From Candidatus Latescibacterota bacterium (GTDB taxonomy: Bacteria > Latescibacterota > UBA2968), in contig OZ241986.1 of assembly GCA_965204375.1 (NCBI GenBank), positions 3,840,001 to 3,904,000 of the forward strand: a stretch of DNA of 64,000 nt. The letters are read 5' to 3'. Within the stretch, counting starts at the first letter, position 1. Every line of letters begins with the position of its first letter. The notes beneath the pieces are model-generated. The model was not told the DNA's origin, did not search any database, and worked only from the letters and a program-made list of their open reading frames with translations. This document shows positions 1-64,000 of this stretch, piece after piece. Made by a program: the position numbers and the translations under genes.

Positions 1-122
1 ATTCGCCTGCCGACCATCCAGTAGGCTTCAACCATGGCATAATTGACTGCGGAATAGGCTTGTTTTCGGGCATTCTGTAGAATCTGCCGAATATCTTCAT
101 AAAACGTAGTTGGCTTGTTCAT
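1..122 (-). CDS. YhcG/DUF1016-family PD-(D/E)XK nuclease, N-terminus only (runs off the window)
   Basis: Not in the ORF track. Minus-strand translation from ATG at 122 gives MNKPTTFYEDIRQILQNARKQAYSAVNYAMVEAYWMVGRR, a typical DUF1016 N-terminus. GGAGAGG RBS lies upstream. Confidence 0.8.
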   Translation of the reverse strand, partial: MNKPTTFYEDIRQILQNARKQAYSAVNYAMVEAYWMVGRR

Positions 123-136
123 CGTATCAGCACCTC

Positions 137-159
137 TCCAAGTTGGGCAAGCAATTCAT
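137..159. repeat. 23-bp direct repeat, copy 1 (duplicate of the hsdM 3' end)
   Basis: TCCAAGTTGGGCAAGCAATTCAT is identical to 4845-4867. Confidence 0.9.
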
Positions 160-182
160 TGCGCTTATCCCGCCAATCCCTT

Positions 183-222
183 ATCCTGTTCATCCTTTCA
201 TCTTGCTCATCCTGATTCAGAC
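183..222. repeat. 40-bp ATCCTG-type REP-like intergenic repeat
   Basis: ATCCTGTTCATCCTTTCATCTTGCTCATCCTGATTCAGAC. Related copies at 8733, 10481 and, inverted, at 10404. Confidence 0.75.
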
Positions 223-1023
223 GGTTTTTGATGTAAACGCTTCTTTCAAAACTGCCTGGAGGAGGTTGTCGGCGTTTGTACGAGAGTACTTGATTTCGGT
301 CTCAAGTTGACGGCATAAATTCATGAGTGCTTCGACTCGCTCAACGATGGCGACTTGCTCGTCGAGGGGAGGAACGGGAACTAATTTATATCTGATGTCT
401 TCTCTGCTGATTCCTGGGATTTGTCCTTCTTTTGCATCTTGTAGAGAGTGATACTCGGATGCTAAAAAATTCCAAACATAGTCCCAATTCAGAATAATTC
501 TTCGCACGGCCATCAATTGTCGTCCAATAGCAACTCTGTCATCTATGAGTGAGTTTATTTTTCCAACACCAGAGCCTTTAACAGTCACCAAAATGTCGCC
601 AGCATTTGCACATACTTTGGGGTTTGTAGTCCATCTACTGTATATGGGATGCATATCCCCAAAGTCAGAGGGTCCAGTTAAATATGGAATTCCCTTTCCA
701 TTTGCGTTGTAGTCGGCAACTACGATATGCTGTCCAGAAATTAGCGCAATCACTTCTCCAAATCGACACCATTCCCAGCTATCGGGAATCTCAAATGGAA
801 TTTCTTCGGGCGTGATGGAGGGTAGTGGTTTTTCTCTCCGTATCTTCTTCTCGACGATGAGCCGTTGCTTCTCCTTTTGGATACGCTCCAAAAGCTGGCT
901 TGCGGGTTCGACATCGGGGTTTTCTTTACGCCAATCCGTCGTCAGCTTGCCTTGAATCGCTTCTTGTAAAATTGTCTGCTTGAGTTTACCCAGCAGAGCT
1001 TCTTGGTGGGATATCTCTCTTAG

Positions 1024-2744
1024 CCCGACTAATTCATGAAAGTTTTTGAATAGTCTATTTATGTCATCATTTCGATGTTGTAAGCCCTCTGTCCGTGTTT
1101 TTCTGTTTTTGTTGCTCCCGATTGTGTTTTTACCGGGTTCTGACAGGTCAATGTCATTGGTAGAGCGTGCCTGTGGTAGTCAAAAAGGGCAGAGGTTCCC
1201 CCTTGCCCTTGCCTGCCGAGTCTTTGCCCAGCACAAGGCGGTGTGCGCCAGTGATGTTGTCTGCCTTCTGCTTGCCATCTCTGCCCTCCTGCGTTTTGGG
1301 TTAAGGTCCTGCCCTTTTCAGATTGTGTAGGATTTTATGATACAGATGTTGCAAAGGATAGGACACAGGCAGATGGAAGGTGATCCTTGTTTTCAACTCA
1401 CAGACGCGTCCTGCGACTTTGAGGAAGCGATTTTGAATGGTATTGACCTGCGCGTTTATCCACCTTGTGCCATTGAATCCTATTTGCGCCAATGTCTGTA
1501 TCAAGACATAGGCGGCAGAATGGAGAAAGAGGCGGAACTGATTGGCAGTAAAGCTGTGACAGGATGTGCGGTCAGAGTGGAGAAAGGTTTTGTGATTTTT
1601 AATGAAGTTTTCCATCTGTCCGCGCGCACAATAGACGCTTTGATAGATAAAGGACGCCATTGAACTTTTCAGGTTGGTCACGACAAAGCGTGTGTTTTGG
1701 CCTCGGTCACTGATTTCGACCTTGCATACGATGCGTTGTGCCTTGTTCCAACTCTTTGCCTGATAGGAAAACGAGGTAAAAAGACGCACGGCCTCCTTTG
1801 TATGTGCATAAAGCCTTTTGGCCTGCGCGATAAGGGGTTGTGCCGCCTCACAAAGCTTGGCATTGCTGGTCTGTCCTAAGATAAAATACAGGTCATCAGT
1901 CTCACAAAGGTGATGGACTTGCGGACAAGAAAAGTGGGCATCACCCCGCAAGATGATCGCCACATCAGGCCAAGCCTGACGCAGATAGGCCACCAAACGC
2001 TTGATAATGGCGACTATCTGTTGGCCGGTCGGACGGATACCGGGACGCAATATCGTAGTGATCAACTTACCGGTTTGTCCCTCATAAATATGCAAGGGCT
2101 GATAGGTGTAGGCATTGTAATAGCCATTGAATAGGGACAACTGCTGGGTCCCATAAACCGTATCCTGTGTATCATCAATATCTAAGATGATCGCCTCGGG
2201 CGGCTTTTTATACGAAGCGATAAAACAATCGAGGAAGGCACGGGCAATCCGATACAAGTCGCTTCGCCTGATCTGGTTCTCAAACCGGCTCATCGTGGGT
2301 TGACTGCCCAAGTCTTTACCTGAAAGCGGCAAGACACCACAGGCGGCCTTGATACCCGGATCGCTGCGTAAGGCATCACAATCATTGCCATCTTCATACC
2401 CACAGGCTATCTGGAACACCCGTTGCTTGACCAACTCTGCGACGGAGTGCCTCACATAACTCTTATGCCGACGATCCCTGATCGCAGCACTCATGCGTGT
2501 TAAAATGCCAGATTTTGCCTCTACTTCTCGAAGCAATAACGCGCCGCTATCGCTGGTGAGAATGCCCCCATCAAAGGCGAGGTCAAGCCGTTTGCCGAAA
2601 ATGCTTGCCAAAGGAACCTTGCGATGTTTATCTTGTGACCCCATGGTAGTTTCCTCCAAGTCTATTGTTTAATGGTTATGGTGATAACCTATAATAATAC
2701 AATGACTTGAATAAGGAAACTACCTTTTTTATGAATTTTTCAGG
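1024..2744 (-). mobile_element. IS1380-family insertion sequence (1721 bp)
   Basis: Imperfect terminal IRs CCCGACTAATTCATGA / CCTGAAAAATTCATAA (12/16 match). 4-bp target duplication TTAG at 1020-1023 and 2745-2748. Confidence 0.92.
1301..2644 (-). CDS. IS1380-family DDE transposase
   Basis: Motifs FDGGILTSDSG, GYEDGND, LDIDDT, RGDAHF and YCARGQMENFIK. ATG at 2644 with a GGAGGA RBS. Confidence 0.93.
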   Translation of the reverse strand: MGSQDKHRKVPLASIFGKRLDLAFDGGILTSDSGALLLREVEAKSGILTRMSAAIRDRRHKSYVRHSVAELVKQRVFQIACGYEDGNDCDALRSDPGIKAACGVLPLSGKDLGSQPTMSRFENQIRRSDLYRIARAFLDCFIASYKKPPEAIILDIDDTQDTVYGTQQLSLFNGYYNAYTYQPLHIYEGQTGKLITTILRPGIRPTGQQIVAIIKRLVAYLRQAWPDVAIILRGDAHFSCPQVHHLCETDDLYFILGQTSNAKLCEAAQPLIAQAKRLYAHTKEAVRLFTSFSYQAKSWNKAQRIVCKVEISDRGQNTRFVVTNLKSSMASFIYQSVYCARGQMENFIKNHKTFLHSDRTSCHSFTANQFRLFLHSAAYVLIQTLAQIGFNGTRWINAQVNTIQNRFLKVAGRVCELKTRITFHLPVSYPLQHLYHKILHNLKRAGP

Positions 2745-3506
2745 TTAGAATCTTAGATTGCTCGGAACAGCAAGCGTCCATCCGAAAAATAAGTTTGTCC
2801 TGGATATGGAGAGGAGGAGATGGAATGTGGATGCCAAATAGTGCCGTTGGTTGAATGCGTTTCGTAGCGGCTCCTTTGGCGAGTGATACCAAGGTCTTAT
2901 AATAATCTCCCTGTTTGAAAAAGTATTCTATCCATTTTGGTCGAATATCTTCGGAAATATCAAAGGCTGGTAGATCTGAACTGCTTTCAAAGCCATCTAA
3001 TTCATCTGGAATAACACCAAATGCCCCTTTATGTAGATTCTGTTTGCCATAAACAAACTGACCTGAACTTCTAATATAATAACGAGTTACACCTTTTCTC
3101 TCTGCGACTATTGGCCTTTTTTCAACACCCTCTGCATTGAGCCGAACTCTTATGCGATGTCCGACAGAAGGATTTGTCGAAATGATCTTACTTTCCGACA
3201 AGAAATCGCCAATTGGTCTTGATTGCCATTTCATCATGAGTTTAATCCACCGTAACTATTCAGGTCATTTGAATGATTAACCACGAGCAGAGTACAAATG
3301 CCTGTCTGCGTGCAGGTTTTCCGCACAGGCAGGGCCGCCTCTCAAGCCAGTTCAAAATCACAAAAGGATGCTGTTTGAATTGATCACCACGAAAAACCGC
3401 TCACTGAATAAAAGCACTTCAGCACAGGCACTGAAGCTATGGCGAGCGGGTTTTTTTCGTGCAAATCTGAGGTGCGGATGCGTTGGTTATCTGAGGTTGG
3501 GCCGCG

Positions 3507-3815
3507 TCACGCATCGTCTAACAGGCGTTCAAATGCTTCGAGACTGGTGGCCTGAATTGCCGCACGGAGCAACTGCTTGAGGCGTTGCAAGTCGTCAATA
3601 TCGGCAATGCGAGTGGATAAAGGATGTGTCGCGGAGAGGCCAAATCGAATCGCCAATACGTCGAGAATATCTTCAATAGCGCGTTCTCTTTCTCCCTGTT
3701 CAATGCCCTGTTCAATGCCTTGTTCAATGCCTTGTTTAATCCATTGTTCCTTGTTTTCCTCTATCTCTTGCTCAATCAAGTATTGGGCAAAAGATGATTC
3801 GCGGATGAGATCCAT
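3507..3815 (-). CDS. Putative internally translated RpnS-like small protein (102 aa)
   Basis: In-frame ATG at 3815, preceded by AAGGAGG (3827-3821) with 5-nt spacing. Confidence 0.55.
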   Translation of the reverse strand: MDLIRESSFAQYLIEQEIEENKEQWIKQGIEQGIEQGIEQGERERAIEDILDVLAIRFGLSATHPLSTRIADIDDLQRLKQLLRAAIQATSLEAFERLLDDA

Positions 3816-4454
3816 CAACCCCTCCTTTGAAATAAGGTCAGCAATCATTTCTCGATCATGCACTAACCCACCCAACACAGACAAAGCAGTTAGAAAATCG
3901 CCTCTGGCAGATTCATCCAGCGGCAGGTCAGTCGCCCTGTCAACACACGCGCGAAACCACACATCAGAATCCACTCCCTCAGGCGGCTTCATCAATGATG
4001 CAAAGGGTACCAAGCCCACATGTCCCGTATCAAGGACACGCTGCCCTTCTACCTCTATCAGTCTGACCACTTTGTATTGGATAATGAACTGACAGCCAAA
4101 ACGCGCCTGGATGTGGTATCCCGGATCGTTCAGCCCTGCATCGGGACGCAAGTAAATGACAGCAGAATGGATGGGCAGATCATACTGCTCAATGGCGCGA
4201 CCGATGTACCCGGCCATACGACGCGGCATGGGCGGATTCGTGCTGTCGGCGGTTTGAAATTCGTAGTGAATCAATACTTCTTCTTCGCCTATTCGCGCAC
4301 TGATCAAGCTATCCGTTCGGTGTGCATCAATGTTGGGTTGCTCCGTGTCGAGAAGTGCGAGAAATTCAACATCATCCCTATCGAGTGTGAAGCATAAAAA
4401 ATCATGCGGATAGGTCTGGATGAGGCGTTTGGAAATGGTATCATACTTTCCCAT
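3507..4454 (-). CDS. Rpn/YhgA-like (transposase_31) PD-(D/E)XK nuclease family protein
   Basis: MGKYDTISKRLI...TDSL...HYEFQT...MPRRMAGY. C-terminal (EQGI)n repeats and LAIRFG...L.QLLRAAIQATSLEAF tail. Start moved to the ATG at 4454. Confidence 0.85.
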   Translation of the reverse strand: MGKYDTISKRLIQTYPHDFLCFTLDRDDVEFLALLDTEQPNIDAHRTDSLISARIGEEEVLIHYEFQTADSTNPPMPRRMAGYIGRAIEQYDLPIHSAVIYLRPDAGLNDPGYHIQARFGCQFIIQYKVVRLIEVEGQRVLDTGHVGLVPFASLMKPPEGVDSDVWFRACVDRATDLPLDESARGDFLTALSVLGGLVHDREMIADLISKEGLMDLIRESSFAQYLIEQEIEENKEQWIKQGIEQGIEQGIEQGERERAIEDILDVLAIRFGLSATHPLSTRIADIDDLQRLKQLLRAAIQATSLEAFERLLDDA

Positions 4455-4797
4455 ATTGGATGCCTCTGGTCTGAGGATGGGTTGTGTTGTGCGACACGCG
4501 GAACACTCAGACCACAAGCAAATATCGGGCCAAAAAACGCCATCATCGTAAAAATTAAGCCACATATTGCAAAAAAAATCTCAAGCACCTCATTCTGCCT
4601 AAAATATGCTGTATTACGCCCATGTTCACAACTTGAATATTAAGGATCACCCGTTAAAATAAATGCGGAGCAGAACAAATGTCGGATACAAAGGTGTACA
4701 TTTTGATTCATGAACAGACGGTATTGTGAAAGATATGTACGCCTTTCTGCCATGCAACCCAACGCAGATGGACGCTAGGAGGCGTTTCTATTACTCA

Positions 4798-4822
4798 ATT
4801 CTCTACACAGCGTGTAGAGAAT
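4798..4822 (-). terminator. Hairpin just downstream of hsdM
   Basis: ATTCTCTACAC-AGC-GTGTAGAGAAT forms a perfect 11-bp stem. No strong U-tract. Confidence 0.45.
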
Positions 4823-4826
4823 CTCT

Positions 4827-6263
4827 TCAGCTTTTTAATGTCTTTCCAAGTTGGGCAAGCAATTCATCTGATTTAGCAAACGACTGATGTAGCATATCGA
4901 TCAGTTCGGTGCTACTGTACTGTTTCTCCTCCTCCGGCTGATAGGGATTCTTCACATCCAGATCAAATCCTTCCTTCAAATCCTCAACCGCTACCCGATA
5001 GGCAACTTCATTCTCCTCGCGTTTATCCCACCAGTTTAGCATGGTCTCAAACTCGTGAAACTGAATGGGCTTGGTTTTTGAATAGCTCTTCTGGCCTTCG
5101 GGCAGGCGATGTTCGTAATACCAGATTTCCTTTGTAGGCGTACCTTTTTCAAAGAAGAGAAGATTGGTCGAAACAGTGGCGGGGTGAAAGGTCGATTGCG
5201 GCAGACGAACGATAGTGTGGAGATTACAGTCAGTCAGAAGTTTCTCTCGGATGCTGGCTTTATAGCCCTCTCCAGTGATACAACCGTCTGGCAAAACAAT
5301 AGCCGCACGTCCACCGGGCTTGAGGAGTTGAATCATCAAAATCACAAAGAGATCAGCGGATTCCCGGCAGCGAAAAGCTTGTGGAAAATTCGTCTCTACG
5401 CCTTCTGCGATGCCAGCACCAAAAGGCGGATTCGCCAAAATAACATCCACTTGCTGGCGCGGGCCAATGCTGTTGTATTCCGTCTTGAGGCTATCGGTAT
5501 AATGCCAGTCGGGTACTTCCATACCGTGCAAAATCAAATTGGTGAGACCGAGCACGTAGGCAACGGGCTTGTATTCCCAGCCAGTGATGGATTTTTGCAG
5601 TATTGCTTCATCTTCAAGGGTTTTGACTTCCTGTTCCCGTACATAGTCGATAGCAGCAGTGAGAAAGCCCCCTGTCCCAGCGGCAGGGTCGAGCACCTTT
5701 TCGTCAAGACGCGGGTTGGTTTGCTGTGTCATCAGTTGGGTAATGGCACGGGGCGTATAGAACTCTCCCTTATTACCCGCATCCCGCAACTCAATGAGGA
5801 TGCTTTCGTAAATCGTGCCAAAAATTTGACGGTCTTCCGAGTTGTTGAAATCGAAGCCATTGAGCTGGTTGATAACCTGGCGCATGGCATAGCCAGACTT
5901 CATGTAATTGTTTGAACCGTCGAAAACCTCGCGCACGAGCGCGGCGCGTTCGGAAGCAGTAATAGACTGGAGATTCTTGAGCGTCACAAAAAGGCCATCA
6001 TTGGGGTCGTCAATAAAGGCGAGCAACTCATCGCCAGTGATACCTTCGGGATCCACCGCCCAATTGCGCCACTGAAAAGGCTCCGGGATCACGGAGGTAT
6101 AATTTTCGCGGATGATTTCCAATTCCTGGTCTTTTTCGTCCAAAATCTTGAGAAAAAGCATCCATCCGAGCTGTTCGAGGCGTTGGGCATCACCTGAAAT
6201 TCCTTGATCTTCATTCCGCATGATATTGCGGACGTTTTTAATGATTGCGGAAATATTAGCCAT
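4827..6263 (-). CDS. hsdM: Type I RM N6-adenine methyltransferase
   Basis: GEFYTPR, DPAAGTGGFL (motif I) and ANPPFG (motif IV). Confidence 0.95.
   Translation of the reverse strand: MANISAIIKNVRNIMRNEDQGISGDAQRLEQLGWMLFLKILDEKDQELEIIRENYTSVIPEPFQWRNWAVDPEGITGDELLAFIDDPNDGLFVTLKNLQSITASERAALVREVFDGSNNYMKSGYAMRQVINQLNGFDFNNSEDRQIFGTIYESILIELRDAGNKGEFYTPRAITQLMTQQTNPRLDEKVLDPAAGTGGFLTAAIDYVREQEVKTLEDEAILQKSITGWEYKPVAYVLGLTNLILHGMEVPDWHYTDSLKTEYNSIGPRQQVDVILANPPFGAGIAEGVETNFPQAFRCRESADLFVILMIQLLKPGGRAAIVLPDGCITGEGYKASIREKLLTDCNLHTIVRLPQSTFHPATVSTNLLFFEKGTPTKEIWYYEHRLPEGQKSYSKTKPIQFHEFETMLNWWDKREENEVAYRVAVEDLKEGFDLDVKNPYQPEEEKQYSSTELIDMLHQSFAKSDELLAQLGKTLKS
4845..4867. repeat. 23-bp direct repeat, copy 2 (within the hsdM 3' end)
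   Basis: Identical to 137-159. Confidence 0.9.
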
Positions 6264-6276
6264 ACAGTGTTAGTCC

Positions 6277-8652
6277 TTATGCTGCGTGATAGAGCGCGTC
6301 GGTAAGTTCGCGGACAGCAGCGGCGTAACCCTCTCTGCCACCAAAGGCGCGAATGATCTCGGGTGCGGTACCGAGTCGCTTGATCGGATCAAGGGTGATA
6401 ATAGCGGGATTCTCCAAATCGGCGAAACCATCGTCCGAGTATTTGTCCAGAAGCGCATGAACGACCTTGCGGGCGAGTTCACCATATTTTGCAAAATAAT
6501 CGCGTTTCTTTACGTTGTCCGCGCGTTCTCTACGAGTCAGGGGTTTCTGGTCATAAGCAACATGACAGATTAAATCGAACGGATCGAAGCGCGGGCCTAC
6601 CACATCCCTCAGCGCATTAAAAATAACACCCTGTTTTTCCAACTCTTCGACAATCGCACGTTTCTTGTCGGCTCGCTTCCAGGAGTTCAGGAACGCATCG
6701 AGTGTGGCGTAGTTCTTTTGCACATTGCGGCGGGTATAGTCGCGCAAGTTCTCAGTGATAATTTTGCCGTCTTCACCCATGTATTGAACGCGCTCATTGA
6801 GAATGGTGACTCTGATACCATTGACTGTGACCTTCAGTGCCGGCCCGTAGTCTTCCGAGTCATCTTTGAAAAACGTATCTGCTGAGGAAAAAATAACTTC
6901 CTCACCCGTCAACTCATCAATCACAGGTTCTTCGTCCGTATCTTCCTCTACTCTGGAAATGTCTTCGTTTTGCAACGCCTCTTTGACGCGGACGGGATCA
7001 CCGTCAAACTCAGGATCGGCAAACAAAGCCGTTACATTGCGGAAATCCATGATCGTGAAGTAGTGCTTCCCAAAGTCCTCGTTGATGCGCGTACCGCGTC
7101 CAATAATCTGCTTGAACTCCGTCATCGAACCAATATTGGAATCCAGAACGATCAGTTTGCAAGTCTGTGCATCAATACCTGTGGTCATCAGCTTGGAAGT
7201 CGTAGCAATAACCGGGTATAGATCGTTGGGGTTAATAAACGCATCCAGGTGGCGTTTGCCCTCCTCATTATCTCCCGTAATCTGCATGATGTATCGGCTA
7301 TTTGAAGCCACAAGATCAGCATTGGCATTCACGAGTTCTCGCCGCATACCTTCGGCGTGTTCGATATCTACACAAAATACAATGGTCTTTGCATAGCGAT
7401 CGCTACCCTTGAGAAACTCGGTAATTTTTTCAGCCACCAGCTTTCTGCGATCCTCAACAATGATGTTTTTGTCGAAATCCTTCACATTGTAGATGCGATC
7501 CTCAACAAAATTCCCATCCTTATCTTTGAAGCCTTTAGGGGGACGCCACCCTTCGGCATCAATATCGAGCGTAACTTTGAGTACCTTATAAGGCGCGAGA
7601 AAACCGTCGTCAATACCCTGCCTGAGTGAGTAAGTGTAAATCGGATCGCCGAAGTATTCGGAACTCGATACCTCTGTGGTCTCTTTAGGCGTTGCCGTGA
7701 GGCCGATATGTGTTGCCCCGTTGAAATACTCGAGAATTTCACGCCACTTGCTGTCTTCGCGAGCACTGCCCCGGTGACACTCATCCACGACAACGAGATC
7801 AAAAAACCCGCGGCTAAATTGTTTATAGGCATCTTCGGATTTGCTGTCCGAAAGCCCCTGATAGAGCGCGAGGTAAATATTGTAGGCCGTATCGATATTC
7901 TTGTGTCTGACGACGGTCATCGCCTCCTTGAAGGGACGAAAATCGCCACGTACCGTTTGATCGATCAAAGCCGTGCGGTCAGCGAGCAACAAGACGCGCT
8001 TCTTGACACCGCTTTTCCAAAGGCGATAGATAATTTGGAACGCGGTATAAGTTTTCCCCGTGCCGGTAGCCATCACCAGAAGCACCCGCTTATCGCCTTG
8101 TGCGATTGCCTCAACAGTCCGGTTGATTGCTATTTGCTGATAATAGCGTGGAGAATGCCCGCTTCCATCCGTAAAATAATTTTGCGCGACAACGGGTTCA
8201 ATTTCCTCAGCGATGCCTCTATACGCTTTGTATTTGGCCCATAGAGTTTCGGGCGAAGGGAATGAATCGAGAGACAACTCAGATTCGAGATTGCCACTTG
8301 TCAGGGTTTTATCGTGAAAAACAAAACCATCGCCGTTGCTGCTAAACACAAAGGGAATGTCCAGAGTTGCAGCGTAGCCAAGTGCCTGCTGCATACCCGC
8401 GCCCACAGTGTGCTTGTTGTCCTTTGCCTCAATGACAGCGATGGGTATGTTCGGTTTGTAGTAGAGAATGTAATCGGCACGTTTCTTCTCACCCCGCGTA
8501 TGCAATTTACCCCGCACGTAAATCCGTCCATCCGTAAACGTGACCTCTTCCCGCACTTGTTCAAGGTCCCATCCAGCCCGATCTAAAGCCGGCGAGATGT
8601 ACTTCGTGCGGATGTCTTGTTCGGTGAGGGCTTTTTTGTTCATTGTTACCAT
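6277..8652 (-). CDS. hsdR: Type I restriction subunit R (EcoAI/EcoEI-like)
   Basis: ADYILY..IEAK nuclease motif, ATGTGKT, DECHRG, LTATP, QIIGRGTR and an EcoEI-R-like C-terminus. Confidence 0.95.
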   Translation of the reverse strand: MVTMNKKALTEQDIRTKYISPALDRAGWDLEQVREEVTFTDGRIYVRGKLHTRGEKKRADYILYYKPNIPIAVIEAKDNKHTVGAGMQQALGYAATLDIPFVFSSNGDGFVFHDKTLTSGNLESELSLDSFPSPETLWAKYKAYRGIAEEIEPVVAQNYFTDGSGHSPRYYQQIAINRTVEAIAQGDKRVLLVMATGTGKTYTAFQIIYRLWKSGVKKRVLLLADRTALIDQTVRGDFRPFKEAMTVVRHKNIDTAYNIYLALYQGLSDSKSEDAYKQFSRGFFDLVVVDECHRGSAREDSKWREILEYFNGATHIGLTATPKETTEVSSSEYFGDPIYTYSLRQGIDDGFLAPYKVLKVTLDIDAEGWRPPKGFKDKDGNFVEDRIYNVKDFDKNIIVEDRRKLVAEKITEFLKGSDRYAKTIVFCVDIEHAEGMRRELVNANADLVASNSRYIMQITGDNEEGKRHLDAFINPNDLYPVIATTSKLMTTGIDAQTCKLIVLDSNIGSMTEFKQIIGRGTRINEDFGKHYFTIMDFRNVTALFADPEFDGDPVRVKEALQNEDISRVEEDTDEEPVIDELTGEEVIFSSADTFFKDDSEDYGPALKVTVNGIRVTILNERVQYMGEDGKIITENLRDYTRRNVQKNYATLDAFLNSWKRADKKRAIVEELEKQGVIFNALRDVVGPRFDPFDLICHVAYDQKPLTRRERADNVKKRDYFAKYGELARKVVHALLDKYSDDGFADLENPAIITLDPIKRLGTAPEIIRAFGGREGYAAAVRELTDALYHAA

Positions 8653-8732
8653 CTCTTGTTTTCCACACTACCCACATCACCCCAATTGCGAATCTGACCA
8701 CCTTCCCATCCTGATTATACCGTCAAACCTCC

Positions 8733-8772
8733 ATCCTGTTCATCCTCCCATCCTGCCTATCCTGATCCAGAC
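8733..8772. repeat. ATCCTG-type REP-like repeat
   Basis: ATCCTGTTCATCCTCCCATCCTGCCTATCCTGATCCAGAC. Confidence 0.75.
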
Positions 8773-8790
8773 AGTTTCTTCCTCATCCCG

Positions 8791-10296
8791 TCATCTGAGA
8801 AGCATGAAGGTTGACAGAGGCAGGCTAACGATTCGGGGATCGTCAATTTCTTCGGCATTGTCCTGTGTGATCAGCAGGCCAAAAGCGGCATTGTTCACTG
8901 ATTTTTCCAGAAATGACCGAATGCCCAGCGTATCCCGTAAGGGATCTATCCTGCGTTGATATTTGATTTCTACCGGCACGCGTTGGGCACCGACGGTCAA
9001 AATGAAATCCACTTCACGGTCTATACCTCGTTCGGGAAAATGAGCGATGTCCAATCCGTGAATCGTCGAGGCAGTTGCGCCGAAAATACTCTCGGCGAGA
9101 TGCCCGGCTAATGGGGTGAGTTCGGGACGCTCTGATAGGGCTTCCGACGTCAATGGAATCTGCTCTTGAAGCCAACTGGCTCGCAATCCGTGATCAACCA
9201 GACAAAGTTTGGAACTCCCCCGCTTTCTTTTAAGACGTATTTCAAGCGGAGGAATCAATCGAAGAAGAAGTGTCTCGCCGAGAAATCTCAAATAGTGCGT
9301 CACGCGCTGACTGCCGATATTTGCGCCGAGCGACAGACGCGCCTCGTCCGCAAGCATTGAAACCGTCGGCGTCTGCCCAGCGTAGCGACAAGCCAGACGA
9401 AAAAGTTCTTCAAGCAGTTGAGGATCTCTCTTTCGACCGCGATCACCAACCCGAAGATCGTGTTGGATCACGCGCTGGATCACGGTTTCGTTCAACTGAT
9501 CTGCAAGCACTGCCCATTCGACATCCTTCTGTTTGTGGACGATGGGATAGCCGCCGCGCTCTGAAAAATGTCGAAACGCCTCATTCCGAAATCCCGTGTT
9601 ATCCTCACCATGAGCACGCAGTTCCCGCCAGAAATTCTTGTCAATCAGAAACCGCAGGCCGTTGTCCTGCAGGAATGGCTCCGGTGCTTCCAACTCGCGC
9701 AACGCACCGATTTCGGTAAGCGAAAGCACCCCCGCCTCAATAGTGTTAATGCGTCCTGCCAGACTATCCCGGCCTCTTTCAATCCTCAGTGCAGAACTTC
9801 CAGTAACGACAACTTTTACCGAAGCATGATCTACGAGAAACTTGAGTTGTGCATGCCAGCCATCCAGATTTTGAATCTCGTCAAAAAAGAGATATGCCTT
9901 CTGCCCATCTCGCGCTAACGCATTGAAACGCGCCCCTGTTATCTTTCGTTCAAACCAGCGGGAAATGGTGAGAATCGGATCCTCTATCCTTTGCAACGAT
10001 GCCAATTCCTCAAACTGCACGCGAAGGATGCTTGTGGGAGGCACGCCTTCGTCGAGCAAATCCGCAATAATTTGAAACTGTGCCGTCGTCTTTCCTACCT
10101 GGCGCGGGCCTCGCACCACGATAATCGGAGCTATCTCTGCATCCAGACGACGACGTATCTGCGCGACCAGATGGCGGCGCGTCCGCGGTTGTGGCGGCAT
10201 GAGATCGCCCTCCCACCACGGGTTCAGATCACGCAAGTCAGCGACCAATTGTGGCGGGAGCCAGCTATCGGCAAAAAGCGAATCCTGACTGCTCAT
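8791..10296 (-). CDS. AAA_14 ATPase with DUF4143/PD-(D/E)XK C-terminus
   Basis: GPRQVGKTT, FFDEIQ, TGSS and EVDFIL...PVEIKY. ATG at 10296 with a GGAGAGAGG RBS. Confidence 0.85.
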   Translation of the reverse strand: MSSQDSLFADSWLPPQLVADLRDLNPWWEGDLMPPQPRTRRHLVAQIRRRLDAEIAPIIVVRGPRQVGKTTAQFQIIADLLDEGVPPTSILRVQFEELASLQRIEDPILTISRWFERKITGARFNALARDGQKAYLFFDEIQNLDGWHAQLKFLVDHASVKVVVTGSSALRIERGRDSLAGRINTIEAGVLSLTEIGALRELEAPEPFLQDNGLRFLIDKNFWRELRAHGEDNTGFRNEAFRHFSERGGYPIVHKQKDVEWAVLADQLNETVIQRVIQHDLRVGDRGRKRDPQLLEELFRLACRYAGQTPTVSMLADEARLSLGANIGSQRVTHYLRFLGETLLLRLIPPLEIRLKRKRGSSKLCLVDHGLRASWLQEQIPLTSEALSERPELTPLAGHLAESIFGATASTIHGLDIAHFPERGIDREVDFILTVGAQRVPVEIKYQRRIDPLRDTLGIRSFLEKSVNNAAFGLLITQDNAEEIDDPRIVSLPLSTFMLLR

Positions 10297-10403
10297 GATC
10301 AATCCTCTCTCCAAAATCTTGCATTTCGACAACGCGAAACTTCGGTTAGCTCCACACCTCGATAATATACTGCAGTACACATCGCTTACCAACCCTCCCC
10401 CTT

Positions 10404-10520
10404 GTCTGAATCAGGATTTACAGGATTTTAGGATAAGCAGGATACCCCTTACCACATCCCACCAAACCTGCCAAACCCTCATCCTGTCCATCCTCCCATC
10501 CTGCCTATCCTGATCCAAAG
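10404..10520. repeat. Inverted pair of ATCCTG-type repeats (potential long hairpin)
   Basis: 10404-10443 (GTCTGAATCAGGAT...CAGGAT) is an inverted relative of 10481-10520 (ATCCTGTCCATCC...ATCCTGATCCAAAG). Confidence 0.75.
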
Positions 10521-11836
10521 TGCCTCCCCTCCTTCGCTGCTTGCCATTGGTCTTCTGTATCAATCTCGGCGCCGGGATCGCCCTGTTGTTTCATCCAGCA
10601 ATCGAGCGCGGCAGACAGGCGTTTCTTCGCCTCTGCGTGTGCGGGATCATCGGCCAGATTATTCAACTCGCAGGGATCCTCATCCATCCGATACAACTGC
10701 TCGGGCGGGCGGCGCATGTACCGATCCACCAAAAACCGCGTATGCTCATTAAACGTCGTATCAAAAACCCACGTCGGCCAGTACTGGTGCCATCGAAACT
10801 GCCCCATCAGATGCTTCTCAATATAGATCGCCTCGGGCGTCAGATTGCGAATATAGTGATACGTACCATCCGTCACCGCGCGGATCGGATAGGGTGGCCC
10901 CTCGGGAATATTATTATGCATAAAATACGCGAACGCCCGATGATCCTCTGCCTCCCCCAAAAGCACAGACATAAAACTCGCCCCATCAAAATCAATCGCA
11001 TCGGAATCACCGCCCGCAGCCTCAATCAGCGTAGGCATAACATCCTCATACTGAATAACCGCATCGGTATATCCCGGCTTCACCACGCCGGGCCAGCGCA
11101 CGACAAAACCCGTATGAACACCCGTATTCCAATTCGTCCACTTGCACCCGGGAAACTGCGACCCCTGCTCAGACGTAAAAATCACCAGCGTATTATCCGC
11201 CTGCCCGGTCTCATCCAGCACCGCCAGAATCTCACCCACCTCCTGATCCAGCACCTCGATCTCCGCCAGGTATTTGGCATAATCACTCCGCGTCTCCTCC
11301 GTATCCGCCAGATACGGAGGCAACTTCAACGCATCCAGATCAAAATGCTCGGGATTGCCCAGCGTCCACGGCGCGTGCGGCTCAAAAAGCCCGGCCACAA
11401 GACAAAAAGGCGCATCCCGATCTTGCGCCACAAACGCGCGAATACCCTCAACGCCAAACTCGGGATCGGGATGTGTGCATCCCCCCTCAATACCCGGCAC
11501 ATACTCAAAAGGAAAACTCTTATTGGGACCCACATGCTTCTTGCCACACAGCCCCACGCGATACCCCAGATCCCCCAGAAAATGCGGAAGACTCCTCGTC
11601 CCTGGACGCGCAGCAGAATGATTCCAGCACGACCCATTGCGCGCCGGGTACAATCCCGTATAAAGCGCCGTACGGCACGGATTGCACATCGCCATAGGCA
11701 AATACGCCCGATTAAAAACCAGACCATCTCGTGCCAACCCGTCAATATTCGGCGTCTGCACATTCTGCCCACCGTACAGCGACAAATCGAGATACGTCGC
11801 ATCATCTGCAATCATAATCAAAATATTCGGTTCCAT
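10505..11836 (-). CDS. Sulfatase (N-sulfoglucosamine sulfohydrolase-like)
   Basis: PNILIMIADD, CNPCRTALYTG (CxPxR) and GKKHVG. Confidence 0.9.
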   Translation of the reverse strand: MEPNILIMIADDATYLDLSLYGGQNVQTPNIDGLARDGLVFNRAYLPMAMCNPCRTALYTGLYPARNGSCWNHSAARPGTRSLPHFLGDLGYRVGLCGKKHVGPNKSFPFEYVPGIEGGCTHPDPEFGVEGIRAFVAQDRDAPFCLVAGLFEPHAPWTLGNPEHFDLDALKLPPYLADTEETRSDYAKYLAEIEVLDQEVGEILAVLDETGQADNTLVIFTSEQGSQFPGCKWTNWNTGVHTGFVVRWPGVVKPGYTDAVIQYEDVMPTLIEAAGGDSDAIDFDGASFMSVLLGEAEDHRAFAYFMHNNIPEGPPYPIRAVTDGTYHYIRNLTPEAIYIEKHLMGQFRWHQYWPTWVFDTTFNEHTRFLVDRYMRRPPEQLYRMDEDPCELNNLADDPAHAEAKKRLSAALDCWMKQQGDPGAEIDTEDQWQAAKEGRHFGSG

Positions 11837-13275
11837 AGCCCCTCCTTTTGCAGCCCCAATCGCACCAGCAACTCTGACGGCGCATCAATAGCGCGCAACT
11901 TTTCAACCATCAAACTCTGCATACGGGCCAGCGCATCCGATTCACTATCGGCGAGATCATTCTCCTGATCGGGATCCGAAGGCATGTGATACAACCGCGT
12001 CTTGTGCTTCTCGGGATGTCGCGCAGGCGTCTGCTTGCTCCGAAGCACATCGGCACCCCAATCAAACTGATTCCGATTCGCAATAATACTCGAATAAGCA
12101 TACACCGGAGGATTGGCCTCATCCACCCCCTGCAACAACACGTACTCCCCATCGGTAATATTGCACGTCCCCGAAAACTGACCGTACAAAATCGCATCGC
12201 GCCCGGGCGTATCCCCATCCCGCAGAAACGGGATCAAACTCTGCCCGTGCAAATTCACCCCATCGGGCACCGCCAACCCCATAGCCTCTACCACAGTCGG
12301 AAAATAATCAACCGGCTGCGCAAACTGCACAGGACGCGAACCGTGACCAAACTCGGGATGCCACACAATCATCGGAATCCGCGTAATCTCATTCCAGAGC
12401 ACCCAGTTCTTTCCCGTACGCCCGTGATCGCCATTGTGCGTCCCGTGATCCGACGCGAGAATAATCATCGTATCATCCATCAACCCCATATTCTCAACCT
12501 GATCGAGAAAATGTCCCACCCAGCGATCCACCATCGTCACCTCACCCGCATAAATCGCCTGCACCCGCTTCAACTCCGCCTCCGTCAAATTGCCATCCAC
12601 CCAATCGTACGGCGCAACCGGATACTCCATCACATCGTCCTCCGAATCATCGTACAACTTCACATAGTGGCGTGGCGGATCCCAAGGCTCGTGCGGATCA
12701 AAAGAATCGATCATCAAAAAGAACTCCCGATCCGCATTGTGCTGAAGCCACCGCGCCGCCCGTGAAAACAACTGCGGTGAAAACCAATCGCGTTCTTCCT
12801 TGCGGATATATTGCGCATTGCGAAAATGCGGTTGCTCGGGCCTGTTATGCGGTGGATAATCCAGCGTCCGATTCTCAAAAACAATATCAGAATCCGTCAC
12901 ATACCGGTCCCGCTCCTGCCCGCGCACAAAATCAAACCCCGAAAACGGACGCCAGTACCCACTGCCCGGATTGCTCGTCCAGTGATGATACACATCCGTA
13001 AAAAAGTAGGACACCTTACCCGCCTCATGCACCGTCCCACCCAGCGTCACATCATCAGGCTCTATACCGCCCCATCCCCGCCACGGAAACTCGTATCGCC
13101 CCGTCGCAATATCCCGGCGACACGGCAACGTGGGATACGAAGCCAAATACGCATTCTCAAAAACCGCTCCCCGCTCGGCAAAACGATCTATATTCGGCGT
13201 GTGAATCCGAGAATTGTCATAACACCCCACGTGATCTCGACGCCAGGTATCCAGCACAATCAGAATAACATTCAT
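11818..13275 (-). CDS. Sulfatase/alkaline-phosphatase superfamily hydrolase with an atypical TxPxR motif
   Basis: NVILIVLDTWRRD, TPNIDRFA, SYPTLPCRRDIATG, DPHEPW and SDHG. Confidence 0.85.
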   Translation of the reverse strand: MNVILIVLDTWRRDHVGCYDNSRIHTPNIDRFAERGAVFENAYLASYPTLPCRRDIATGRYEFPWRGWGGIEPDDVTLGGTVHEAGKVSYFFTDVYHHWTSNPGSGYWRPFSGFDFVRGQERDRYVTDSDIVFENRTLDYPPHNRPEQPHFRNAQYIRKEERDWFSPQLFSRAARWLQHNADREFFLMIDSFDPHEPWDPPRHYVKLYDDSEDDVMEYPVAPYDWVDGNLTEAELKRVQAIYAGEVTMVDRWVGHFLDQVENMGLMDDTMIILASDHGTHNGDHGRTGKNWVLWNEITRIPMIVWHPEFGHGSRPVQFAQPVDYFPTVVEAMGLAVPDGVNLHGQSLIPFLRDGDTPGRDAILYGQFSGTCNITDGEYVLLQGVDEANPPVYAYSSIIANRNQFDWGADVLRSKQTPARHPEKHKTRLYHMPSDPDQENDLADSESDALARMQSLMVEKLRAIDAPSELLVRLGLQKEGLWNRIF

Positions 13276-13285
13276 AAAACACTCC

Positions 13286-13978
13286 TCATGTTAAAACCTC
13301 TTCGACTCTCACCCGCAGATCCGCCACAGAACCACCCGCGGCATTGAGCACCACAGGACCATCATACCCATTCGTCTTGAGCGCGCGGACCACATCGACA
13401 TCATCCTCTCCAATCGCCACCATCCCGATACGCTCCACATACTTATCCACAATCCCAACAGCATGATCAACATCCATTGCATTGAGCCAGACATGCGCGC
13501 GCTCGGGCAGATCGGGCATCAAAGCGTCAAAATCCGCCGTACTTTCTAAACACGTATCCACCCCATTACCCACATTCAACGTCACATCGGAAATACTTTC
13601 AAGCAACGCCTGCACACCCCCCACCAGAGCCTCGCGCGCCTCGCGGGAACGCGCACCACAGAGAAAACTCGCACACCGCAAGCGCAGAGCACGCGCCAGA
13701 TGAACATCCCACTCAACCTGCCGCAAATTAGAACCTGGATCAAACGCGCCCCTGCTATTCACCCCCGTCAAATCGCGCACATGTAACCCCATCAACGCCA
13801 CACCTGCATCGTCAAAATAATCGCGAATCATCCGCACCGAAGCATCGGGATGAAAAGGCGAACTCGCCGTAAACGCACAATGCAACACCATAGCATCAAA
13901 ACCCGCTGCCTTTGCAATATTCAAGGCAGCGGGCAACACAGCTTTTGGACACATAACAGGATCAAAACACAAACGCAA
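13286..13978 (-). CDS. Xylose-isomerase/AP-endonuclease-2 TIM-barrel-like protein, degenerate
   Basis: AALNIAKAAGFDAM and VRALKTNGYDGPVVL. TTG start with a GGAGGT RBS. Usual acidic metal ligands are not evident. Confidence 0.55.
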   Translation of the reverse strand: MRLCFDPVMCPKAVLPAALNIAKAAGFDAMVLHCAFTASSPFHPDASVRMIRDYFDDAGVALMGLHVRDLTGVNSRGAFDPGSNLRQVEWDVHLARALRLRCASFLCGARSREAREALVGGVQALLESISDVTLNVGNGVDTCLESTADFDALMPDLPERAHVWLNAMDVDHAVGIVDKYVERIGMVAIGEDDVDVVRALKTNGYDGPVVLNAAGGSVADLRVRVEEVLT

Positions 13979-14067
13979 ACCAAACCTCCAGAAGTTAAAA
14001 AAAGATTGGGCAGTACCTCTCAGTGAAAGCATCGCCCTTCTACACAACGACTCTTATCTGAGCACAA

Positions 14068-14601
14068 TTAAACATCATCTTCATCTTCAATCACCTCTTG
14101 AGGAGTATTGATCCAATCGACCAAAACCTGTTGAAGGTCGATTTCTGGATTAAAAACCAATAACTCTTCAACACGAGCGGCTCGGAGTAGGCGTTGATCA
14201 GATGCAACCAGTACCAGGTCATCCCCTACATTGCGAAGATGTGTTGCAATCTCCAAAACGGAACGTAACACAACGCCATCAACACTGTTGAGCGAGTGAG
14301 TTTCGATTAAATTCATTGATGCCCAAATAAAAGAATCCGGCACCGAAATCGTTTTGAAATCCGACTGACTATCGATTACCTCATAATCGAGATTAATTAC
14401 TGCTTGAGAAAAATCGCGGTTTGTGATCCGTCCGTCATTCTTCTTACGCACAAAGATCCAAAACACTTCGAGAGCACCGAAAACAGAGCACATCAAGCGA
14501 TTCAAAGGAACATTATCAAAAAGAAAGTTCACTTTATCGCTACCGACCTCTGAGGTATAACGCTTGACAAGTGCGCTGGCATCAAAGTAAAAATGGAACA
14601 C
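14068..14601 (-). CDS. PIN-domain (VapC-like) toxin
   Basis: FYFDASALVKRY..E.GS, LNSVDG and LVASDQRLLRAA. Confidence 0.85.
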   Translation of the reverse strand: MFHFYFDASALVKRYTSEVGSDKVNFLFDNVPLNRLMCSVFGALEVFWIFVRKKNDGRITNRDFSQAVINLDYEVIDSQSDFKTISVPDSFIWASMNLIETHSLNSVDGVVLRSVLEIATHLRNVGDDLVLVASDQRLLRAARVEELLVFNPEIDLQQVLVDWINTPQEVIEDEDDV

Positions 14602-14603
14602 TA

Positions 14604-14927
14604 TTATTCCTCGCGTTCTTTGATAATTGCACTGCTAAACTCGTTATCCTCCCCTCGGATTCCGTTGCGCACCATACGCGCTTGAAGTTCTTCAGCAGGG
14701 ATGGGTTCTCCAGAAATTCCCATCTTTTCACGCATTTCACGGAAAATTTTTGCATGTCGCTTTTTGTTGCGTCCGTAATAGGCCATAACCTCTGTACCGG
14801 TTTTAAAATTCTTAGGAGTTTCTGGAAATAATTCATCAAAAAGCCAGGAAAGTTGCCAACTCGTCTCCTCAACCGTTTTTTCTAATTGATCTAAACGTCG
14901 TGCCAAAGTTTCGGGCGTTTCTGCCAT
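14604..14927 (-). CDS. Putative antitoxin partner of the PIN toxin
   Basis: Small ORF 2 nt upstream of the PIN gene, with an AGGAGG RBS and C-terminal FSSAIIKEREE. Confidence 0.65.
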   Translation of the reverse strand: MAETPETLARRLDQLEKTVEETSWQLSWLFDELFPETPKNFKTGTEVMAYYGRNKKRHAKIFREMREKMGISGEPIPAEELQARMVRNGIRGEDNEFSSAIIKEREE

Positions 14928-14986
14928 GGTAAAAATCCTCCTTTTTATATAACCCAATAGAGGTCACCATCCTACCCTTCACACTT

Positions 14987-15766
14987 CTACATCCCCTCCC
15001 AATACTCCCACATATCATCGGGATCTTCAAACTTCAGATCATCCCAATTCGTCCATCGAAAACGCGTAATAATCGCCATGCGAATCTCATCGCTACAATT
15101 CATACTCGCGCTGTGAACCAAATGACTGTGCCAGATCATGGCGGATCCCGCCGGCCCAGCAATCTCCTCATAATCCGCATCATCCCAATCGAGAATCTCC
15201 AGCGGCCTCGTCGAACGCGGCTCGCCCTCGTAAATCGGCAAATCGTAAAACGTCTTACCCAGACTCACCCGCGAATGCGTTCTAAAATACTCCGCCATGT
15301 GTTTATGCGTCCCCGGCCACACACAGGTACCGCCGCCCTGGGGCTTCACATCATTGAGATACAGCGTAATACCCACCGTCCAATTATTCACAACACCGCT
15401 GCCAAGCCCATGGCCATCCATATGACTGCCTTTGGGACCTTTCCACTCGCCACCCTGTGGAAACCGCAAATTCGCCGACGTAATGGGTGGATGCAAAGGC
15501 GCCAAACGCCCCTTACCAGCCAACTCCTCAACCATACTGTACAGCGGCGAATCGTAAATTAGCGCGTGAAATGCCGCGTGCCCATCCATCCCCTGAGACC
15601 CCTCTTTCCCAACCCACGTAGAAGGATCATTGCGATCCACCGGCAAATGATCCCAGATCACATCTCGCGCGGCCTCCATCTGTTCGGGCGTCACCACATC
15701 GCGTTTGATCACATAGCCCTTCTCCCGAAACACCTCTTTATCATCAACCGTCAAATACGCCATCAC
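14987..15766 (-). CDS. PhyH-family Fe(II)/2OG dioxygenase
   Basis: FREKGYVI, HMD, WPGTH and LVHSAS.N...R. Confidence 0.85.
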   Translation of the reverse strand: MMAYLTVDDKEVFREKGYVIKRDVVTPEQMEAARDVIWDHLPVDRNDPSTWVGKEGSQGMDGHAAFHALIYDSPLYSMVEELAGKGRLAPLHPPITSANLRFPQGGEWKGPKGSHMDGHGLGSGVVNNWTVGITLYLNDVKPQGGGTCVWPGTHKHMAEYFRTHSRVSLGKTFYDLPIYEGEPRSTRPLEILDWDDADYEEIAGPAGSAMIWHSHLVHSASMNCSDEIRMAIITRFRWTNWDDLKFEDPDDMWEYWEGM

Positions 15767-17217
15767 ACGCTCCTTCCATCTGCGATATACCGCTCGACCA
15801 TCTCCCTGAACTCGCGCACAATACCCGGTTCTCTGCCAAACAGATTATAAGACTCAAACGGATCATCTCCCATATGATACAACTGACCCCTTGCCCCCGG
15901 CACAGGACCCGTGCCCGCACACCCATCCACACCGCGTCCCATATCTCCGGAATTATCACAATCGACAATCAACTTCCAATCCCCTCGCCGAATCGAAAAT
16001 ACCCCCATGCAGGAATGGTGTATCAAATCATCCCGCACAGGCTCGTTCTCCTCCATCAACGCAGGTAAAAAACTCGCACTATCTTCCCCCGCATCCTCTG
16101 GAAGCGTCTCCCCCACAATATCCGCCACAGTCGCCATAAAATCCTGCAACCCGACCAGCGCATCGCAAACCGAATTGGGCGCAACAACACCCGGCCAGCG
16201 CGCGATAAACGGCTCTCTGTGTCCTCCCTCCCAGATAAACCCTTTAAAACCACGCCAATCACCGCAAGACTTGTGACCATACGTGCGCCCATTACAGCCT
16301 GGCAACGCCCCATTGTCACTCGTCACAATAACCAGCGTATCATCCGCCAACCCACAGCGATCCAGCGCATCCATCACCTGCCCCACCATCCAATCAAACA
16401 GCGCGACCATATCCCCTCGGGGACCCGCCTCACTCGCACCGCGCAAAAACTCCGGCACACATTCGACCGTACACGGTTCATGCGGCGCAGAAGCCGCCAG
16501 ATAAAGAAAAAAGGGCGTATCTTCATCCTTTGCCCGCTCCTCAATATACGCCACAGCCTGCTCCGTAAAAGCCGGATCCGCCTCCTTGTGGTCCCAATCC
16601 GGAACCATCAACCCGCGCCGCCCACCCGCCATCTCAACCGGCTTTTGCACACTCGGAATACCCACCGTCTGATCCTGATCGATAAAACAATAAGGCGGCT
16701 GCGCCGTCGAACAACCCGACGTCCCGTAAAACCTGTCAAACCCCAGCTCAATCGGTCCGCCCACAATCGGCTTTGAAAAATCGATCTTATCTTCCTCCAC
16801 CGGATCGGGCGATCCACCCGGCCACGGCAGGGGCTGATCAAAATCAAACACCTCGCCATCCTTCACACCCCAACCCAGTCCCAAATGCCACTTGCCAAAA
16901 CACCCCGTGTGATATCCACATCTTTTCAACAAAGAAGCCACCGTCAGGCGCTCGGGTTCAATCAACGGCCATTCGTAATTGAACAACACATGGCTCTTCA
17001 ATTCTGTGCGCCAGCAATAACGCCCGGTCAAAATCCCATATCGCGTGGGCGTACACACCGCCGAAGGCGAATGTGCATCCGTAAACCGCATTCCTTCACT
17101 CGCCAATCGATCCATATACGGCGTGGGGATCTTTGACTGCGGATTATAACATCCCACATCGCCATAGCCCATGTCATCGGCGAGAATATAAACAATATTT
17201 GGACGTGTATTTGGCAT
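15763..17217 (-). CDS. Arylsulfatase
   Basis: RPNIVYILADDMGYGD, CTPTRYGILTG and GKWHLG. Confidence 0.92.
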   Translation of the reverse strand: MPNTRPNIVYILADDMGYGDVGCYNPQSKIPTPYMDRLASEGMRFTDAHSPSAVCTPTRYGILTGRYCWRTELKSHVLFNYEWPLIEPERLTVASLLKRCGYHTGCFGKWHLGLGWGVKDGEVFDFDQPLPWPGGSPDPVEEDKIDFSKPIVGGPIELGFDRFYGTSGCSTAQPPYCFIDQDQTVGIPSVQKPVEMAGGRRGLMVPDWDHKEADPAFTEQAVAYIEERAKDEDTPFFLYLAASAPHEPCTVECVPEFLRGASEAGPRGDMVALFDWMVGQVMDALDRCGLADDTLVIVTSDNGALPGCNGRTYGHKSCGDWRGFKGFIWEGGHREPFIARWPGVVAPNSVCDALVGLQDFMATVADIVGETLPEDAGEDSASFLPALMEENEPVRDDLIHHSCMGVFSIRRGDWKLIVDCDNSGDMGRGVDGCAGTGPVPGARGQLYHMGDDPFESYNLFGREPGIVREFREMVERYIADGRSV

Positions 17218-17219
17218 CT

Positions 17220-17624
17220 CTAACCTCTCATATCGATCCACGGTTCATCCTCCGACACATCGACCAGCACCTCACCATCGAATTTAGCCGGAGACAAAAT
17301 CGCCAGAAAAACCAGATCCTCATCCCCGGCATTATACGTCCCATGTACCATATCCCTCGGAATATGCGCCGCATCCCCCGGACCCAAAATTTGCGAATCC
17401 CTATCCACCCACTGTTCCGCTTTTCCCGCAACCACATAAATAATCTCTTCCATACACGGATGGCGATGAAACGCGTGCGCCTTGCCCGGCGGCATCGTCA
17501 CCCGCACCAGCAACAAATGATCCGCCTCGGTCAACCCCTCCCGACTGATCCACTCGTGCGGACCCCACGGCAATTCCTCCACCTGCACATCGTCTTGCGT
17601 GATAAACCTCAACACATCTGACAT
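17220..17624 (-). CDS. Cupin-domain protein
   Basis: HAFHRHP..EEIIYV..G and IPRDMVHG. Confidence 0.85.
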   Translation of the reverse strand: MSDVLRFITQDDVQVEELPWGPHEWISREGLTEADHLLLVRVTMPPGKAHAFHRHPCMEEIIYVVAGKAEQWVDRDSQILGPGDAAHIPRDMVHGTYNAGDEDLVFLAILSPAKFDGEVLVDVSEDEPWIDMRG

Positions 17625-17626
17625 AG

Positions 17627-19132
17627 CTATCCCCCACCGATCAAATCTCGCGCATCGACAATTGCTTTCAGCTTTGCCTCTGCGACATTTGCCGAAGCCA
17701 CGGGGTTATCGGCGAACGTAGCAAAACCGCAATCGGGCGTCAGCAGAACGCGCTCTTTTCCAAATAGATTGATCACCTCTGAAATTCGCCGCTGAATATC
17801 TTTAACCAACTCTACCGAATCCAGCTTCTGGTTCACCACACCAACGCCCACGCGCTTATCATCCGGAACCGCTTTCAACACATCCACATCTCCTGCCCGC
17901 TCGGTGCAAAGCTCCAGAAACAGCGTCCCCACATCCGCCCGCTTCAGCACATCCATCAGTGCCCCATACCCCCCGGAAAGCGCCGCGGACTCATCCCGCG
18001 TCCAATTGCCCCGGCAAATATGCAAACCCAGCCGCTCTCCCGGCAGACCCCGCACAACCTCATTCAACAAACCGACCGCAAAATCGAGCTCCACCGGAGC
18101 CTCTAACTTCTCGCTCAAAGCCCCACACATAAAACTGCGATTCCCCGTCGCACTCCCAAAAACCACCTCTGTCAAAACCGGCTCATCGAACTGCACCAGC
18201 GCAACACCTGCCGCCAGTAAAAAATGCACCTCCTCCCGCAAAACCCGCACCACATCCCGCGCCAGTTCATCCCGCGATTCGTACGGACGCTCCCTGAGAC
18301 AATCCAGCCACATCGTACGCGTCAGCAAATAAGGCCCGGGCAGCGCCACCTTCACCGGCTTATCCACACAAGAACTCGCAAACTCAAACTCGTGAACCGC
18401 CAGCGGACGACTTCTCCCCAACTTGCCGTACACCACCGGATGCCGCACCTCAGCCGCCGGGACATCCAGCGCGCGCAACTCCCGCTCAAACTTCTCCGAA
18501 TCATCCACCATCGCCGTCAAATCGCTCAGCGGAATAAGCTGGCAATTATCCAGCAGCCCACCCACAAAACTCGCATAACTATCCCGACGCTGCTCCCCAT
18601 CCGTCAGCACATCAACCCCCGCGCGAGACTGCGCGCCAATACAAAGCCGCACCGCGTCATCCGCCGTCGCCTGAAACTCCGCGTCATCCAACCTGCCCTC
18701 AAGCCGATCATGCACAGCCTGCAGCATCCAGCGAGGGCGCGGCCAACTCCCAATCCCCATAACAGACAACGGCGCAATTACCGGCGCGGACGCAGGACCC
18801 GGCAGCGAATCGGGAATCGTCACCGCCACCCGAAATTGCTCCCCAACAGGAACCGTTATCCGCCCGCGGTCCTCAAACGGCCCCTTGCAAACGAGATAAC
18901 TGCGCTGCCGCCCCACCTTTGTCCACGACACCAGCTCATTGCTCGTCAACCGACACCATGCGGGCAACTCGACCTCAACCGTCGCATCCGTCGATAAAAT
19001 CTCTAACAACCCACCGCGCGCCAGCGGATCAATATGCCGGCGAATCAGCAATAACAAACCGCCACCACAATCCAAATCCCCACCGTCAAAACTGACATCG
19101 GGCGCATATTTGTGTCGTTCTATCGCCTCCAA
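17627..19132 (-). CDS. TusA/SirA-like domain fused to a cobalamin-independent methionine synthase (MetE C-terminal-like) Zn domain
   Basis: N-terminal FDGGDLDCGGG...LPAWCRLT, followed by GSWPRP, TDGEQRR, VQFDEP, HICRGN, LE and PDCGF. Confidence 0.85.
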   Translation of the reverse strand: MEAIERHKYAPDVSFDGGDLDCGGGLLLLIRRHIDPLARGGLLEILSTDATVEVELPAWCRLTSNELVSWTKVGRQRSYLVCKGPFEDRGRITVPVGEQFRVAVTIPDSLPGPASAPVIAPLSVMGIGSWPRPRWMLQAVHDRLEGRLDDAEFQATADDAVRLCIGAQSRAGVDVLTDGEQRRDSYASFVGGLLDNCQLIPLSDLTAMVDDSEKFERELRALDVPAAEVRHPVVYGKLGRSRPLAVHEFEFASSCVDKPVKVALPGPYLLTRTMWLDCLRERPYESRDELARDVVRVLREEVHFLLAAGVALVQFDEPVLTEVVFGSATGNRSFMCGALSEKLEAPVELDFAVGLLNEVVRGLPGERLGLHICRGNWTRDESAALSGGYGALMDVLKRADVGTLFLELCTERAGDVDVLKAVPDDKRVGVGVVNQKLDSVELVKDIQRRISEVINLFGKERVLLTPDCGFATFADNPVASANVAEAKLKAIVDARDLIGGG

Positions 19133-19140
19133 AACACCTC

Positions 19141-19503
19141 CTAATACGTAATACAGGGCGTCCCATCGGAAAGAAACTCCACCAGCGCAGCGCCCCCAAC
19201 CATAATTGCCCCATTGACCAGATTATTCTCATCCAAACCGCGCTTCTTAAAACACGGCGCACACACGTAAATCGTTCCCCCACCACCCACAAACAAATCC
19301 ATAAGATCCTTCAGCGGCAAAAAGCCCTCCTCCGCCACATCGTCGGCATAGCCCTTCTGGGAAAGCCGAACCCCCTCCGTACTCATAAAAAGGAGTGTCT
19401 CCTTCTCCGATCCCAGCGCGGCATTGGCAACTACAAAAGCCACAGTCGCTTTATCCGTATCGTCCTTCGCACAAGTCAAACTAACACAAAATTTTCCAGC
19501 CAC
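19141..19503 (-). CDS. DsrE/DsrF-family sulfur-carrier/peroxiredoxin-like protein
   Basis: ATVAFVVANAA, F.STEGV and YVCAPCFKKRG. Confidence 0.85.
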   Translation of the reverse strand: MAGKFCVSLTCAKDDTDKATVAFVVANAALGSEKETLLFMSTEGVRLSQKGYADDVAEEGFLPLKDLMDLFVGGGGTIYVCAPCFKKRGLDENNLVNGAIMVGGAALVEFLSDGTPCITY

Positions 19504-19513
19504 TTTTACTCCT

Positions 19514-19768
19514 TTACTCTTTTGGTTTCTCTTCTATCCAGTAAAACGGGTGATCCGCGCGAACCATCCGCCGTCCAGTCATGCGGCACCAGGCGGGCAA
19601 ATCAACAGGCGCGCCCGGATCATACGCCGTAAGCTTCAAAACCTCGCCCTCCTCGAGCTTTTGCATCCGCATCCTGAGCAAAATAATAACCTCGCCGCAC
19701 CCCATGTGTCCCGCATCCCACTCATCTGCTACCACAATATTCCGTTCATCCGAAATCATTTCCTTCAC
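19514..19768 (-). CDS. TusA/SirA-family sulfur carrier
   Basis: WDAGHMGCGE...GEVLKL.AYDPGA..DLPAWCRMTG. Alternative ATG at 19759. Confidence 0.85.
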   Translation of the reverse strand: MKEMISDERNIVVADEWDAGHMGCGEVIILLRMRMQKLEEGEVLKLTAYDPGAPVDLPAWCRMTGRRMVRADHPFYWIEEKPKE

Positions 19769-21141
19769 TCCTGCGGCAATTCCTCGGCACTGATATCGAT
19801 CTCCTCAATCAACCGCGCCAGATCTCCTTCTACTTCTGTCTGCACATCGGCATACGCCGGATCGCCGTACACACTCGTCATCTCCCAGGGATCCTTCTCC
19901 AAATCGAACAAATCGCGCTCACCAGTTCGATGTACTGCGAGCGTATAATTTTGCGTACGCACGCCATAGTGCTTCGTCGGCCCATCCCAATACGCATAAA
20001 AAGCCGACTGCCGCCAATCTTCTGGTGTCTCCCCCTCGCACAGCGCGCGAAAACTTCTGCCCTGCACCTCTGCATCGGGTTTCAACCCGGCAAAATCGAG
20101 ATACGTCGCACCAAAATCCACATTCACCACAATATCCTCATTCACCGAACCCGGCGCAATCGCCCTCGGATACCGCATCACATAAGGCATGAGAAGCGAC
20201 TCTTCCAAAATCAAACGCTTATCAAAATACGAATGCTCGCCCAAAAACATACCCTGGTCAGACGTATATACCACAATCGTATTCTCCGTCAACCCCTCCT
20301 CATCCAGATAATCCAGCAACCGCCCCACACCCTCGTCAATCGCTGTAATACACCGCAAATAATCCTTCACATATTTCTGATAAGCCGCGTGAATCTTCTC
20401 CTGTGTACTCATCCCCGTCGTATCCAACCGCCCCGTAGGCCACGCTCTGCCCCGGACGCCCTCATCCATCCGCTCGGCCTGCGAGAGCATCGTGCGGTGG
20501 TGATTCTCCAACGCACTGGACACCTTGTCAAACGGCTTATACAAATTCGACGGCTCGGGCAAATCCCCATCCGTGAACAAATCCGCATGCCGAGGCGCGT
20601 ACTCCCACAAACCATGGGGTGCTTTGTGGTGGCACAGCATCAAAAAGGGCTTATCCGGATCGCGCGCCTTCAACCAATTGAGCGACAAATCCGTAATAAT
20701 ATCCGTCGCATACCCCTCGTACTGCGTCGGCTCGCCATTGCGCGTAAACGACGGATCAAAATAAGCACCCTGCCCCGGCAACACCTCCCAATAATCAAAC
20801 CCATCTGGCTCAGATCCCAAATGCCACTTACCCGCAATACCCGTTTGATATCCGGAAGCCTGCAACTGTCGCACAAAATTGGGGTGATCGTCACTCAGCG
20901 GTTGATTCAACCGCAACACCCCATTTTTATGGCTGTATTGCCCCGTAATAATACTCGCCCTGCTCGGCGAACACAGCGCATTATTGCAAATACAATTATT
21001 AAACCGCATGCCCTCACGAGCGATGCGGTCAATATTCGGTGTATCCACCACCTCATTCAGCCATCCGTTATAACAACTAATGGCATTCACGGTGTGATCA
21101 TCAGACATAATATAGAGAATATTGGGACGCGAATCAGACAT
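19765..21141 (-). CDS. Sulfatase (N-acetylglucosamine-6-sulfatase-like)
   Basis: RPNILYIMSDDH, CSPSRASIITG, GKWHLG and YTSDQG. Confidence 0.92.
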   Translation of the reverse strand: MSDSRPNILYIMSDDHTVNAISCYNGWLNEVVDTPNIDRIAREGMRFNNCICNNALCSPSRASIITGQYSHKNGVLRLNQPLSDDHPNFVRQLQASGYQTGIAGKWHLGSEPDGFDYWEVLPGQGAYFDPSFTRNGEPTQYEGYATDIITDLSLNWLKARDPDKPFLMLCHHKAPHGLWEYAPRHADLFTDGDLPEPSNLYKPFDKVSSALENHHRTMLSQAERMDEGVRGRAWPTGRLDTTGMSTQEKIHAAYQKYVKDYLRCITAIDEGVGRLLDYLDEEGLTENTIVVYTSDQGMFLGEHSYFDKRLILEESLLMPYVMRYPRAIAPGSVNEDIVVNVDFGATYLDFAGLKPDAEVQGRSFRALCEGETPEDWRQSAFYAYWDGPTKHYGVRTQNYTLAVHRTGERDLFDLEKDPWEMTSVYGDPAYADVQTEVEGDLARLIEEIDISAEELPQE

Positions 21142-21158
21142 TAAAATTCCTCCATTGG

Positions 21159-21185
21159 TTAAGTGAAACACTTTCGATTAGACAT
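21159..21185 (-). pseudogene. Possible stub of a deleted HEPN/DUF86 toxin gene (MSNRKCFT*)
   Basis: ATG overlaps the last codons of the MNT gene (YV*), where DUF86 partners typically begin (MS.R...). Stops after 8 codons. Confidence 0.35.
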
Positions 21186-21486
21186 ACACGATACTTTCTT
21201 TGATATTCTCGGCAACGTGCGGAATCCGAATCCCTTGAATACCAGCATGTGTCAGGATATCGACTCGTTTGCCCAGGATAGTCTCGAGATATTCGCTAAG
21301 CTCAATGAACCGAAAGCCTATCGGATGTTCAAATTCCACGACAAGGTCAATGTCACTTGATTCGGTGGGCGTATCTTTCGCATAAGACCCAAACAAACCA
21401 ATTTTCTTAACCCCGTACTCAGACGCCAGATACGAGCCGTTTTCCGAGAGAATATCTATGATTTTTTCTTTCGTCAACATCGCCAA
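21178..21486 (-). CDS. Minimal nucleotidyltransferase (MNT/MntA-type antitoxin)
   Basis: GLFGSYAK.....SDIDLVVEF and LE..LGKRVDI. Confidence 0.88.
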   Translation of the reverse strand: MAMLTKEKIIDILSENGSYLASEYGVKKIGLFGSYAKDTPTESSDIDLVVEFEHPIGFRFIELSEYLETILGKRVDILTHAGIQGIRIPHVAENIKESIVYV

Positions 21487-21510
21487 TTTCTCCCCTAAAT
21501 GGTTTCTTTT

Positions 21511-22773
21511 TTATCCTTCTGGAACATAATCATCAATAAATTCCGGCATCATATCCAGCACCTTTTGCAAGCGTTCACGCGCCTCTTCAGAATCGACATC
21601 ACCCTGCCCCAAAACAATATCGTACTCTTCCAGCCGATCTGCAGGCACATCGTAAAACCGACCATCGTGATAAATTTTAAACCGATGCTCCCGCGCAAAC
21701 TGACCCGCGTGATCTTGACCAAAACCAAAACGCGGGTTGTAATGACAAAAAATCCAATCCCTCGGATCGCCCCGTTCGCCTCTCAACTGAGGCAAAAAAC
21801 TGCGCCCATCACACGGCATCCCCTCTGGAATGGGCGCATCTGCCAAATCCATCAACGTCGGCAAAAAATCGCTAAAATCCACCAGATCATCTAACACCAC
21901 GCCCTCTGGCGCCACACCCTTCCAAAAAGCAATAAAAGGCACATGCGTGCCCGCATCGGGCATCGTACCCTTACCCCCCACAATCTCGACATCCCCCTCA
22001 AGCTGGGACGTAATCGTGCGATGGGTGCCATTATCACTCGTAAACATCACCAGCGTATTCTCGAGCAAATCGAGCGCCTCGAGCTTCTCCACAATCCTGC
22101 CCACCAGCTTATCGACATACGCCACCATATCGGCAAAATAGCGCGTATCCTGCTCACCTCTCCGATCTCTATCCCGCCACTCCGGACTATCGGGCGTAGG
22201 CACAAAAGGCGCGTGAACCAAAATCATCGGATAATAGGCAAAAAAAGGCACATCTCGATGCCGCTCAATAAAATCCAGCAAATAATCACAACAAATATCG
22301 GGACCATACCGATCTTCGACATACTCGTCGGGTAACCACTCGCCATTGCATTCAATTTGCGGATGTGCATATCGTCTCTTACCCGTGCGCACACCATCTT
22401 CTGGCGGCGGCGTCATATTCCACAAACAATGCTCATCAAACCCAAAATGCGCTGGCATCTTATTGTCCTTACTCAACTGCCACTTGCCCGCAACACATGT
22501 CGCGTATCCCGCATCCTGTAACAAATTGCCAAACGTCTTTTCTTTCGGATTCAAATAGGCGAACCTGTCGTAATTCCGAAAATTGTACTGCCCCGTCATA
22601 ATCTCCACGCGAGAAGGCGTACACAGCGGCGTCGAATAACAATGGGAAAAGCGAATACCCCGCGATGCCAGATCATCCAACACCGGCGTCTCATACGTCG
22701 TACTCCCATAACAACTCAAACACTCAAACCCCATATCATCTGCCATAATCAACACAATATTTGGTCTTGACAT
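21511..22773 (-). CDS. Arylsulfatase-family protein
   Basis: RPNIVLIMADD, CTPSRVEIMTG and GKWQL. Confidence 0.92.
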   Translation of the reverse strand: MSRPNIVLIMADDMGFECLSCYGSTTYETPVLDDLASRGIRFSHCYSTPLCTPSRVEIMTGQYNFRNYDRFAYLNPKEKTFGNLLQDAGYATCVAGKWQLSKDNKMPAHFGFDEHCLWNMTPPPEDGVRTGKRRYAHPQIECNGEWLPDEYVEDRYGPDICCDYLLDFIERHRDVPFFAYYPMILVHAPFVPTPDSPEWRDRDRRGEQDTRYFADMVAYVDKLVGRIVEKLEALDLLENTLVMFTSDNGTHRTITSQLEGDVEIVGGKGTMPDAGTHVPFIAFWKGVAPEGVVLDDLVDFSDFLPTLMDLADAPIPEGMPCDGRSFLPQLRGERGDPRDWIFCHYNPRFGFGQDHAGQFAREHRFKIYHDGRFYDVPADRLEEYDIVLGQGDVDSEEARERLQKVLDMMPEFIDDYVPEG

Positions 22774-22824
22774 ACATGCCTCACCGAGAATGATTCTGTT
22801 CATTTGAAAATCACAAAATACTAA

Positions 22825-23753
22825 GAAGCTGTTTTAAAATTATGAAAAAAGAAAAAAAGCGTTGAAAAAGCGTATTCATCTGTCCAAATTCAGGTTGTGC
22901 ATATCACCCTGAAACGAAAGGACATGCGATGAATACGCACCGGCAATATCCGACAAATGTCACCGAAGCGCAATGGCAACTGCTCATCCCACTTCTGCCC
23001 AAGCGCAAATGGCGAAAAGGCAGCCGTGGCCGTCCTCCTGTCAATTTGAGAGAAGTGTTTGATGGCATCCTGTATCTGACGAAGACCGGCTGCCAATGGC
23101 GCATGCTGCCTCATACCTTTGGCTGTTGGCAAACCGTGTATGGCTATTTCAACAACTGGCGCGAACAAGGCGTCTTTGAGCGTGTGCAACAGGCCCTCAC
23201 ACGAAAAGAGAGAAAACGGCAAGGACGTAAAGCTACCGCCTCAGCAGGCTGCATTGACAGTCAAAGTGTCAAGAGTGCAACACAAGGAGAATCAAAAGGT
23301 TACGATGCTGGCAAAAAGGTCAATGGACGCAAACGCCACCTGCTTGTCGATACCCTCGGCCTGGTGATCAACGCCTTTGTCTCGCCTGCCAATCTCCAAG
23401 ATCGTGACGGCCTCAAGCATCTGCTGAATCAGTATTTTGAGCAAGGAACAACACGCTTACGCAAGCTGTGGGTTGATGGCGGCTATCGCGGCGATGACCT
23501 CAAGGAATGGGTCGCTGATAGGAAGCGCACGTATAAAATTGATCTTGAGGTTGTTAAGCCTAATGGCGAGGGCTTCCAAGTCGCCAAGCGCCGTTGGGTC
23601 GTTGAGCGCACCTTTGCTTGGTTATACAATTTTCGCCGTCTGTCAAAGGATTATGAAGACTTGACGGATAACAGTGAAGCCTTTATTCACATTGTTATGA
23701 TTTACCTCTTACTCAACAGACTCGATTAAACGCAGCATTTTTAAAACAGCTTC
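22825..23753 (+). mobile_element. IS5-family (IS1031-like) insertion sequence (929 bp)
   Basis: Perfect 15-bp IRs GAAGCTGTTTTAAAA (22825-22839 / 23739-23753), flanked by a TAA duplication. Confidence 0.92.
22929..23729 (+). CDS. IS5-family transposase
   Basis: YPTNVTEAQW, TGCQWRMLP, IDSQSVK, GYDAGKKVNGRKRH and RWVVERTFAWL. Confidence 0.95.
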   Translation: MNTHRQYPTNVTEAQWQLLIPLLPKRKWRKGSRGRPPVNLREVFDGILYLTKTGCQWRMLPHTFGCWQTVYGYFNNWREQGVFERVQQALTRKERKRQGRKATASAGCIDSQSVKSATQGESKGYDAGKKVNGRKRHLLVDTLGLVINAFVSPANLQDRDGLKHLLNQYFEQGTTRLRKLWVDGGYRGDDLKEWVADRKRTYKIDLEVVKPNGEGFQVAKRRWVVERTFAWLYNFRRLSKDYEDLTDNSEAFIHIVMIYLLLNRLD

Positions 23754-23806
23754 TAAGGACCACATTAATCAAAATTTTTAGCAACAGCCATGAATTTGAT
23801 CGAGAT

Positions 23807-25126
23807 CTATTTATCTTCTGACTGCCCACGCCACCTAAATGCTCTTCTGAATCCCAGAGATTCTGCTTCAGCCACCGTTTCTACATAGCATTCATTTTTT
23901 TCTTTTTCAATAATAGTTTTATCATATTGCTGGTCGAAAGGTAAGTGATATATCTTCTCACCAGATTTTCGGGAAATATTGCACTTGACTAATGGATACT
24001 TTGATAATGAGATACCTTCTTTTACCTTGACACCAAGGATCTCAGCAAATTGCCCTGCAGTGTCAGATAATTGTGTTGACGTAATGAAAGTTGGGACAAT
24101 TCCCTGAGAACGAAGTAGCTCTGGAAATAACTCAATTTGATCGGCCTGGCGATCACAATTATTGACCAGAAACATCACCGTCGTGCCAAAAAGTTGGTTT
24201 ATATGTTTTTCACGGATAATTTTGTTTTTTGACCAACACTTACATTGCACTATTTCAACTATTCCATCTTTTTTGCAAATTAGATCACGTCCGAGATCCT
24301 CAAAGCCTTTTACAATACCTTGATATTCAACTTGGTATCCTTCCTTCTCATACAGGTAACCAATATATCGTTCGTAATCTCTTCCTACTTCCCAATTTGA
24401 TTTTTTCTTTTCCCAATACCGATCCAGCGCAAGTTGATTCTTTTCTATTGTTGAGAGCATTTCATATTCTGCATCTGTAAGCCACTTACGAACAGGATCG
24501 AATTGTACATCATCTATTGCACTCTCCTGTCCGTCAATATGTTGTCTCACAATTTCATCCAAATCATCACCAATAAAGTCAATTAGCCAAGGAAATAGTT
24601 TTTCGTAGTAATCCACAAAATACTTCGCCATCCTCCATCGCTTCTCCAATTCTCTCTTTTCGGCTTTTATCTTTCGGACTACATCGGCAGCTTTTGGAGC
24701 AGGAGGTTTTTTATTTTCTAAAAAATCAGCTATCTGTTCATCCCGCAAAGAGATATAATCCCCAAATGCTGTGGCGAGCCAAGGAAATCCTAGGGTTTTT
24801 TCATTTGCTATTCTCTCAAGAGCTTGCCTGTCTCTCTCCTTCTGTGCTTTCAAAAACTCTTTTGCTTGGTATATCTTTGTTCTTTCTTCCAACAACTGTT
24901 TTTCGGCTTCCGCTTGTCTCTGCGCAAATCCTTCTGCCAAATTAGCAATTTCGGTCTTTTTGATCCGCAAGAACTCATTGATGATATTCTTAGTATTGAT
25001 TTCATTTCTATAAATTAGTCCCTTAAATGACCTCTTAAACTCATCCAAGTCATTACTAATCTTCTGAAGTTTGGAGACTTTGTTTCTTAATTTGAGAAGT
25101 TTATTTTTAAAAAGTTCAGGTGTCAT
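23807..25126 (-). CDS. Coiled-coil plus Mrr-like (PD-QxK) restriction endonuclease domain protein
   Basis: GRDYERYIGYLYE..GY.V...G...DLGRDLI...IVQCK.W, with a long helical N-terminus. AT-rich DNA. Confidence 0.75.
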   Translation of the reverse strand: MTPELFKNKLLKLRNKVSKLQKISNDLDEFKRSFKGLIYRNEINTKNIINEFLRIKKTEIANLAEGFAQRQAEAEKQLLEERTKIYQAKEFLKAQKERDRQALERIANEKTLGFPWLATAFGDYISLRDEQIADFLENKKPPAPKAADVVRKIKAEKRELEKRWRMAKYFVDYYEKLFPWLIDFIGDDLDEIVRQHIDGQESAIDDVQFDPVRKWLTDAEYEMLSTIEKNQLALDRYWEKKKSNWEVGRDYERYIGYLYEKEGYQVEYQGIVKGFEDLGRDLICKKDGIVEIVQCKCWSKNKIIREKHINQLFGTTVMFLVNNCDRQADQIELFPELLRSQGIVPTFITSTQLSDTAGQFAEILGVKVKEGISLSKYPLVKCNISRKSGEKIYHLPFDQQYDKTIIEKEKNECYVETVAEAESLGFRRAFRWRGQSEDK

Positions 25127-25146
25127 AATTTTAGATCTTCGACGAA

Positions 25147-25542
25147 TTATTCAACTCTCAAAGATTCAAGGGAGCTGAAGTCAATATCCGAAATTTTCAA
25201 GAAAAATCTACAATTAGGATAGTTTGGACATCCAATGATTCTCCCATAATAACTAGTGTATTTCACATTAAGAGTGTCACCACACTTAGGGCATATATTC
25301 AGAGGTTCCTCCGTTCTTCCTTTTAGGATAGCTAAATTTGACTGCAAACCGACTCGAAGACCCTCTAATTCCTTTCTCATCTGTTCTGTATCATAAGTAT
25401 CTACTTTCTGCAACAAACGTTCAAGCTCTGGCCCAAGTTCTTTGGCAATTCGACGGTCCTGTCGTCGCTCCAGTAAATTTGATATTTTTATAAAGACGTA
25501 GATAAGAGTGATACAGCCACCGAAGAACATCAATACATCCAT
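25147..25542 (-). CDS. Membrane-anchored protein with a topoisomerase-type C4 zinc ribbon
   Basis: N-terminal hydrophobic helix, then CPKCG...GCPNYPNCRF. Confidence 0.75.
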   Translation of the reverse strand: MDVLMFFGGCITLIYVFIKISNLLERRQDRRIAKELGPELERLLQKVDTYDTEQMRKELEGLRVGLQSNLAILKGRTEEPLNICPKCGDTLNVKYTSYYGRIIGCPNYPNCRFFLKISDIDFSSLESLRVE

Positions 25543-25557
25543 TTCGATTTCCTCTTT

Positions 25558-25917
25558 TCAGCAATTCGCATATTTGACAGGATTAGACGCCCCGCGTTTC
25601 CTCATCCTATCAGGGACAGGCATCCCTACATAAAGGTTTTGGATCTCTTGGCTAGCTTCGCGTCCGACAAAGCCGTAGCGTCCCGGCGTAGTTTTGCGCC
25701 CAGGGAAGTTTTTGCAGTTGGCTTCGAGCCATTCAATATCTTCAAATGCCCCAATAATCCTTCCGCGATATGTAGCCAAGGCAATCTCCGCTTTTTCCAC
25801 TCTTGATTTGTTCACTCGCCACGCAAAACGGACAGCTTCGTACAGGTCGCGGCCCTTGTTGTAGTTTTGGTTGACGTTTAGAAGGACTGCTTTGTGTGGT
25901 ATTTCTGGAACGCGCAT
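25558..25917 (-). CDS. Protein resembling the C-terminal domain of LEM-3-like GIY-YIG proteins
   Basis: LYEAVRFAWRV...A.YRG.I.GAF...W...RYGFVG.EA...GASNPVKY. No GIY-YIG motif present. Confidence 0.55.
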   Translation of the reverse strand: MRVPEIPHKAVLLNVNQNYNKGRDLYEAVRFAWRVNKSRVEKAEIALATYRGRIIGAFEDIEWLEANCKNFPGRKTTPGRYGFVGREASQEIQNLYVGMPVPDRMRKRGASNPVKYANC

Positions 25918-25995
25918 CTATCCCCCTTTTATCGGTACAAACGGGCGCGTTGTTCTATCCTCTCGCGGACAGCCCGCTGTTCAGGATTCCTATCT

Positions 25996-26226
25996 TCAGT
26001 AAAAAGCCCGTCTCTTGCGCCAGACGGACAGACTTTCTTCAATCTTCCTCTGTTCTGAAGTCATAGGACGCAATAAGAACGATTTTCCCCGTGTAGAAGT
26101 GCGCCCAATTCCAGGCGTTTCCCATTCTTGTAACTGTAAATCATGGATGAGTTCGTACAAATTGATAATGGGGACGAGCTTCTTTACTGCTGTTCTCTGT
26201 ATGATCTCAGCTACTTTTTTTCGCAA
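25996..26226 (-). CDS. Hypothetical protein
   Basis: Short co-oriented ORF with a GGAGG upstream and no recognisable motif. Confidence 0.3.
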   Translation of the reverse strand: MRKKVAEIIQRTAVKKLVPIINLYELIHDLQLQEWETPGIGRTSTRGKSFLLRPMTSEQRKIEESLSVWRKRRAFY

Positions 26227-26311
26227 TAACCGCAGTTTGGATGCCTCCCATAGGGCGGCGATGATGACCGATCCAGACAGAATTTCGAGGAGAGTTGACT
26301 ATCTTAAAGGA

Positions 26312-27283
26312 TCATTCCTTCAGCTTTGCGATCAAAAACGCCTCCATGCTTCCGTATTTATCTTCCGGATGATCTGGAGATCGGACGGAGCATTCGAGTC
26401 CCAGTTTGGTCATCGCTTCTCGAAGCATGAGGCCATGTTTTACATGGTGGACCCAAACCCCCGGATTGGTATCATTATCTACGGGGACATCCCCTCGTCT
26501 GTAAGACATGAAAACGGGAACATCGTCCGCGGAAAGATGAGTAATAGCAGATGAATCCCCCATGAGCTTTCCTATGCGCTCGTCGTTAAAAAAGATCGAA
26601 TCCTCGGATACGTCAAACAAGGTATGGAATTCTTTGTTGATCCTAAATTTACCGATTTCAAGACCAAACCAGCGGCGAATGACCCGAAGATCGTAGGTAG
26701 TTTGTCCATTGTTTGAAGCCGCGGCAATGATTCTGGTCGATTGGCGGGCAATGGGATCGTCGCTGTCTGGATCCGCCAAATCGTCGTGAAACGCGAGCCA
26801 GAGAGAAATGCCAGCTCCCGCTGATCCTCCGTAGCACGCGATCTTTTCCGGATCCACATTCCACTCTTTGGTACGGTGGCGAATCGTCTGCAGGCAGCGA
26901 GCCGCATCCTCCATCATAATTGGATAGGGACCGACATCGGATAATCGATAATGAATGGCGGCGACGGATATGCCAGCATCTCGAAATAGCCTGATGGATC
27001 TCCCGTTAATCGATCTTTTGTTTCCAGCTCTAAATCCTCCGCCATGGATGTAGATAGCCAGTGGAGTTGGGGCGCCGGTTTTGGATTCAGTAATCCATAA
27101 ATCGAATACCTGTCGTTCATGATCCCCATAAGCGATATTGGCGAAAGTTGGGGCGGGCGGTTCTTCCCTTCTCGCGTTTTGGGCGTCAACGGCGGGTGGA
27201 GAGGCGATTGCCAGGCATCCCACCAGAGTGGCAATAAAGCGTTTTGGTATCATTGGGTCTATCCACCTTTCCGGCACCTGCAT
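26312..27283 (-). CDS. Secreted alpha/beta hydrolase (esterase/lipase-like)
   Basis: Signal-peptide-like N-terminus, IHGGGF and GGSAG nucleophile elbow. Confidence 0.85.
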   Translation of the reverse strand: MQVPERWIDPMIPKRFIATLVGCLAIASPPAVDAQNARREEPPAPTFANIAYGDHERQVFDLWITESKTGAPTPLAIYIHGGGFRAGNKRSINGRSIRLFRDAGISVAAIHYRLSDVGPYPIMMEDAARCLQTIRHRTKEWNVDPEKIACYGGSAGAGISLWLAFHDDLADPDSDDPIARQSTRIIAAASNNGQTTYDLRVIRRWFGLEIGKFRINKEFHTLFDVSEDSIFFNDERIGKLMGDSSAITHLSADDVPVFMSYRRGDVPVDNDTNPGVWVHHVKHGLMLREAMTKLGLECSVRSPDHPEDKYGSMEAFLIAKLKE

Positions 27284-27623
27284 AGCACCTGATCTCTATT
27301 ACGCGATGTGTGACTTTAAAATTGCCAGAGAATAATGCCGACAAATAGATATAAAAAAGCCAAAATCACTGGATTGCGGCTAACCCCATGCCGCAATGAC
27401 GGCTATAGAATCCTTGTTTTGCTGACTGCTGATTGCTTGTTTTTTTCACCATTATTCTAAAGTCACACATGACGTCTCTATTATAATTACGCGAAACACC
27501 TTTGTCATCAACCATCGCAGGTGGCAAAAAACAAAGGAGGTGTAAATCTGGTTGACACACCAATGCCACAGATGATACTATATATTTTCCGTGGAAACAA
27601 CAGAACAAAGGGAAGGACACAAA

Positions 27624-28472
27624 ATGAACATCTCGCTCACGTCAACAGAACGAAGCTCTGGCGAACTGGCAAAAGACAAATTGGCAAATGCGATCGAGGC
27701 AATACGGAACGACGGCTATGTCATCATCGAGCAAGTAGTGGATCACGCGATACTCGACGCCCTCAAAACGCGCATGGATGAAGACTCTGCAAAGCTGATT
27801 GGGGCACAAAAATGGGGTGGCGCAGGTGGCGTACAGGGTCATTTACAGCAAGGACCCCCACCATTCGACCCATTCCTATCCCCCGACATCCTCGTCAACC
27901 CTTATGCCGTCCAGATCTCACGAGAAATGCTGGGTGCAGAATTTTACTGCTGCTTTTACAACGGGAACACAAACACGCCAAACAGCACCTTCCAGCCCCT
28001 CCATGCCGACGGCGTCCACCTCTGGGGCGAACAGGACCAACCCCATCCAGCGACCCAACTCATCATCAACATCTTTCCCCAGGACACATCGGACAAAAAC
28101 GGATCCACACAGATCTGGCCAGGTTCCCACCTCGACATGCGCCCGGTAACAGACGAAACAGAAGCCGATCGCCACTTCTTTTCCCCACCCATTCAGGCCA
28201 CCTTGCAAAAAGGCGACATCCTGATTCGCGATTCACGCCTCTGGCATCGCGGCGTACCAAATCCCTCTGATCACAACCGCCACATGATCGCAGTTGTGTA
28301 CAACATCGGGTGGCTGGTCAGACGGCGAACGCTCTTCTTCGATAAAAACAGTAAAAAAATATTCAAAGCAAGCGGCGTCGATCCCAATGCCGAATTCATC
28401 GCCCCCCCGTTCGAATACCTGTTTGAAATGGCGTGCAAAAAGATAAAAAAAGATCCCATGCGCGGCGTCTAA
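27624..28472 (+). CDS. PhyH-family Fe(II)/2OG dioxygenase (KanJ-like)
   Basis: QPLHADG, WPGSH and LWHRG.PN...R. Confidence 0.85.
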   Translation: MNISLTSTERSSGELAKDKLANAIEAIRNDGYVIIEQVVDHAILDALKTRMDEDSAKLIGAQKWGGAGGVQGHLQQGPPPFDPFLSPDILVNPYAVQISREMLGAEFYCCFYNGNTNTPNSTFQPLHADGVHLWGEQDQPHPATQLIINIFPQDTSDKNGSTQIWPGSHLDMRPVTDETEADRHFFSPPIQATLQKGDILIRDSRLWHRGVPNPSDHNRHMIAVVYNIGWLVRRRTLFFDKNSKKIFKASGVDPNAEFIAPPFEYLFEMACKKIKKDPMRGV

Positions 28473-29323
28473 TCCGCTTCATCCCCGCTTGGCATAACCG
28501 CCCAATCGGTGCGCAGTTCCGCAGCGCATTCAGCCGGTGGTTGCATAAAACGCTCAACCCGGACACTCGCTTTGGCCTGGAATTCTGGTCCGGCGAGTTC
28601 CCAGGCATTGTAGTGAAATTTGCCTTCGGGTTGCATCACGCGGACATTCAACGTACGGCGTGGCGTCCGAGTCTGGTTCATGCCCGCGCAGTGCAAGCAA
28701 GCCGCGTTGACCACCAGTAGATCACCGGGATCGCCGATGACCTGGACCCTGTTGCCATAGTCATTTGGGTTGGAATCCGGCACCCCGGGGTCTTCGTCAG
28801 CCTTGAAGCGATGGGTACCCGGTATCACAGAAGTCGCGCCGTTTTCAGCCGTGTACCCGTCAATCAAAAAAAAGAACCACAAGCCCCTGTGCTTGCCATT
28901 CGCGGTGAGGCCGGGGCGAAAATCGCGATGGATGCCTTCAGACTGCTCTCCGGGGTTGTAGCGTTGGGTATTGGCGACAAGGTCAGAGAAGTGGTAGGTA
29001 CCCAGGGCATGCTCGCAGATCGCGTGAACAGTGTCGTGGTCAAGCAGTTCTATCGCCGCATCACCCCATAAGAAACAGGCACGGGCGTTGGGATTCAGGT
29101 CGAATTTGCGGTTCCCGTATTTATCGCCGATATGCACGTTGGACAGCTTCATCCCGCCACGCCAGGCGGCAATATAGTCATCGGCGGCACGCTGGGCGAT
29201 GTCGCGCAAAGGATCGAGGTACTCAGGTGCGATCTGGTTCCGTATAATGGTATAGCCATCGCGATCGAGATTGACGACATGTTCCTCCAATTCTCTCTCG
29301 CTAAGGGAATGGACGGGTCGCAT
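28469..29323 (-). CDS. PhyH-family Fe(II)/2OG dioxygenase
   Basis: IHRD, NGAT.VIPGTH and LHCAG.N....RR. Confidence 0.85.
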   Translation of the reverse strand: MRPVHSLSERELEEHVVNLDRDGYTIIRNQIAPEYLDPLRDIAQRAADDYIAAWRGGMKLSNVHIGDKYGNRKFDLNPNARACFLWGDAAIELLDHDTVHAICEHALGTYHFSDLVANTQRYNPGEQSEGIHRDFRPGLTANGKHRGLWFFFLIDGYTAENGATSVIPGTHRFKADEDPGVPDSNPNDYGNRVQVIGDPGDLLVVNAACLHCAGMNQTRTPRRTLNVRVMQPEGKFHYNAWELAGPEFQAKASVRVERFMQPPAECAAELRTDWAVMPSGDEAD

Positions 29324-29351
29324 GGGCTGATCTCCTTGAATCTACGCCCTA

Positions 29352-31169
29352 TCATTGACGCGCAACATAAACGTAGTAGGCGCCGCAGATGGGCTGGTCG
29401 CGCTCGTCGTCGAACCATGTGTGCAAAAGCGTGGGACCCGGCTCCAGATCTACGGTAAACACAACACCCTGGTCGTCTGGCTCAACGGGCCTGGCGTAGA
29501 AGCGCCCACCGATCAGCACACGCGCTCTGGCAATCGGTAGCGCAATACCCGCTTCCAATTCACCGTCGGTCAATTGAACCGCCTGACAAGCCTCTCTCAG
29601 CTTGAGGCCGCTCTCTCTCGGCCAGCGCCGCAGTTCAAAGGTGTACTTGCCGGCGGCTTCAACCAGCAGGTGCCAGTAACTGTTCTTCCGCGCGGCCGTC
29701 CTCACCTGCCGCTGCTGATCCACAAAGACATCCCGCCACTCGCAGGCCGATAGCGTCATCGGATTCTCGGCCTCACTGCCGATGGTAATCCGCTGCACTT
29801 GATTGGCGACCGGTTCCACTTCCCGCCACCATGCATCCAGGTGATCCTGCATCTGCCGGACAATGTCGGGGTGCTGATCGGCAACATCGAGATTCTGTTC
29901 GGGATCGCTGTCCAGATCATACAGTGCCGTTCCTTCAAGTAAGCGCCACCGTTTCCAGAGCACAGCAGCACCCTCGCGTCTTATGAACGAAGGGCTGTCG
30001 GGCGTCGGGTAGTCCAGCTGCCCGGGCATACGGCTGTAATTCACCGTCAACATGCGATCTTCCGGCACCTGCTCCACACCCCGCAAAACCGGAGATAGGC
30101 TAATCCCATCCAAACGCAATTCGGCCGGCGGTTCCAGCCCACAAAACTCAATCAAAGTCGGCAAAATATCCTGCACCTGAGTCAGTCCCTCAATCTCCCG
30201 GGGTTCGCCCAGATCACCATTTGGCCAATGCAAGAAAAACGGTACCCGGTGCCCCCCTTCCCATAGCTCACACTTTTTACCCCGCATCCCGGCATTGTAA
30301 TAGGTAGGCCCGAAAGTACTGCCATTATCGGTCATAAAAATCAAGATTGTATTCCGATCTGCATCCTGTTCTTGCAGAAAGCGTCGAAGCGCACCGACCT
30401 GCGTATCCAAATTTCGAATCATAGCGAGAAAGCGAATGATATTCTCTCGCAAATTTTTGGGAAGTGCAGGCAACTGGTGTTCATCCTCTTCAAATGCCGC
30501 CTCAATGGCCTCGCGGTCTTCGGCAGGCACAAAAAGTGGGGCGTGAGGGGCATTGGTCGGCAGAAGAGTAAAAAAGGGTTCTGAAGCCGCGATCCGTGCT
30601 TGCATCCACGCTTTTGCCGCTTCGAAAAAGACCTCGGTACAGTACCCTTCCTGTCGCACGCGAGTGCCATTGTGACAATATACATCATCGAAGTAATCGT
30701 TCTCCCAGTAGTCGGGCACCGAACTGATGTGAGAGGAAGGAAACCAGAGACTTTCTTCAAAACCGCGGTCCTGAGGACGGTACGGATAGTTGTCGCCCAG
30801 ATGCCATTTGCCAAACACACCCGTTCGGTAACCATTCGACCGGAAAATATCGGCCATAGTCGGCAAATCTGGTCGCAGAAGCGAGCGTCCGCTGCTCACG
30901 TTTACAGCGCCATTGCGTGCCGCATCAAGTCCACTCAGCAATTGGCCGCGAGTAGGCGTACACATGGGAGCGACGTGAAAATCCATCAGCCGAATACTTT
31001 CCCCGTGCAAGCTGTCCAGATTCGGCGTCCGGGCAACGGGATTGCCATGACAGCCCAGATCGCCATACCCCTGGTCGTCGGTAATGATCAAAATCACATT
31101 GGGGCGGGAATGTGATTCGGTATGCAAGCTCAATGATTCGCGTTCTTTCAAAACAGTTCCACCTTTCAA
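29352..31169 (-). CDS. Arylsulfatase with C-terminal extension
   Basis: RPNVILIITDDQGYGD, CTPTRGQLLSG and GKWHLG. Confidence 0.92.
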   Translation of the reverse strand: MKGGTVLKERESLSLHTESHSRPNVILIITDDQGYGDLGCHGNPVARTPNLDSLHGESIRLMDFHVAPMCTPTRGQLLSGLDAARNGAVNVSSGRSLLRPDLPTMADIFRSNGYRTGVFGKWHLGDNYPYRPQDRGFEESLWFPSSHISSVPDYWENDYFDDVYCHNGTRVRQEGYCTEVFFEAAKAWMQARIAASEPFFTLLPTNAPHAPLFVPAEDREAIEAAFEEDEHQLPALPKNLRENIIRFLAMIRNLDTQVGALRRFLQEQDADRNTILIFMTDNGSTFGPTYYNAGMRGKKCELWEGGHRVPFFLHWPNGDLGEPREIEGLTQVQDILPTLIEFCGLEPPAELRLDGISLSPVLRGVEQVPEDRMLTVNYSRMPGQLDYPTPDSPSFIRREGAAVLWKRWRLLEGTALYDLDSDPEQNLDVADQHPDIVRQMQDHLDAWWREVEPVANQVQRITIGSEAENPMTLSACEWRDVFVDQQRQVRTAARKNSYWHLLVEAAGKYTFELRRWPRESGLKLREACQAVQLTDGELEAGIALPIARARVLIGGRFYARPVEPDDQGVVFTVDLEPGPTLLHTWFDDERDQPICGAYYVYVARQ

Positions 31170-31203
31170 TATAGTTTAATCAGGTCTTTTTCAGATCTTC
31201 CTT

Positions 31204-32592
31204 TTAATAAATCAGCCGGCCCTTGCGTAACGCAGGCTCATCGTAGCGCGCCATCTGAGCGATCAACTCAGCTTTAAATTTCTCAGCAATCTCTTTGTAT
31301 TCGGAATCGGAATATACGTTGACCAACTCATCCGGATCCTTATGCAGATCATACAACCAGGGATCGTCAGCCTGTGAGAGAACCAGTTTATAACGTCGGT
31401 TAACGGCCATAACGGTCTGCGATGTTGAAGTCGTCATATAGACAATGCGATCGTCATCTACCACCTTTTCATCACTGAGAAACGCCGCAGCATCATTGAA
31501 CCCATGGGCATTTGGAATCTCCTCCTCAATCCCCATCATACCCAGAATCGTCGGACCGAAATCAACCGTCGTATAGGCGGTATTCACAACTTTTCCTGGA
31601 GCGATCTTTCCAGGCCAGCGAATCACAAACGGAATTTTTGCACTGCCCTCGTAGGGCATTCCCTTGTTGTGGCGTCTATGTTCGCCCATCAGGTCGCCAT
31701 GATCGGCGGTGAAAATCACAATCGTATTCTGATCCAACCCCCCGGCTTCCAGATCTGCCAGAATACGCCCCACATTATCGTCGATACACTTGACCATCCC
31801 AAAATACCTCTGCATCTGACCCTGCTTCAGTCCACGGGCTGTATTCCTGTCCCCAAACCGATGCCATTTCGGCATTTTCTCCACGGGAAAATCCATCGTG
31901 CGCGGATTTTGAAAAACCATGTCTTTGTACATCGTGTCGTAGGGTGCGCGAACCGTGTTTGGCCCGTGCGGATCCGGGATAGAGACCATAATGCAAAAGG
32001 GTTGATTCTGATCGCGCTCGATAATTTCCAGAGTGCGGGTAGTCAACCAATCAGTTGTAAACGATTTTTCATCGGCACCACCTACCTTGCTGGCAGGCTC
32101 ACCCCTGTTATTCCTCGCCGCAACGTAGGGCGTGCCATCCTCTCTCAACCCGAGTTTCTTCCAGTGACCGCGGTTCCACATATACCGATTGTCCTCAAAT
32201 CCAAATTTGTACTCTGGCGCAAAGCCAGGCTTGGCTTCTCCACCCAGATGCCACTTGCCCAGATATGAGGTGGCATAGCCCTGGTTTTTGAGCACCTCGG
32301 CAAAAGTAATCAACCCCTCTTTCAGGGAAATATCGTTTTTATACACATCGGTGGCAATCGGATAAAGGCCAGAAACAAAAGAGGCACGCGAAGGCGAGCA
32401 AACAGGCGACGACGAATAATAACTGTCGCAAATAGCACCGTCCCGGGCGAGCGAATCAATATGAGGCGTATCTACTTTAACGCCCGGTCCCCAGACAAAA
32501 GCCTGATCCTCCTCCATCAAATCGCGATAACAACCCAACGTGCGAAAATTGTGTTCATCGGTATGAATAATCAGCAGATTCGGCTTACTCAT
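31204..32592 (-). CDS. Sulfatase
   Basis: KPNLLIIHTDEH, CSPSRASFVSG, GKWHL and ADHG. Confidence 0.92.
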   Translation of the reverse strand: MSKPNLLIIHTDEHNFRTLGCYRDLMEEDQAFVWGPGVKVDTPHIDSLARDGAICDSYYSSSPVCSPSRASFVSGLYPIATDVYKNDISLKEGLITFAEVLKNQGYATSYLGKWHLGGEAKPGFAPEYKFGFEDNRYMWNRGHWKKLGLREDGTPYVAARNNRGEPASKVGGADEKSFTTDWLTTRTLEIIERDQNQPFCIMVSIPDPHGPNTVRAPYDTMYKDMVFQNPRTMDFPVEKMPKWHRFGDRNTARGLKQGQMQRYFGMVKCIDDNVGRILADLEAGGLDQNTIVIFTADHGDLMGEHRRHNKGMPYEGSAKIPFVIRWPGKIAPGKVVNTAYTTVDFGPTILGMMGIEEEIPNAHGFNDAAAFLSDEKVVDDDRIVYMTTSTSQTVMAVNRRYKLVLSQADDPWLYDLHKDPDELVNVYSDSEYKEIAEKFKAELIAQMARYDEPALRKGRLIY

Positions 32593-32619
32593 TTCGTTCT
32601 CCTTATTTGTCATACCCAT

Positions 32620-33471
32620 CTATTGTTCAAACTGGGCCACCTGCATAACCGGTGGCTTTGATGGCTCAATAGGACGAATAATCTTTCTGCGTGCAGGCGT
32701 TAACCTCGCCACCAACTCATCGGAATATTCATACCCGAAACGATCTCGAGTCCAAAAAGACGAATAACGATAAATCAATGCGCGGCGTTCCCCTTCATTG
32801 GTCCGCACGCTGGCACCGTGAATAAGCGCATCCGTAAACAGAACCGCATCTCCCGCCTTGAGATGCACCTCCTTGAGATAGGGTGCCATATCATCAGGCT
32901 CGAGAACATAATTCTTCCTGCCCTGCCCCTTCTGGTGTACCAGCGGATTTGAAAGATTGGACTTATGGGACCCGGGAACGACCAGTGTCCCACCATCACC
33001 AGGACCAATATCGTTCAGCGCAAGAAAAATATTCAAATTGCCACAGAAAAATTTATTATTGTGATACCAAAAACTGGTGCGATACATCTTATTATGACCA
33101 CCAGAATGCAACCTCACATGGTTCCCCTGATGGATAATCGGAAGAAAATTCATCCAAATATGCAAACCGTGGTTATCCACGTAACGCCTGACAAATTCGA
33201 TCCAGTTGGGATTATCGATCAACGCCTCAAAACACGAACCGCCTTCTATAACATTTCTAAAACTCACACTGTGACTACTGGTACTTTCATTCTTCACAAC
33301 ATGAACATTGCCCAGCCATTCCTCTCCCGCATCACTCAACGCAAGCCATTCATCGACCTTCTCATTAATCTCACCAATGAGTTCTGGAGAAACAACATTC
33401 TCCAGAATGAGGAAACCCTCAAGATCAAAACAATAGTCATCCCATTTATTCGGTGTCGGTATCATATCCAC
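32620..33471 (-). CDS. PhyH-family Fe(II)/2OG enzyme, HxG variant
   Basis: FDLEGFL, LHSGG, VPGSHK and FTDALIHG...RR. Confidence 0.85.
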   Translation of the reverse strand: MDMIPTPNKWDDYCFDLEGFLILENVVSPELIGEINEKVDEWLALSDAGEEWLGNVHVVKNESTSSHSVSFRNVIEGGSCFEALIDNPNWIEFVRRYVDNHGLHIWMNFLPIIHQGNHVRLHSGGHNKMYRTSFWYHNNKFFCGNLNIFLALNDIGPGDGGTLVVPGSHKSNLSNPLVHQKGQGRKNYVLEPDDMAPYLKEVHLKAGDAVLFTDALIHGASVRTNEGERRALIYRYSSFWTRDRFGYEYSDELVARLTPARRKIIRPIEPSKPPVMQVAQFEQ

Positions 33472-33486
33472 TTCCCTCTTTCAAAA

Positions 33487-34323
33487 TCATGCAGTCACGG
33501 ATCGAACAGGAGGTCTTATCGGCACAATAGGACGGATAATTTTTCTGCGCTCAGGCGTGAGTCTGGCGAGCAATTCTTCTGAAGGTTCAAAACCAACAGT
33601 ATTTTTCATCCAAAATGCGGTGTATCGATAGATCAGTATCCTGCGCTCACCGTCATTGGTCCGCACACTGGCACCGTGTGTACAGGCATCTGTAAAAATA
33701 ACAGCATCGCCTGCATTGAGGTGCATCTCCTTTAAATAGGGCCTCAGTTTCGTCTCCTCAACCGCAGTCTTATGTCGCCCATTCTCCTCTTCAAAAACCA
33801 GAGGATTAACCACATTGCATTTGTGTGACCCAGGAACAATCATAGTACCGCCATCCCCGGGACCAATATCGTTCAGCGCGAGCAGAACATTGAAATTGCC
33901 ACAATAGAAATTATCGTTATGATATCGAAAGCTCGTGCGATACCCCCTGTTGTGCCCGCCAGAATGAACAGGCACATAACTACCTTTCCGACTCACAGAC
34001 AAATGGTTAGCCCAGATGTATAATCCATCATTATCGACATAGCGCTTGACAAACTCGATCCAGTTGGGATTATCGATCAACGCCTCAAAAGCTGGTCCAC
34101 CCTCGATAATATTCGCAAACTTGATATCGGGCCCCTTTACGGGTTCGGGATCGCTACAGCGAACATGACCGATCCACTTGTGTCCGGCCTCTTGTAAAGC
34201 AACCCACTCATCCACCGTCTCATTAATCTCCGCAATCAGCTCTGGAGAAACAACATCCTCCAAAACGAGATACCCCTGAAGATCAAAACGGTAATCATCC
34301 CATTCAGTAGGTGAGGGTATCAT
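33487..34323 (-). CDS. PhyH-family Fe(II)/2OG enzyme, HxG variant (tandem paralog of 32620-33471)
   Basis: FDLQGYL, VHSGG, VPGSHK and FTDACTHG. Shares FEALIDNPNWIEFV with its neighbour. Confidence 0.85.
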   Translation of the reverse strand: MIPSPTEWDDYRFDLQGYLVLEDVVSPELIAEINETVDEWVALQEAGHKWIGHVRCSDPEPVKGPDIKFANIIEGGPAFEALIDNPNWIEFVKRYVDNDGLYIWANHLSVSRKGSYVPVHSGGHNRGYRTSFRYHNDNFYCGNFNVLLALNDIGPGDGGTMIVPGSHKCNVVNPLVFEEENGRHKTAVEETKLRPYLKEMHLNAGDAVIFTDACTHGASVRTNDGERRILIYRYTAFWMKNTVGFEPSEELLARLTPERRKIIRPIVPIRPPVRSVTA

Positions 34324-34367
34324 ATTCTTTCTCCTTATTTATTTTGCACCACGCAAATTCACATAAA

Positions 34368-34465
34368 ACACTGAAGCCCCCAGTGTGCCAGATCCCAATC
34401 GAAACCACTGAGGGCAATTGTACTGCTGCAAAGATTCCCACGTTGCTTCAAATCGTGCCGTCGCA
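34368..34465 (-). pseudogene. Remnant of a GH29 alpha-L-fucosidase 5' end
   Basis: [19 protein letters not shown], then frameshifted GIW / AHWGLQC. Compare the GH29 pattern WESL..Y..P.WF.DAK.GI..HWG. Confidence 0.65.
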
Positions 34466-35548
34466 TCACTCGCGATACAGCTTCGCCACTGCAATCGCAT
34501 CCTCTTCCCAACAGGTATAAAACAAATACAACTGACCATCTTCTTTGAACGCATAAGAATCATGCACCACATCCCCCTCCCAATCCTCCTCGGCGCGGAT
34601 CATATCTTCGGGGGGATAACTCGTCTGCCACGCCTGCCAATCGCCCGCGCTCAAATCCACAGTCGAACGCATAATATATTCTGGCTCCTCCCATTTCCGG
34701 CTGTAAAACACCTCCAGCGTCTCGCCATCCTCCATCACCCGCACAGACCCGTGGCGCAGACCCAAACCCCCATTGGGAAGATGATCGCCAGCCAGCCCAT
34801 CGGCGACGAGATCATCTTCAATAGGCGACGACTCAGCAGACACCCACAGAGGATCGCTCGAATTCCAACCCTCTGGCGCATCCCACAGAAATGCGGAATT
34901 AGCTGGCTTCAAAAAAAATCCGCGCTGTGCAAAACCGTACCAATCGCCATCATAGGTAAACACCCGCAGATAATTTCGATCTGCAAATTTCAACCGCTTC
35001 AATCCATGGCCTTCTTCGCCACCCACCTCGGGACGGTTAAAATTCAACCCGGACTTCGACGTCGCCACAAATGAACGCTGGCCATCATTGCTGCTCCCGT
35101 GAACCACCATGATAAAATGCCGGTTATCCTCATCCACAATCACCTCGGGAGACGACACATGCCCCTTTAACACAATCCCATCCACCACATCAATCGTCTC
35201 AATCGAATTGCCCAGCCGCAAATCAAACACCCCGCGCCCTGGAAAACGCGGATCATCCAACCTGCCAGCATTAAAAAGCGTCCAATCCGCCGAATCCACC
35301 CGATCTGACCACGCCATGTGAATACTCGTCCCGTGATGCGACGCACAATAGAGATAATAATTCGCATCCGGATGTGCCCGGTCTTCCGCAGACACCCAGT
35401 CGGGTATCCGAACCACCGCGGGAAACATCGCATCGCCGCGCAACCTCGACCGATTGGGATCCGCCCCAATCCTGAGTCGCCGCACATCACTACCATCGAC
35501 AATTGGCCTACCGTGTAATTTCTCAACCCGATAAGTTACTTCACTCAT
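34466..35548 (-). CDS. Hypothetical protein, probable glycoside-hydrolase-like beta-propeller
   Basis: YYLY.A.HHG..I, HVSSPEV, Y.RVF.Y and [14 protein letters not shown]. Confidence 0.6.
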
Positions 35549-35562
35549 GTAATTCTCCGTGT

Positions 35563-36519
35563 TTAGTGGCGTTCATTCAACGGCGTCCAACTGCGCCCGG
35601 GGGCGTGAACCTTCTTTCTATCCCACGCTCTCCGCAACGCGGCAAATTCCCCTGGATCTCGCATCTCCCGCTCGGGATTCTGCGTATCCTGAATCACGAA
35701 ATACGCCTCACCCGGATGGCACGCCATCGTCACTGGCTCGCGCTCTGGCGTATAATCTTCGGGCACTTCGCCGATATTGCTCGGCACGCCAAAATCCTGA
35801 TATCGCAAATCCATACTCCACCGCACAACGTCCGTCTTATTTTCAAACGAAGCATGCGGCGTCAAATTCGTCAAAAACAAAACCGACCCCGCCGACATCT
35901 CCACTGGTATCGCGCCCTCGGGAACATTTTCAGGTGCAATTTCCAAAAAGCCCGCGTGACCACCTGTATAATGTCGGATAATCCCTTTATCCTGCACCTT
36001 TGGAATCACCCACAAACATCCATTATCCAGCGTCGCATCCACCAGCGGTACCCAGCAAGTCACCATCAAATACTCGTAACAATGCGCCATTGAATAACCC
36101 GCATCCTGATGCCACGGCACCTCCCCGCGCGAATAGCCCGGCACCTTGGGACGTATGCGATAGATCGACGTACCGACGATATCGGGACCAATAATATCCT
36201 CAATACACGCAATCAAAGGACGATGCCGCAACGCCTTCAAAATCCCCGGCCCGTGAAACCTACCCGACCAGATCGACATCAACACCTTGTGAGCGGCCTC
36301 CGGGTTGTATCGGTTAAGCCTGGTCAGCCGCGTCTCAAATGGCTCCTCGGCAAAATCGCGATCCAGCTCGCCCTCGGCAATCAACTCATCGCACTTCTCC
36401 TGAACCGCGCCCGTCAACCCATCCTTCAGCAGTTGCAAATCATCCGAAGAATAAATGGATTCCTTAACCACATAACCCAACTCGTCAAATTGTCGAACTT
36501 CCTCTGCTGTAAGCCCCAT
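35563..36519 (-). CDS. PhyH-family Fe(II)/2OG dioxygenase
   Basis: PWHQD, NGCLWVIP and TPHAS.EN....R. Confidence 0.85.
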   Translation of the reverse strand: MGLTAEEVRQFDELGYVVKESIYSSDDLQLLKDGLTGAVQEKCDELIAEGELDRDFAEEPFETRLTRLNRYNPEAAHKVLMSIWSGRFHGPGILKALRHRPLIACIEDIIGPDIVGTSIYRIRPKVPGYSRGEVPWHQDAGYSMAHCYEYLMVTCWVPLVDATLDNGCLWVIPKVQDKGIIRHYTGGHAGFLEIAPENVPEGAIPVEMSAGSVLFLTNLTPHASFENKTDVVRWSMDLRYQDFGVPSNIGEVPEDYTPEREPVTMACHPGEAYFVIQDTQNPEREMRDPGEFAALRRAWDRKKVHAPGRSWTPLNERH

Positions 36520-36536
36520 AGATATTTCCTTTCCAA

Positions 36537-37295
36537 TCACATCACGACTTTTTCCCGCCCGCCAATCGATGGCGGCTCCATAATCCGTCGCTGTTGATCT
36601 GTCACATTGGGATAATCGTCGGGATCGTAATAATTCTGCGACCACGCCGAATGCCCCGGACTAAATTTATACAGCAATGAACGGCGCTCGTGCTCGCCTT
36701 CCCAGGGCATTGTTCCGTGCACCAGTGCCTCCGTAAAAATGATCATATCCCCAGCTTCTGCTTCGGGCTGATGTACATAGTGCGCCGGTCGCTCAAAATT
36801 GCGCACATCGCTGGGAATATTGACAAAATTGCTCTTATGCGACCCGGGAACACATGCAAAGCCGCCATCCCCTTTGCGCGCGGGCGCAAGATTATACGTA
36901 AACACCGTCAACCCATTGCGCATCACGCCATCGTGGTACTTGTACCAGTGATCGCCCGGCACACCTGCCTGCAATGATGGCCCACCGTGCAATCGCCCGC
37001 GCCTCGCGCCCTTCTTCATAAAAATGCAATAATCGTGATCCACGCGAAACGTCGGTCCCAACAACTCAATCATATACGGCAACGCATTGGGATGATCAAA
37101 CAACGCCTGCGTCTCGGGACCCCACATCGAAACGCGACTCGTGCGGCGATGGCCCTCTTTCTCGTCGGCAGGAGCGGCCCATACCTCATCGGCCAACTTA
37201 TTCAGCGCATCCACCTCATCCGCACTCAGCACATCTTTAACAACCAAAAATCCCTGCAAATCAAATCGAAACTTCTCTTCTTTTGTCATACCCAT
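36537..37295 (-). CDS. PhyH-family Fe(II)/2OG enzyme, HxG variant
   Basis: FDLQGFL, LHGG, VPGSHKSN and FTEALVHG...RR. Confidence 0.85.
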   Translation of the reverse strand: MGMTKEEKFRFDLQGFLVVKDVLSADEVDALNKLADEVWAAPADEKEGHRRTSRVSMWGPETQALFDHPNALPYMIELLGPTFRVDHDYCIFMKKGARRGRLHGGPSLQAGVPGDHWYKYHDGVMRNGLTVFTYNLAPARKGDGGFACVPGSHKSNFVNIPSDVRNFERPAHYVHQPEAEAGDMIIFTEALVHGTMPWEGEHERRSLLYKFSPGHSAWSQNYYDPDDYPNVTDQQRRIMEPPSIGGREKVVM

Positions 37296-37347
37296 CAAAT
37301 CGCTCCTTTTTTGACTTTGAGGTAATTCATGACAGACAACTGTTTCT

Positions 37348-37896
37348 TCACACTTCGTCGCGCTCGTCCAAAAAATCCATAATTGCCGGTGTGGCGACCT
37401 CAATAAAACGCCTGAGCGTATCCGCCAGAGCGTTGGCGAACTCATCGTTCAGTGTATTACTACCAAAATTAACCGCGACTCGTCCCCATCTATTACGCTG
37501 TCTTAGTCTTTGGTCTTCGTGGATATCCAGATTATTCACAAAACTTTTCAATGACTTGCTTTTACCATCAGAAAGACCGCCGATTTGCCCGTATTTGTTC
37601 TCGCCATATCTGATTGCAACGAGTGCATTGCTACAGGATGCCGTCTTAGATGGATCGTCGAATGTCATTTCGATTTCATAGCACAGGGCCCGCCAGTTTT
37701 CCCATGGCCGCTCTGAATACCATAAGTGATAGCAGAGGGGTTTTTTGCCCTCTTCCTCTATGCCAAAGGGAGCCATGCCATTATTACCTTTGCTATTCTT
37801 ATCTGGTCGTTTGATTTCGTCAGGCAAACCATCTTTTGCCAGATCGCTAACTTCTTCGAAAAAGCATAGAACGTTCTTGCGTAACCTCTCATTCAT
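37348..37896 (-). CDS. Hypothetical protein
   Basis: 182-aa co-oriented ORF with no recognised family. Confidence 0.55.
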   Translation of the reverse strand: MNERLRKNVLCFFEEVSDLAKDGLPDEIKRPDKNSKGNNGMAPFGIEEEGKKPLCYHLWYSERPWENWRALCYEIEMTFDDPSKTASCSNALVAIRYGENKYGQIGGLSDGKSKSLKSFVNNLDIHEDQRLRQRNRWGRVAVNFGSNTLNDEFANALADTLRRFIEVATPAIMDFLDERDEV

Positions 37897-37980
37897 CTGG
37901 TTCCCTTTCTTGATTGTGGTGCGTATTTGACTTCACCTCAATGAAGATATTTCTCGCCTTTTCACATTGTTCCAGAGTTC

Positions 37981-38370
37981 TCAATTTCGCTCACAAATAT
38001 GCTCTCTCAACCATTCGACAAGTTGCTCGCGGGAAACTTTTCCTGATGCGAGGCCCAAAATGATTTGTTCTTGAATATCTACGGTAGCATCAATTCTATA
38101 TCCATTAGAACGCAAGAATACTGCCATTGCAGCATGCCCCACCCGTTTATTTCCATCCACAAAGGGGTGATTCCCAATCAAAGAAAAACACAAGGCTGCC
38201 GCCTTTTCTATAACGGTAGGATAGAGATCCTGTCCCCCAAACGTCATAAGGGGTTGTGCGATAGCCGATTCCAGTCCACCAGGATCGCGTATCCCCGCAG
38301 ATCCGCCACTTGTTTGAATAATATGATTGTGAAGTGCTAATATTTGATCTAAATTGATATGATTCATCAA
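37981..38370 (-). CDS. Fic/Doc death-on-curing family toxin
   Basis: G.RD.G.LESA.A.P, KAAAL..SLI.NHPFVDGNKR. Confidence 0.9.
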   Translation of the reverse strand: MMNHINLDQILALHNHIIQTSGGSAGIRDPGGLESAIAQPLMTFGGQDLYPTVIEKAAALCFSLIGNHPFVDGNKRVGHAAMAVFLRSNGYRIDATVDIQEQIILGLASGKVSREQLVEWLREHICERN

Positions 38371-39494
38371 CTTAGCCTTTTGTATAGTTCGCTATTTTCC
38401 TTGAGTACCTGTTCACAGATATCCTTAAATCTCTGTTTCTCAAAAAATTTAACAGGATCATCAAAACTCTGTCCTCGAAATACACCGTTTTTAAAAAAAT
38501 TAATGGTATCATCTTTTATCTGACAATACGATCCAAGACCACCTGCCCTGAAACCCAAATGATGACCAATGACAATGCGTATGATCTCGGGGACTACGGC
38601 AGCAACTATGTTAAAGGTATATCTTTTGGACTGCTCATTATCAAGTCCTTTTAGCTCTGGTATCCGACCAGTGTGCGTCAGGACATTACGCACCCGATCA
38701 ACATATCGAACCCGGGTCTCTTGTTCAGGTACTGGCGACGAATCTATAATCTCAAGTGATTGCAGGAGCGAAAATAATTTATCTAATAAAGATGGGCCAC
38801 GATCAATCTGACCACTTAGCAAATTTTTATACCGTTCCACTTGGTCTGGTTGAAGTCCTTTTGTTTTTGTAAGGACATCGCTTATCTCATTTTTAAGTTT
38901 CTTACGGATAGGCTTGCTGACCTTTTCATAGGCCATCTCATGCTGGTCGAGAACAATGTTGAGTGCCGTGCAGTAAGAAGCCGCGCGTAATTGCAGGATA
39001 TTGGTGTTCATTGCCTGATTGTATAACAGCAAAGCAAAATGCAAATTTTTCGATACTAAGGATTCCCTATTTTGCCAGGCAAGTGCTGCTGCACGCAAGG
39101 TCTCAATTTGAGCCACAGCATAATCACCATATCCATCTGGGCGAACCCTCTCACGGTATTCTTCTGTTGCTACGTTTCTACCCGTCAAAAAAGTGAGCAA
39201 ATTGCATAAATCCCACAGTCCTCCATCGTCGGCTACCCTGTCGAGAAGAATACTCTTTTCTCCAGCCCCTTCCCAAGACACAGTTGCCGTGGCATGCCAG
39301 GTACCTGTTTTTGCCGACGAGCGTTGTAGTCCTGTTTCATCGAGAGTCAACATTGGAGGTTGAGGCAGTTGAGAAACCTTATCATTGTAATCATCTGTGA
39401 GACGCACCTTAAGACAGCCGATACTGCTCTCTGACCATGGGGGGCCGGGACGTGAATCGCCCATATAGAGATTGAAGAGGTCAATTGTTTTCAT
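38367..39494 (-). CDS. ApeA-like/HEPN-motif protein with a Doc-antitoxin-like C-terminal tail
   Basis: LL.FLTG and RNVLTH (Rx4H, 38690-38673). Ends FKDICEQVLKENSELYKRLS. ATGA overlap with doc. Confidence 0.6.
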   Translation of the reverse strand: MKTIDLFNLYMGDSRPGPPWSESSIGCLKVRLTDDYNDKVSQLPQPPMLTLDETGLQRSSAKTGTWHATATVSWEGAGEKSILLDRVADDGGLWDLCNLLTFLTGRNVATEEYRERVRPDGYGDYAVAQIETLRAAALAWQNRESLVSKNLHFALLLYNQAMNTNILQLRAASYCTALNIVLDQHEMAYEKVSKPIRKKLKNEISDVLTKTKGLQPDQVERYKNLLSGQIDRGPSLLDKLFSLLQSLEIIDSSPVPEQETRVRYVDRVRNVLTHTGRIPELKGLDNEQSKRYTFNIVAAVVPEIIRIVIGHHLGFRAGGLGSYCQIKDDTINFFKNGVFRGQSFDDPVKFFEKQRFKDICEQVLKENSELYKRLS

Positions 39495-39559
39495 ATTTAT
39501 TCCCTCTGGATTACTGGCGTCATGCTGGCGCGTGGCGGCTTACACCCTGCCGCAATGAC

Positions 39560-39583
39560 GGGCGAGGCATGCCTCGCCCCTAC
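39560..39583 (-). repeat. GTAG-type REP palindrome
   Basis: Minus strand reads GTAG-GGGCGAGGCATGCCTCGCCC, a perfect 20-bp palindrome. Confidence 0.7.
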
Positions 39584-39631
39584 GCAGTTGTACCGCTCGA
39601 AACCTGCTATGGACCACTGCCTGCTGATTGG

Positions 39632-40429
39632 CTACAGATTGTCAACAGCATAAACAGCTTTCTCTATCTGTTCCTCTCCGACGGTTTTGACATTAGCATC
39701 AGAACCGAGCAACAGGGCCACATCGCAAATATTATTTATATCTCGCGGAACACCATTGGACGCTTGATAGAGCGCGTCGAGCGCGTCCTCGTCGAACAGG
39801 GATCGATCGGCTCCCGCTTTTTCCAGACGTGTTTGCACATAAGACAGGGTTTCTTCGCGCTTGAGCGGTGCGAGGTGATATTGCCGTGCGACCTGTTGTC
39901 CCAATGCCCCAACGCCCGCGATCCGACCCACGAGACCTGCCTGTCCAACGAGAAGAAGGGTAAGAAAAAAACGCCCATTGCGTTGAAAGCTGAACAGAGA
40001 TTGCAACGCTTCAAATGTATTGTCGTCTTCTATTGCATGGGCATCATCGACAATGACGACCGTATATTTGCCCGCATTGGCACTTTTGACAGCCTGAACC
40101 TCAAGTGCGCGTTGCAATTTTCCGTTCGATTGGTCCTCAACGCCCAATTGCCCGAGCATATCCCGCAGAAAGTCTTCCGGCGAAAGACCAGGTCTATCCA
40201 TAAGTGCGATCTTATACCTGTCGGATGACAGTTCCTGGATGAGCATGCGACTCACAACGGTTTTGCCACAGCCCGTGTCGCCCGTGAGCACGGCAGCCCC
40301 CATGCGGTTATTGATCGCGTAAAACATTTGCAACAATGCCCTCTGGTGATCTCTCGAAGAATAAAAAAAACGCGGATCCGGCACATTTTCAAACGGCAAT
40401 TCTGTCAGATTCCAATATTTATCGTACAC
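39632..40429 (-). CDS. ExeA/GspA-like AAA ATPase (ATPase domain only)
   Basis: PF.N.PDPRFFY, GDTGCGKT, VDDAH, LVGQ and SNGVPRDINNICD.ALL. Confidence 0.85.
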   Translation of the reverse strand: MYDKYWNLTELPFENVPDPRFFYSSRDHQRALLQMFYAINNRMGAAVLTGDTGCGKTVVSRMLIQELSSDRYKIALMDRPGLSPEDFLRDMLGQLGVEDQSNGKLQRALEVQAVKSANAGKYTVVIVDDAHAIEDDNTFEALQSLFSFQRNGRFFLTLLLVGQAGLVGRIAGVGALGQQVARQYHLAPLKREETLSYVQTRLEKAGADRSLFDEDALDALYQASNGVPRDINNICDVALLLGSDANVKTVGEEQIEKAVYAVDNL

Positions 40430-40695
40430 GGTCTCAATCCCTTATTTTAAGTCCGACCATAGATCTTATAAACCTATCGGAATAGTGGTTTAACACTACT
40501 TTTTATCGCAATTCAATATAGTTATCTCAAACGGTCTGTGTCAAGTAATCGGCAAAGCGATTTAAGTGTTTCCCGGCGTTTTATACAACGCGGAGACATT
40601 GACACAAAATACTTTGACGGAACGTATCCAAACCCTATATTTTGCTGCACTGCACTGGTGACACATCTATTTTGACTTTCATTTTGGAGATCTGT

Positions 40696-42192
40696 ATGGC
40701 CTGGTGGCAATCCGTTTTGCTGGCCACTTACAGCCTCGTGTTTGCATTGCTGATGCTCGTAAGCCTGCATCGACACTTGATGGTACACCTTTACTATAAG
40801 CACCGTCGCAAACAGCCCATTCCCCGCGGCACCTTTGATGAATTACCCTTTGTGACAGTGCAATTGCCCATATTTAATGAACGCTATGTGGTCGAGCGAC
40901 TAATTCGCGCCGTCGCCAAAATGGATTATCCAACCGACCGTCTCGAAATTCAGGTTTTAGACGACTCGACCGATGAAACAACCGCAATTGCCAGGCAGTG
41001 CGTTGATGAACTTCGACATTCGGGACTGAATATCGCGCTGATACACCGCAAAACGCGCACCGGGTATAAAGCCGGTGCGCTCGCAGAGGGATTGCGGGTT
41101 GCACGCGGTGAATTGATCGCAATTTTTGACGCCGATTTTCTGCCGCCACCAGACTTTTTGAACAAAACCATTCCGTATTTCGTCGAACCGCAGGTCGGCA
41201 TGGTTCAGACGCGCTGGGGGCATCTGAATCGGGATTACTCCATTTTGACACGCGTACAGGCCATCTATCTCGACGGCCATTTTGTTATGGAACACGGTGC
41301 CCGAAGCCGCTCGGGCTTGTTTTTCAATTTTAACGGCACAGCAGGTGTCTGGCGTCGGGCTTGTATCGACGAAGCCGGTGGCTGGCAGCACGATACCCTG
41401 ACCGAAGACCTCGACTTGAGCTATCGCGCGCAATTGGCGGGCTGGCAATTTGTCTATCTCGCAGATACCGTAACGCCGGCCGAAATCCCCGTGGAAGTAA
41501 ATGCCTGGAAATCACAGCAATTTCGGTGGGCAAAAGGCTCTGTTCAAACCGCAAAAAAAACACTGAAGACCCTGTTGCAAAGTCATCTTCCATGGCGCGT
41601 AAAGGGCGAAGCCGCTTTTCATCTGGTAACCAATTTTGCATATTGTTTGATGGCAATGATCGCCATTCTCATTTTTCCCGCGATTGTTCTGCGGGAAGAC
41701 CTGGGATGGCTCAGGGTATTGATAATCGACTTTCCCCTCTTTGTAGGCGCAACAGGTGTGATCTCGAGATACTACATCCACTCGCAGCGAGAAATATATT
41801 CGGATTGGAAATCGCGCATCCTGTATTTGCCATTTGTACTCGCCCTGGGCATGGGGATTTCATTGAACAACGCGCGCGGAGTGATTCAAGCTCTGCGAGG
41901 GCACGAGACCGCATTTAATCGCACCCCTAAATACCGCGTTATCGGCAGGAATGGAAATTGGTATCGCAAAAATTACGCCCTGAAAAAAAATATAACTGCA
42001 TTTTTGGAAATTGGACTCGGTCTTTATTTGCTGGGCGCCATGGCGTATTCGATTGCGAAAGGGCTGTATTTCCCCGTACCATTCCTGATTTTGTTTGCCG
42101 CTGGTTTTTTTTATGTGGGGGGAATGTCTTTATTCCAGGGCATTTGGGCAAAAATACATTCGCAAGCAATTGAAGTCGCAGAAGCAAACTAA
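40696..42192 (+). CDS. GT2 cellulose-synthase-like (CslA-like) glycosyltransferase
   Basis: VTVQLPIFNE, DDSTD, KAGAL, FDADF, TED and QQFRW, plus TM helices. Confidence 0.9.
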   Translation: MAWWQSVLLATYSLVFALLMLVSLHRHLMVHLYYKHRRKQPIPRGTFDELPFVTVQLPIFNERYVVERLIRAVAKMDYPTDRLEIQVLDDSTDETTAIARQCVDELRHSGLNIALIHRKTRTGYKAGALAEGLRVARGELIAIFDADFLPPPDFLNKTIPYFVEPQVGMVQTRWGHLNRDYSILTRVQAIYLDGHFVMEHGARSRSGLFFNFNGTAGVWRRACIDEAGGWQHDTLTEDLDLSYRAQLAGWQFVYLADTVTPAEIPVEVNAWKSQQFRWAKGSVQTAKKTLKTLLQSHLPWRVKGEAAFHLVTNFAYCLMAMIAILIFPAIVLREDLGWLRVLIIDFPLFVGATGVISRYYIHSQREIYSDWKSRILYLPFVLALGMGISLNNARGVIQALRGHETAFNRTPKYRVIGRNGNWYRKNYALKKNITAFLEIGLGLYLLGAMAYSIAKGLYFPVPFLILFAAGFFYVGGMSLFQGIWAKIHSQAIEVAEAN

Positions 42193-42213
42193 AAACAAAG
42201 GCGGAATGGGTAT

Positions 42214-43068
42214 ATGGCAACGCGACTCAACAATCCATACCTCTGGGCCTATACCGCAGCCATACTGCTGCACATCCTGTTCCTGCTCATAGAGAACCCG
42301 CTGTGGCGGGCTGCGATCATTGTGCCGCAGACAGAAAAAATATCTGCATCACCGCCCCTGACATTTGAATTTGTCGATGTGCCCCAAAATCGAGACGATG
42401 CGCCGCCCGAAGAAACGCCATTGCTCGCAGAGCGCGATAACATCTCTCGCGATCAACAGACGGCCCCCTTGCCCGAAAGCCACTTGCCATTTTCTGATGG
42501 CATATCACAGGCAAAAAATATAGCGGCGTCAGCGCCGGGCAGGCCGCGCAGTGAGACACAAAGCGCAGACCGTACGCAGGAAACCACCGACAGCCCCTTT
42601 AGCTTTGTGGATGTGTTGCAGAAAAATCCCGAAGAAGCGCGAAAAGAGCGAGAACGCGCGGTGCTGGGCGGGGAATTGCCCCAATCGCGCATAGACATGG
42701 ACAACAGCAAAACCCGTGCACTCGAACGCGGGGGATTGCAACTGAGCACGTATGCCTGGAATTTCGCGCCCTATATGAAATATCTCAAGCGACATATTGA
42801 CCGTCATATATATCCGCCCCGCGCATTCGAGTTGGGTATGATCGACGGCATGACCAGAGTGAAATTCAGAATCTGGCGCGATGGTCGGCTCGAAGGACCC
42901 GAATTGATCGACTATAAGGGCCATGACCTGTTGCGCGATACGAGTCTGAAGGCTGTTGAACTATCGGCACCATTCAAGGCATTGCCACCCGATTTCCCGG
43001 ATGAGTACCTCGACATTACGGGTACTTTTGAATATTTAATTTTTGGAAAAGGACAAAGGCGACAATAA
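42214..43068 (+). CDS. TonB-family energy transducer
   Basis: N-terminal TM with SxxxH-like ILLH and a TonB_C-like C-terminus (F.I..DG.L...APF..LP). Precedes exbBD. Confidence 0.75.
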   Translation: MATRLNNPYLWAYTAAILLHILFLLIENPLWRAAIIVPQTEKISASPPLTFEFVDVPQNRDDAPPEETPLLAERDNISRDQQTAPLPESHLPFSDGISQAKNIAASAPGRPRSETQSADRTQETTDSPFSFVDVLQKNPEEARKERERAVLGGELPQSRIDMDNSKTRALERGGLQLSTYAWNFAPYMKYLKRHIDRHIYPPRAFELGMIDGMTRVKFRIWRDGRLEGPELIDYKGHDLLRDTSLKAVELSAPFKALPPDFPDEYLDITGTFEYLIFGKGQRRQ

Positions 43069-43069
43069 T

Positions 43070-43696
43070 ATGGTCTGGGCACTATTTGAACAGGGTGGTC
43101 TCATGATGTATCCTCTGACCTTGTGCTCAGTACTGGCTTTGGGCATTGCAATTGAGCGCGGGTTTGCACTGCGCCGTCGCACCGTCATCCGGCCCGAAAT
43201 CGTCAGTGTAATCGACAATATTCAAGGACCGGATGACATCGGATTGGCTTTAAACGTCTGTCGGCAGCACAAAGGGCCTTTCTCCGCGGTAATGCGCGCG
43301 GGGTTAGACAATCGCCATTTGTCCTTAGAAGAGGTCCGGGAAAGTATTCTGGATCAGGGCCGTCAGGAAATGGGCGTATTGCAAAAGGGACTGGTGGTAC
43401 TGGAGACCGTAGCGGGAGTTTCGCCGCTTTTGGGACTTCTGGGCACTGTTCTGGGCATGATTAAAGTTTTTCAACAGGTTTCAGAAGTGGGCGTAGGACA
43501 GGCCAATCTCCTGGCAGGGGGCATTTCCGAAGCAATTCTAACGACTGCTGCTGGACTTTTTATTGCGATTCCATCACTCGTATTTTTCAATTTATACAGC
43601 AGTCGCGCAGAAAGCCTCATCCTGGAAATTGAGAAATACGCCAATACCCTTCTGAAAAAGCTCCGGGGGTTTCAAGGCTCCGAAGGTGAACAGTGA
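43070..43696 (+). CDS. exbB: MotA/TolQ/ExbB proton channel
   Basis: PLLGLLGTV.GMI..F and GISEA..TTA.GL.IAIP. Confidence 0.88.
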   Translation: MVWALFEQGGLMMYPLTLCSVLALGIAIERGFALRRRTVIRPEIVSVIDNIQGPDDIGLALNVCRQHKGPFSAVMRAGLDNRHLSLEEVRESILDQGRQEMGVLQKGLVVLETVAGVSPLLGLLGTVLGMIKVFQQVSEVGVGQANLLAGGISEAILTTAAGLFIAIPSLVFFNLYSSRAESLILEIEKYANTLLKKLRGFQGSEGEQ

Positions 43697-44106
43697 TGCG
43701 AATGCAAATGCCCCTCAAGCGCCGCCCTGCCATCAACGTGACCTCTTTGATAGACGTCCTGTTTTTATTGCTTACATTTTTTCTTGTAACCACGCAATTT
43801 ATCGATCAATCCGCGCTCAAAGTCGAACTACCCGCCATGGAACACGCGGAAAAAACACAACACGCGAGGCGTTATATTCTCAATGTATCGGCAGATGGTC
43901 AAATGGCATTGGATGGTCAGATCGTCGATCAATCGACATTGCGGGAATTATTAAAACAACACGCGGCTGATATCGATGAAAGTGGGGGTCTCATTTTGCG
44001 AGCAGACCGCCAATTGCCTTATGGCGATGTGATGTCGATTCTGGACCTCGTCAGAGGTGTGGGAATCAGACGGATCACCAATGCCACAGCGGAACCCGAT
44101 AAATAG
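43693..44106 (+). CDS. exbD: ExbD/TolR biopolymer transporter
   Basis: INVTSLIDVLFLLL.FF and RAD..LPYG.V. Confidence 0.9.
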   Translation: MMRMQMPLKRRPAINVTSLIDVLFLLLTFFLVTTQFIDQSALKVELPAMEHAEKTQHARRYILNVSADGQMALDGQIVDQSTLRELLKQHAADIDESGGLILRADRQLPYGDVMSILDLVRGVGIRRITNATAEPDK

Positions 44107-44132
44107 CGGTTTTAGTCTAAGAGGTCGGAACA

Positions 44133-44741
44133 ATGCGCGATTCCAAATCGTCCAATTTTTCACATATTGAAGATATCCAAATCGTCGCCCGGGTCTTAGA
44201 AGGCAACACAGAGGCTTTCTCTTTGCTGGTACAGCGACACCATGAGCGTGTGTACAATGCGGTTTACAGCCTTATTGGCGATCTCGACGAAGCCGACGAT
44301 TTGGCGCAAGAAGCATTTCTCAAGGCATTTCGCGCCCTGAATCGATTTCGGGGACAATCGCTATTTTCAACATGGTTGCATCGCATCGCTGTCAATTGCT
44401 GCTTAGATCACCTCAAATCCAGACATCGGCGCAGCTTTGTTTCTCTGGATGAACATCGAGAAACTTGGGACGCGCCGCGCATCTGGGCGGGTCAGCCCCA
44501 AAATGCAGATATGCGCGTTGAACGGCGGGAACTTCAAGAAATCCTCAAACGCGCCCTGGATGATCTATCGGAAGAATACCGCGTGACCTTTGTTTTGAGA
44601 GAAATTGAAGGTCTGACCTATGAAGAAATTGCCGAATTGCTCAACTGCTCAATAGGAACCGTTAAGTCTCGCCTGTTTCGAGGGCGAACAAAACTCCGCG
44701 AAATTTTGCAGGTTCAATACGACAACTGGATTGAGGCGTGA
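44133..44741 (+). CDS. ECF sigma factor (RpoE-like)
   Basis: DLAQEAFLKA, F.TWL.RIA.N and YEEIA....GTVKSRL.R. Confidence 0.92.
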   Translation: MRDSKSSNFSHIEDIQIVARVLEGNTEAFSLLVQRHHERVYNAVYSLIGDLDEADDLAQEAFLKAFRALNRFRGQSLFSTWLHRIAVNCCLDHLKSRHRRSFVSLDEHRETWDAPRIWAGQPQNADMRVERRELQEILKRALDDLSEEYRVTFVLREIEGLTYEEIAELLNCSIGTVKSRLFRGRTKLREILQVQYDNWIEA

Positions 44742-45217
44742 ATATGGACGCAGACAACACCATTGACATCAACCGCGAATTGTTGTCGGCTTATCTCGAC
44801 GATGCGCTGACAGAAGCAGATCGAGCCAGAGTTGAGATACTCTTGCGCACATCTGACAGTCTCAGGCGTGAACTGGCCGAGATGGTGCGCGTGCGTCAAC
44901 TATTTGCCGCCTGGTCTCCACCTGCACCCGACCGTTTTTTTGTGCGGCGTGTAGATATAAAAGTCCAGGAAGAAGTGGCGCGAATGAAGAACCGATGGGG
45001 ATTTCAAAAATTCGCCACTGCCGCAATGGTGCTGATCTCCATTGGCTCGCTGGCATTTTTGACCCAGCGCCTGGACAGAAATGTTGAACCTGTCACGCTG
45101 GATGCTTTTTTACAGGGTTCGCTCGACCGCGAGGTTCGAGAAGTTGTGAGTTTGACCGAAGATGATTTTTCCAAAGACCGCGTACTCGACCTCGTCTTAT
45201 CCGACAACACGCGTTAG
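44738..45217 (+). CDS. Transmembrane anti-sigma factor
   Basis: ELLSAYLDD.L N-terminus and a central TM. Coupled to the sigma gene. Confidence 0.8.
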   Translation: MNMDADNTIDINRELLSAYLDDALTEADRARVEILLRTSDSLRRELAEMVRVRQLFAAWSPPAPDRFFVRRVDIKVQEEVARMKNRWGFQKFATAAMVLISIGSLAFLTQRLDRNVEPVTLDAFLQGSLDREVREVVSLTEDDFSKDRVLDLVLSDNTR

Positions 45218-45229
45218 AAGGTTTTTATT

Positions 45230-45616
45230 ATGTTTATTTCGCGTTTCCGCTTTACATGCCTGATCGTCTTGTGTTTATTACTCGGCGCGGTGATAGGGAC
45301 TGTTTACGAAAGTCTTGCGTCTGGTAATTCTGGAAAAAGGCGAGTGCGCATGTCTGAAATGGTGGCAAATCTCGACCTGTCAGATAAACAGAAAGCGCAA
45401 CTGGACACAATCCTCGAGGAAGGGCGCAAATGCATGGTCGATATCAACACGACCTACCGCTCTGAGTTTGGAAAAGTGAGAAACACAACTCGCGCTCAAA
45501 TTCGGGAAATTTTGACACCTGACCAGCGAAAAGAATTTGATGAGATGATGGCCGAACAAGAGGCTCGGCGGCGTACCCAGCACAGAAACAGGATTCACAG
45601 CAATAAAGCCGAGTGA
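45230..45616 (+). CDS. Spy/CpxP-like (LTxxQ) periplasmic protein
   Basis: LDLSDKQ...ILTPDQ with an N-terminal signal/TM. Confidence 0.7.
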   Translation: MFISRFRFTCLIVLCLLLGAVIGTVYESLASGNSGKRRVRMSEMVANLDLSDKQKAQLDTILEEGRKCMVDINTTYRSEFGKVRNTTRAQIREILTPDQRKEFDEMMAEQEARRRTQHRNRIHSNKAE

Positions 45617-45693
45617 TAAAGAATTTTGTGCAAAAATAAGTGAGTAATTGTTTACTTTCTTTTAATTTTTATAAGTTTTGAGAAGACGGAGGG

Positions 45694-47352
45694 ATGATGC
45701 AAAAAATAGCCAAACACCGATGGTTCGTGCTGCTTTTTCTCGCGCTCTTTGCCTGCGGTGAAGAAGAAGCACAACAGACACGGGGCGGACGCGGTGGACG
45801 CGGTGGACGCGGTGGCGGCGCTGCTGCGCCCGTCAAGGTCGAGACTGTAAAACAAGGGGATATCTCTGCATATATCCTCAAAAACACAACACTCGAAGCC
45901 GAAAGATGGGTTGACGTTCGAGCGCGCAGAGCCGGGCAGGTCATCGCGCTACTAAAAGAAGAAGGCGACCCCGTACGCGAGGGTACCGTAATGGCGCGGC
46001 TCGACGCCGACGCTGCCCAAATCAGCGTTGCGCAGCGAGATGTTGCCTATCTTGAAGCCAAACAGCGGTATGAACGCGAAGATGCCTTATTTCAACGCAA
46101 TCTGGGTAGCAAACAGTCTTATGAAAATGCCAAGACCCAATTCGAATCGGCCAAAGCACAACTCGAACAGGCCAAACTCGATTTGAGCTACACGGCGATT
46201 AGATCGCCCATTGAAGGCATCATGACGCTGAGAAATATCGAAGTGGGCAACATGGTCACCAATAATCAAGTGGTGGCCTCTGTAGCCAAATTTGATCCCC
46301 TGCTTGCGCGCATCCAGGTAACGGAAAAGGACTTTGGTAAAATCACTATAGGACAGACTGCGCGCATTACGGTTGAAGCCGCGCCTGAAAGAGAATTTAC
46401 GGGCACAGTAAAAATGATCAGTCCCGTGGTAGATCCCGAAAGCGGCACGGTCAAAGTAACCGTCGAGATACCCCGAACAGATAAAAGTCTATTGCGTCCC
46501 GGGATGTTTGCCTCGGTCTATATCATCACGGAAACGCGAAGAAACACCCTGGTCATTCCCAAAAAAGCCCTCGTACTCGAAGGAGAAGGCAACCAGGTAT
46601 TCACCTTTGAAACCGATCCCGAAACAGGGCGCGGGCAGGCGCAACGCAAGCGCATCGAAATCGGCTTTACAGACAGCGACCGTTTAGAGATTCTCTCGGG
46701 CCTTTCCCAGGGAGAACAAGTCATTACCGTAGGGCAAGAAGGTTTGAGACCCGGTTCTCCCGTGCGCCTCGTAGGAGAAGCCGCACCTCCTGCATTTGCC
46801 GGACGCGGTGGACAGGGACGCGCTGGACGCGGACAAATGGGACAGGGAAGACAGGGACGCGGGCAGATGGGTGAAGGCGGACAACGAGGTCGTGGAGCAA
46901 GTGGTCAAATGGGTGAAGGCGGACGACGAGGACGCGGTGGAAGTGATCAGACGGGTCAAGGAGGACAACGTGGACGCGGTGGTACTATGGCAGGTGATGA
47001 AGCCAATACCGGTCAAATGGGTCAGAGAGGACAGCGCGGTGGAGGGCAACAGGGGCGTGGACAAATGGGACAGGGAGGACAACGAGGTGGTGATGGGCAG
47101 GGAAGACAGGGACGCGGACAAATGGGGCAGGGCGGACAACGTGGTGGCGGCTTTGCAGGTGGGCAAGGCGGTGGTGATCCCACAGACCGTATAAAACGCA
47201 TGATTGAGCGCTTCCCCGAAGTCAAAGCCGAATACGAAAAGCGCGTAAAAGACGACCCCGAACTCGCAACAAATATGGAAAAACTCCGCGCTTTTGTGAC
47301 TGAGATGCGAGAAAAAGGATTGATACCATCACGAGGCGGACGAGGTAATTAA
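45694..47352 (+). CDS. RND periplasmic adaptor lipoprotein with a Gly/Gln/Arg-rich tail
   Basis: Lipobox LFAC, IRSPIEG, SPVVDP.SGT and LRPGMF. About 120 aa of GQMGQGGQRGG-type repeats. Confidence 0.9.
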   Translation: MMQKIAKHRWFVLLFLALFACGEEEAQQTRGGRGGRGGRGGGAAAPVKVETVKQGDISAYILKNTTLEAERWVDVRARRAGQVIALLKEEGDPVREGTVMARLDADAAQISVAQRDVAYLEAKQRYEREDALFQRNLGSKQSYENAKTQFESAKAQLEQAKLDLSYTAIRSPIEGIMTLRNIEVGNMVTNNQVVASVAKFDPLLARIQVTEKDFGKITIGQTARITVEAAPEREFTGTVKMISPVVDPESGTVKVTVEIPRTDKSLLRPGMFASVYIITETRRNTLVIPKKALVLEGEGNQVFTFETDPETGRGQAQRKRIEIGFTDSDRLEILSGLSQGEQVITVGQEGLRPGSPVRLVGEAAPPAFAGRGGQGRAGRGQMGQGRQGRGQMGEGGQRGRGASGQMGEGGRRGRGGSDQTGQGGQRGRGGTMAGDEANTGQMGQRGQRGGGQQGRGQMGQGGQRGGDGQGRQGRGQMGQGGQRGGGFAGGQGGGDPTDRIKRMIERFPEVKAEYEKRVKDDPELATNMEKLRAFVTEMREKGLIPSRGGRGN

Positions 47353-47357
47353 AACTC

Positions 47358-50300
47358 ATGAAACTCATTGAATTTTCGACCCGACGACGGGTAACAGTAA
47401 CGATGTTTGTGGCTGCGGCAGTGCTATTTGGCATGGTCGCTTTTCAGCGCCTATCGATCAACCTGCTGCCCGATATCACCTATCCCACCCTGACGGTGCG
47501 CACAGAATACGAAGGCACAGCACCCTCAGAGATGGAACGTTTAATCACCGAGCCGATTGAGGGATCTGTAGGTGTGGTAAACGGAGTTATCCGGGTAACA
47601 TCGGCCTCGCGCCCCGGCATATCGGATGTGGTTGTGGAATTTGCCTGGGGTACAGACATGGATTTTGCTTCTCTCGATGTTCGAGAAAAGCTCGATCAGG
47701 TGCGCCTGCCACAGGACGTGAGAAAACCCGTACTGCTGAGGTTTGACCCTTCGCTGGACCCGATCATGCGTATCGGACTCTATGGCGAAGAAAGTTTGAT
47801 TTCGCTACGCCTCCTGGCCGAAGAAGAAATTAAGCCCGAGTTGGAAAGCCTCGAAGGGGTCGCATCTGTGCGCGTCAATGGCGGCCTGGAAGAAGAAATT
47901 CAAGTTGAGATTGACCAGCCCAAACTGGCTGCATTGCGCATTCCTCTATCTCAGGTCGTCAATCGCTTAGCCCAGGAAAATGTGAACCTGACGGGCGGAG
48001 AACTCAAAGATGGCGAAGCAGAATACCTGGTTCGCACATTCAACGAATTTAAAACAATAGAAGAAATTCAGGATATTGTGGTGGGCCAGCGGCAGGGCAC
48101 CATTATCACATTAGCCGATGTGGGCCTGGTGACCCGAGGACACCGCGAACGCACGGTAATTACGCGCATTGATCAGCAAGAAAGTGTCGAACTGGCCATA
48201 TACAAAGAGGGCGATGCCAATACTGTAACAGTTGCACAAGCTGTTAAAGAAGCCATCGCGCAATTCCGCCGCACATCCGGCGATTTGCTGGGCAATTCGC
48301 GTATGGAGGTCGTCTCGGATCAATCGACATTCATTCGAGACTCGGTCTCCGAGGTCCTCAACACCGCTATTTTGGGCGGTTTTTTGGCCATTATCGTTCT
48401 CTATCTGTTTTTGCAAAGCCCAAAAAGCACGGGCATCATCAGCGTATCTATTCCCATTTCGGTTGTTGCGACATTTTTCCTTATGTACGCATCGGATGTG
48501 AGTCTCAACATCATGTCGTTGGGTGGACTCGCCCTGGGAATAGGCATGCTGGTTGACAACTCAATTGTCGTACTCGAAAGCGTACAGCGTTACCAGGAAA
48601 GCGGCATGAGTCCGCGTGAAGCGACCAATAAAGGGGGGTCTGAAGTGGGGCAAGCCGTGGTGGCTTCTACAATGACAACAATATGCGTCTTTGTCCCCAT
48701 TGTTTTTGTAGAAGGCATTGCCGGACAACTCTTCCGCGATCAGGCACTTACCGTGACCTATTCGCTCGTCGCCTCCCTCCTCGTTGCCCTCACGGTCATT
48801 CCCATGCTGGCTTCGTTGGAATTTTCATGGATCGGCGAATTTGCCGCCGTAGAGAAACGAAAAAAGGAAAGCGGACACAAGGGGGGTATAGAAGCACCAG
48901 CCCGTGCTGTGGGGTTGCTGGGCACGGTTGTAGGATGGATCGGACACGGTATTCTGGCTTGTCTGAAACCTTTATTCTGGATTTTCGACAGAGTGATTGG
49001 ACGCGCTTATCTCGTCTATCCGCACATTATCAGATGGGCGCTCAGGCATCGCCTGTATGTGATTGGGTTGGCAATTGCCCTTTTGGGTGGCACCTGGACA
49101 CTTGGCTCGAGATTGGGCAGTGAACTGATCCCCGAAATGAGCCAGGGAGCATTCTCAATTGCAGTCGAAATGCCGCTGGGCACACCCCTTGCCGCTACCA
49201 CACAAACCATTCAAGCCATTGAGAGGCTCGTTCGCAGTCAACCCGAAGTGCGCCTGGTTTACAGCATTGTCGGTACACAATCGGCATCTGGGGGCAGCGG
49301 CGGAGAAGAAAGGGAAAATGTAGGTGAGGTCAATGTCGTACTCCACGAGGGCATTATTCGAGATCGCGAAATTGCCGTGATGGATCGCTTGCGCCGGATG
49401 ATTGTAGAAATTCCCGCCGTGGATACAAAATTTGCCCGCCCATCGCTATTCTCGTCTCGCACGCCAATCGAAGTGGAAGTCGCCGGTTATAATTTGCTGT
49501 CGCTACAGATGATCGCCGGAGAAATGATGGCGCGCATGCAAACCATTCCGGGACTGACAGATATAAAAACAACAAGCGAGGGCGGTACACCCGAAGTGCA
49601 AATTCGGTTTGACCGCAAGCGCGTGGCGCAAATGGGCACGACGATTAACGCCATTGGCGAGATTATCCGCAATCAGGTTCAAGGAGAGGTTGCCACACAA
49701 TTTACCCGAGGAGATCGGAGAGTCGATATTCGCGTCCGTGCCGAAGAGGAACACCGAAGCACAGTAGATGATCTGAGGCGGTTAATCATCAGCCCCAACA
49801 ATGCCCCATCGCCGGTGCCTTTGAGTGTAGTCGCCGATTTACAGGTAGAAATGGGACCTGCAGAAATTCGCAGAATTGACCAGGAGCGCGTGGCATTGAT
49901 TTCGGCCAACCTCGTGGGTCGAAGTCTGAGCGCTGTCGTCACAGACCTCGAACGCGAAATAGATCGGATAGAGTTGCCCGCTGATTTTTCAATTAAAGTA
50001 GGTGGGCAAAATGAAGAGCAACAGCGGTCATTTGAAAGTATGCAATTGGCGATTGGGTTGGCAATTTTTCTCGTTTATCTGGTAATGGCATCGCAGTTTG
50101 AATCGCTCGTTCATCCTTTTGTAATCATGTTTGCCATACCTTTTGCGCTGGTAGGTGTTTTTGCCCTGCTCCTCATAACCGGGCAGACCATCAGTGTGGT
50201 CGTGCTCATTGGTTTGATTATGTTGGCCGGCATTGTCGTCAACAATGCCATCGTGCTCATCGATTATATCAACACGCTCCGAAGAGAAGAAGGCATGCCC

Positions 50301-50633
50301 AAAATGGAAGCGATTGCACAAGGGGGCAGAGTGCGCCTGCGTCCCATTTTGATGACCACCTCGACAACCGTGCTCGGCTTGTTGCCTATGGCACTGGGCA
50401 TTTTCAATTTTCAGCCCCTTGTCAGAAGCATCGAAGGCGCGCTGGACGGCGTGTTATCCGGGCAGGTATTCACCGTGGTCATGGCTGTAGTGGGTATGGT
50501 ATTCCCGGTGGGACAGGGCGCTGAGATACGCGCGCCTATGGCCATTACCGTTATTGGCGGCCTGGTCGTATCAACACTGGTAACCCTGGTACTGATCCCA
50601 ACGCTGTATTCGCTAACCGACCGCAAGGAGTAG
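47358..50633 (+). CDS. RND efflux permease (AcrB family)
   Basis: GMLVDNSIVV.E, GIVVNNAIVLID and RLRPILMT. Confidence 0.95.
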   Translation: MKLIEFSTRRRVTVTMFVAAAVLFGMVAFQRLSINLLPDITYPTLTVRTEYEGTAPSEMERLITEPIEGSVGVVNGVIRVTSASRPGISDVVVEFAWGTDMDFASLDVREKLDQVRLPQDVRKPVLLRFDPSLDPIMRIGLYGEESLISLRLLAEEEIKPELESLEGVASVRVNGGLEEEIQVEIDQPKLAALRIPLSQVVNRLAQENVNLTGGELKDGEAEYLVRTFNEFKTIEEIQDIVVGQRQGTIITLADVGLVTRGHRERTVITRIDQQESVELAIYKEGDANTVTVAQAVKEAIAQFRRTSGDLLGNSRMEVVSDQSTFIRDSVSEVLNTAILGGFLAIIVLYLFLQSPKSTGIISVSIPISVVATFFLMYASDVSLNIMSLGGLALGIGMLVDNSIVVLESVQRYQESGMSPREATNKGGSEVGQAVVASTMTTICVFVPIVFVEGIAGQLFRDQALTVTYSLVASLLVALTVIPMLASLEFSWIGEFAAVEKRKKESGHKGGIEAPARAVGLLGTVVGWIGHGILACLKPLFWIFDRVIGRAYLVYPHIIRWALRHRLYVIGLAIALLGGTWTLGSRLGSELIPEMSQGAFSIAVEMPLGTPLAATTQTIQAIERLVRSQPEVRLVYSIVGTQSASGGSGGEERENVGEVNVVLHEGIIRDREIAVMDRLRRMIVEIPAVDTKFARPSLFSSRTPIEVEVAGYNLLSLQMIAGEMMARMQTIPGLTDIKTTSEGGTPEVQIRFDRKRVAQMGTTINAIGEIIRNQVQGEVATQFTRGDRRVDIRVRAEEEHRSTVDDLRRLIISPNNAPSPVPLSVVADLQVEMGPAEIRRIDQERVALISANLVGRSLSAVVTDLEREIDRIELPADFSIKVGGQNEEQQRSFESMQLAIGLAIFLVYLVMASQFESLVHPFVIMFAIPFALVGVFALLLITGQTISVVVLIGLIMLAGIVVNNAIVLIDYINTLRREEGMPKMEAIAQGGRVRLRPILMTTSTTVLGLLPMALGIFNFQPLVRSIEGALDGVLSGQVFTVVMAVVGMVFPVGQGAEIRAPMAITVIGGLVVSTLVTLVLIPTLYSLTDRKE

Positions 50634-50634
50634 C

Positions 50635-51456
50635 ATGGAGCAGAGCCGTAATGAAGCATTTGTCGAATCGCTTCAGAACTATTCGCTTTCAGAACTCGAA
50701 GATATTTATGCACATCTGGATCGCGACCTATTTCCAGAGCGATACGACCAGGTCAGGGCAGAAATCGAAGCGCGCTTAAAAGACTTTGATCCAAAATCTA
50801 TGGACGCAAGTACGCTGACGGATCCCCCTGGGATCTTGCGCCGTCTCGCGTCGAGCGCGATTGATTTCTCCATGCAAGTGCTCGTTCCTTTTTTAATTTT
50901 TTTTCTTCTCAAAAGCGTTCTTTTTCCAAGCGCCCCAACCGTAACTGCTGGCGGTGGACGAGGCGGAGGGCGAGGTGGCGGTGGACGAGGGCGAGGTGGC
51001 GGTGGTGGCGGCAATCAATCCGATGATCTCTGGTCAGACATCACGGGTTTTGTAGGGGGTGCGAAGGATATCGCCGTTGGATTGATTGAGGGAGACCCCG
51101 CAGCGCAGAGCAGAGCGATGATTATCTGGAATGATTTTGGAATCATCCTACTCATTCTGCTTGTTTTCCGTATTTTTATGACCTTATCGGGATGGGCGCG
51201 TTCTGGATTTACCCCGGGGATGCGCGAATTGGGCATTCGGGTCGAGCGCGTTGGGGGGGGTATTCCAACCTGGTCGCAGGCTGTAGGCAGATTTGTTCTA
51301 CAGCCTCTGCTTTTTATCGCAACACTGGGATTTAGTGGATTTTGGATGCTGTGGGATCCCGATAGCCGAGCACTTCACGATAAACTTCTCGGCACAAAGC
51401 TCGTTCGCATGGTGCGTACCTGGGAAAAGCCAGAAACCGAAAGAAGATTTGAATAG
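50635..51456 (+). CDS. RDD-family membrane protein with an RGG/Gly-rich loop
   Basis: RRL.S..ID, TPG...LGIRV and RALHDKL.GT. Confidence 0.8.
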   Translation: MEQSRNEAFVESLQNYSLSELEDIYAHLDRDLFPERYDQVRAEIEARLKDFDPKSMDASTLTDPPGILRRLASSAIDFSMQVLVPFLIFFLLKSVLFPSAPTVTAGGGRGGGRGGGGRGRGGGGGGNQSDDLWSDITGFVGGAKDIAVGLIEGDPAAQSRAMIIWNDFGIILLILLVFRIFMTLSGWARSGFTPGMRELGIRVERVGGGIPTWSQAVGRFVLQPLLFIATLGFSGFWMLWDPDSRALHDKLLGTKLVRMVRTWEKPETERRFE

Positions 51457-51534
51457 AATATGTCAGTTATCCGAAACTTTTAATCATGTACTCTCGTCTA
51501 AATCCTCGAAATATCAGGGAAGGAGTGAGTAAGT

Positions 51535-51972
51535 ATGCATAGACGGATGTATAAAATGTGTTGTGTCGTGCTGGCAACCGCATTTTTTTGGGGATGTTTG
51601 GCTCCCGTTGCCGAAGCGCGGTCCTTTTTTACTTCACGGCGCACATTTGGTGTTTTATTTCTCGGTGGCAGTGCTTATATGGCCAAGCGCGCCATTGATT
51701 ATAAGCGCGATGCAAACGACATTTATGAAGCCTACAAGGCGGCGAAAGACTCTCGAGAAGCCGACCGGCTTTTTAACCGCACAAGTGATCGAGATACCAA
51801 GAGCATGATGAGTGTCGGATTTTCCGCAATTTTGTTGATCAGTGGTTTGCGTTTGCTCATGCACAGCGGCGTGGATGACAAAATGCCCAAAAATGATCGA
51901 CGAATCAAAATAGATCTCAACAGTGACATTCGCAAAAAATCTGTTGGGATTGTATTGAAGAAAAAATTTTAA
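51535..51972 (+). CDS. Hypothetical membrane/exported protein
   Basis: Signal-like N-terminus, two hydrophobic segments, AGGAG upstream. Confidence 0.6.
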   Translation: MHRRMYKMCCVVLATAFFWGCLAPVAEARSFFTSRRTFGVLFLGGSAYMAKRAIDYKRDANDIYEAYKAAKDSREADRLFNRTSDRDTKSMMSVGFSAILLISGLRLLMHSGVDDKMPKNDRRIKIDLNSDIRKKSVGIVLKKKF

Positions 51973-52002
51973 TCATCAGTAATGGGCAATGAGGAGATTA
52001 CT

Positions 52003-55000
52003 ATGAAGCACTGGTGGATGCGCCGACTACAACTCGGCCTTTTGGGGATTGCGATAATTTTAATAGCTATGTGGGGATGCGGACGCGAGCGCGTAAATCC
52101 GGTTGACTCACAATTTGAAGGAACCACGACGACTTTGAATCCGCCGGGCAATATTCGCGCCCAGGGCGGTATTGGACGGATCACTTTGAACTGGAATCCC
52201 GTGAACAGCACCAACCTTGCGGGATACGGAATATGGCGGTCAACATCGGCTACGGCCGACTTTGTGCTATTGCGCGGCGAATCATCCGTTCCCGACGTGA
52301 CGACAGCACGCACGACTTATGTGGATTCGACAATAGATGCCAATGTATCGAAAATATACTTTTATAAACTCAGCACCGTAGATGTAGAAGGACAAGCAAG
52401 CGAATTATCTACATTTGTAAGTGCAGAAGTCCTCGATGACACGCGGGCACCGGCTATGCCGACAAATTTCGTCGCCATCACCGATGCCGATGGCAAACAG
52501 GTGACACTGGGCTGGTCAGCGCCAGAAATGGATGTGGGCAATCAGGAATTGACCGGCTTGTCCGGGTACAGGGTTTTCAGAATCAAAGATTCGCAGGGCA
52601 AACTCCAGATACAGGGTTCGCAGGCAGCTCTGGTCCAACTCGCCACAGAACTGGGCATTGACCTCGATAATCTGGGAGAAATATCCGACGATTTGAAGGA
52701 TATTTTTGTTGAACTTGGAACCGTGCCAGCCGGCCAAACTTATTTTCTCGATACCGATGGACTCGAAGCTGGCGTACTTCACGTTTATGTGGTCATCGCC
52801 GTTGATCCAGAAGGCAACATCGGGCCTCCAGCACTTGCTTTAGTGACTATAAACGCACCGGGCGCGAACGTACCAGTGCCTGCTAACTTGCGCGCGACAA
52901 AAAATGAACAGGCGCGTATTGTCATATCCTGGAATCCCGTAAACGATCCCAACTTGCTGGGCTATCTGGTCTCGCGGTCACAATCGACACAAGGTCCCTT
53001 CACACCCGTAACAAGCGATACGCTCTTTACCACGGGACAGACGACCTATGTCGATTCGCTTGTCGCGACCGATCAAGTGTACTACTACAAAGTTCAAACC
53101 GTTGTACAAGACCCCAATCTCGGGCTATTGCGCAGTGATACTTCCACTTTTATCGACGGACAGGCACTTGCCGACCAGAGTGCTCCTGGCGCGCCCTCAG
53201 ATCTCATCGTCAGCCTGGACGATGATAATTTCCAGCGGGTGATGCTGAACTGGACTGCACCTGTAACAGACAGAAATGGCAATGAACTGACTGGATTGGC
53301 CTCTTTTGAAATCTACCGGTCACGCGATAACAATACATCCTTCGCGCTCATCGCCACAGTATCGAGCGATCAGGTGAGTTTTGTAGATACTTCTGTCGAA
53401 TTACTCACGACGTATTTCTATGCCGTCAGAGCATTGGATCAGGCCGGCAATGCCGGACCCCGGTCTCAGCCGATATCTGTGACCACCAGGGGATTTGCCA
53501 TCCCGCGCAACGTGCGGGCAACTTCTGGTGTGCAGAAAATCACCTTGACCTGGACGGCAAACACCGAGCCTGAATTGACCGGATATGAAATATTGCGCTT
53601 TACAGATCCCACGCATGAAACACCTGACAAAACCTTCTCTTCTGTGTTGACGACCTATGTGGATACCCCCGTCACAGCAGATCAACCCTTTGTCTATCGG
53701 GTGCGTGCGGTTGGCACCGCCAATGTGAAGAGCGAATTGTCTCCCCCCGTCTCTGCCCAGGCCACGGAAGCTGCTCCAGTTCTGGCAGCACCGCGCAATG
53801 TGCAGGCAAGGGGTGGGATTGGTCACATTACCATCACCTGGGCGGCAAACACCGAGCCTGAACTGACCGGGTATCGCGTCATGCGCTATACAGACCCGGC
53901 ACAGACAGTGGCCGAAGCGACCTTCGCGACAGTGCAGACGACTTATGTCGATTCTCCGCTGGTATCGGGACAGACCTATGTCTATCGCGTACAGGCGGTT
54001 GGTACCAATAACGAAAAAAGCGAACAATCGCTCTATGCCTCCGCAACCGTCTCAGCCGATCAGAGCCCTCCCGGCGCGCCCTCGGATCTCATCGCCAGCC
54101 TGGACGATGATAATTTCCAGCGCGTGCTCATCAGCTGGACGGCTCCCACAAGAGACAGCAATGGCAATGAACTGACCGGATTGACCTCCTTTGAAATCTA
54201 CCGGTCGCGCGAGAACAATACATCCTTTGCGCTGATCGCCGCAGTATCGAGCAATCAAATGAGTTATGAGGACACATCTGTCGAGTTATTGACGCGATAC
54301 TTTTATGCAGTCAGAGCATTGGATCAGGCCGGCAATGCCGGACCCCGGTCTCAGCCAGTATCTGTGACCACCAAAGGATTTGCCATCCCGCGCAACGTGC
54401 AGGCGACTGGTGGTGAGCTGAAAATTACCTTGACCTGGGCGGCAAACACCGAGCCGGAATTGACTGGATATGAGATCTTGCGCTTTACAGATCCCACAGA
54501 TGAAACACCTGACAGGATCTTCTCTTCTGTGTTGACGACCTATGTGGACACCCCTGTCACAGCCGGACAGACCTTTGTGTATCGGGTGAGGGCAGTTGGT
54601 CCCTCAAATTTGAAGAGCGATCTATCTGCCTTTGTCTCTGCGCAGGCCATTGAGCCGCCTCCGGTTCTGGCAGCACCGCGCAATGTGCGAGCCATTGGTG
54701 GTGAGTTGAAAATCACCTTGACCTGGACGGCAAACACCGAGCCGGAATTGACTGGATATGAGATCTTGCGCTTTATAGATCCCACAGATGAAACACCTGA
54801 CAGGATCTTCTCTTCTGTGTTGACGACCTATGTGGACACCCCTGTCACAGCCGGACAGCCTTTTGTCTATCGGGTGCGGGCAGTTGGTGCCGCCAATGAG
54901 AAGAGCGAACTATCGGTCTTTGTCTCTGCACAGGCCACCGAGCCGCCTCCGGTTCTGGCAGCACCGCGCAATGTACGCGCGACTGCTGGAATTGAGTATA

Positions 55001-55872
55001 TCGCCATCACCTGGGCGGCAAACACCGAGCCGGAACTGATTGGGTATCGCGTCATGCGCTATACAGACCCGGCACAGACAGTGGCCGAAGCGACCTTTAT
55101 GACCGTGCATACGACTTATGTCGATTCGCCGCTGGTAGCGGATCAGACCTATATATATCGCGTGCAAGCGGTTGGTGTAAATAACACAGAAAGCGAATCA
55201 TCGCTATTTGCCTCTGCAGAGGTACTGCCTGATAATAGCCCACCTGCTACCCCCGACAACTTTATCGCTGCTTTGGAAAGTAGTGGCGCAGCGATTGAAT
55301 TGAGTTGGGACGCCCCCATGAGGGATGCAGATGGCGGCGACCTGACTGGACTTGCCAGCTTTGTGATCTATCGCACGGACCCATTGAGTAATAATGTGCT
55401 AACCGTGCTAACAATCGTAGATGCGTCACATCGCGAATATCGCGATATAGACCTGCTCAATCGCACGACTTACAGGTATCAGATCTCTGCCATTGACCAC
55501 CAGGGCAATGAGAGTGAGCGTTCGCCCATCAGGACAGCGACCACAACTGATATAGTCCCCGTGCCTCCAACGGACCTGGTGGCTAATTACAATCCCGTTG
55601 TTCCCGAAATTAATCTGACCTGGACACCCCCTGATAAGTATGACCATTTCATCGTTCAACGGGCAGCAATCGCCGGCGCTGCTTCCGGTGCTGCTATTCG
55701 AAATTTAACAGACGGAGATTATACGACTTTGGAAACCGAGGATCCGATCACAACCACTTCTTATAGCGATAGAGATATTAAAAGTGGTTTCACCTATGTT
55801 TACCGGATCCGCACATCTCTTTCTGGACGGATCAGCGCTCCTTCAGAAACTGATTTTGATTTTTCCCCATAA
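52003..55872 (+). CDS. Large fibronectin type III repeat lipoprotein
   Basis: GAGGAG RBS, lipobox MWGC and about a dozen P.N..A...I.LTW...L.GY...Y.D...Y.YRV.AV units. Confidence 0.88.
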   Translation: MKHWWMRRLQLGLLGIAIILIAMWGCGRERVNPVDSQFEGTTTTLNPPGNIRAQGGIGRITLNWNPVNSTNLAGYGIWRSTSATADFVLLRGESSVPDVTTARTTYVDSTIDANVSKIYFYKLSTVDVEGQASELSTFVSAEVLDDTRAPAMPTNFVAITDADGKQVTLGWSAPEMDVGNQELTGLSGYRVFRIKDSQGKLQIQGSQAALVQLATELGIDLDNLGEISDDLKDIFVELGTVPAGQTYFLDTDGLEAGVLHVYVVIAVDPEGNIGPPALALVTINAPGANVPVPANLRATKNEQARIVISWNPVNDPNLLGYLVSRSQSTQGPFTPVTSDTLFTTGQTTYVDSLVATDQVYYYKVQTVVQDPNLGLLRSDTSTFIDGQALADQSAPGAPSDLIVSLDDDNFQRVMLNWTAPVTDRNGNELTGLASFEIYRSRDNNTSFALIATVSSDQVSFVDTSVELLTTYFYAVRALDQAGNAGPRSQPISVTTRGFAIPRNVRATSGVQKITLTWTANTEPELTGYEILRFTDPTHETPDKTFSSVLTTYVDTPVTADQPFVYRVRAVGTANVKSELSPPVSAQATEAAPVLAAPRNVQARGGIGHITITWAANTEPELTGYRVMRYTDPAQTVAEATFATVQTTYVDSPLVSGQTYVYRVQAVGTNNEKSEQSLYASATVSADQSPPGAPSDLIASLDDDNFQRVLISWTAPTRDSNGNELTGLTSFEIYRSRENNTSFALIAAVSSNQMSYEDTSVELLTRYFYAVRALDQAGNAGPRSQPVSVTTKGFAIPRNVQATGGELKITLTWAANTEPELTGYEILRFTDPTDETPDRIFSSVLTTYVDTPVTAGQTFVYRVRAVGPSNLKSDLSAFVSAQAIEPPPVLAAPRNVRAIGGELKITLTWTANTEPELTGYEILRFIDPTDETPDRIFSSVLTTYVDTPVTAGQPFVYRVRAVGAANEKSELSVFVSAQATEPPPVLAAPRNVRATAGIEYIAITWAANTEPELIGYRVMRYTDPAQTVAEATFMTVHTTYVDSPLVADQTYIYRVQAVGVNNTESESSLFASAEVLPDNSPPATPDNFIAALESSGAAIELSWDAPMRDADGGDLTGLASFVIYRTDPLSNNVLTVLTIVDASHREYRDIDLLNRTTYRYQISAIDHQGNESERSPIRTATTTDIVPVPPTDLVANYNPVVPEINLTWTPPDKYDHFIVQRAAIAGAASGAAIRNLTDGDYTTLETEDPITTTSYSDRDIKSGFTYVYRIRTSLSGRISAPSETDFDFSP
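53173..55230 (+). repeat. Near-identical intragenic DNA repeats, order A-B-C-A-B-B-C
   Basis: A at 53173/54058 (885-bp offset), B at 53503/54388/54676, C at 53791/54964 (288-bp unit spacing). Confidence 0.85.
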
Positions 55873-55889
55873 AGAGCCAGCGAGAAAGG

Positions 55890-55931
55890 AAAAAATGGCG
55901 TCCTTCTCTTTTGAAGGACGCCATTTTTTTT
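55890..55931. terminator. Rho-independent terminator (likely bidirectional)
   Basis: AAAAAATGGCGTCCTTC-TCTTTT-GAAGGACGCCATTTTTTTT. Confidence 0.9.
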
Positions 55932-56010
55932 ATAAATAGAAGCCAACTGTCGCCTTTTATGCGTCAGATGTACGAGTTAAAAATTTTCATGATCTCTTTA
56001 ACTGATTCTT

Positions 56011-56023
56011 TATCAACATGTTA
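56011..56023 (+). promoter_or_regulatory. IHF-binding consensus site
   Basis: TATCAACATGTTA matches WATCAR-N4-TTR, just upstream of a -24/-12 motif. Confidence 0.5.
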
Positions 56024-56039
56024 TAAATTTTGTCATCTC

Positions 56040-56055
56040 TGGCACAAAATGTGCA
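56040..56055 (+). promoter_or_regulatory. Sigma54 (-24/-12) promoter
   Basis: TGGCACAAAATGTGCA has GG-N10-GC spacing, 36 nt before the start at 56092. Confidence 0.65.
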
Positions 56056-56091
56056 TGATGTCTCTTGTAAAACTTACACATTGGAGGTTTT

Positions 56092-57429
56092 ATGGGAGAC
56101 ATACTGATTGTCGATGGAAACCCGCAACGCGCAATGCAATTGGCGCAACTGGCAGAAGAACTGGGCACAAACGCGCGCATAGCGGGTTCTTTTTATCACT
56201 GCTTGAAACGTATAGAAGAAAAAATCCCCGACCTCGCCCTTGTCGCTGAAACCCTCCCCGACGGACGGGGATTAAAGCTACTTCCCGTATTTGATAATCT
56301 ATGCCCCGTCGTGATTGTGGGTGAATATATGGCATCTGACAGAATACTCGAAGCTTTGTCGTTGGGCGCACGCGATTTTCTCGTACATCCCATTGATCGG
56401 CAGACCCTGGATATTCTGATCTCTCAATTGCAGGTTGAGGGTAAAATCGCGCTGCACTATCTGTCTCAAAACCCCAGAAATGAGTCCCCCACGGGGATGG
56501 TGATTGGATCGTGTCCAGACATGTTACTCGCACTCAAGCACGCGGGCCTATCAGCGCGAACATCGGCTTCTGTCCTGATTTATGGAGAAAGTGGAACCGG
56601 AAAAGAGTTGATGGCACGAGAAATTCATCGGGCTTCTGGACGGTCGGGGACATTCGTAGCACTCAATTGTGCGGCAATAGCAGAAAGCATTGCCGAAAGT
56701 GAACTCTTCGGGCATGAGCGGGGCGCTTTTACCGGTGCCATAACCCGTCGGGCAGGGTGTTTTGAACAAGCCGATGGCGGCACGCTTTTTCTCGACGAAA
56801 TTGGTGAGGCTTCGCCTGCATTTCAAGCCAAGCTGTTGCGGGTCTTAGACCGCGGTGAATTTGTCAGAGTTGGCGGGCAATCACCCATACAAACGCAGGT
56901 TCGGGTAATTGCGGCCACCAACCGCGACCTCAATTCCATGATCGAACAAGGCGAATTTCGCCCGGATTTGTTTTACAGGCTCAGTGCCGTGACCATATCC
57001 CTCCCCCCTCTGCGAGAGCGCAGCGAAGATATTCCACACATTGTTCAGGCAATGCTAACGCGATTGAAAGCCGATGTGGGCGTGGAGGTTCAAGGGGTTT
57101 CTGAAGCGGCGGTTGCATATCTGGCAGGATGTGAATGGCCGGGGAATTTAAGGGAATTGCATCACGCCATTTACCGCGCAGCCCTGGCCTGTCAAAAAGG
57201 GGTAATTCGCCCCGAGCATCTCGATGTGCTCAGCCACACACAGTCCGGCGCACCAGACAAAATTGAAACCTTGAATGAAATTGAGCAGGCGCATATTGAG
57301 CGGGTGATGCTCGTCACTGGTGGCAATCAGGGGCGAGCCTGTGAGTTGCTCGGAATATCCAGACCGACATTGAGACGAAAAATACGCCGATACGCATTTG
57401 AAAGAGCAAAAAATGGTCAGGTGTGTTAG
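56092..57429 (+). CDS. NtrC-family sigma54 activator with an atypical receiver domain
   Basis: [28 protein letters not shown] and Fis-type HTH. Receiver reads [13 protein letters not shown]. Confidence 0.9.
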
Positions 57430-57495
57430 ACCTTGACTTGGAAAAGAGTGCGACTCATACTATGATGAATACTCAATCTTTTTCAGGAGGTATGT

Positions 57496-58662
57496 ATGGG
57501 ATTTCTCATTGATCTGGTCTGCACAAAAACGGACAAAGCGTATTCAAAAGATCAGCTCTGGAATCTGAGTCCAGAGGCAGAGGCGCCGTTATTTGCCCGA
57601 TATGATCTCGATGCGGTTGCAAAAGCCATGCGCCGGGAAAAACTCGCAGAACGAGTACCGACAATGTGGCGTTATGCCGAAGTTTTGCCCGTCGAAAACG
57701 AGCAATTTCAGGTGAGTCTCGGCGAAGGGTTCACCCCCTTGTTGCAAGCAACATCACTGGGACGAAAAATCGGTGTACCAAAGCTGTACATCAAAGACGA
57801 AGGCTTAAATCCAACGGGATCATTTAAGGCGCGAGGCATGTCAGCGGCAATTTCAAGAGCAGCGGAATTGGGCGCTCAGGCCATTGCCATTCCCTCGGCC
57901 GGCAATGCAGGTGGCGCAACAGCTGCGTATGCTGCGCGAGCGGGCTTGCCAGCGCATATTTTTATGCCCAAAGATGTACCACAGGCCAATTACATCGAAT
58001 GCAAGGTCCTGGGCGCACACGTCGAATTGATCGACGGTCTGATTTCCGATTGCGGAAAAATTGTGGCGTCGCGCAAAGAAGCCGAGGGCTGGTTTGATAT
58101 CTCGACCCTGAAAGAGCCATACCGCGTAGAAGGCAAAAAAACAATGGGCTATGAATTGGCCGAACAATTTGATTGGGAATTGCCAGAAGTCATCATCTAT
58201 CCAACCGGAGGAGGCACGGGACTAATAGGCATGTGGAAGGCATTTGACGAAATGGAACAAATGGGATGGATTGGCCCAGAACGCCCCCGTATGATTTCCG
58301 TACAAGCGGCGGGATGCGCGCCCATTGTTCGGGCTTATCGCGCAGGAGATGAACACGCGGAACCCTGGATCGATCCCGAAACAATCGCCGCAGGTCTGCG
58401 CGTCCCCGCTGCCGTAGGCGACTTTTTGATGCTCAAAGCCATTCGCGAAAGCGGTGGGTGCGCGCTCTCCGTCACAGATGAAGAACTGATGGCATCCGCA
58501 TCAAAAATGGCTGTTGCCGTGGGATCATTTCCCGCACCCGAAGGCGCAGCCACCCTCTCCGCCCTCGAAAAACTCATCGCACAAAATCTGGTCAGCGACC
58601 GCGAGCGCGTCGTATTATTCAACACGGGGACGGGATTAAAATACATCGAACTATTTCAGTAA
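57496..58662 (+). CDS. thrC: Threonine synthase (PLP-dependent)
   Basis: LGEG.TPL, NPTGSFKARG, SAGNAG, EGKKT and PTGGG.G. Confidence 0.85.
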   Translation: MGFLIDLVCTKTDKAYSKDQLWNLSPEAEAPLFARYDLDAVAKAMRREKLAERVPTMWRYAEVLPVENEQFQVSLGEGFTPLLQATSLGRKIGVPKLYIKDEGLNPTGSFKARGMSAAISRAAELGAQAIAIPSAGNAGGATAAYAARAGLPAHIFMPKDVPQANYIECKVLGAHVELIDGLISDCGKIVASRKEAEGWFDISTLKEPYRVEGKKTMGYELAEQFDWELPEVIIYPTGGGTGLIGMWKAFDEMEQMGWIGPERPRMISVQAAGCAPIVRAYRAGDEHAEPWIDPETIAAGLRVPAAVGDFLMLKAIRESGGCALSVTDEELMASASKMAVAVGSFPAPEGAATLSALEKLIAQNLVSDRERVVLFNTGTGLKYIELFQ

Positions 58663-59970
58663 AACAGCATCTGCAGCCGCGTACCCGCTTCTGACAGCAC
58701 CTTCAATAGTCGGCGGCAATCCAGTATCTGTCCAATCGCCCGCGAGAAACAAACGGGGATGTGGCGTCCGGGTTTTGGGCACTGAATAAGAAAGTGGCAA
58801 CGCACAAGTCGCCGCGTGTTCGCATATCACTCTGGCTTGTAATACCTCGGCACGCCTACTTTCGGGAAAGACCTGATGAAGTTCTCTACAAGATAGGTCA
58901 ATAAGGTCTTCATTTGACATGTGTAAAAGATGATGCGCCGCAGATGCAACCATGGTGAGAAAGCCCTCAGAAGCGCGGTCATAGTCGCCATAGAGCACGG
59001 GCTTGTTAAAAACCCATTCCATTGTCGTACCGAGCAACCCGCACATGGGTTCACGCATAATGGGCCGATCAAACCACAAGTTGACGGAAAAAATCGGCGA
59101 TGGCTCGTATTGACAAAGCGTGTGATGGAGTTCGGCAAAAGTCGTCGCACAAATCATCTTGGCGAGTTGCAGCGGAGGAACCGCCGCAATACACATATCT
59201 GTGTCTATCACATCTCCTGATCGGATATGGATGCGAACGCCCGAAGGGGCAGGCACAATAGACGTCACAGCTTTTCCACACAGCACCTCACCATCCCGTT
59301 TTGAGATATATTCCCGTGCGCGATTCTCAAACAAACCGCTCAGGCCCGTCCGCGCATATCCCAAACGCGCACCATCCGGTTCACCCCAAAAAGCTTCTCG
59401 CAGCACGGCTTGAAGATATCGCGCACTGGCATTTTGCGGTCGCTGGTTGAGAGCCGCAATACAAAGCGGATCCCAGAAAGCCCTCCGCATGCGCGATTTC
59501 TGACCACAATGGTCGAGCCATGCATCCACCGTAAGACCGGTATCGAGATCTTTGGTCAACTCCGCTTTAATTTTTCTCAATGGCGGAATATCTGTCCAGT
59601 GAACCGCGCCAAATCGCAAAAAGCCAGACAGCAAATTTATCGGCGTGGGCAAAAAGGCTGGAAATCTCAATGTGTACGCGCCATCATCGGCGTGGCGAAA
59701 GTCTATTCTGAACTGAGGTTGAAACACCACATCGTCGCGTGCACCAATCCGCTCGAGAAAATCGAGCGTCTCCCGATAGCACTTCATCAACAGATGCTGC
59801 CCATTATCAACCGTATCGCCCGTAACGGGATCTGTAAATGAAAAGGTACGCCCCCCCAATTGCTGCCGCCGCTCCAAAAGCGTAACGGAATATCCCGCAT
59901 CGCAAAGGCGGACAGCTGCTGCAAGACCAGCAAATCCTCCCCCGATTATGGTCACGCGTTTCACAATCAC
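58651..59970 (-). CDS. hpnE: Hydroxysqualene dehydroxylase
   Basis: IIGGGFAGLAAA, DNGQHLL and LAGDWTDTGLP.TIEGAVRSG. Follows hpnCD. Confidence 0.9.
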   Translation of the reverse strand: MIVKRVTIIGGGFAGLAAAVRLCDAGYSVTLLERRQQLGGRTFSFTDPVTGDTVDNGQHLLMKCYRETLDFLERIGARDDVVFQPQFRIDFRHADDGAYTLRFPAFLPTPINLLSGFLRFGAVHWTDIPPLRKIKAELTKDLDTGLTVDAWLDHCGQKSRMRRAFWDPLCIAALNQRPQNASARYLQAVLREAFWGEPDGARLGYARTGLSGLFENRAREYISKRDGEVLCGKAVTSIVPAPSGVRIHIRSGDVIDTDMCIAAVPPLQLAKMICATTFAELHHTLCQYEPSPIFSVNLWFDRPIMREPMCGLLGTTMEWVFNKPVLYGDYDRASEGFLTMVASAAHHLLHMSNEDLIDLSCRELHQVFPESRRAEVLQARVICEHAATCALPLSYSVPKTRTPHPRLFLAGDWTDTGLPPTIEGAVRSGYAAADAVLLK

Positions 59971-60815
59971 CCCCAGGCGAAACGACTGCCCAGCCAATAG
60001 CGCAGCGCAATGCCCAGCTTGTGCAAATCGTTGAGGCGAATAGACGCACCAAAAACATCGTAATTGGCACGCTGGATCTTCACGAGCAACTGGGCATAAA
60101 TTTTGCCCATAATCTGCGCCGAAAACATGGCAGCCCGGTCCTCGGCGGGAAGCAATTCTTCGGCTGTTTGATAAAAGGTCCACGCGCGTTGCGCTTGAAA
60201 CCGCATCAGATCGATAAACGCGGCATTATAATCTCCCCGGGCAAGAGCCTCTTCCGGATATCCAAACCGCGCCATCTCTTCCTGCGGAAGATAAATGCGG
60301 TCCTGTTGCCAATCCGTATGCACATCTCGCAATATATTCGTCAGTTGAAGCGCGAGACCCAGATTGACGGCGTATTCGCGGGTCTGCGGATTGCGATACC
60401 CAAAAATTTCAATACAAATTAACCCCACAACCGATGCGACCCGATAGCAGTATTCGCGCAACTCATCAAACGTCGCATACCGATTCTTAGTCAAATCCAT
60501 CTCAACACCCTCAATAAGCGCCAGAAAATGCGCTTTGGGAATGGGAAAATCCCGCAAAACGCCCTGCAGATTCTGCGCGATTGGATGTGTAGCACTACCT
60601 TTATAGCAAGCGTGGAGTTGCTCACGCCATGCATCGAGGCGGCACCGCGCCTCTTCTGGCGAAGCCGCATCATCCACAATATCATCGGTATGCCGGCTAA
60701 ACGCATAAGCTGAAAAAATGGCCTCGCGTTTTTTCCGCGGCAAAAAAACAAAGGCGTAAAAAAAATTCGTTCGAGCGCCTCGCACGATTTTGGCAATGTG
60801 TTTTTTAAGGTTCAC
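59967..60815 (-). CDS. hpnD: Presqualene diphosphate synthase
   Basis: TNFFYAF..LP, DDIVD, YCYRVAS.VG and QLTNILRDV. Confidence 0.9.
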   Translation of the reverse strand: MNLKKHIAKIVRGARTNFFYAFVFLPRKKREAIFSAYAFSRHTDDIVDDAASPEEARCRLDAWREQLHACYKGSATHPIAQNLQGVLRDFPIPKAHFLALIEGVEMDLTKNRYATFDELREYCYRVASVVGLICIEIFGYRNPQTREYAVNLGLALQLTNILRDVHTDWQQDRIYLPQEEMARFGYPEEALARGDYNAAFIDLMRFQAQRAWTFYQTAEELLPAEDRAAMFSAQIMGKIYAQLLVKIQRANYDVFGASIRLNDLHKLGIALRYWLGSRFAWG

Positions 60816-61696
60816 GATTGGACGCCTCGAAAAAAAAGCGTTTTCAACAAAAGCGCGGGCAAATCGCGTTTTGTAATGGTGGGGCGTCGATGAAAAACAT
60901 CGCAATCATTATCGCGGATCTTCTTTAGAATATGCATGCCTCCCAAACAGGTCAACCGCAGTTCAAAACGCAATCGTCCCTTCACCATATCCAGCAGCGG
61001 ATAACCCTCTGCAAAAAGAGCCTGTGTACGATTGATAAGATGATCCAGAAGCTCGCAAAATTCCGGCGTAACGCGCTGATCGCGCAGATCTGAAATCCCC
61101 ACGCCAAACCGTTTGAGATCCTCCTGCGGGAGATACATGCGCCCGCGCGAAAAATCAATCGCAATATCCTGCCAGAAATTGGCGAGTTGCAACGCGCTAC
61201 ATATCGCGTCAGAATGCCGCGCATATCGCTCGCCGCGATACCCAAACAGATGGAGAATAAGCCGCCCCACGGGATTGGCGGAAAAGGTGCAATACGCCAG
61301 CAAATCCCGATAAGTCTGATGGCGATTGGTCGTCACATCCATGCGAAACGCCGTAAGCAAATCCCTGAGCAACTGCACGGGCAGGTCATGCACGCGAATC
61401 GTTTCTGCAAGCGCTGTAAATATCGGACCCGTGGGATCTGAAAGACACGCATCGAGCCGCGCTTCCCACTCAGCCAGATGATCGAGCCGCTCCTGCGCCG
61501 TCAAACCCGGCTCATCGGCAAAATCATCCGCTGTGCGCGCAAACGCATAGATACTATACACATGGGGCCGCACCCGTTTTGGAATGAGCACCGAGCCAAC
61601 CGGAAAATTCTCATAATGCGCGCGGGTCAGTGCCTCGCAATGGGCATAAGCCTCTGCAATCGCAATCCCGTGGGTTTTGTGTGCAATCTGTGACAT
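60812..61696 (-). CDS. hpnC: Squalene synthase HpnC
   Basis: HYENFPVGS, FARTADDFADE, SANPVGR and LQLANFWQD. Confidence 0.92.
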   Translation of the reverse strand: MSQIAHKTHGIAIAEAYAHCEALTRAHYENFPVGSVLIPKRVRPHVYSIYAFARTADDFADEPGLTAQERLDHLAEWEARLDACLSDPTGPIFTALAETIRVHDLPVQLLRDLLTAFRMDVTTNRHQTYRDLLAYCTFSANPVGRLILHLFGYRGERYARHSDAICSALQLANFWQDIAIDFSRGRMYLPQEDLKRFGVGISDLRDQRVTPEFCELLDHLINRTQALFAEGYPLLDMVKGRLRFELRLTCLGGMHILKKIRDNDCDVFHRRPTITKRDLPALLLKTLFFRGVQS

Positions 61697-61728
61697 AAGA
61701 TGAAGATACGACAGGGGGGTGGGAAAAT

Positions 61729-61797
61729 CAATATCGGGATCAGGATGGACAGGATGAAAGACAAATCCGCAGATAGACGCAGATGGACGCAGATGAA
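61729..61797. repeat. Partial CAGGAT-type repeat plus a GCAGAT triplet repeat
   Basis: GGGATCAGGATGGACAGGATG followed by CCGCAGATAGACGCAGATGGACGCAGATG. ACGCAGATGGACGC also occurs near 4762. Confidence 0.55.
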
Positions 61798-61946
61798 GAG
61801 GCAAAGCAAACACCGTCAGACGCGGTGTACAACTGGTCGATTTCCAGACCAGTTCACCAGAGCCTGCACTGTAGTGATTCTATCCAGTGATGGACAGGAT
61901 ACACCGCAGTAAGGAAATACATCATGAGAAAAGCACTATAAAAGAG

Positions 61947-61979
61947 AACGCCCCAGCATCGTTGTGCCGGGGCGTTTTT
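61947..61979. terminator. GC-rich hairpin, possible terminator
   Basis: AACGCCCCAGCA...TGCCGGGGCGTTTTT. Confidence 0.5.
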
Positions 61980-62078
61980 GAGTGTCGGGTAAATTTATTC
62001 TGGCCCCACGCTATTCGCGGTAGGAATGCTGTTCGCGGTAGGAATTTGGTACACGGTCATCGTCTATGTACTCGAAAC

Positions 62079-62561
62079 CTACGCTGGCACGTCCAGATTG
62101 GTGTTCCCACCAAGCTCCAGTTCTTTCAGGTTTTTCAGTTGTCTCAACGATGAAGGGATCGAACCCGATAACTGGTTATTCCCAAGCTGTAGTCTTTCCA
62201 GATTTGTCATCTTGCTTAACTCGACTGGAATCGGTCCCGATAGTTCGTTGTCGGAAAGCTCCAGATGTTCCAAGTTTGTCAGTTGTCCTAACTCAACAGG
62301 AATCTGCCCCGATAAATCGTTGTAGGAAAGCCATAGTTTTTTCAGGTTCGTCAGTTGTCCTAATTCTGAAGGTAGCGAGCCCGATAACCGATTCCTATGA
62401 AGCCTCAGCCCGGTCACTCGTCCGGTATCATTGGTCTCTACACCATACCACTCGCTGAGAGGTTTGTCGGTCTTCCAGTTCGTATTGTTGCGCCAATTCG
62501 CCCCATCGGTCGCATCATACAGTGCGATCAGTATCGCCCGTTCATCCTTTTCAATGCGCAT
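62079..62561 (-). CDS. Leucine-rich repeat protein (plant-RLK-like 24-aa LRRs with N-cap)
   Basis: AL.ALYDATDG.NW....NW.....L..WYGV, then about 4 LSG.IP.ELGQLTNL..L.L..N units. AGGAGG RBS. Confidence 0.88.
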   Translation of the reverse strand: MRIEKDERAILIALYDATDGANWRNNTNWKTDKPLSEWYGVETNDTGRVTGLRLHRNRLSGSLPSELGQLTNLKKLWLSYNDLSGQIPVELGQLTNLEHLELSDNELSGPIPVELSKMTNLERLQLGNNQLSGSIPSSLRQLKNLKELELGGNTNLDVPA

Positions 62562-62764
62562 CAATACATATCCTCCTTTTACTTCACTCACCTTACGAAA
62601 GCAATCACAAATAACCACCGCACAGACCAGAGCACTATAGTGAAGTAATTCAGTGCTACGCTTGTGCGGTGGTTGCTTTTGGTGAACATTCATCCAAATG
62701 ACTGCGTTGTGCTGCGATGCACTACTTATCACAATGATCCGTCGTATGGACTACATTCCCGACC

Positions 62765-63901
62765 TCACATAGCCCCATTAGCTATGAGAAATTGCATTAC
62801 TTCTGTGTCGCCTCTTCTCATAGCCCATTGAAGTGGTGTATCGCCTCCAATATCTCTCGCATTGACATTTGCGCCATTGGCGGTTAGAAATTCGACCGCT
62901 TTCAGGCGGCCTTTGCTTACAGCCTCGTGTAGCGGCGTGCTGACCTCCTTTGCATTGACATCTGCGCCGTTGGCAAGCAATATCTGCAAAGCCCTTGTAT
63001 AGCCCAAATAAGCAGCCCTGTGAAGTGGGGTTTCTCCGTCCGCATCTGTTGCATTGACATCTGCGCCATTCGCAAGCAGAAATCTGACCACTTCTATGTG
63101 GTCCCAATATATCGCTTTGTGCAGCGGGGTTTCCCCGTCTGCATCTGCTGCATTGACATCTGCCCCTTTGGCAAATAACATTTTGACAACTTTACCTTTG
63201 CCCCAATAGGCAGCCCTGTGAAGCGGCGTATTGCCTTTATTATCCTTCGCATTCACATCCGCGCCATTGGCAAGCAACACCTTGAAGACTTCCGGATTGC
63301 CCCAATAGGCTGCTCCGTGCAGCGGTGTATTGCCTTCATTATCCCGCGCATTCACATCCGCTTTTTTCACAAGCAAAAACGTGATCGTTTCCGGATTGCC
63401 CCAATAGGCAGCCTCGTGCAGCGGTGTATTGCCGACATAATTTTTTCCATTGACACCTGCGCCATTATCAAACAAAAACTTGACTGTTTGCATATCTCCT
63501 TTTTTTGCAGCGATGTGCAACGGCGTGTTGCCAACAGAATTTCTCCCATTGACATCTGCCCCATGCACAAGCAAAATCCCGGCCGTTTCTGTATCTCCTT
63601 TCCCGACAGCCTCGTGCAGTGGCGTATCGCCTTTATCATCCCGTGCATGAATATACGCCTTCGCGGCAAGCAGACACCCAACCGTTTCCAAATCGCGTCT
63701 ATCAACAGCCTCGTGCAGTGGCGTTCTGTCGAACTTATCCTTCGTATTGACCTCCTCGCCATTTGCAAGCAACTCCTTGAACCTTTTTGTATCTCCTTTC
63801 CTGACAGCCTCGTGCAGTGGCGTTCTGCCGAATTTATCTGTGTTGTAGCGTTTGTTTCTTCGCGTTGGTACAAAATTAGAAAGCGTCTTCTTCATAGACA
63901 T
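62765..63901 (-). CDS. Ankyrin repeat protein (11 repeats)
   Basis: 11 G.TPLH.A...G....V..LL..GA.VNA units. AAGGAG RBS before the ATG at 63901. Confidence 0.92.
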   Translation of the reverse strand: MSMKKTLSNFVPTRRNKRYNTDKFGRTPLHEAVRKGDTKRFKELLANGEEVNTKDKFDRTPLHEAVDRRDLETVGCLLAAKAYIHARDDKGDTPLHEAVGKGDTETAGILLVHGADVNGRNSVGNTPLHIAAKKGDMQTVKFLFDNGAGVNGKNYVGNTPLHEAAYWGNPETITFLLVKKADVNARDNEGNTPLHGAAYWGNPEVFKVLLANGADVNAKDNKGNTPLHRAAYWGKGKVVKMLFAKGADVNAADADGETPLHKAIYWDHIEVVRFLLANGADVNATDADGETPLHRAAYLGYTRALQILLANGADVNAKEVSTPLHEAVSKGRLKAVEFLTANGANVNARDIGGDTPLQWAMRRGDTEVMQFLIANGAM

Positions 63902-64000
63902 TTGCTCCTTTGATACAATTTGATCGTGCAGGCACACCACAACGCAATCATTCAGTGAATCGTTCTGGACAAACCCCTGCATATTCAATTGTCAAAGAAC

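Follow-up and report, generated by a model that had tools for sequence, protein, structure and literature searches.

Layout of the locus

The window, by which we mean the whole 64-kb stretch of DNA that was analysed, carries on its minus strand a gene for a 375-aa protein that overlaps, at its 3' end, a gene for a Doc toxin. Both reading frames are found where the initial annotation, made from the letters alone, had put them, namely, a 375-aa frame at 38367-39494 and, downstream of it, doc at 37981-38370. From the N- to the C-terminus, the 375-aa protein consists of a beta-rich domain, an Apea-type HEPN domain, a linker and a Doc-antitoxin helix, and we refer to it below as the fusion and to its last helix as the tail. 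The features, each with the evidence for it, are as follows.

38367-39494, minus strand: gene of the 375-aa fusion (open reading frame; 91 relatives; predicted model; dN/dS of about 0.3)
39502-39506, minus strand: Shine-Dalgarno-like GAGGG ahead of the fusion start (sequence)
39111-39494, minus strand: beta-rich N-terminal domain, residues 1 to about 128 (predicted model)
38547-39071, minus strand: HEPN domain, approximately residues 142-316, with a helical insertion (VIA-align; relatives above the HEPN_Apea cut-off)
38673-38690, minus strand: R-x4-H motif with R269, N270 and H274 (conservation; profile alignment to Ec2ApeA)
38430-38474, minus strand: linker, residues 341-355 (low pLDDT; variable length)
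38370-38429, minus strand: Doc-antitoxin helix, residues 356-375 (homology to RHH antitoxins; complex model; invariant residues)
38365-38370, minus strand: TTGATG stop/start overlap (window and all ten tailed loci)
37981-38367, minus strand: doc toxin gene, 128 aa from the ATG (TIGR01550, Pfam Fic, P1 Doc)
38143-38169, minus strand: Doc catalytic loop H67-P-F-V-D-G-N-K-R75 (conservation)
37348-37896, minus strand: 182-aa open reading frame after doc (open reading frame)

The product of the downstream gene scores 64.6 bits against TIGR01550 (cut-off 38.65) and 79 bits against Pfam Fic (cut-off 24), and aligns with P1 Doc with an E-value of 8e-11. The loop of Doc proteins follows the consensus HxFx(D/E)(A/G)NKR, its lysine marking the kinase-type Doc, and the loop residues H, P, F, D, G, N, K and R are invariant in all ten Doc proteins compared. 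The protein also matches the PADLOC model PDC-M59B, to which we could trace no paper. As to the junction, the "ATGA overlap" of the initial annotation has to be replaced by TTGATG, in which the stop codon TGA (38369-38367) shares one base with the ATG (38367-38365); an alternative TTG start of doc at 38370 would make a 4-base TTGA overlap. The further claim that the two genes are translationally coupled holds as far as the stop/start junction goes, since this is present in the window and in all ten tailed loci described below, whereas the coupling itself is what such a junction would be expected to bring about. A purine-rich run precedes the same ATG of the fusion gene in these ten loci.

A close protein search with the 375-aa protein retrieved 91 relatives at 40-90% identity, and the query and these matches together are the 92 proteins referred to below. 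The query itself yields nothing significant in Pfam, PADLOC or NCBIfam, so that its identity is taken from its relatives; a phmmer search against the PDB likewise gave nothing significant, and collections of plasmids and phages contain no relatives at E <=0.1. The predicted structure of the whole protein has a mean pLDDT of 87.9, and the model of residues 1-145 reaches 95. For the N-terminal domain, the best structural match found by VIA-align (Z 3.5) is uninformative, which is no proof of a new fold, and Foldseek at E <=0.001 finds nothing in the PDB for either the whole model or this domain and nothing in BFVD for the whole model. The N-terminal domain may be regarded as a candidate sensor.

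The HEPN body

The initial annotation recognised a HEPN protein by the motif RNVLTH, and this identification is borne out both by the motif, which occupies residues 269-274, and by the HEPN fold of the predicted model. R269 is conserved in 68 of 69 aligned tailed proteins, N270 and H274 in all 69, and in an alignment that adds distant relatives 47 of the 48 sequences keep both the arginine and the histidine; R269 and H274 are as invariant as the structural core. When the model was compared with known structures by VIA-align, HEPN proteins, matched over residues 142-316, filled most of the top 13 rows (Z 5.8-7.6, each middling when taken alone; HEPN in five of the titles), the top HEPN rows aligning over 102-129 residues with a Z of 6-7.6 and an rmsd of 3.7-7.0. 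In particular, Csm6 was matched with Z 7.6 and the HepT structure 7ae2 with Z 7.0 (rmsd 4.0, 111 residues aligned), and 8xdj and 5yep were likewise among the top rows; Csm6, AbiA and YutE, which also appear there, we take to be HEPN proteins. The structures 5yep and 1jog have been called HEPN (bioRxiv 2026.01.26.701840, PMC2701414).

At the level of sequence profiles, HEPN_Apea is matched at E <=0.1 by 23 of 42 aligned relatives (best 2.9e-6) and MauJ by eight, and the 24.4-bit cut-off of HEPN_Apea (PF18739) is passed by 3 of 24 chosen relatives, the query having no match. PADLOC gives weak ApeA-type matches in 3 of 48 relatives and none for the query, and the family profile, run against the sequences of the PDB, finds as its best match Ec2ApeA, weakly (E 0.057) but at the catalytic R-N-x3-H motif. 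The earlier label "ApeA-like" can be retained for the HEPN domain and has to be dropped for the protein as a whole: at 375 aa, it lacks the ApeA architecture, in which a helical N-terminal domain, a Mid domain and a HEPN domain add up to some 600 aa. Apea-type HEPN proteins of 350-390 aa form a family with 138 representatives, to which PADLOC models fit poorly.

Origin of the tail

The canonical antitoxin of Phd/RHH-Doc pairs is a protein of some 60-80 aa with an N-terminal DNA-binding domain. The two best plasmid matches of the Doc protein are found on plasmid epsilon of Nostoc PCC 7120 (62%) and in Gemmatirosa (51%); in both, doc is preceded by a gene for a protein of 64-65 aa with a weak ribbon-helix-helix (RHH) match, the last helix of which closely resembles the tail of the fusion. 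A profile was made from the last 24 residues of ten small proteins, with no HEPN sequence included; two of the ten are verified to lie upstream of doc, one (L021) is followed by no annotated doc, and seven are without context. With this profile, 76 of the 92 proteins reach at least 10 bits, in every case at their C-terminal end, and of 133 further relatives, a control set that includes fragments, not one does so or even exceeds 2.2 bits. The tail in the window, with 10.2 bits, is among the weakest matches (the best has 43.5), and none of 2000 shuffles of it exceeds 4.8 bits, so that the likeness of the last 20 residues to the C-terminal helix of small Doc-linked antitoxins, noticed in the initial annotation, is upheld. 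The same helix ends 77 of the 92 proteins; the other 15 comprise five distant relatives, eight apparently truncated proteins, P0045 with a shortened tail and P0079 with none. Among 69 tailed proteins, no variation is seen at N367, E369, L370, Y371, R373 and L374. Taken by itself, the tail has no match in Pfam, and as a query against shorter proteins it retrieved three candidates, all of them fragments of the fusion's own family. Conversely, three small antitoxins searched against longer proteins gave seven matches among 8000 scored, the known HEPN fusions not being recovered.

Judged from these similarities, the tail is homologous to the C-terminal helix of the RHH antitoxins that precede doc. 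The RHH DNA-binding part of the donor antitoxin is absent from the fusion, in which no Pfam domain of the Phd, RHH or AbrB kind is matched at E <=1, whereas the small antitoxins do match RHH. The point of grafting can be located because the distant tail-less relatives align with the fusion only up to about residue 345-352, and most of them, behind the FFxxGxxR block that they share with it, finish with another helix, which is acidic. Together with the tree described below, the comparison strongly supports a history in which an Apea-type HEPN gene would have shed the acidic helix at its end and acquired about 20 codons of an RHH-type antitoxin along with a coupled doc.

Conservation, phylogeny and selection

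Genomes were scanned with one peptide pattern, by which some members may be overlooked; of the 29 stretches that it matched, 14 were confirmed as loci, ten of them tailed (L007-L016) and four tail-less (L017-L020). All ten tailed loci come from Latescibacterota and have TTGATG at the end of the HEPN gene with the start of doc, and nine of them have an intact doc. Among the tail-less loci (32-35% identity; L017 and L018 are nearly identical), none of the four has a doc at E <=1e-4 in flanks of 2-8 kb; the search began from the HEPN protein, and a doc surviving without the fusion lies outside its reach. The tail-less genes adjoin Mrr, MmeI-like methylase or GIY-YIG genes, and the tail-less HEPN proteins of 350-390 aa are a candidate single-gene defence family.

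The initial annotation had named a one-off deletion junction or a misassembly as what would undo the fusion, and the related genomes are in fact metagenome-assembled. However, all ten genomes, each of species level, have the same junction, which is found at two chromosomal sites and over dS values of up to about 0.95, and 77 of the 92 proteins are tailed, so that we consider the chance of a misassembly or a recent deletion junction to be negligible. The two other grounds for refutation named there, a body without the HEPN fold and a tail that does not neutralise Doc, found no support either, the latter as judged by the complex model described below. In a tree of 60 proteins (38 of the 77 tailed ones and 22 others) built by a quick search and with the tail columns left out, the tailed proteins form one clade with an SH-aLRT support of 99, in which P0045 and P0079 are also placed, their branches being longer. 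This topology suggests that the tail was gained once and may have been lost twice within the clade. Three groups are well supported in the tree of the HEPN gene, and the same three recur in that of doc. Thus, the fusion is a real, conserved chimera of single origin.

Within the fusion, pooled dN/dS comes to 0.32 in the N-terminal domain, 0.30 in the HEPN core and 0.28 in the tail, and that of Doc to 0.26, as obtained from 55 and 45 pairs that are not independent of each other; the fusion gene and doc are both under purifying selection. One locus, L011, shows what is retained when doc is lost: only the first four codons of doc remain there, a short repeat element having taken the place of the rest (9068-9410), and the HEPN gene with its tail is intact, apart from a 10-residue deletion of the kind indicating that in-frame indels are tolerated. 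The repeat element recurs at least twice in L013 at 85-88% identity. The replaced stretch was also considered as a decayed doc, at which a MAFFT alignment hinted; this was rejected, given that its local score of 35 is below the best of 500 shuffles (41) and that the stretch matches the repeat elsewhere in L013.

These observations bear on the view that the HEPN protein is only a carrier, that is, a stable scaffold for the helix that is kept because Doc makes it indispensable, whatever RNase role it had being minor, unrelated or gone. An inert carrier indeed suffices experimentally (PMC10440598); moreover, dN/dS of the module, and of the fusion in every pair compared, exceeds that of the neighbouring GT2, PhyH, CimA and LeuB genes, and indels such as the deletion in L011 are accommodated. 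Yet an inert scaffold would hardly keep R269 and H274 as invariant as its structural core, an N-terminal domain as constrained as the tail, and an intact HEPN gene in L011 where no doc follows, and we regard the carrier view as unlikely. Since the catalytic residues are invariant and the protein persists without doc, the HEPN body is probably an RNase, conditionally active and with a role of its own.

The linker and the predicted complex with Doc

Between the HEPN body and the tail, the linker has a pLDDT of 50-63 in blocks of ten residues, and the length of the C-terminal segment ranges from 52 to 72 residues across the 77 tailed proteins. A tandem duplication of about 17 codons lies directly before the tail in the window (38430-38510) and at the end of the HEPN gene in L009, where the duplicated 51-nt units are identical in 38 of 51 bases; P0033 and P0034 show similar duplications, and the linker was thus lengthened by tandem duplication in the window's lineage. 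Because the linker varies in length by repeated duplication and models poorly, it would appear that a loose tether joins the HEPN body and the tail.

The predicted model of the full-length fusion with Doc scores 0.77, as compared to 0.00 for the best of three controls. The pass mark of this procedure is reached by 116 of 157 solved pairs and by 2 of 215 mismatched ones and is roughly valid with the alignments used here; at least 68% of the contacts are common to the runs, with a partner pLDDT of at least 84. Confident contacts with Doc involve only residues 355-375 of the fusion, led by the invariant L370, Y371 and L374, and the modelled tail touches residues 71-72 and 74-75 of Doc, at the end of the catalytic loop. 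Given that Phd-Doc complexes have already been solved, the pass may reflect likeness to these structures and is to be read as likeness, not binding.

The fusion could, in principle, be a guard or sensor switch, in which a phage signal bound by the N-terminal or the HEPN domain, or a phage-borne inhibitor of the RNase, would alter the shape or the oligomeric state of the fusion and so eject or activate Doc without any degradation, a single trigger thereby firing two toxins of translation. Such a switch would be in keeping with the loss of the autoregulating DNA-binding domain from the fusion, with the reported activation of ApeA by a ligand in a pocket between its N-terminal and HEPN parts (bioRxiv 2026.01.26.701840) and with the sensory role proposed for the Panacea carriers of Phd-C (PMC10440598), the latter two as far as the relevant sections of these sources go. 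It is quite unlikely, in our estimate, in view of a linker that varies by up to 20 residues and was duplicated more than once, and of a model with no confident Doc contact beyond the tail (the residues other than those named being uncertain), both of which are unsuited to tight allostery.

The same model argues against control in the opposite direction or in both, where Doc would restrain the RNase sterically or by phosphorylation, as in MNT-HepT, the tail being its docking site. HEPN toxins are often silenced by an adjacent modifying enzyme, as the part of the literature bearing on HEPN-MNT has it (PMC13000451), and Doc would be kept at the HEPN dimer by the tail. However, intact HEPN genes occur with no doc nearby in all four tail-less loci and in L011, the modelled tail sits against the catalytic loop of Doc in the manner of an inhibitor, and the antitoxin gene comes first and doc second; Doc as a regulator of the RNase therefore strikes us as highly unlikely.

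Genomic setting and neighbouring cargo

The module occupies fixed chromosomal sites among housekeeping genes, with no obvious mobile island. The first of two sites, between an ExeA-like ATPase gene and phytanoyl-CoA-dioxygenase-like genes, is shared by the window, L007-L011 and L013, and the proteins flanking the module in the window are 82-98% identical to those of L007-L009, which makes it most likely that the window belongs to the same group of bacteria. The second site follows a LeuA/CimA-type gene (L012, L014-L016) and, in L014 and L015, precedes argJ. In the latter two loci, at about 5200-10800, the module has genes of leucine/isoleucine biosynthesis on one side and argJ on the other, and in L015 the stop of doc overlaps the start of argJ. 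The dS of the module is similar to that of its neighbours, which points to mostly vertical inheritance. The gap to the upstream gene is as short as 11-13 bases (L013, L011), and scans for promoters (6 found vs 5.9 expected by chance) and terminators (2 vs 3.6) are at chance level; with such short gaps and no promoter above chance, the pair is probably read from host transcripts.

The slot after doc holds changing cargo, namely, a methylase-HNH gene in L011 and L013, an AAA ATPase gene in L012 and the following gene in L008.

L008 9782-10831, plus strand: 349-aa Swt1-HEPN protein (relative of the window's 182-aa open reading frame)

The 182-aa open reading frame of the window corresponds to the C-terminal half of this 349-aa protein standing alone (76% over 177 aa); it matches no Pfam, PADLOC or NCBIfam family, and its Atlas neighbours are unnamed. 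With a relative in only one of the ten tailed loci, it is better described as variable cargo than as the third component of the system suggested in the initial annotation. In L016 (9478-10541), doc is followed by two overlapping reading frames of 194 and 160 aa with no Pfam match, the shorter of which is presumably a classic HEPN protein, and then by a transposase-like frame. Upstream of the full HEPN gene in L008 lies a 66-base piece (7232-7297) that is 80% like the middle of the HEPN gene, and beside it an inserted 182-aa reading frame (7319-7867) unrelated to the one of equal length in the window.

Elsewhere in the window, a type I restriction specificity-domain reading frame lies beside a transposase (217-2659), and an Mrr-domain protein beside an IS4/5 transposase (22929-25126). 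Between about 10000 and 23000, there is a strong strand skew, the GC skew reaching -0.36 and the AT skew +0.30, where a series of genes of about 430-500 aa lies on the minus strand. The stretches 51982-55872, 62079-62732 and 62765-63988 encode proteins with fibronectin-III domains, leucine-rich repeats and ankyrin repeats, a set that is typical of sponge symbionts.

A proposed mechanism

We propose that the two genes form a toxin-antitoxin module of type II in which the antitoxin would be a HEPN RNase. Both proteins would be made from one message, by translational coupling across the overlapping stop and start codons. The tail, by its homology to antitoxin helices and by the modelled complex, would fold into the groove of Doc beside the catalytic loop and keep the toxin inactive, like the C-terminal helix of Phd. 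The HEPN domain would dimerise into an active site, as the motif and the fold suggest, and would act, as its family does, as a conditionally active RNase, most likely in defence against phage or other mobile DNA. This RNase would be the only local antitoxin of Doc, loosely tethered to its neutralising helix, so that loss or silencing of the gene, proteolysis, or a halt of resupply in a translation shut-off would free Doc to phosphorylate EF-Tu and stop translation. Doc would thereby lock in and back up the RNase, and the two active sites need not communicate.

Such an arrangement amounts to a fail-safe or addiction device in which losing the RNase protein frees Doc, so that giving up the enzyme would probably set a second toxin free in the cell. 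The loose tether and an RNase with a role of its own lead us to prefer it over a mere carrier, a sensor switch or a reverse control, and we put its chances at about even. In favour of the RNase-antitoxin module we count the start of doc in all ten tailed loci and the absence of doc from all four tail-less ones, the Mrr, MmeI-like and GIY-YIG neighbours of the tail-less relatives, the variable linker, which fits a loose tether, and the retention in L011 of the RNase without doc, a loss that toxin-antitoxin pairs tolerate. Against it we count the place of the window's tail among the weakest matches to the antitoxin profile, the lack of a PADLOC match for the query, with weak ApeA-type ones in 3 of 48 relatives, the fixed sites among housekeeping genes away from any obvious mobile island, a defence role drawn from the family and from the neighbours of distant relatives, and, again in L011, a tail that has stayed perfect although the locus lacks doc. 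There, the tail may be structural as well, or the loss of doc may be recent, or another Doc may be served in trans.

A more far-reaching version, which we offer tentatively and would sooner doubt than accept, is a two-layer abortive infection, where a phage would be sensed by the RNase or would attack it, and the ensuing activation, inhibition or degradation of the RNase would release Doc. If so, a phage that disarms the RNase would trigger a kinase of EF-Tu, and one translation toxin would be the antitoxin of another.

Relation to known systems

With the Phd-Doc and RHH-Doc pairs (P1; Nostoc WP_010994175/WP_010994176), the module of the window shares an intact Doc loop, an overlapping upstream antitoxin gene and a helix of the same family; unlike the Nostoc pair, its antitoxin has 375 aa with a HEPN domain, as compared to a 65-aa RHH repressor, and, the repressor being replaced by the HEPN domain, there is no evident self-repression of the operon. 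The C-terminal peptide of Phd is by itself enough to neutralise Doc, according to the part of the source concerned with it (PMC9207808), and so is Phd-C placed on SUMO or on Panacea, an exchangeable element whose action was described, in the corresponding part of that report, as "linear neutralisation" (PMC10440598). The fusion resembles both the PanA(Phd-C)-Doc pair of Corynebacterium doosanense and the engineered SUMO-Phd-C in that the helix sits on an unrelated globular domain; it differs from Panacea, for which the sections of the same paper at hand describe no toxic activity, in that a probable RNase, the active site of which is conserved, serves as the carrier.

From ApeA, which the available part of the report depicts as an anti-phage RNase with a ligand pocket and a ring-shaped oligomer that cleaves tRNA or phage RNA on infection (bioRxiv 2026.01.26.701840), the HEPN domain is familiar, being of the split HEPN_Apea type with a helical insertion and the R-N-x3-H motif. 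ApeA, as outlined there and in a further report covered to a similar extent (bioRxiv 2026.03.20.713152), consists of one gene, the product of which has some 600 aa with a Mid domain and a helical N-terminal domain, whereas in the fusion, of 375 aa, the N-terminal domain is small and beta-rich, and the tail and a coupled partner gene are present in addition. The neighbourhoods of RloC/PrrC-like ABC-HEPN proteins likewise bring a HEPN RNase and Doc together in one defence locus, and layered defence has been proposed for them; in the portion of that survey relevant here, the genes are merely neighbours in restriction-modification loci, with no fused antitoxin helix described (PMC3710099). In HEPN-MNT (HepT/MntA), a protein of HEPN fold likewise has a modifying enzyme as its partner, the HEPN protein acting as the toxin and its partner as the antitoxin, so that the polarity is apparently reversed in the fusion and Doc. 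A full-text search, covering largely papers outside subscription journals, returned no title or start of an abstract on a HEPN protein with a Doc-antitoxin tail, and among the texts covered Phd-C is mentioned along with Doc only in the two versions of the NetFlax paper. Panacea is a precedent for placing a Doc-neutralising helix on an unrelated carrier; the search returned none in which the carrier is a probable nuclease effector.

The locus accordingly presents a natural graft of a neutralising helix onto a probable defence nuclease, in which the donor family, the junction, the origin and the losses are all visible. It would extend linear neutralisation from DNA-binding or inert carriers to an effector, and it offers a two-gene test case for the idea that defence genes are shielded by addiction modules, be it against their loss or against the counter-defence of phages.
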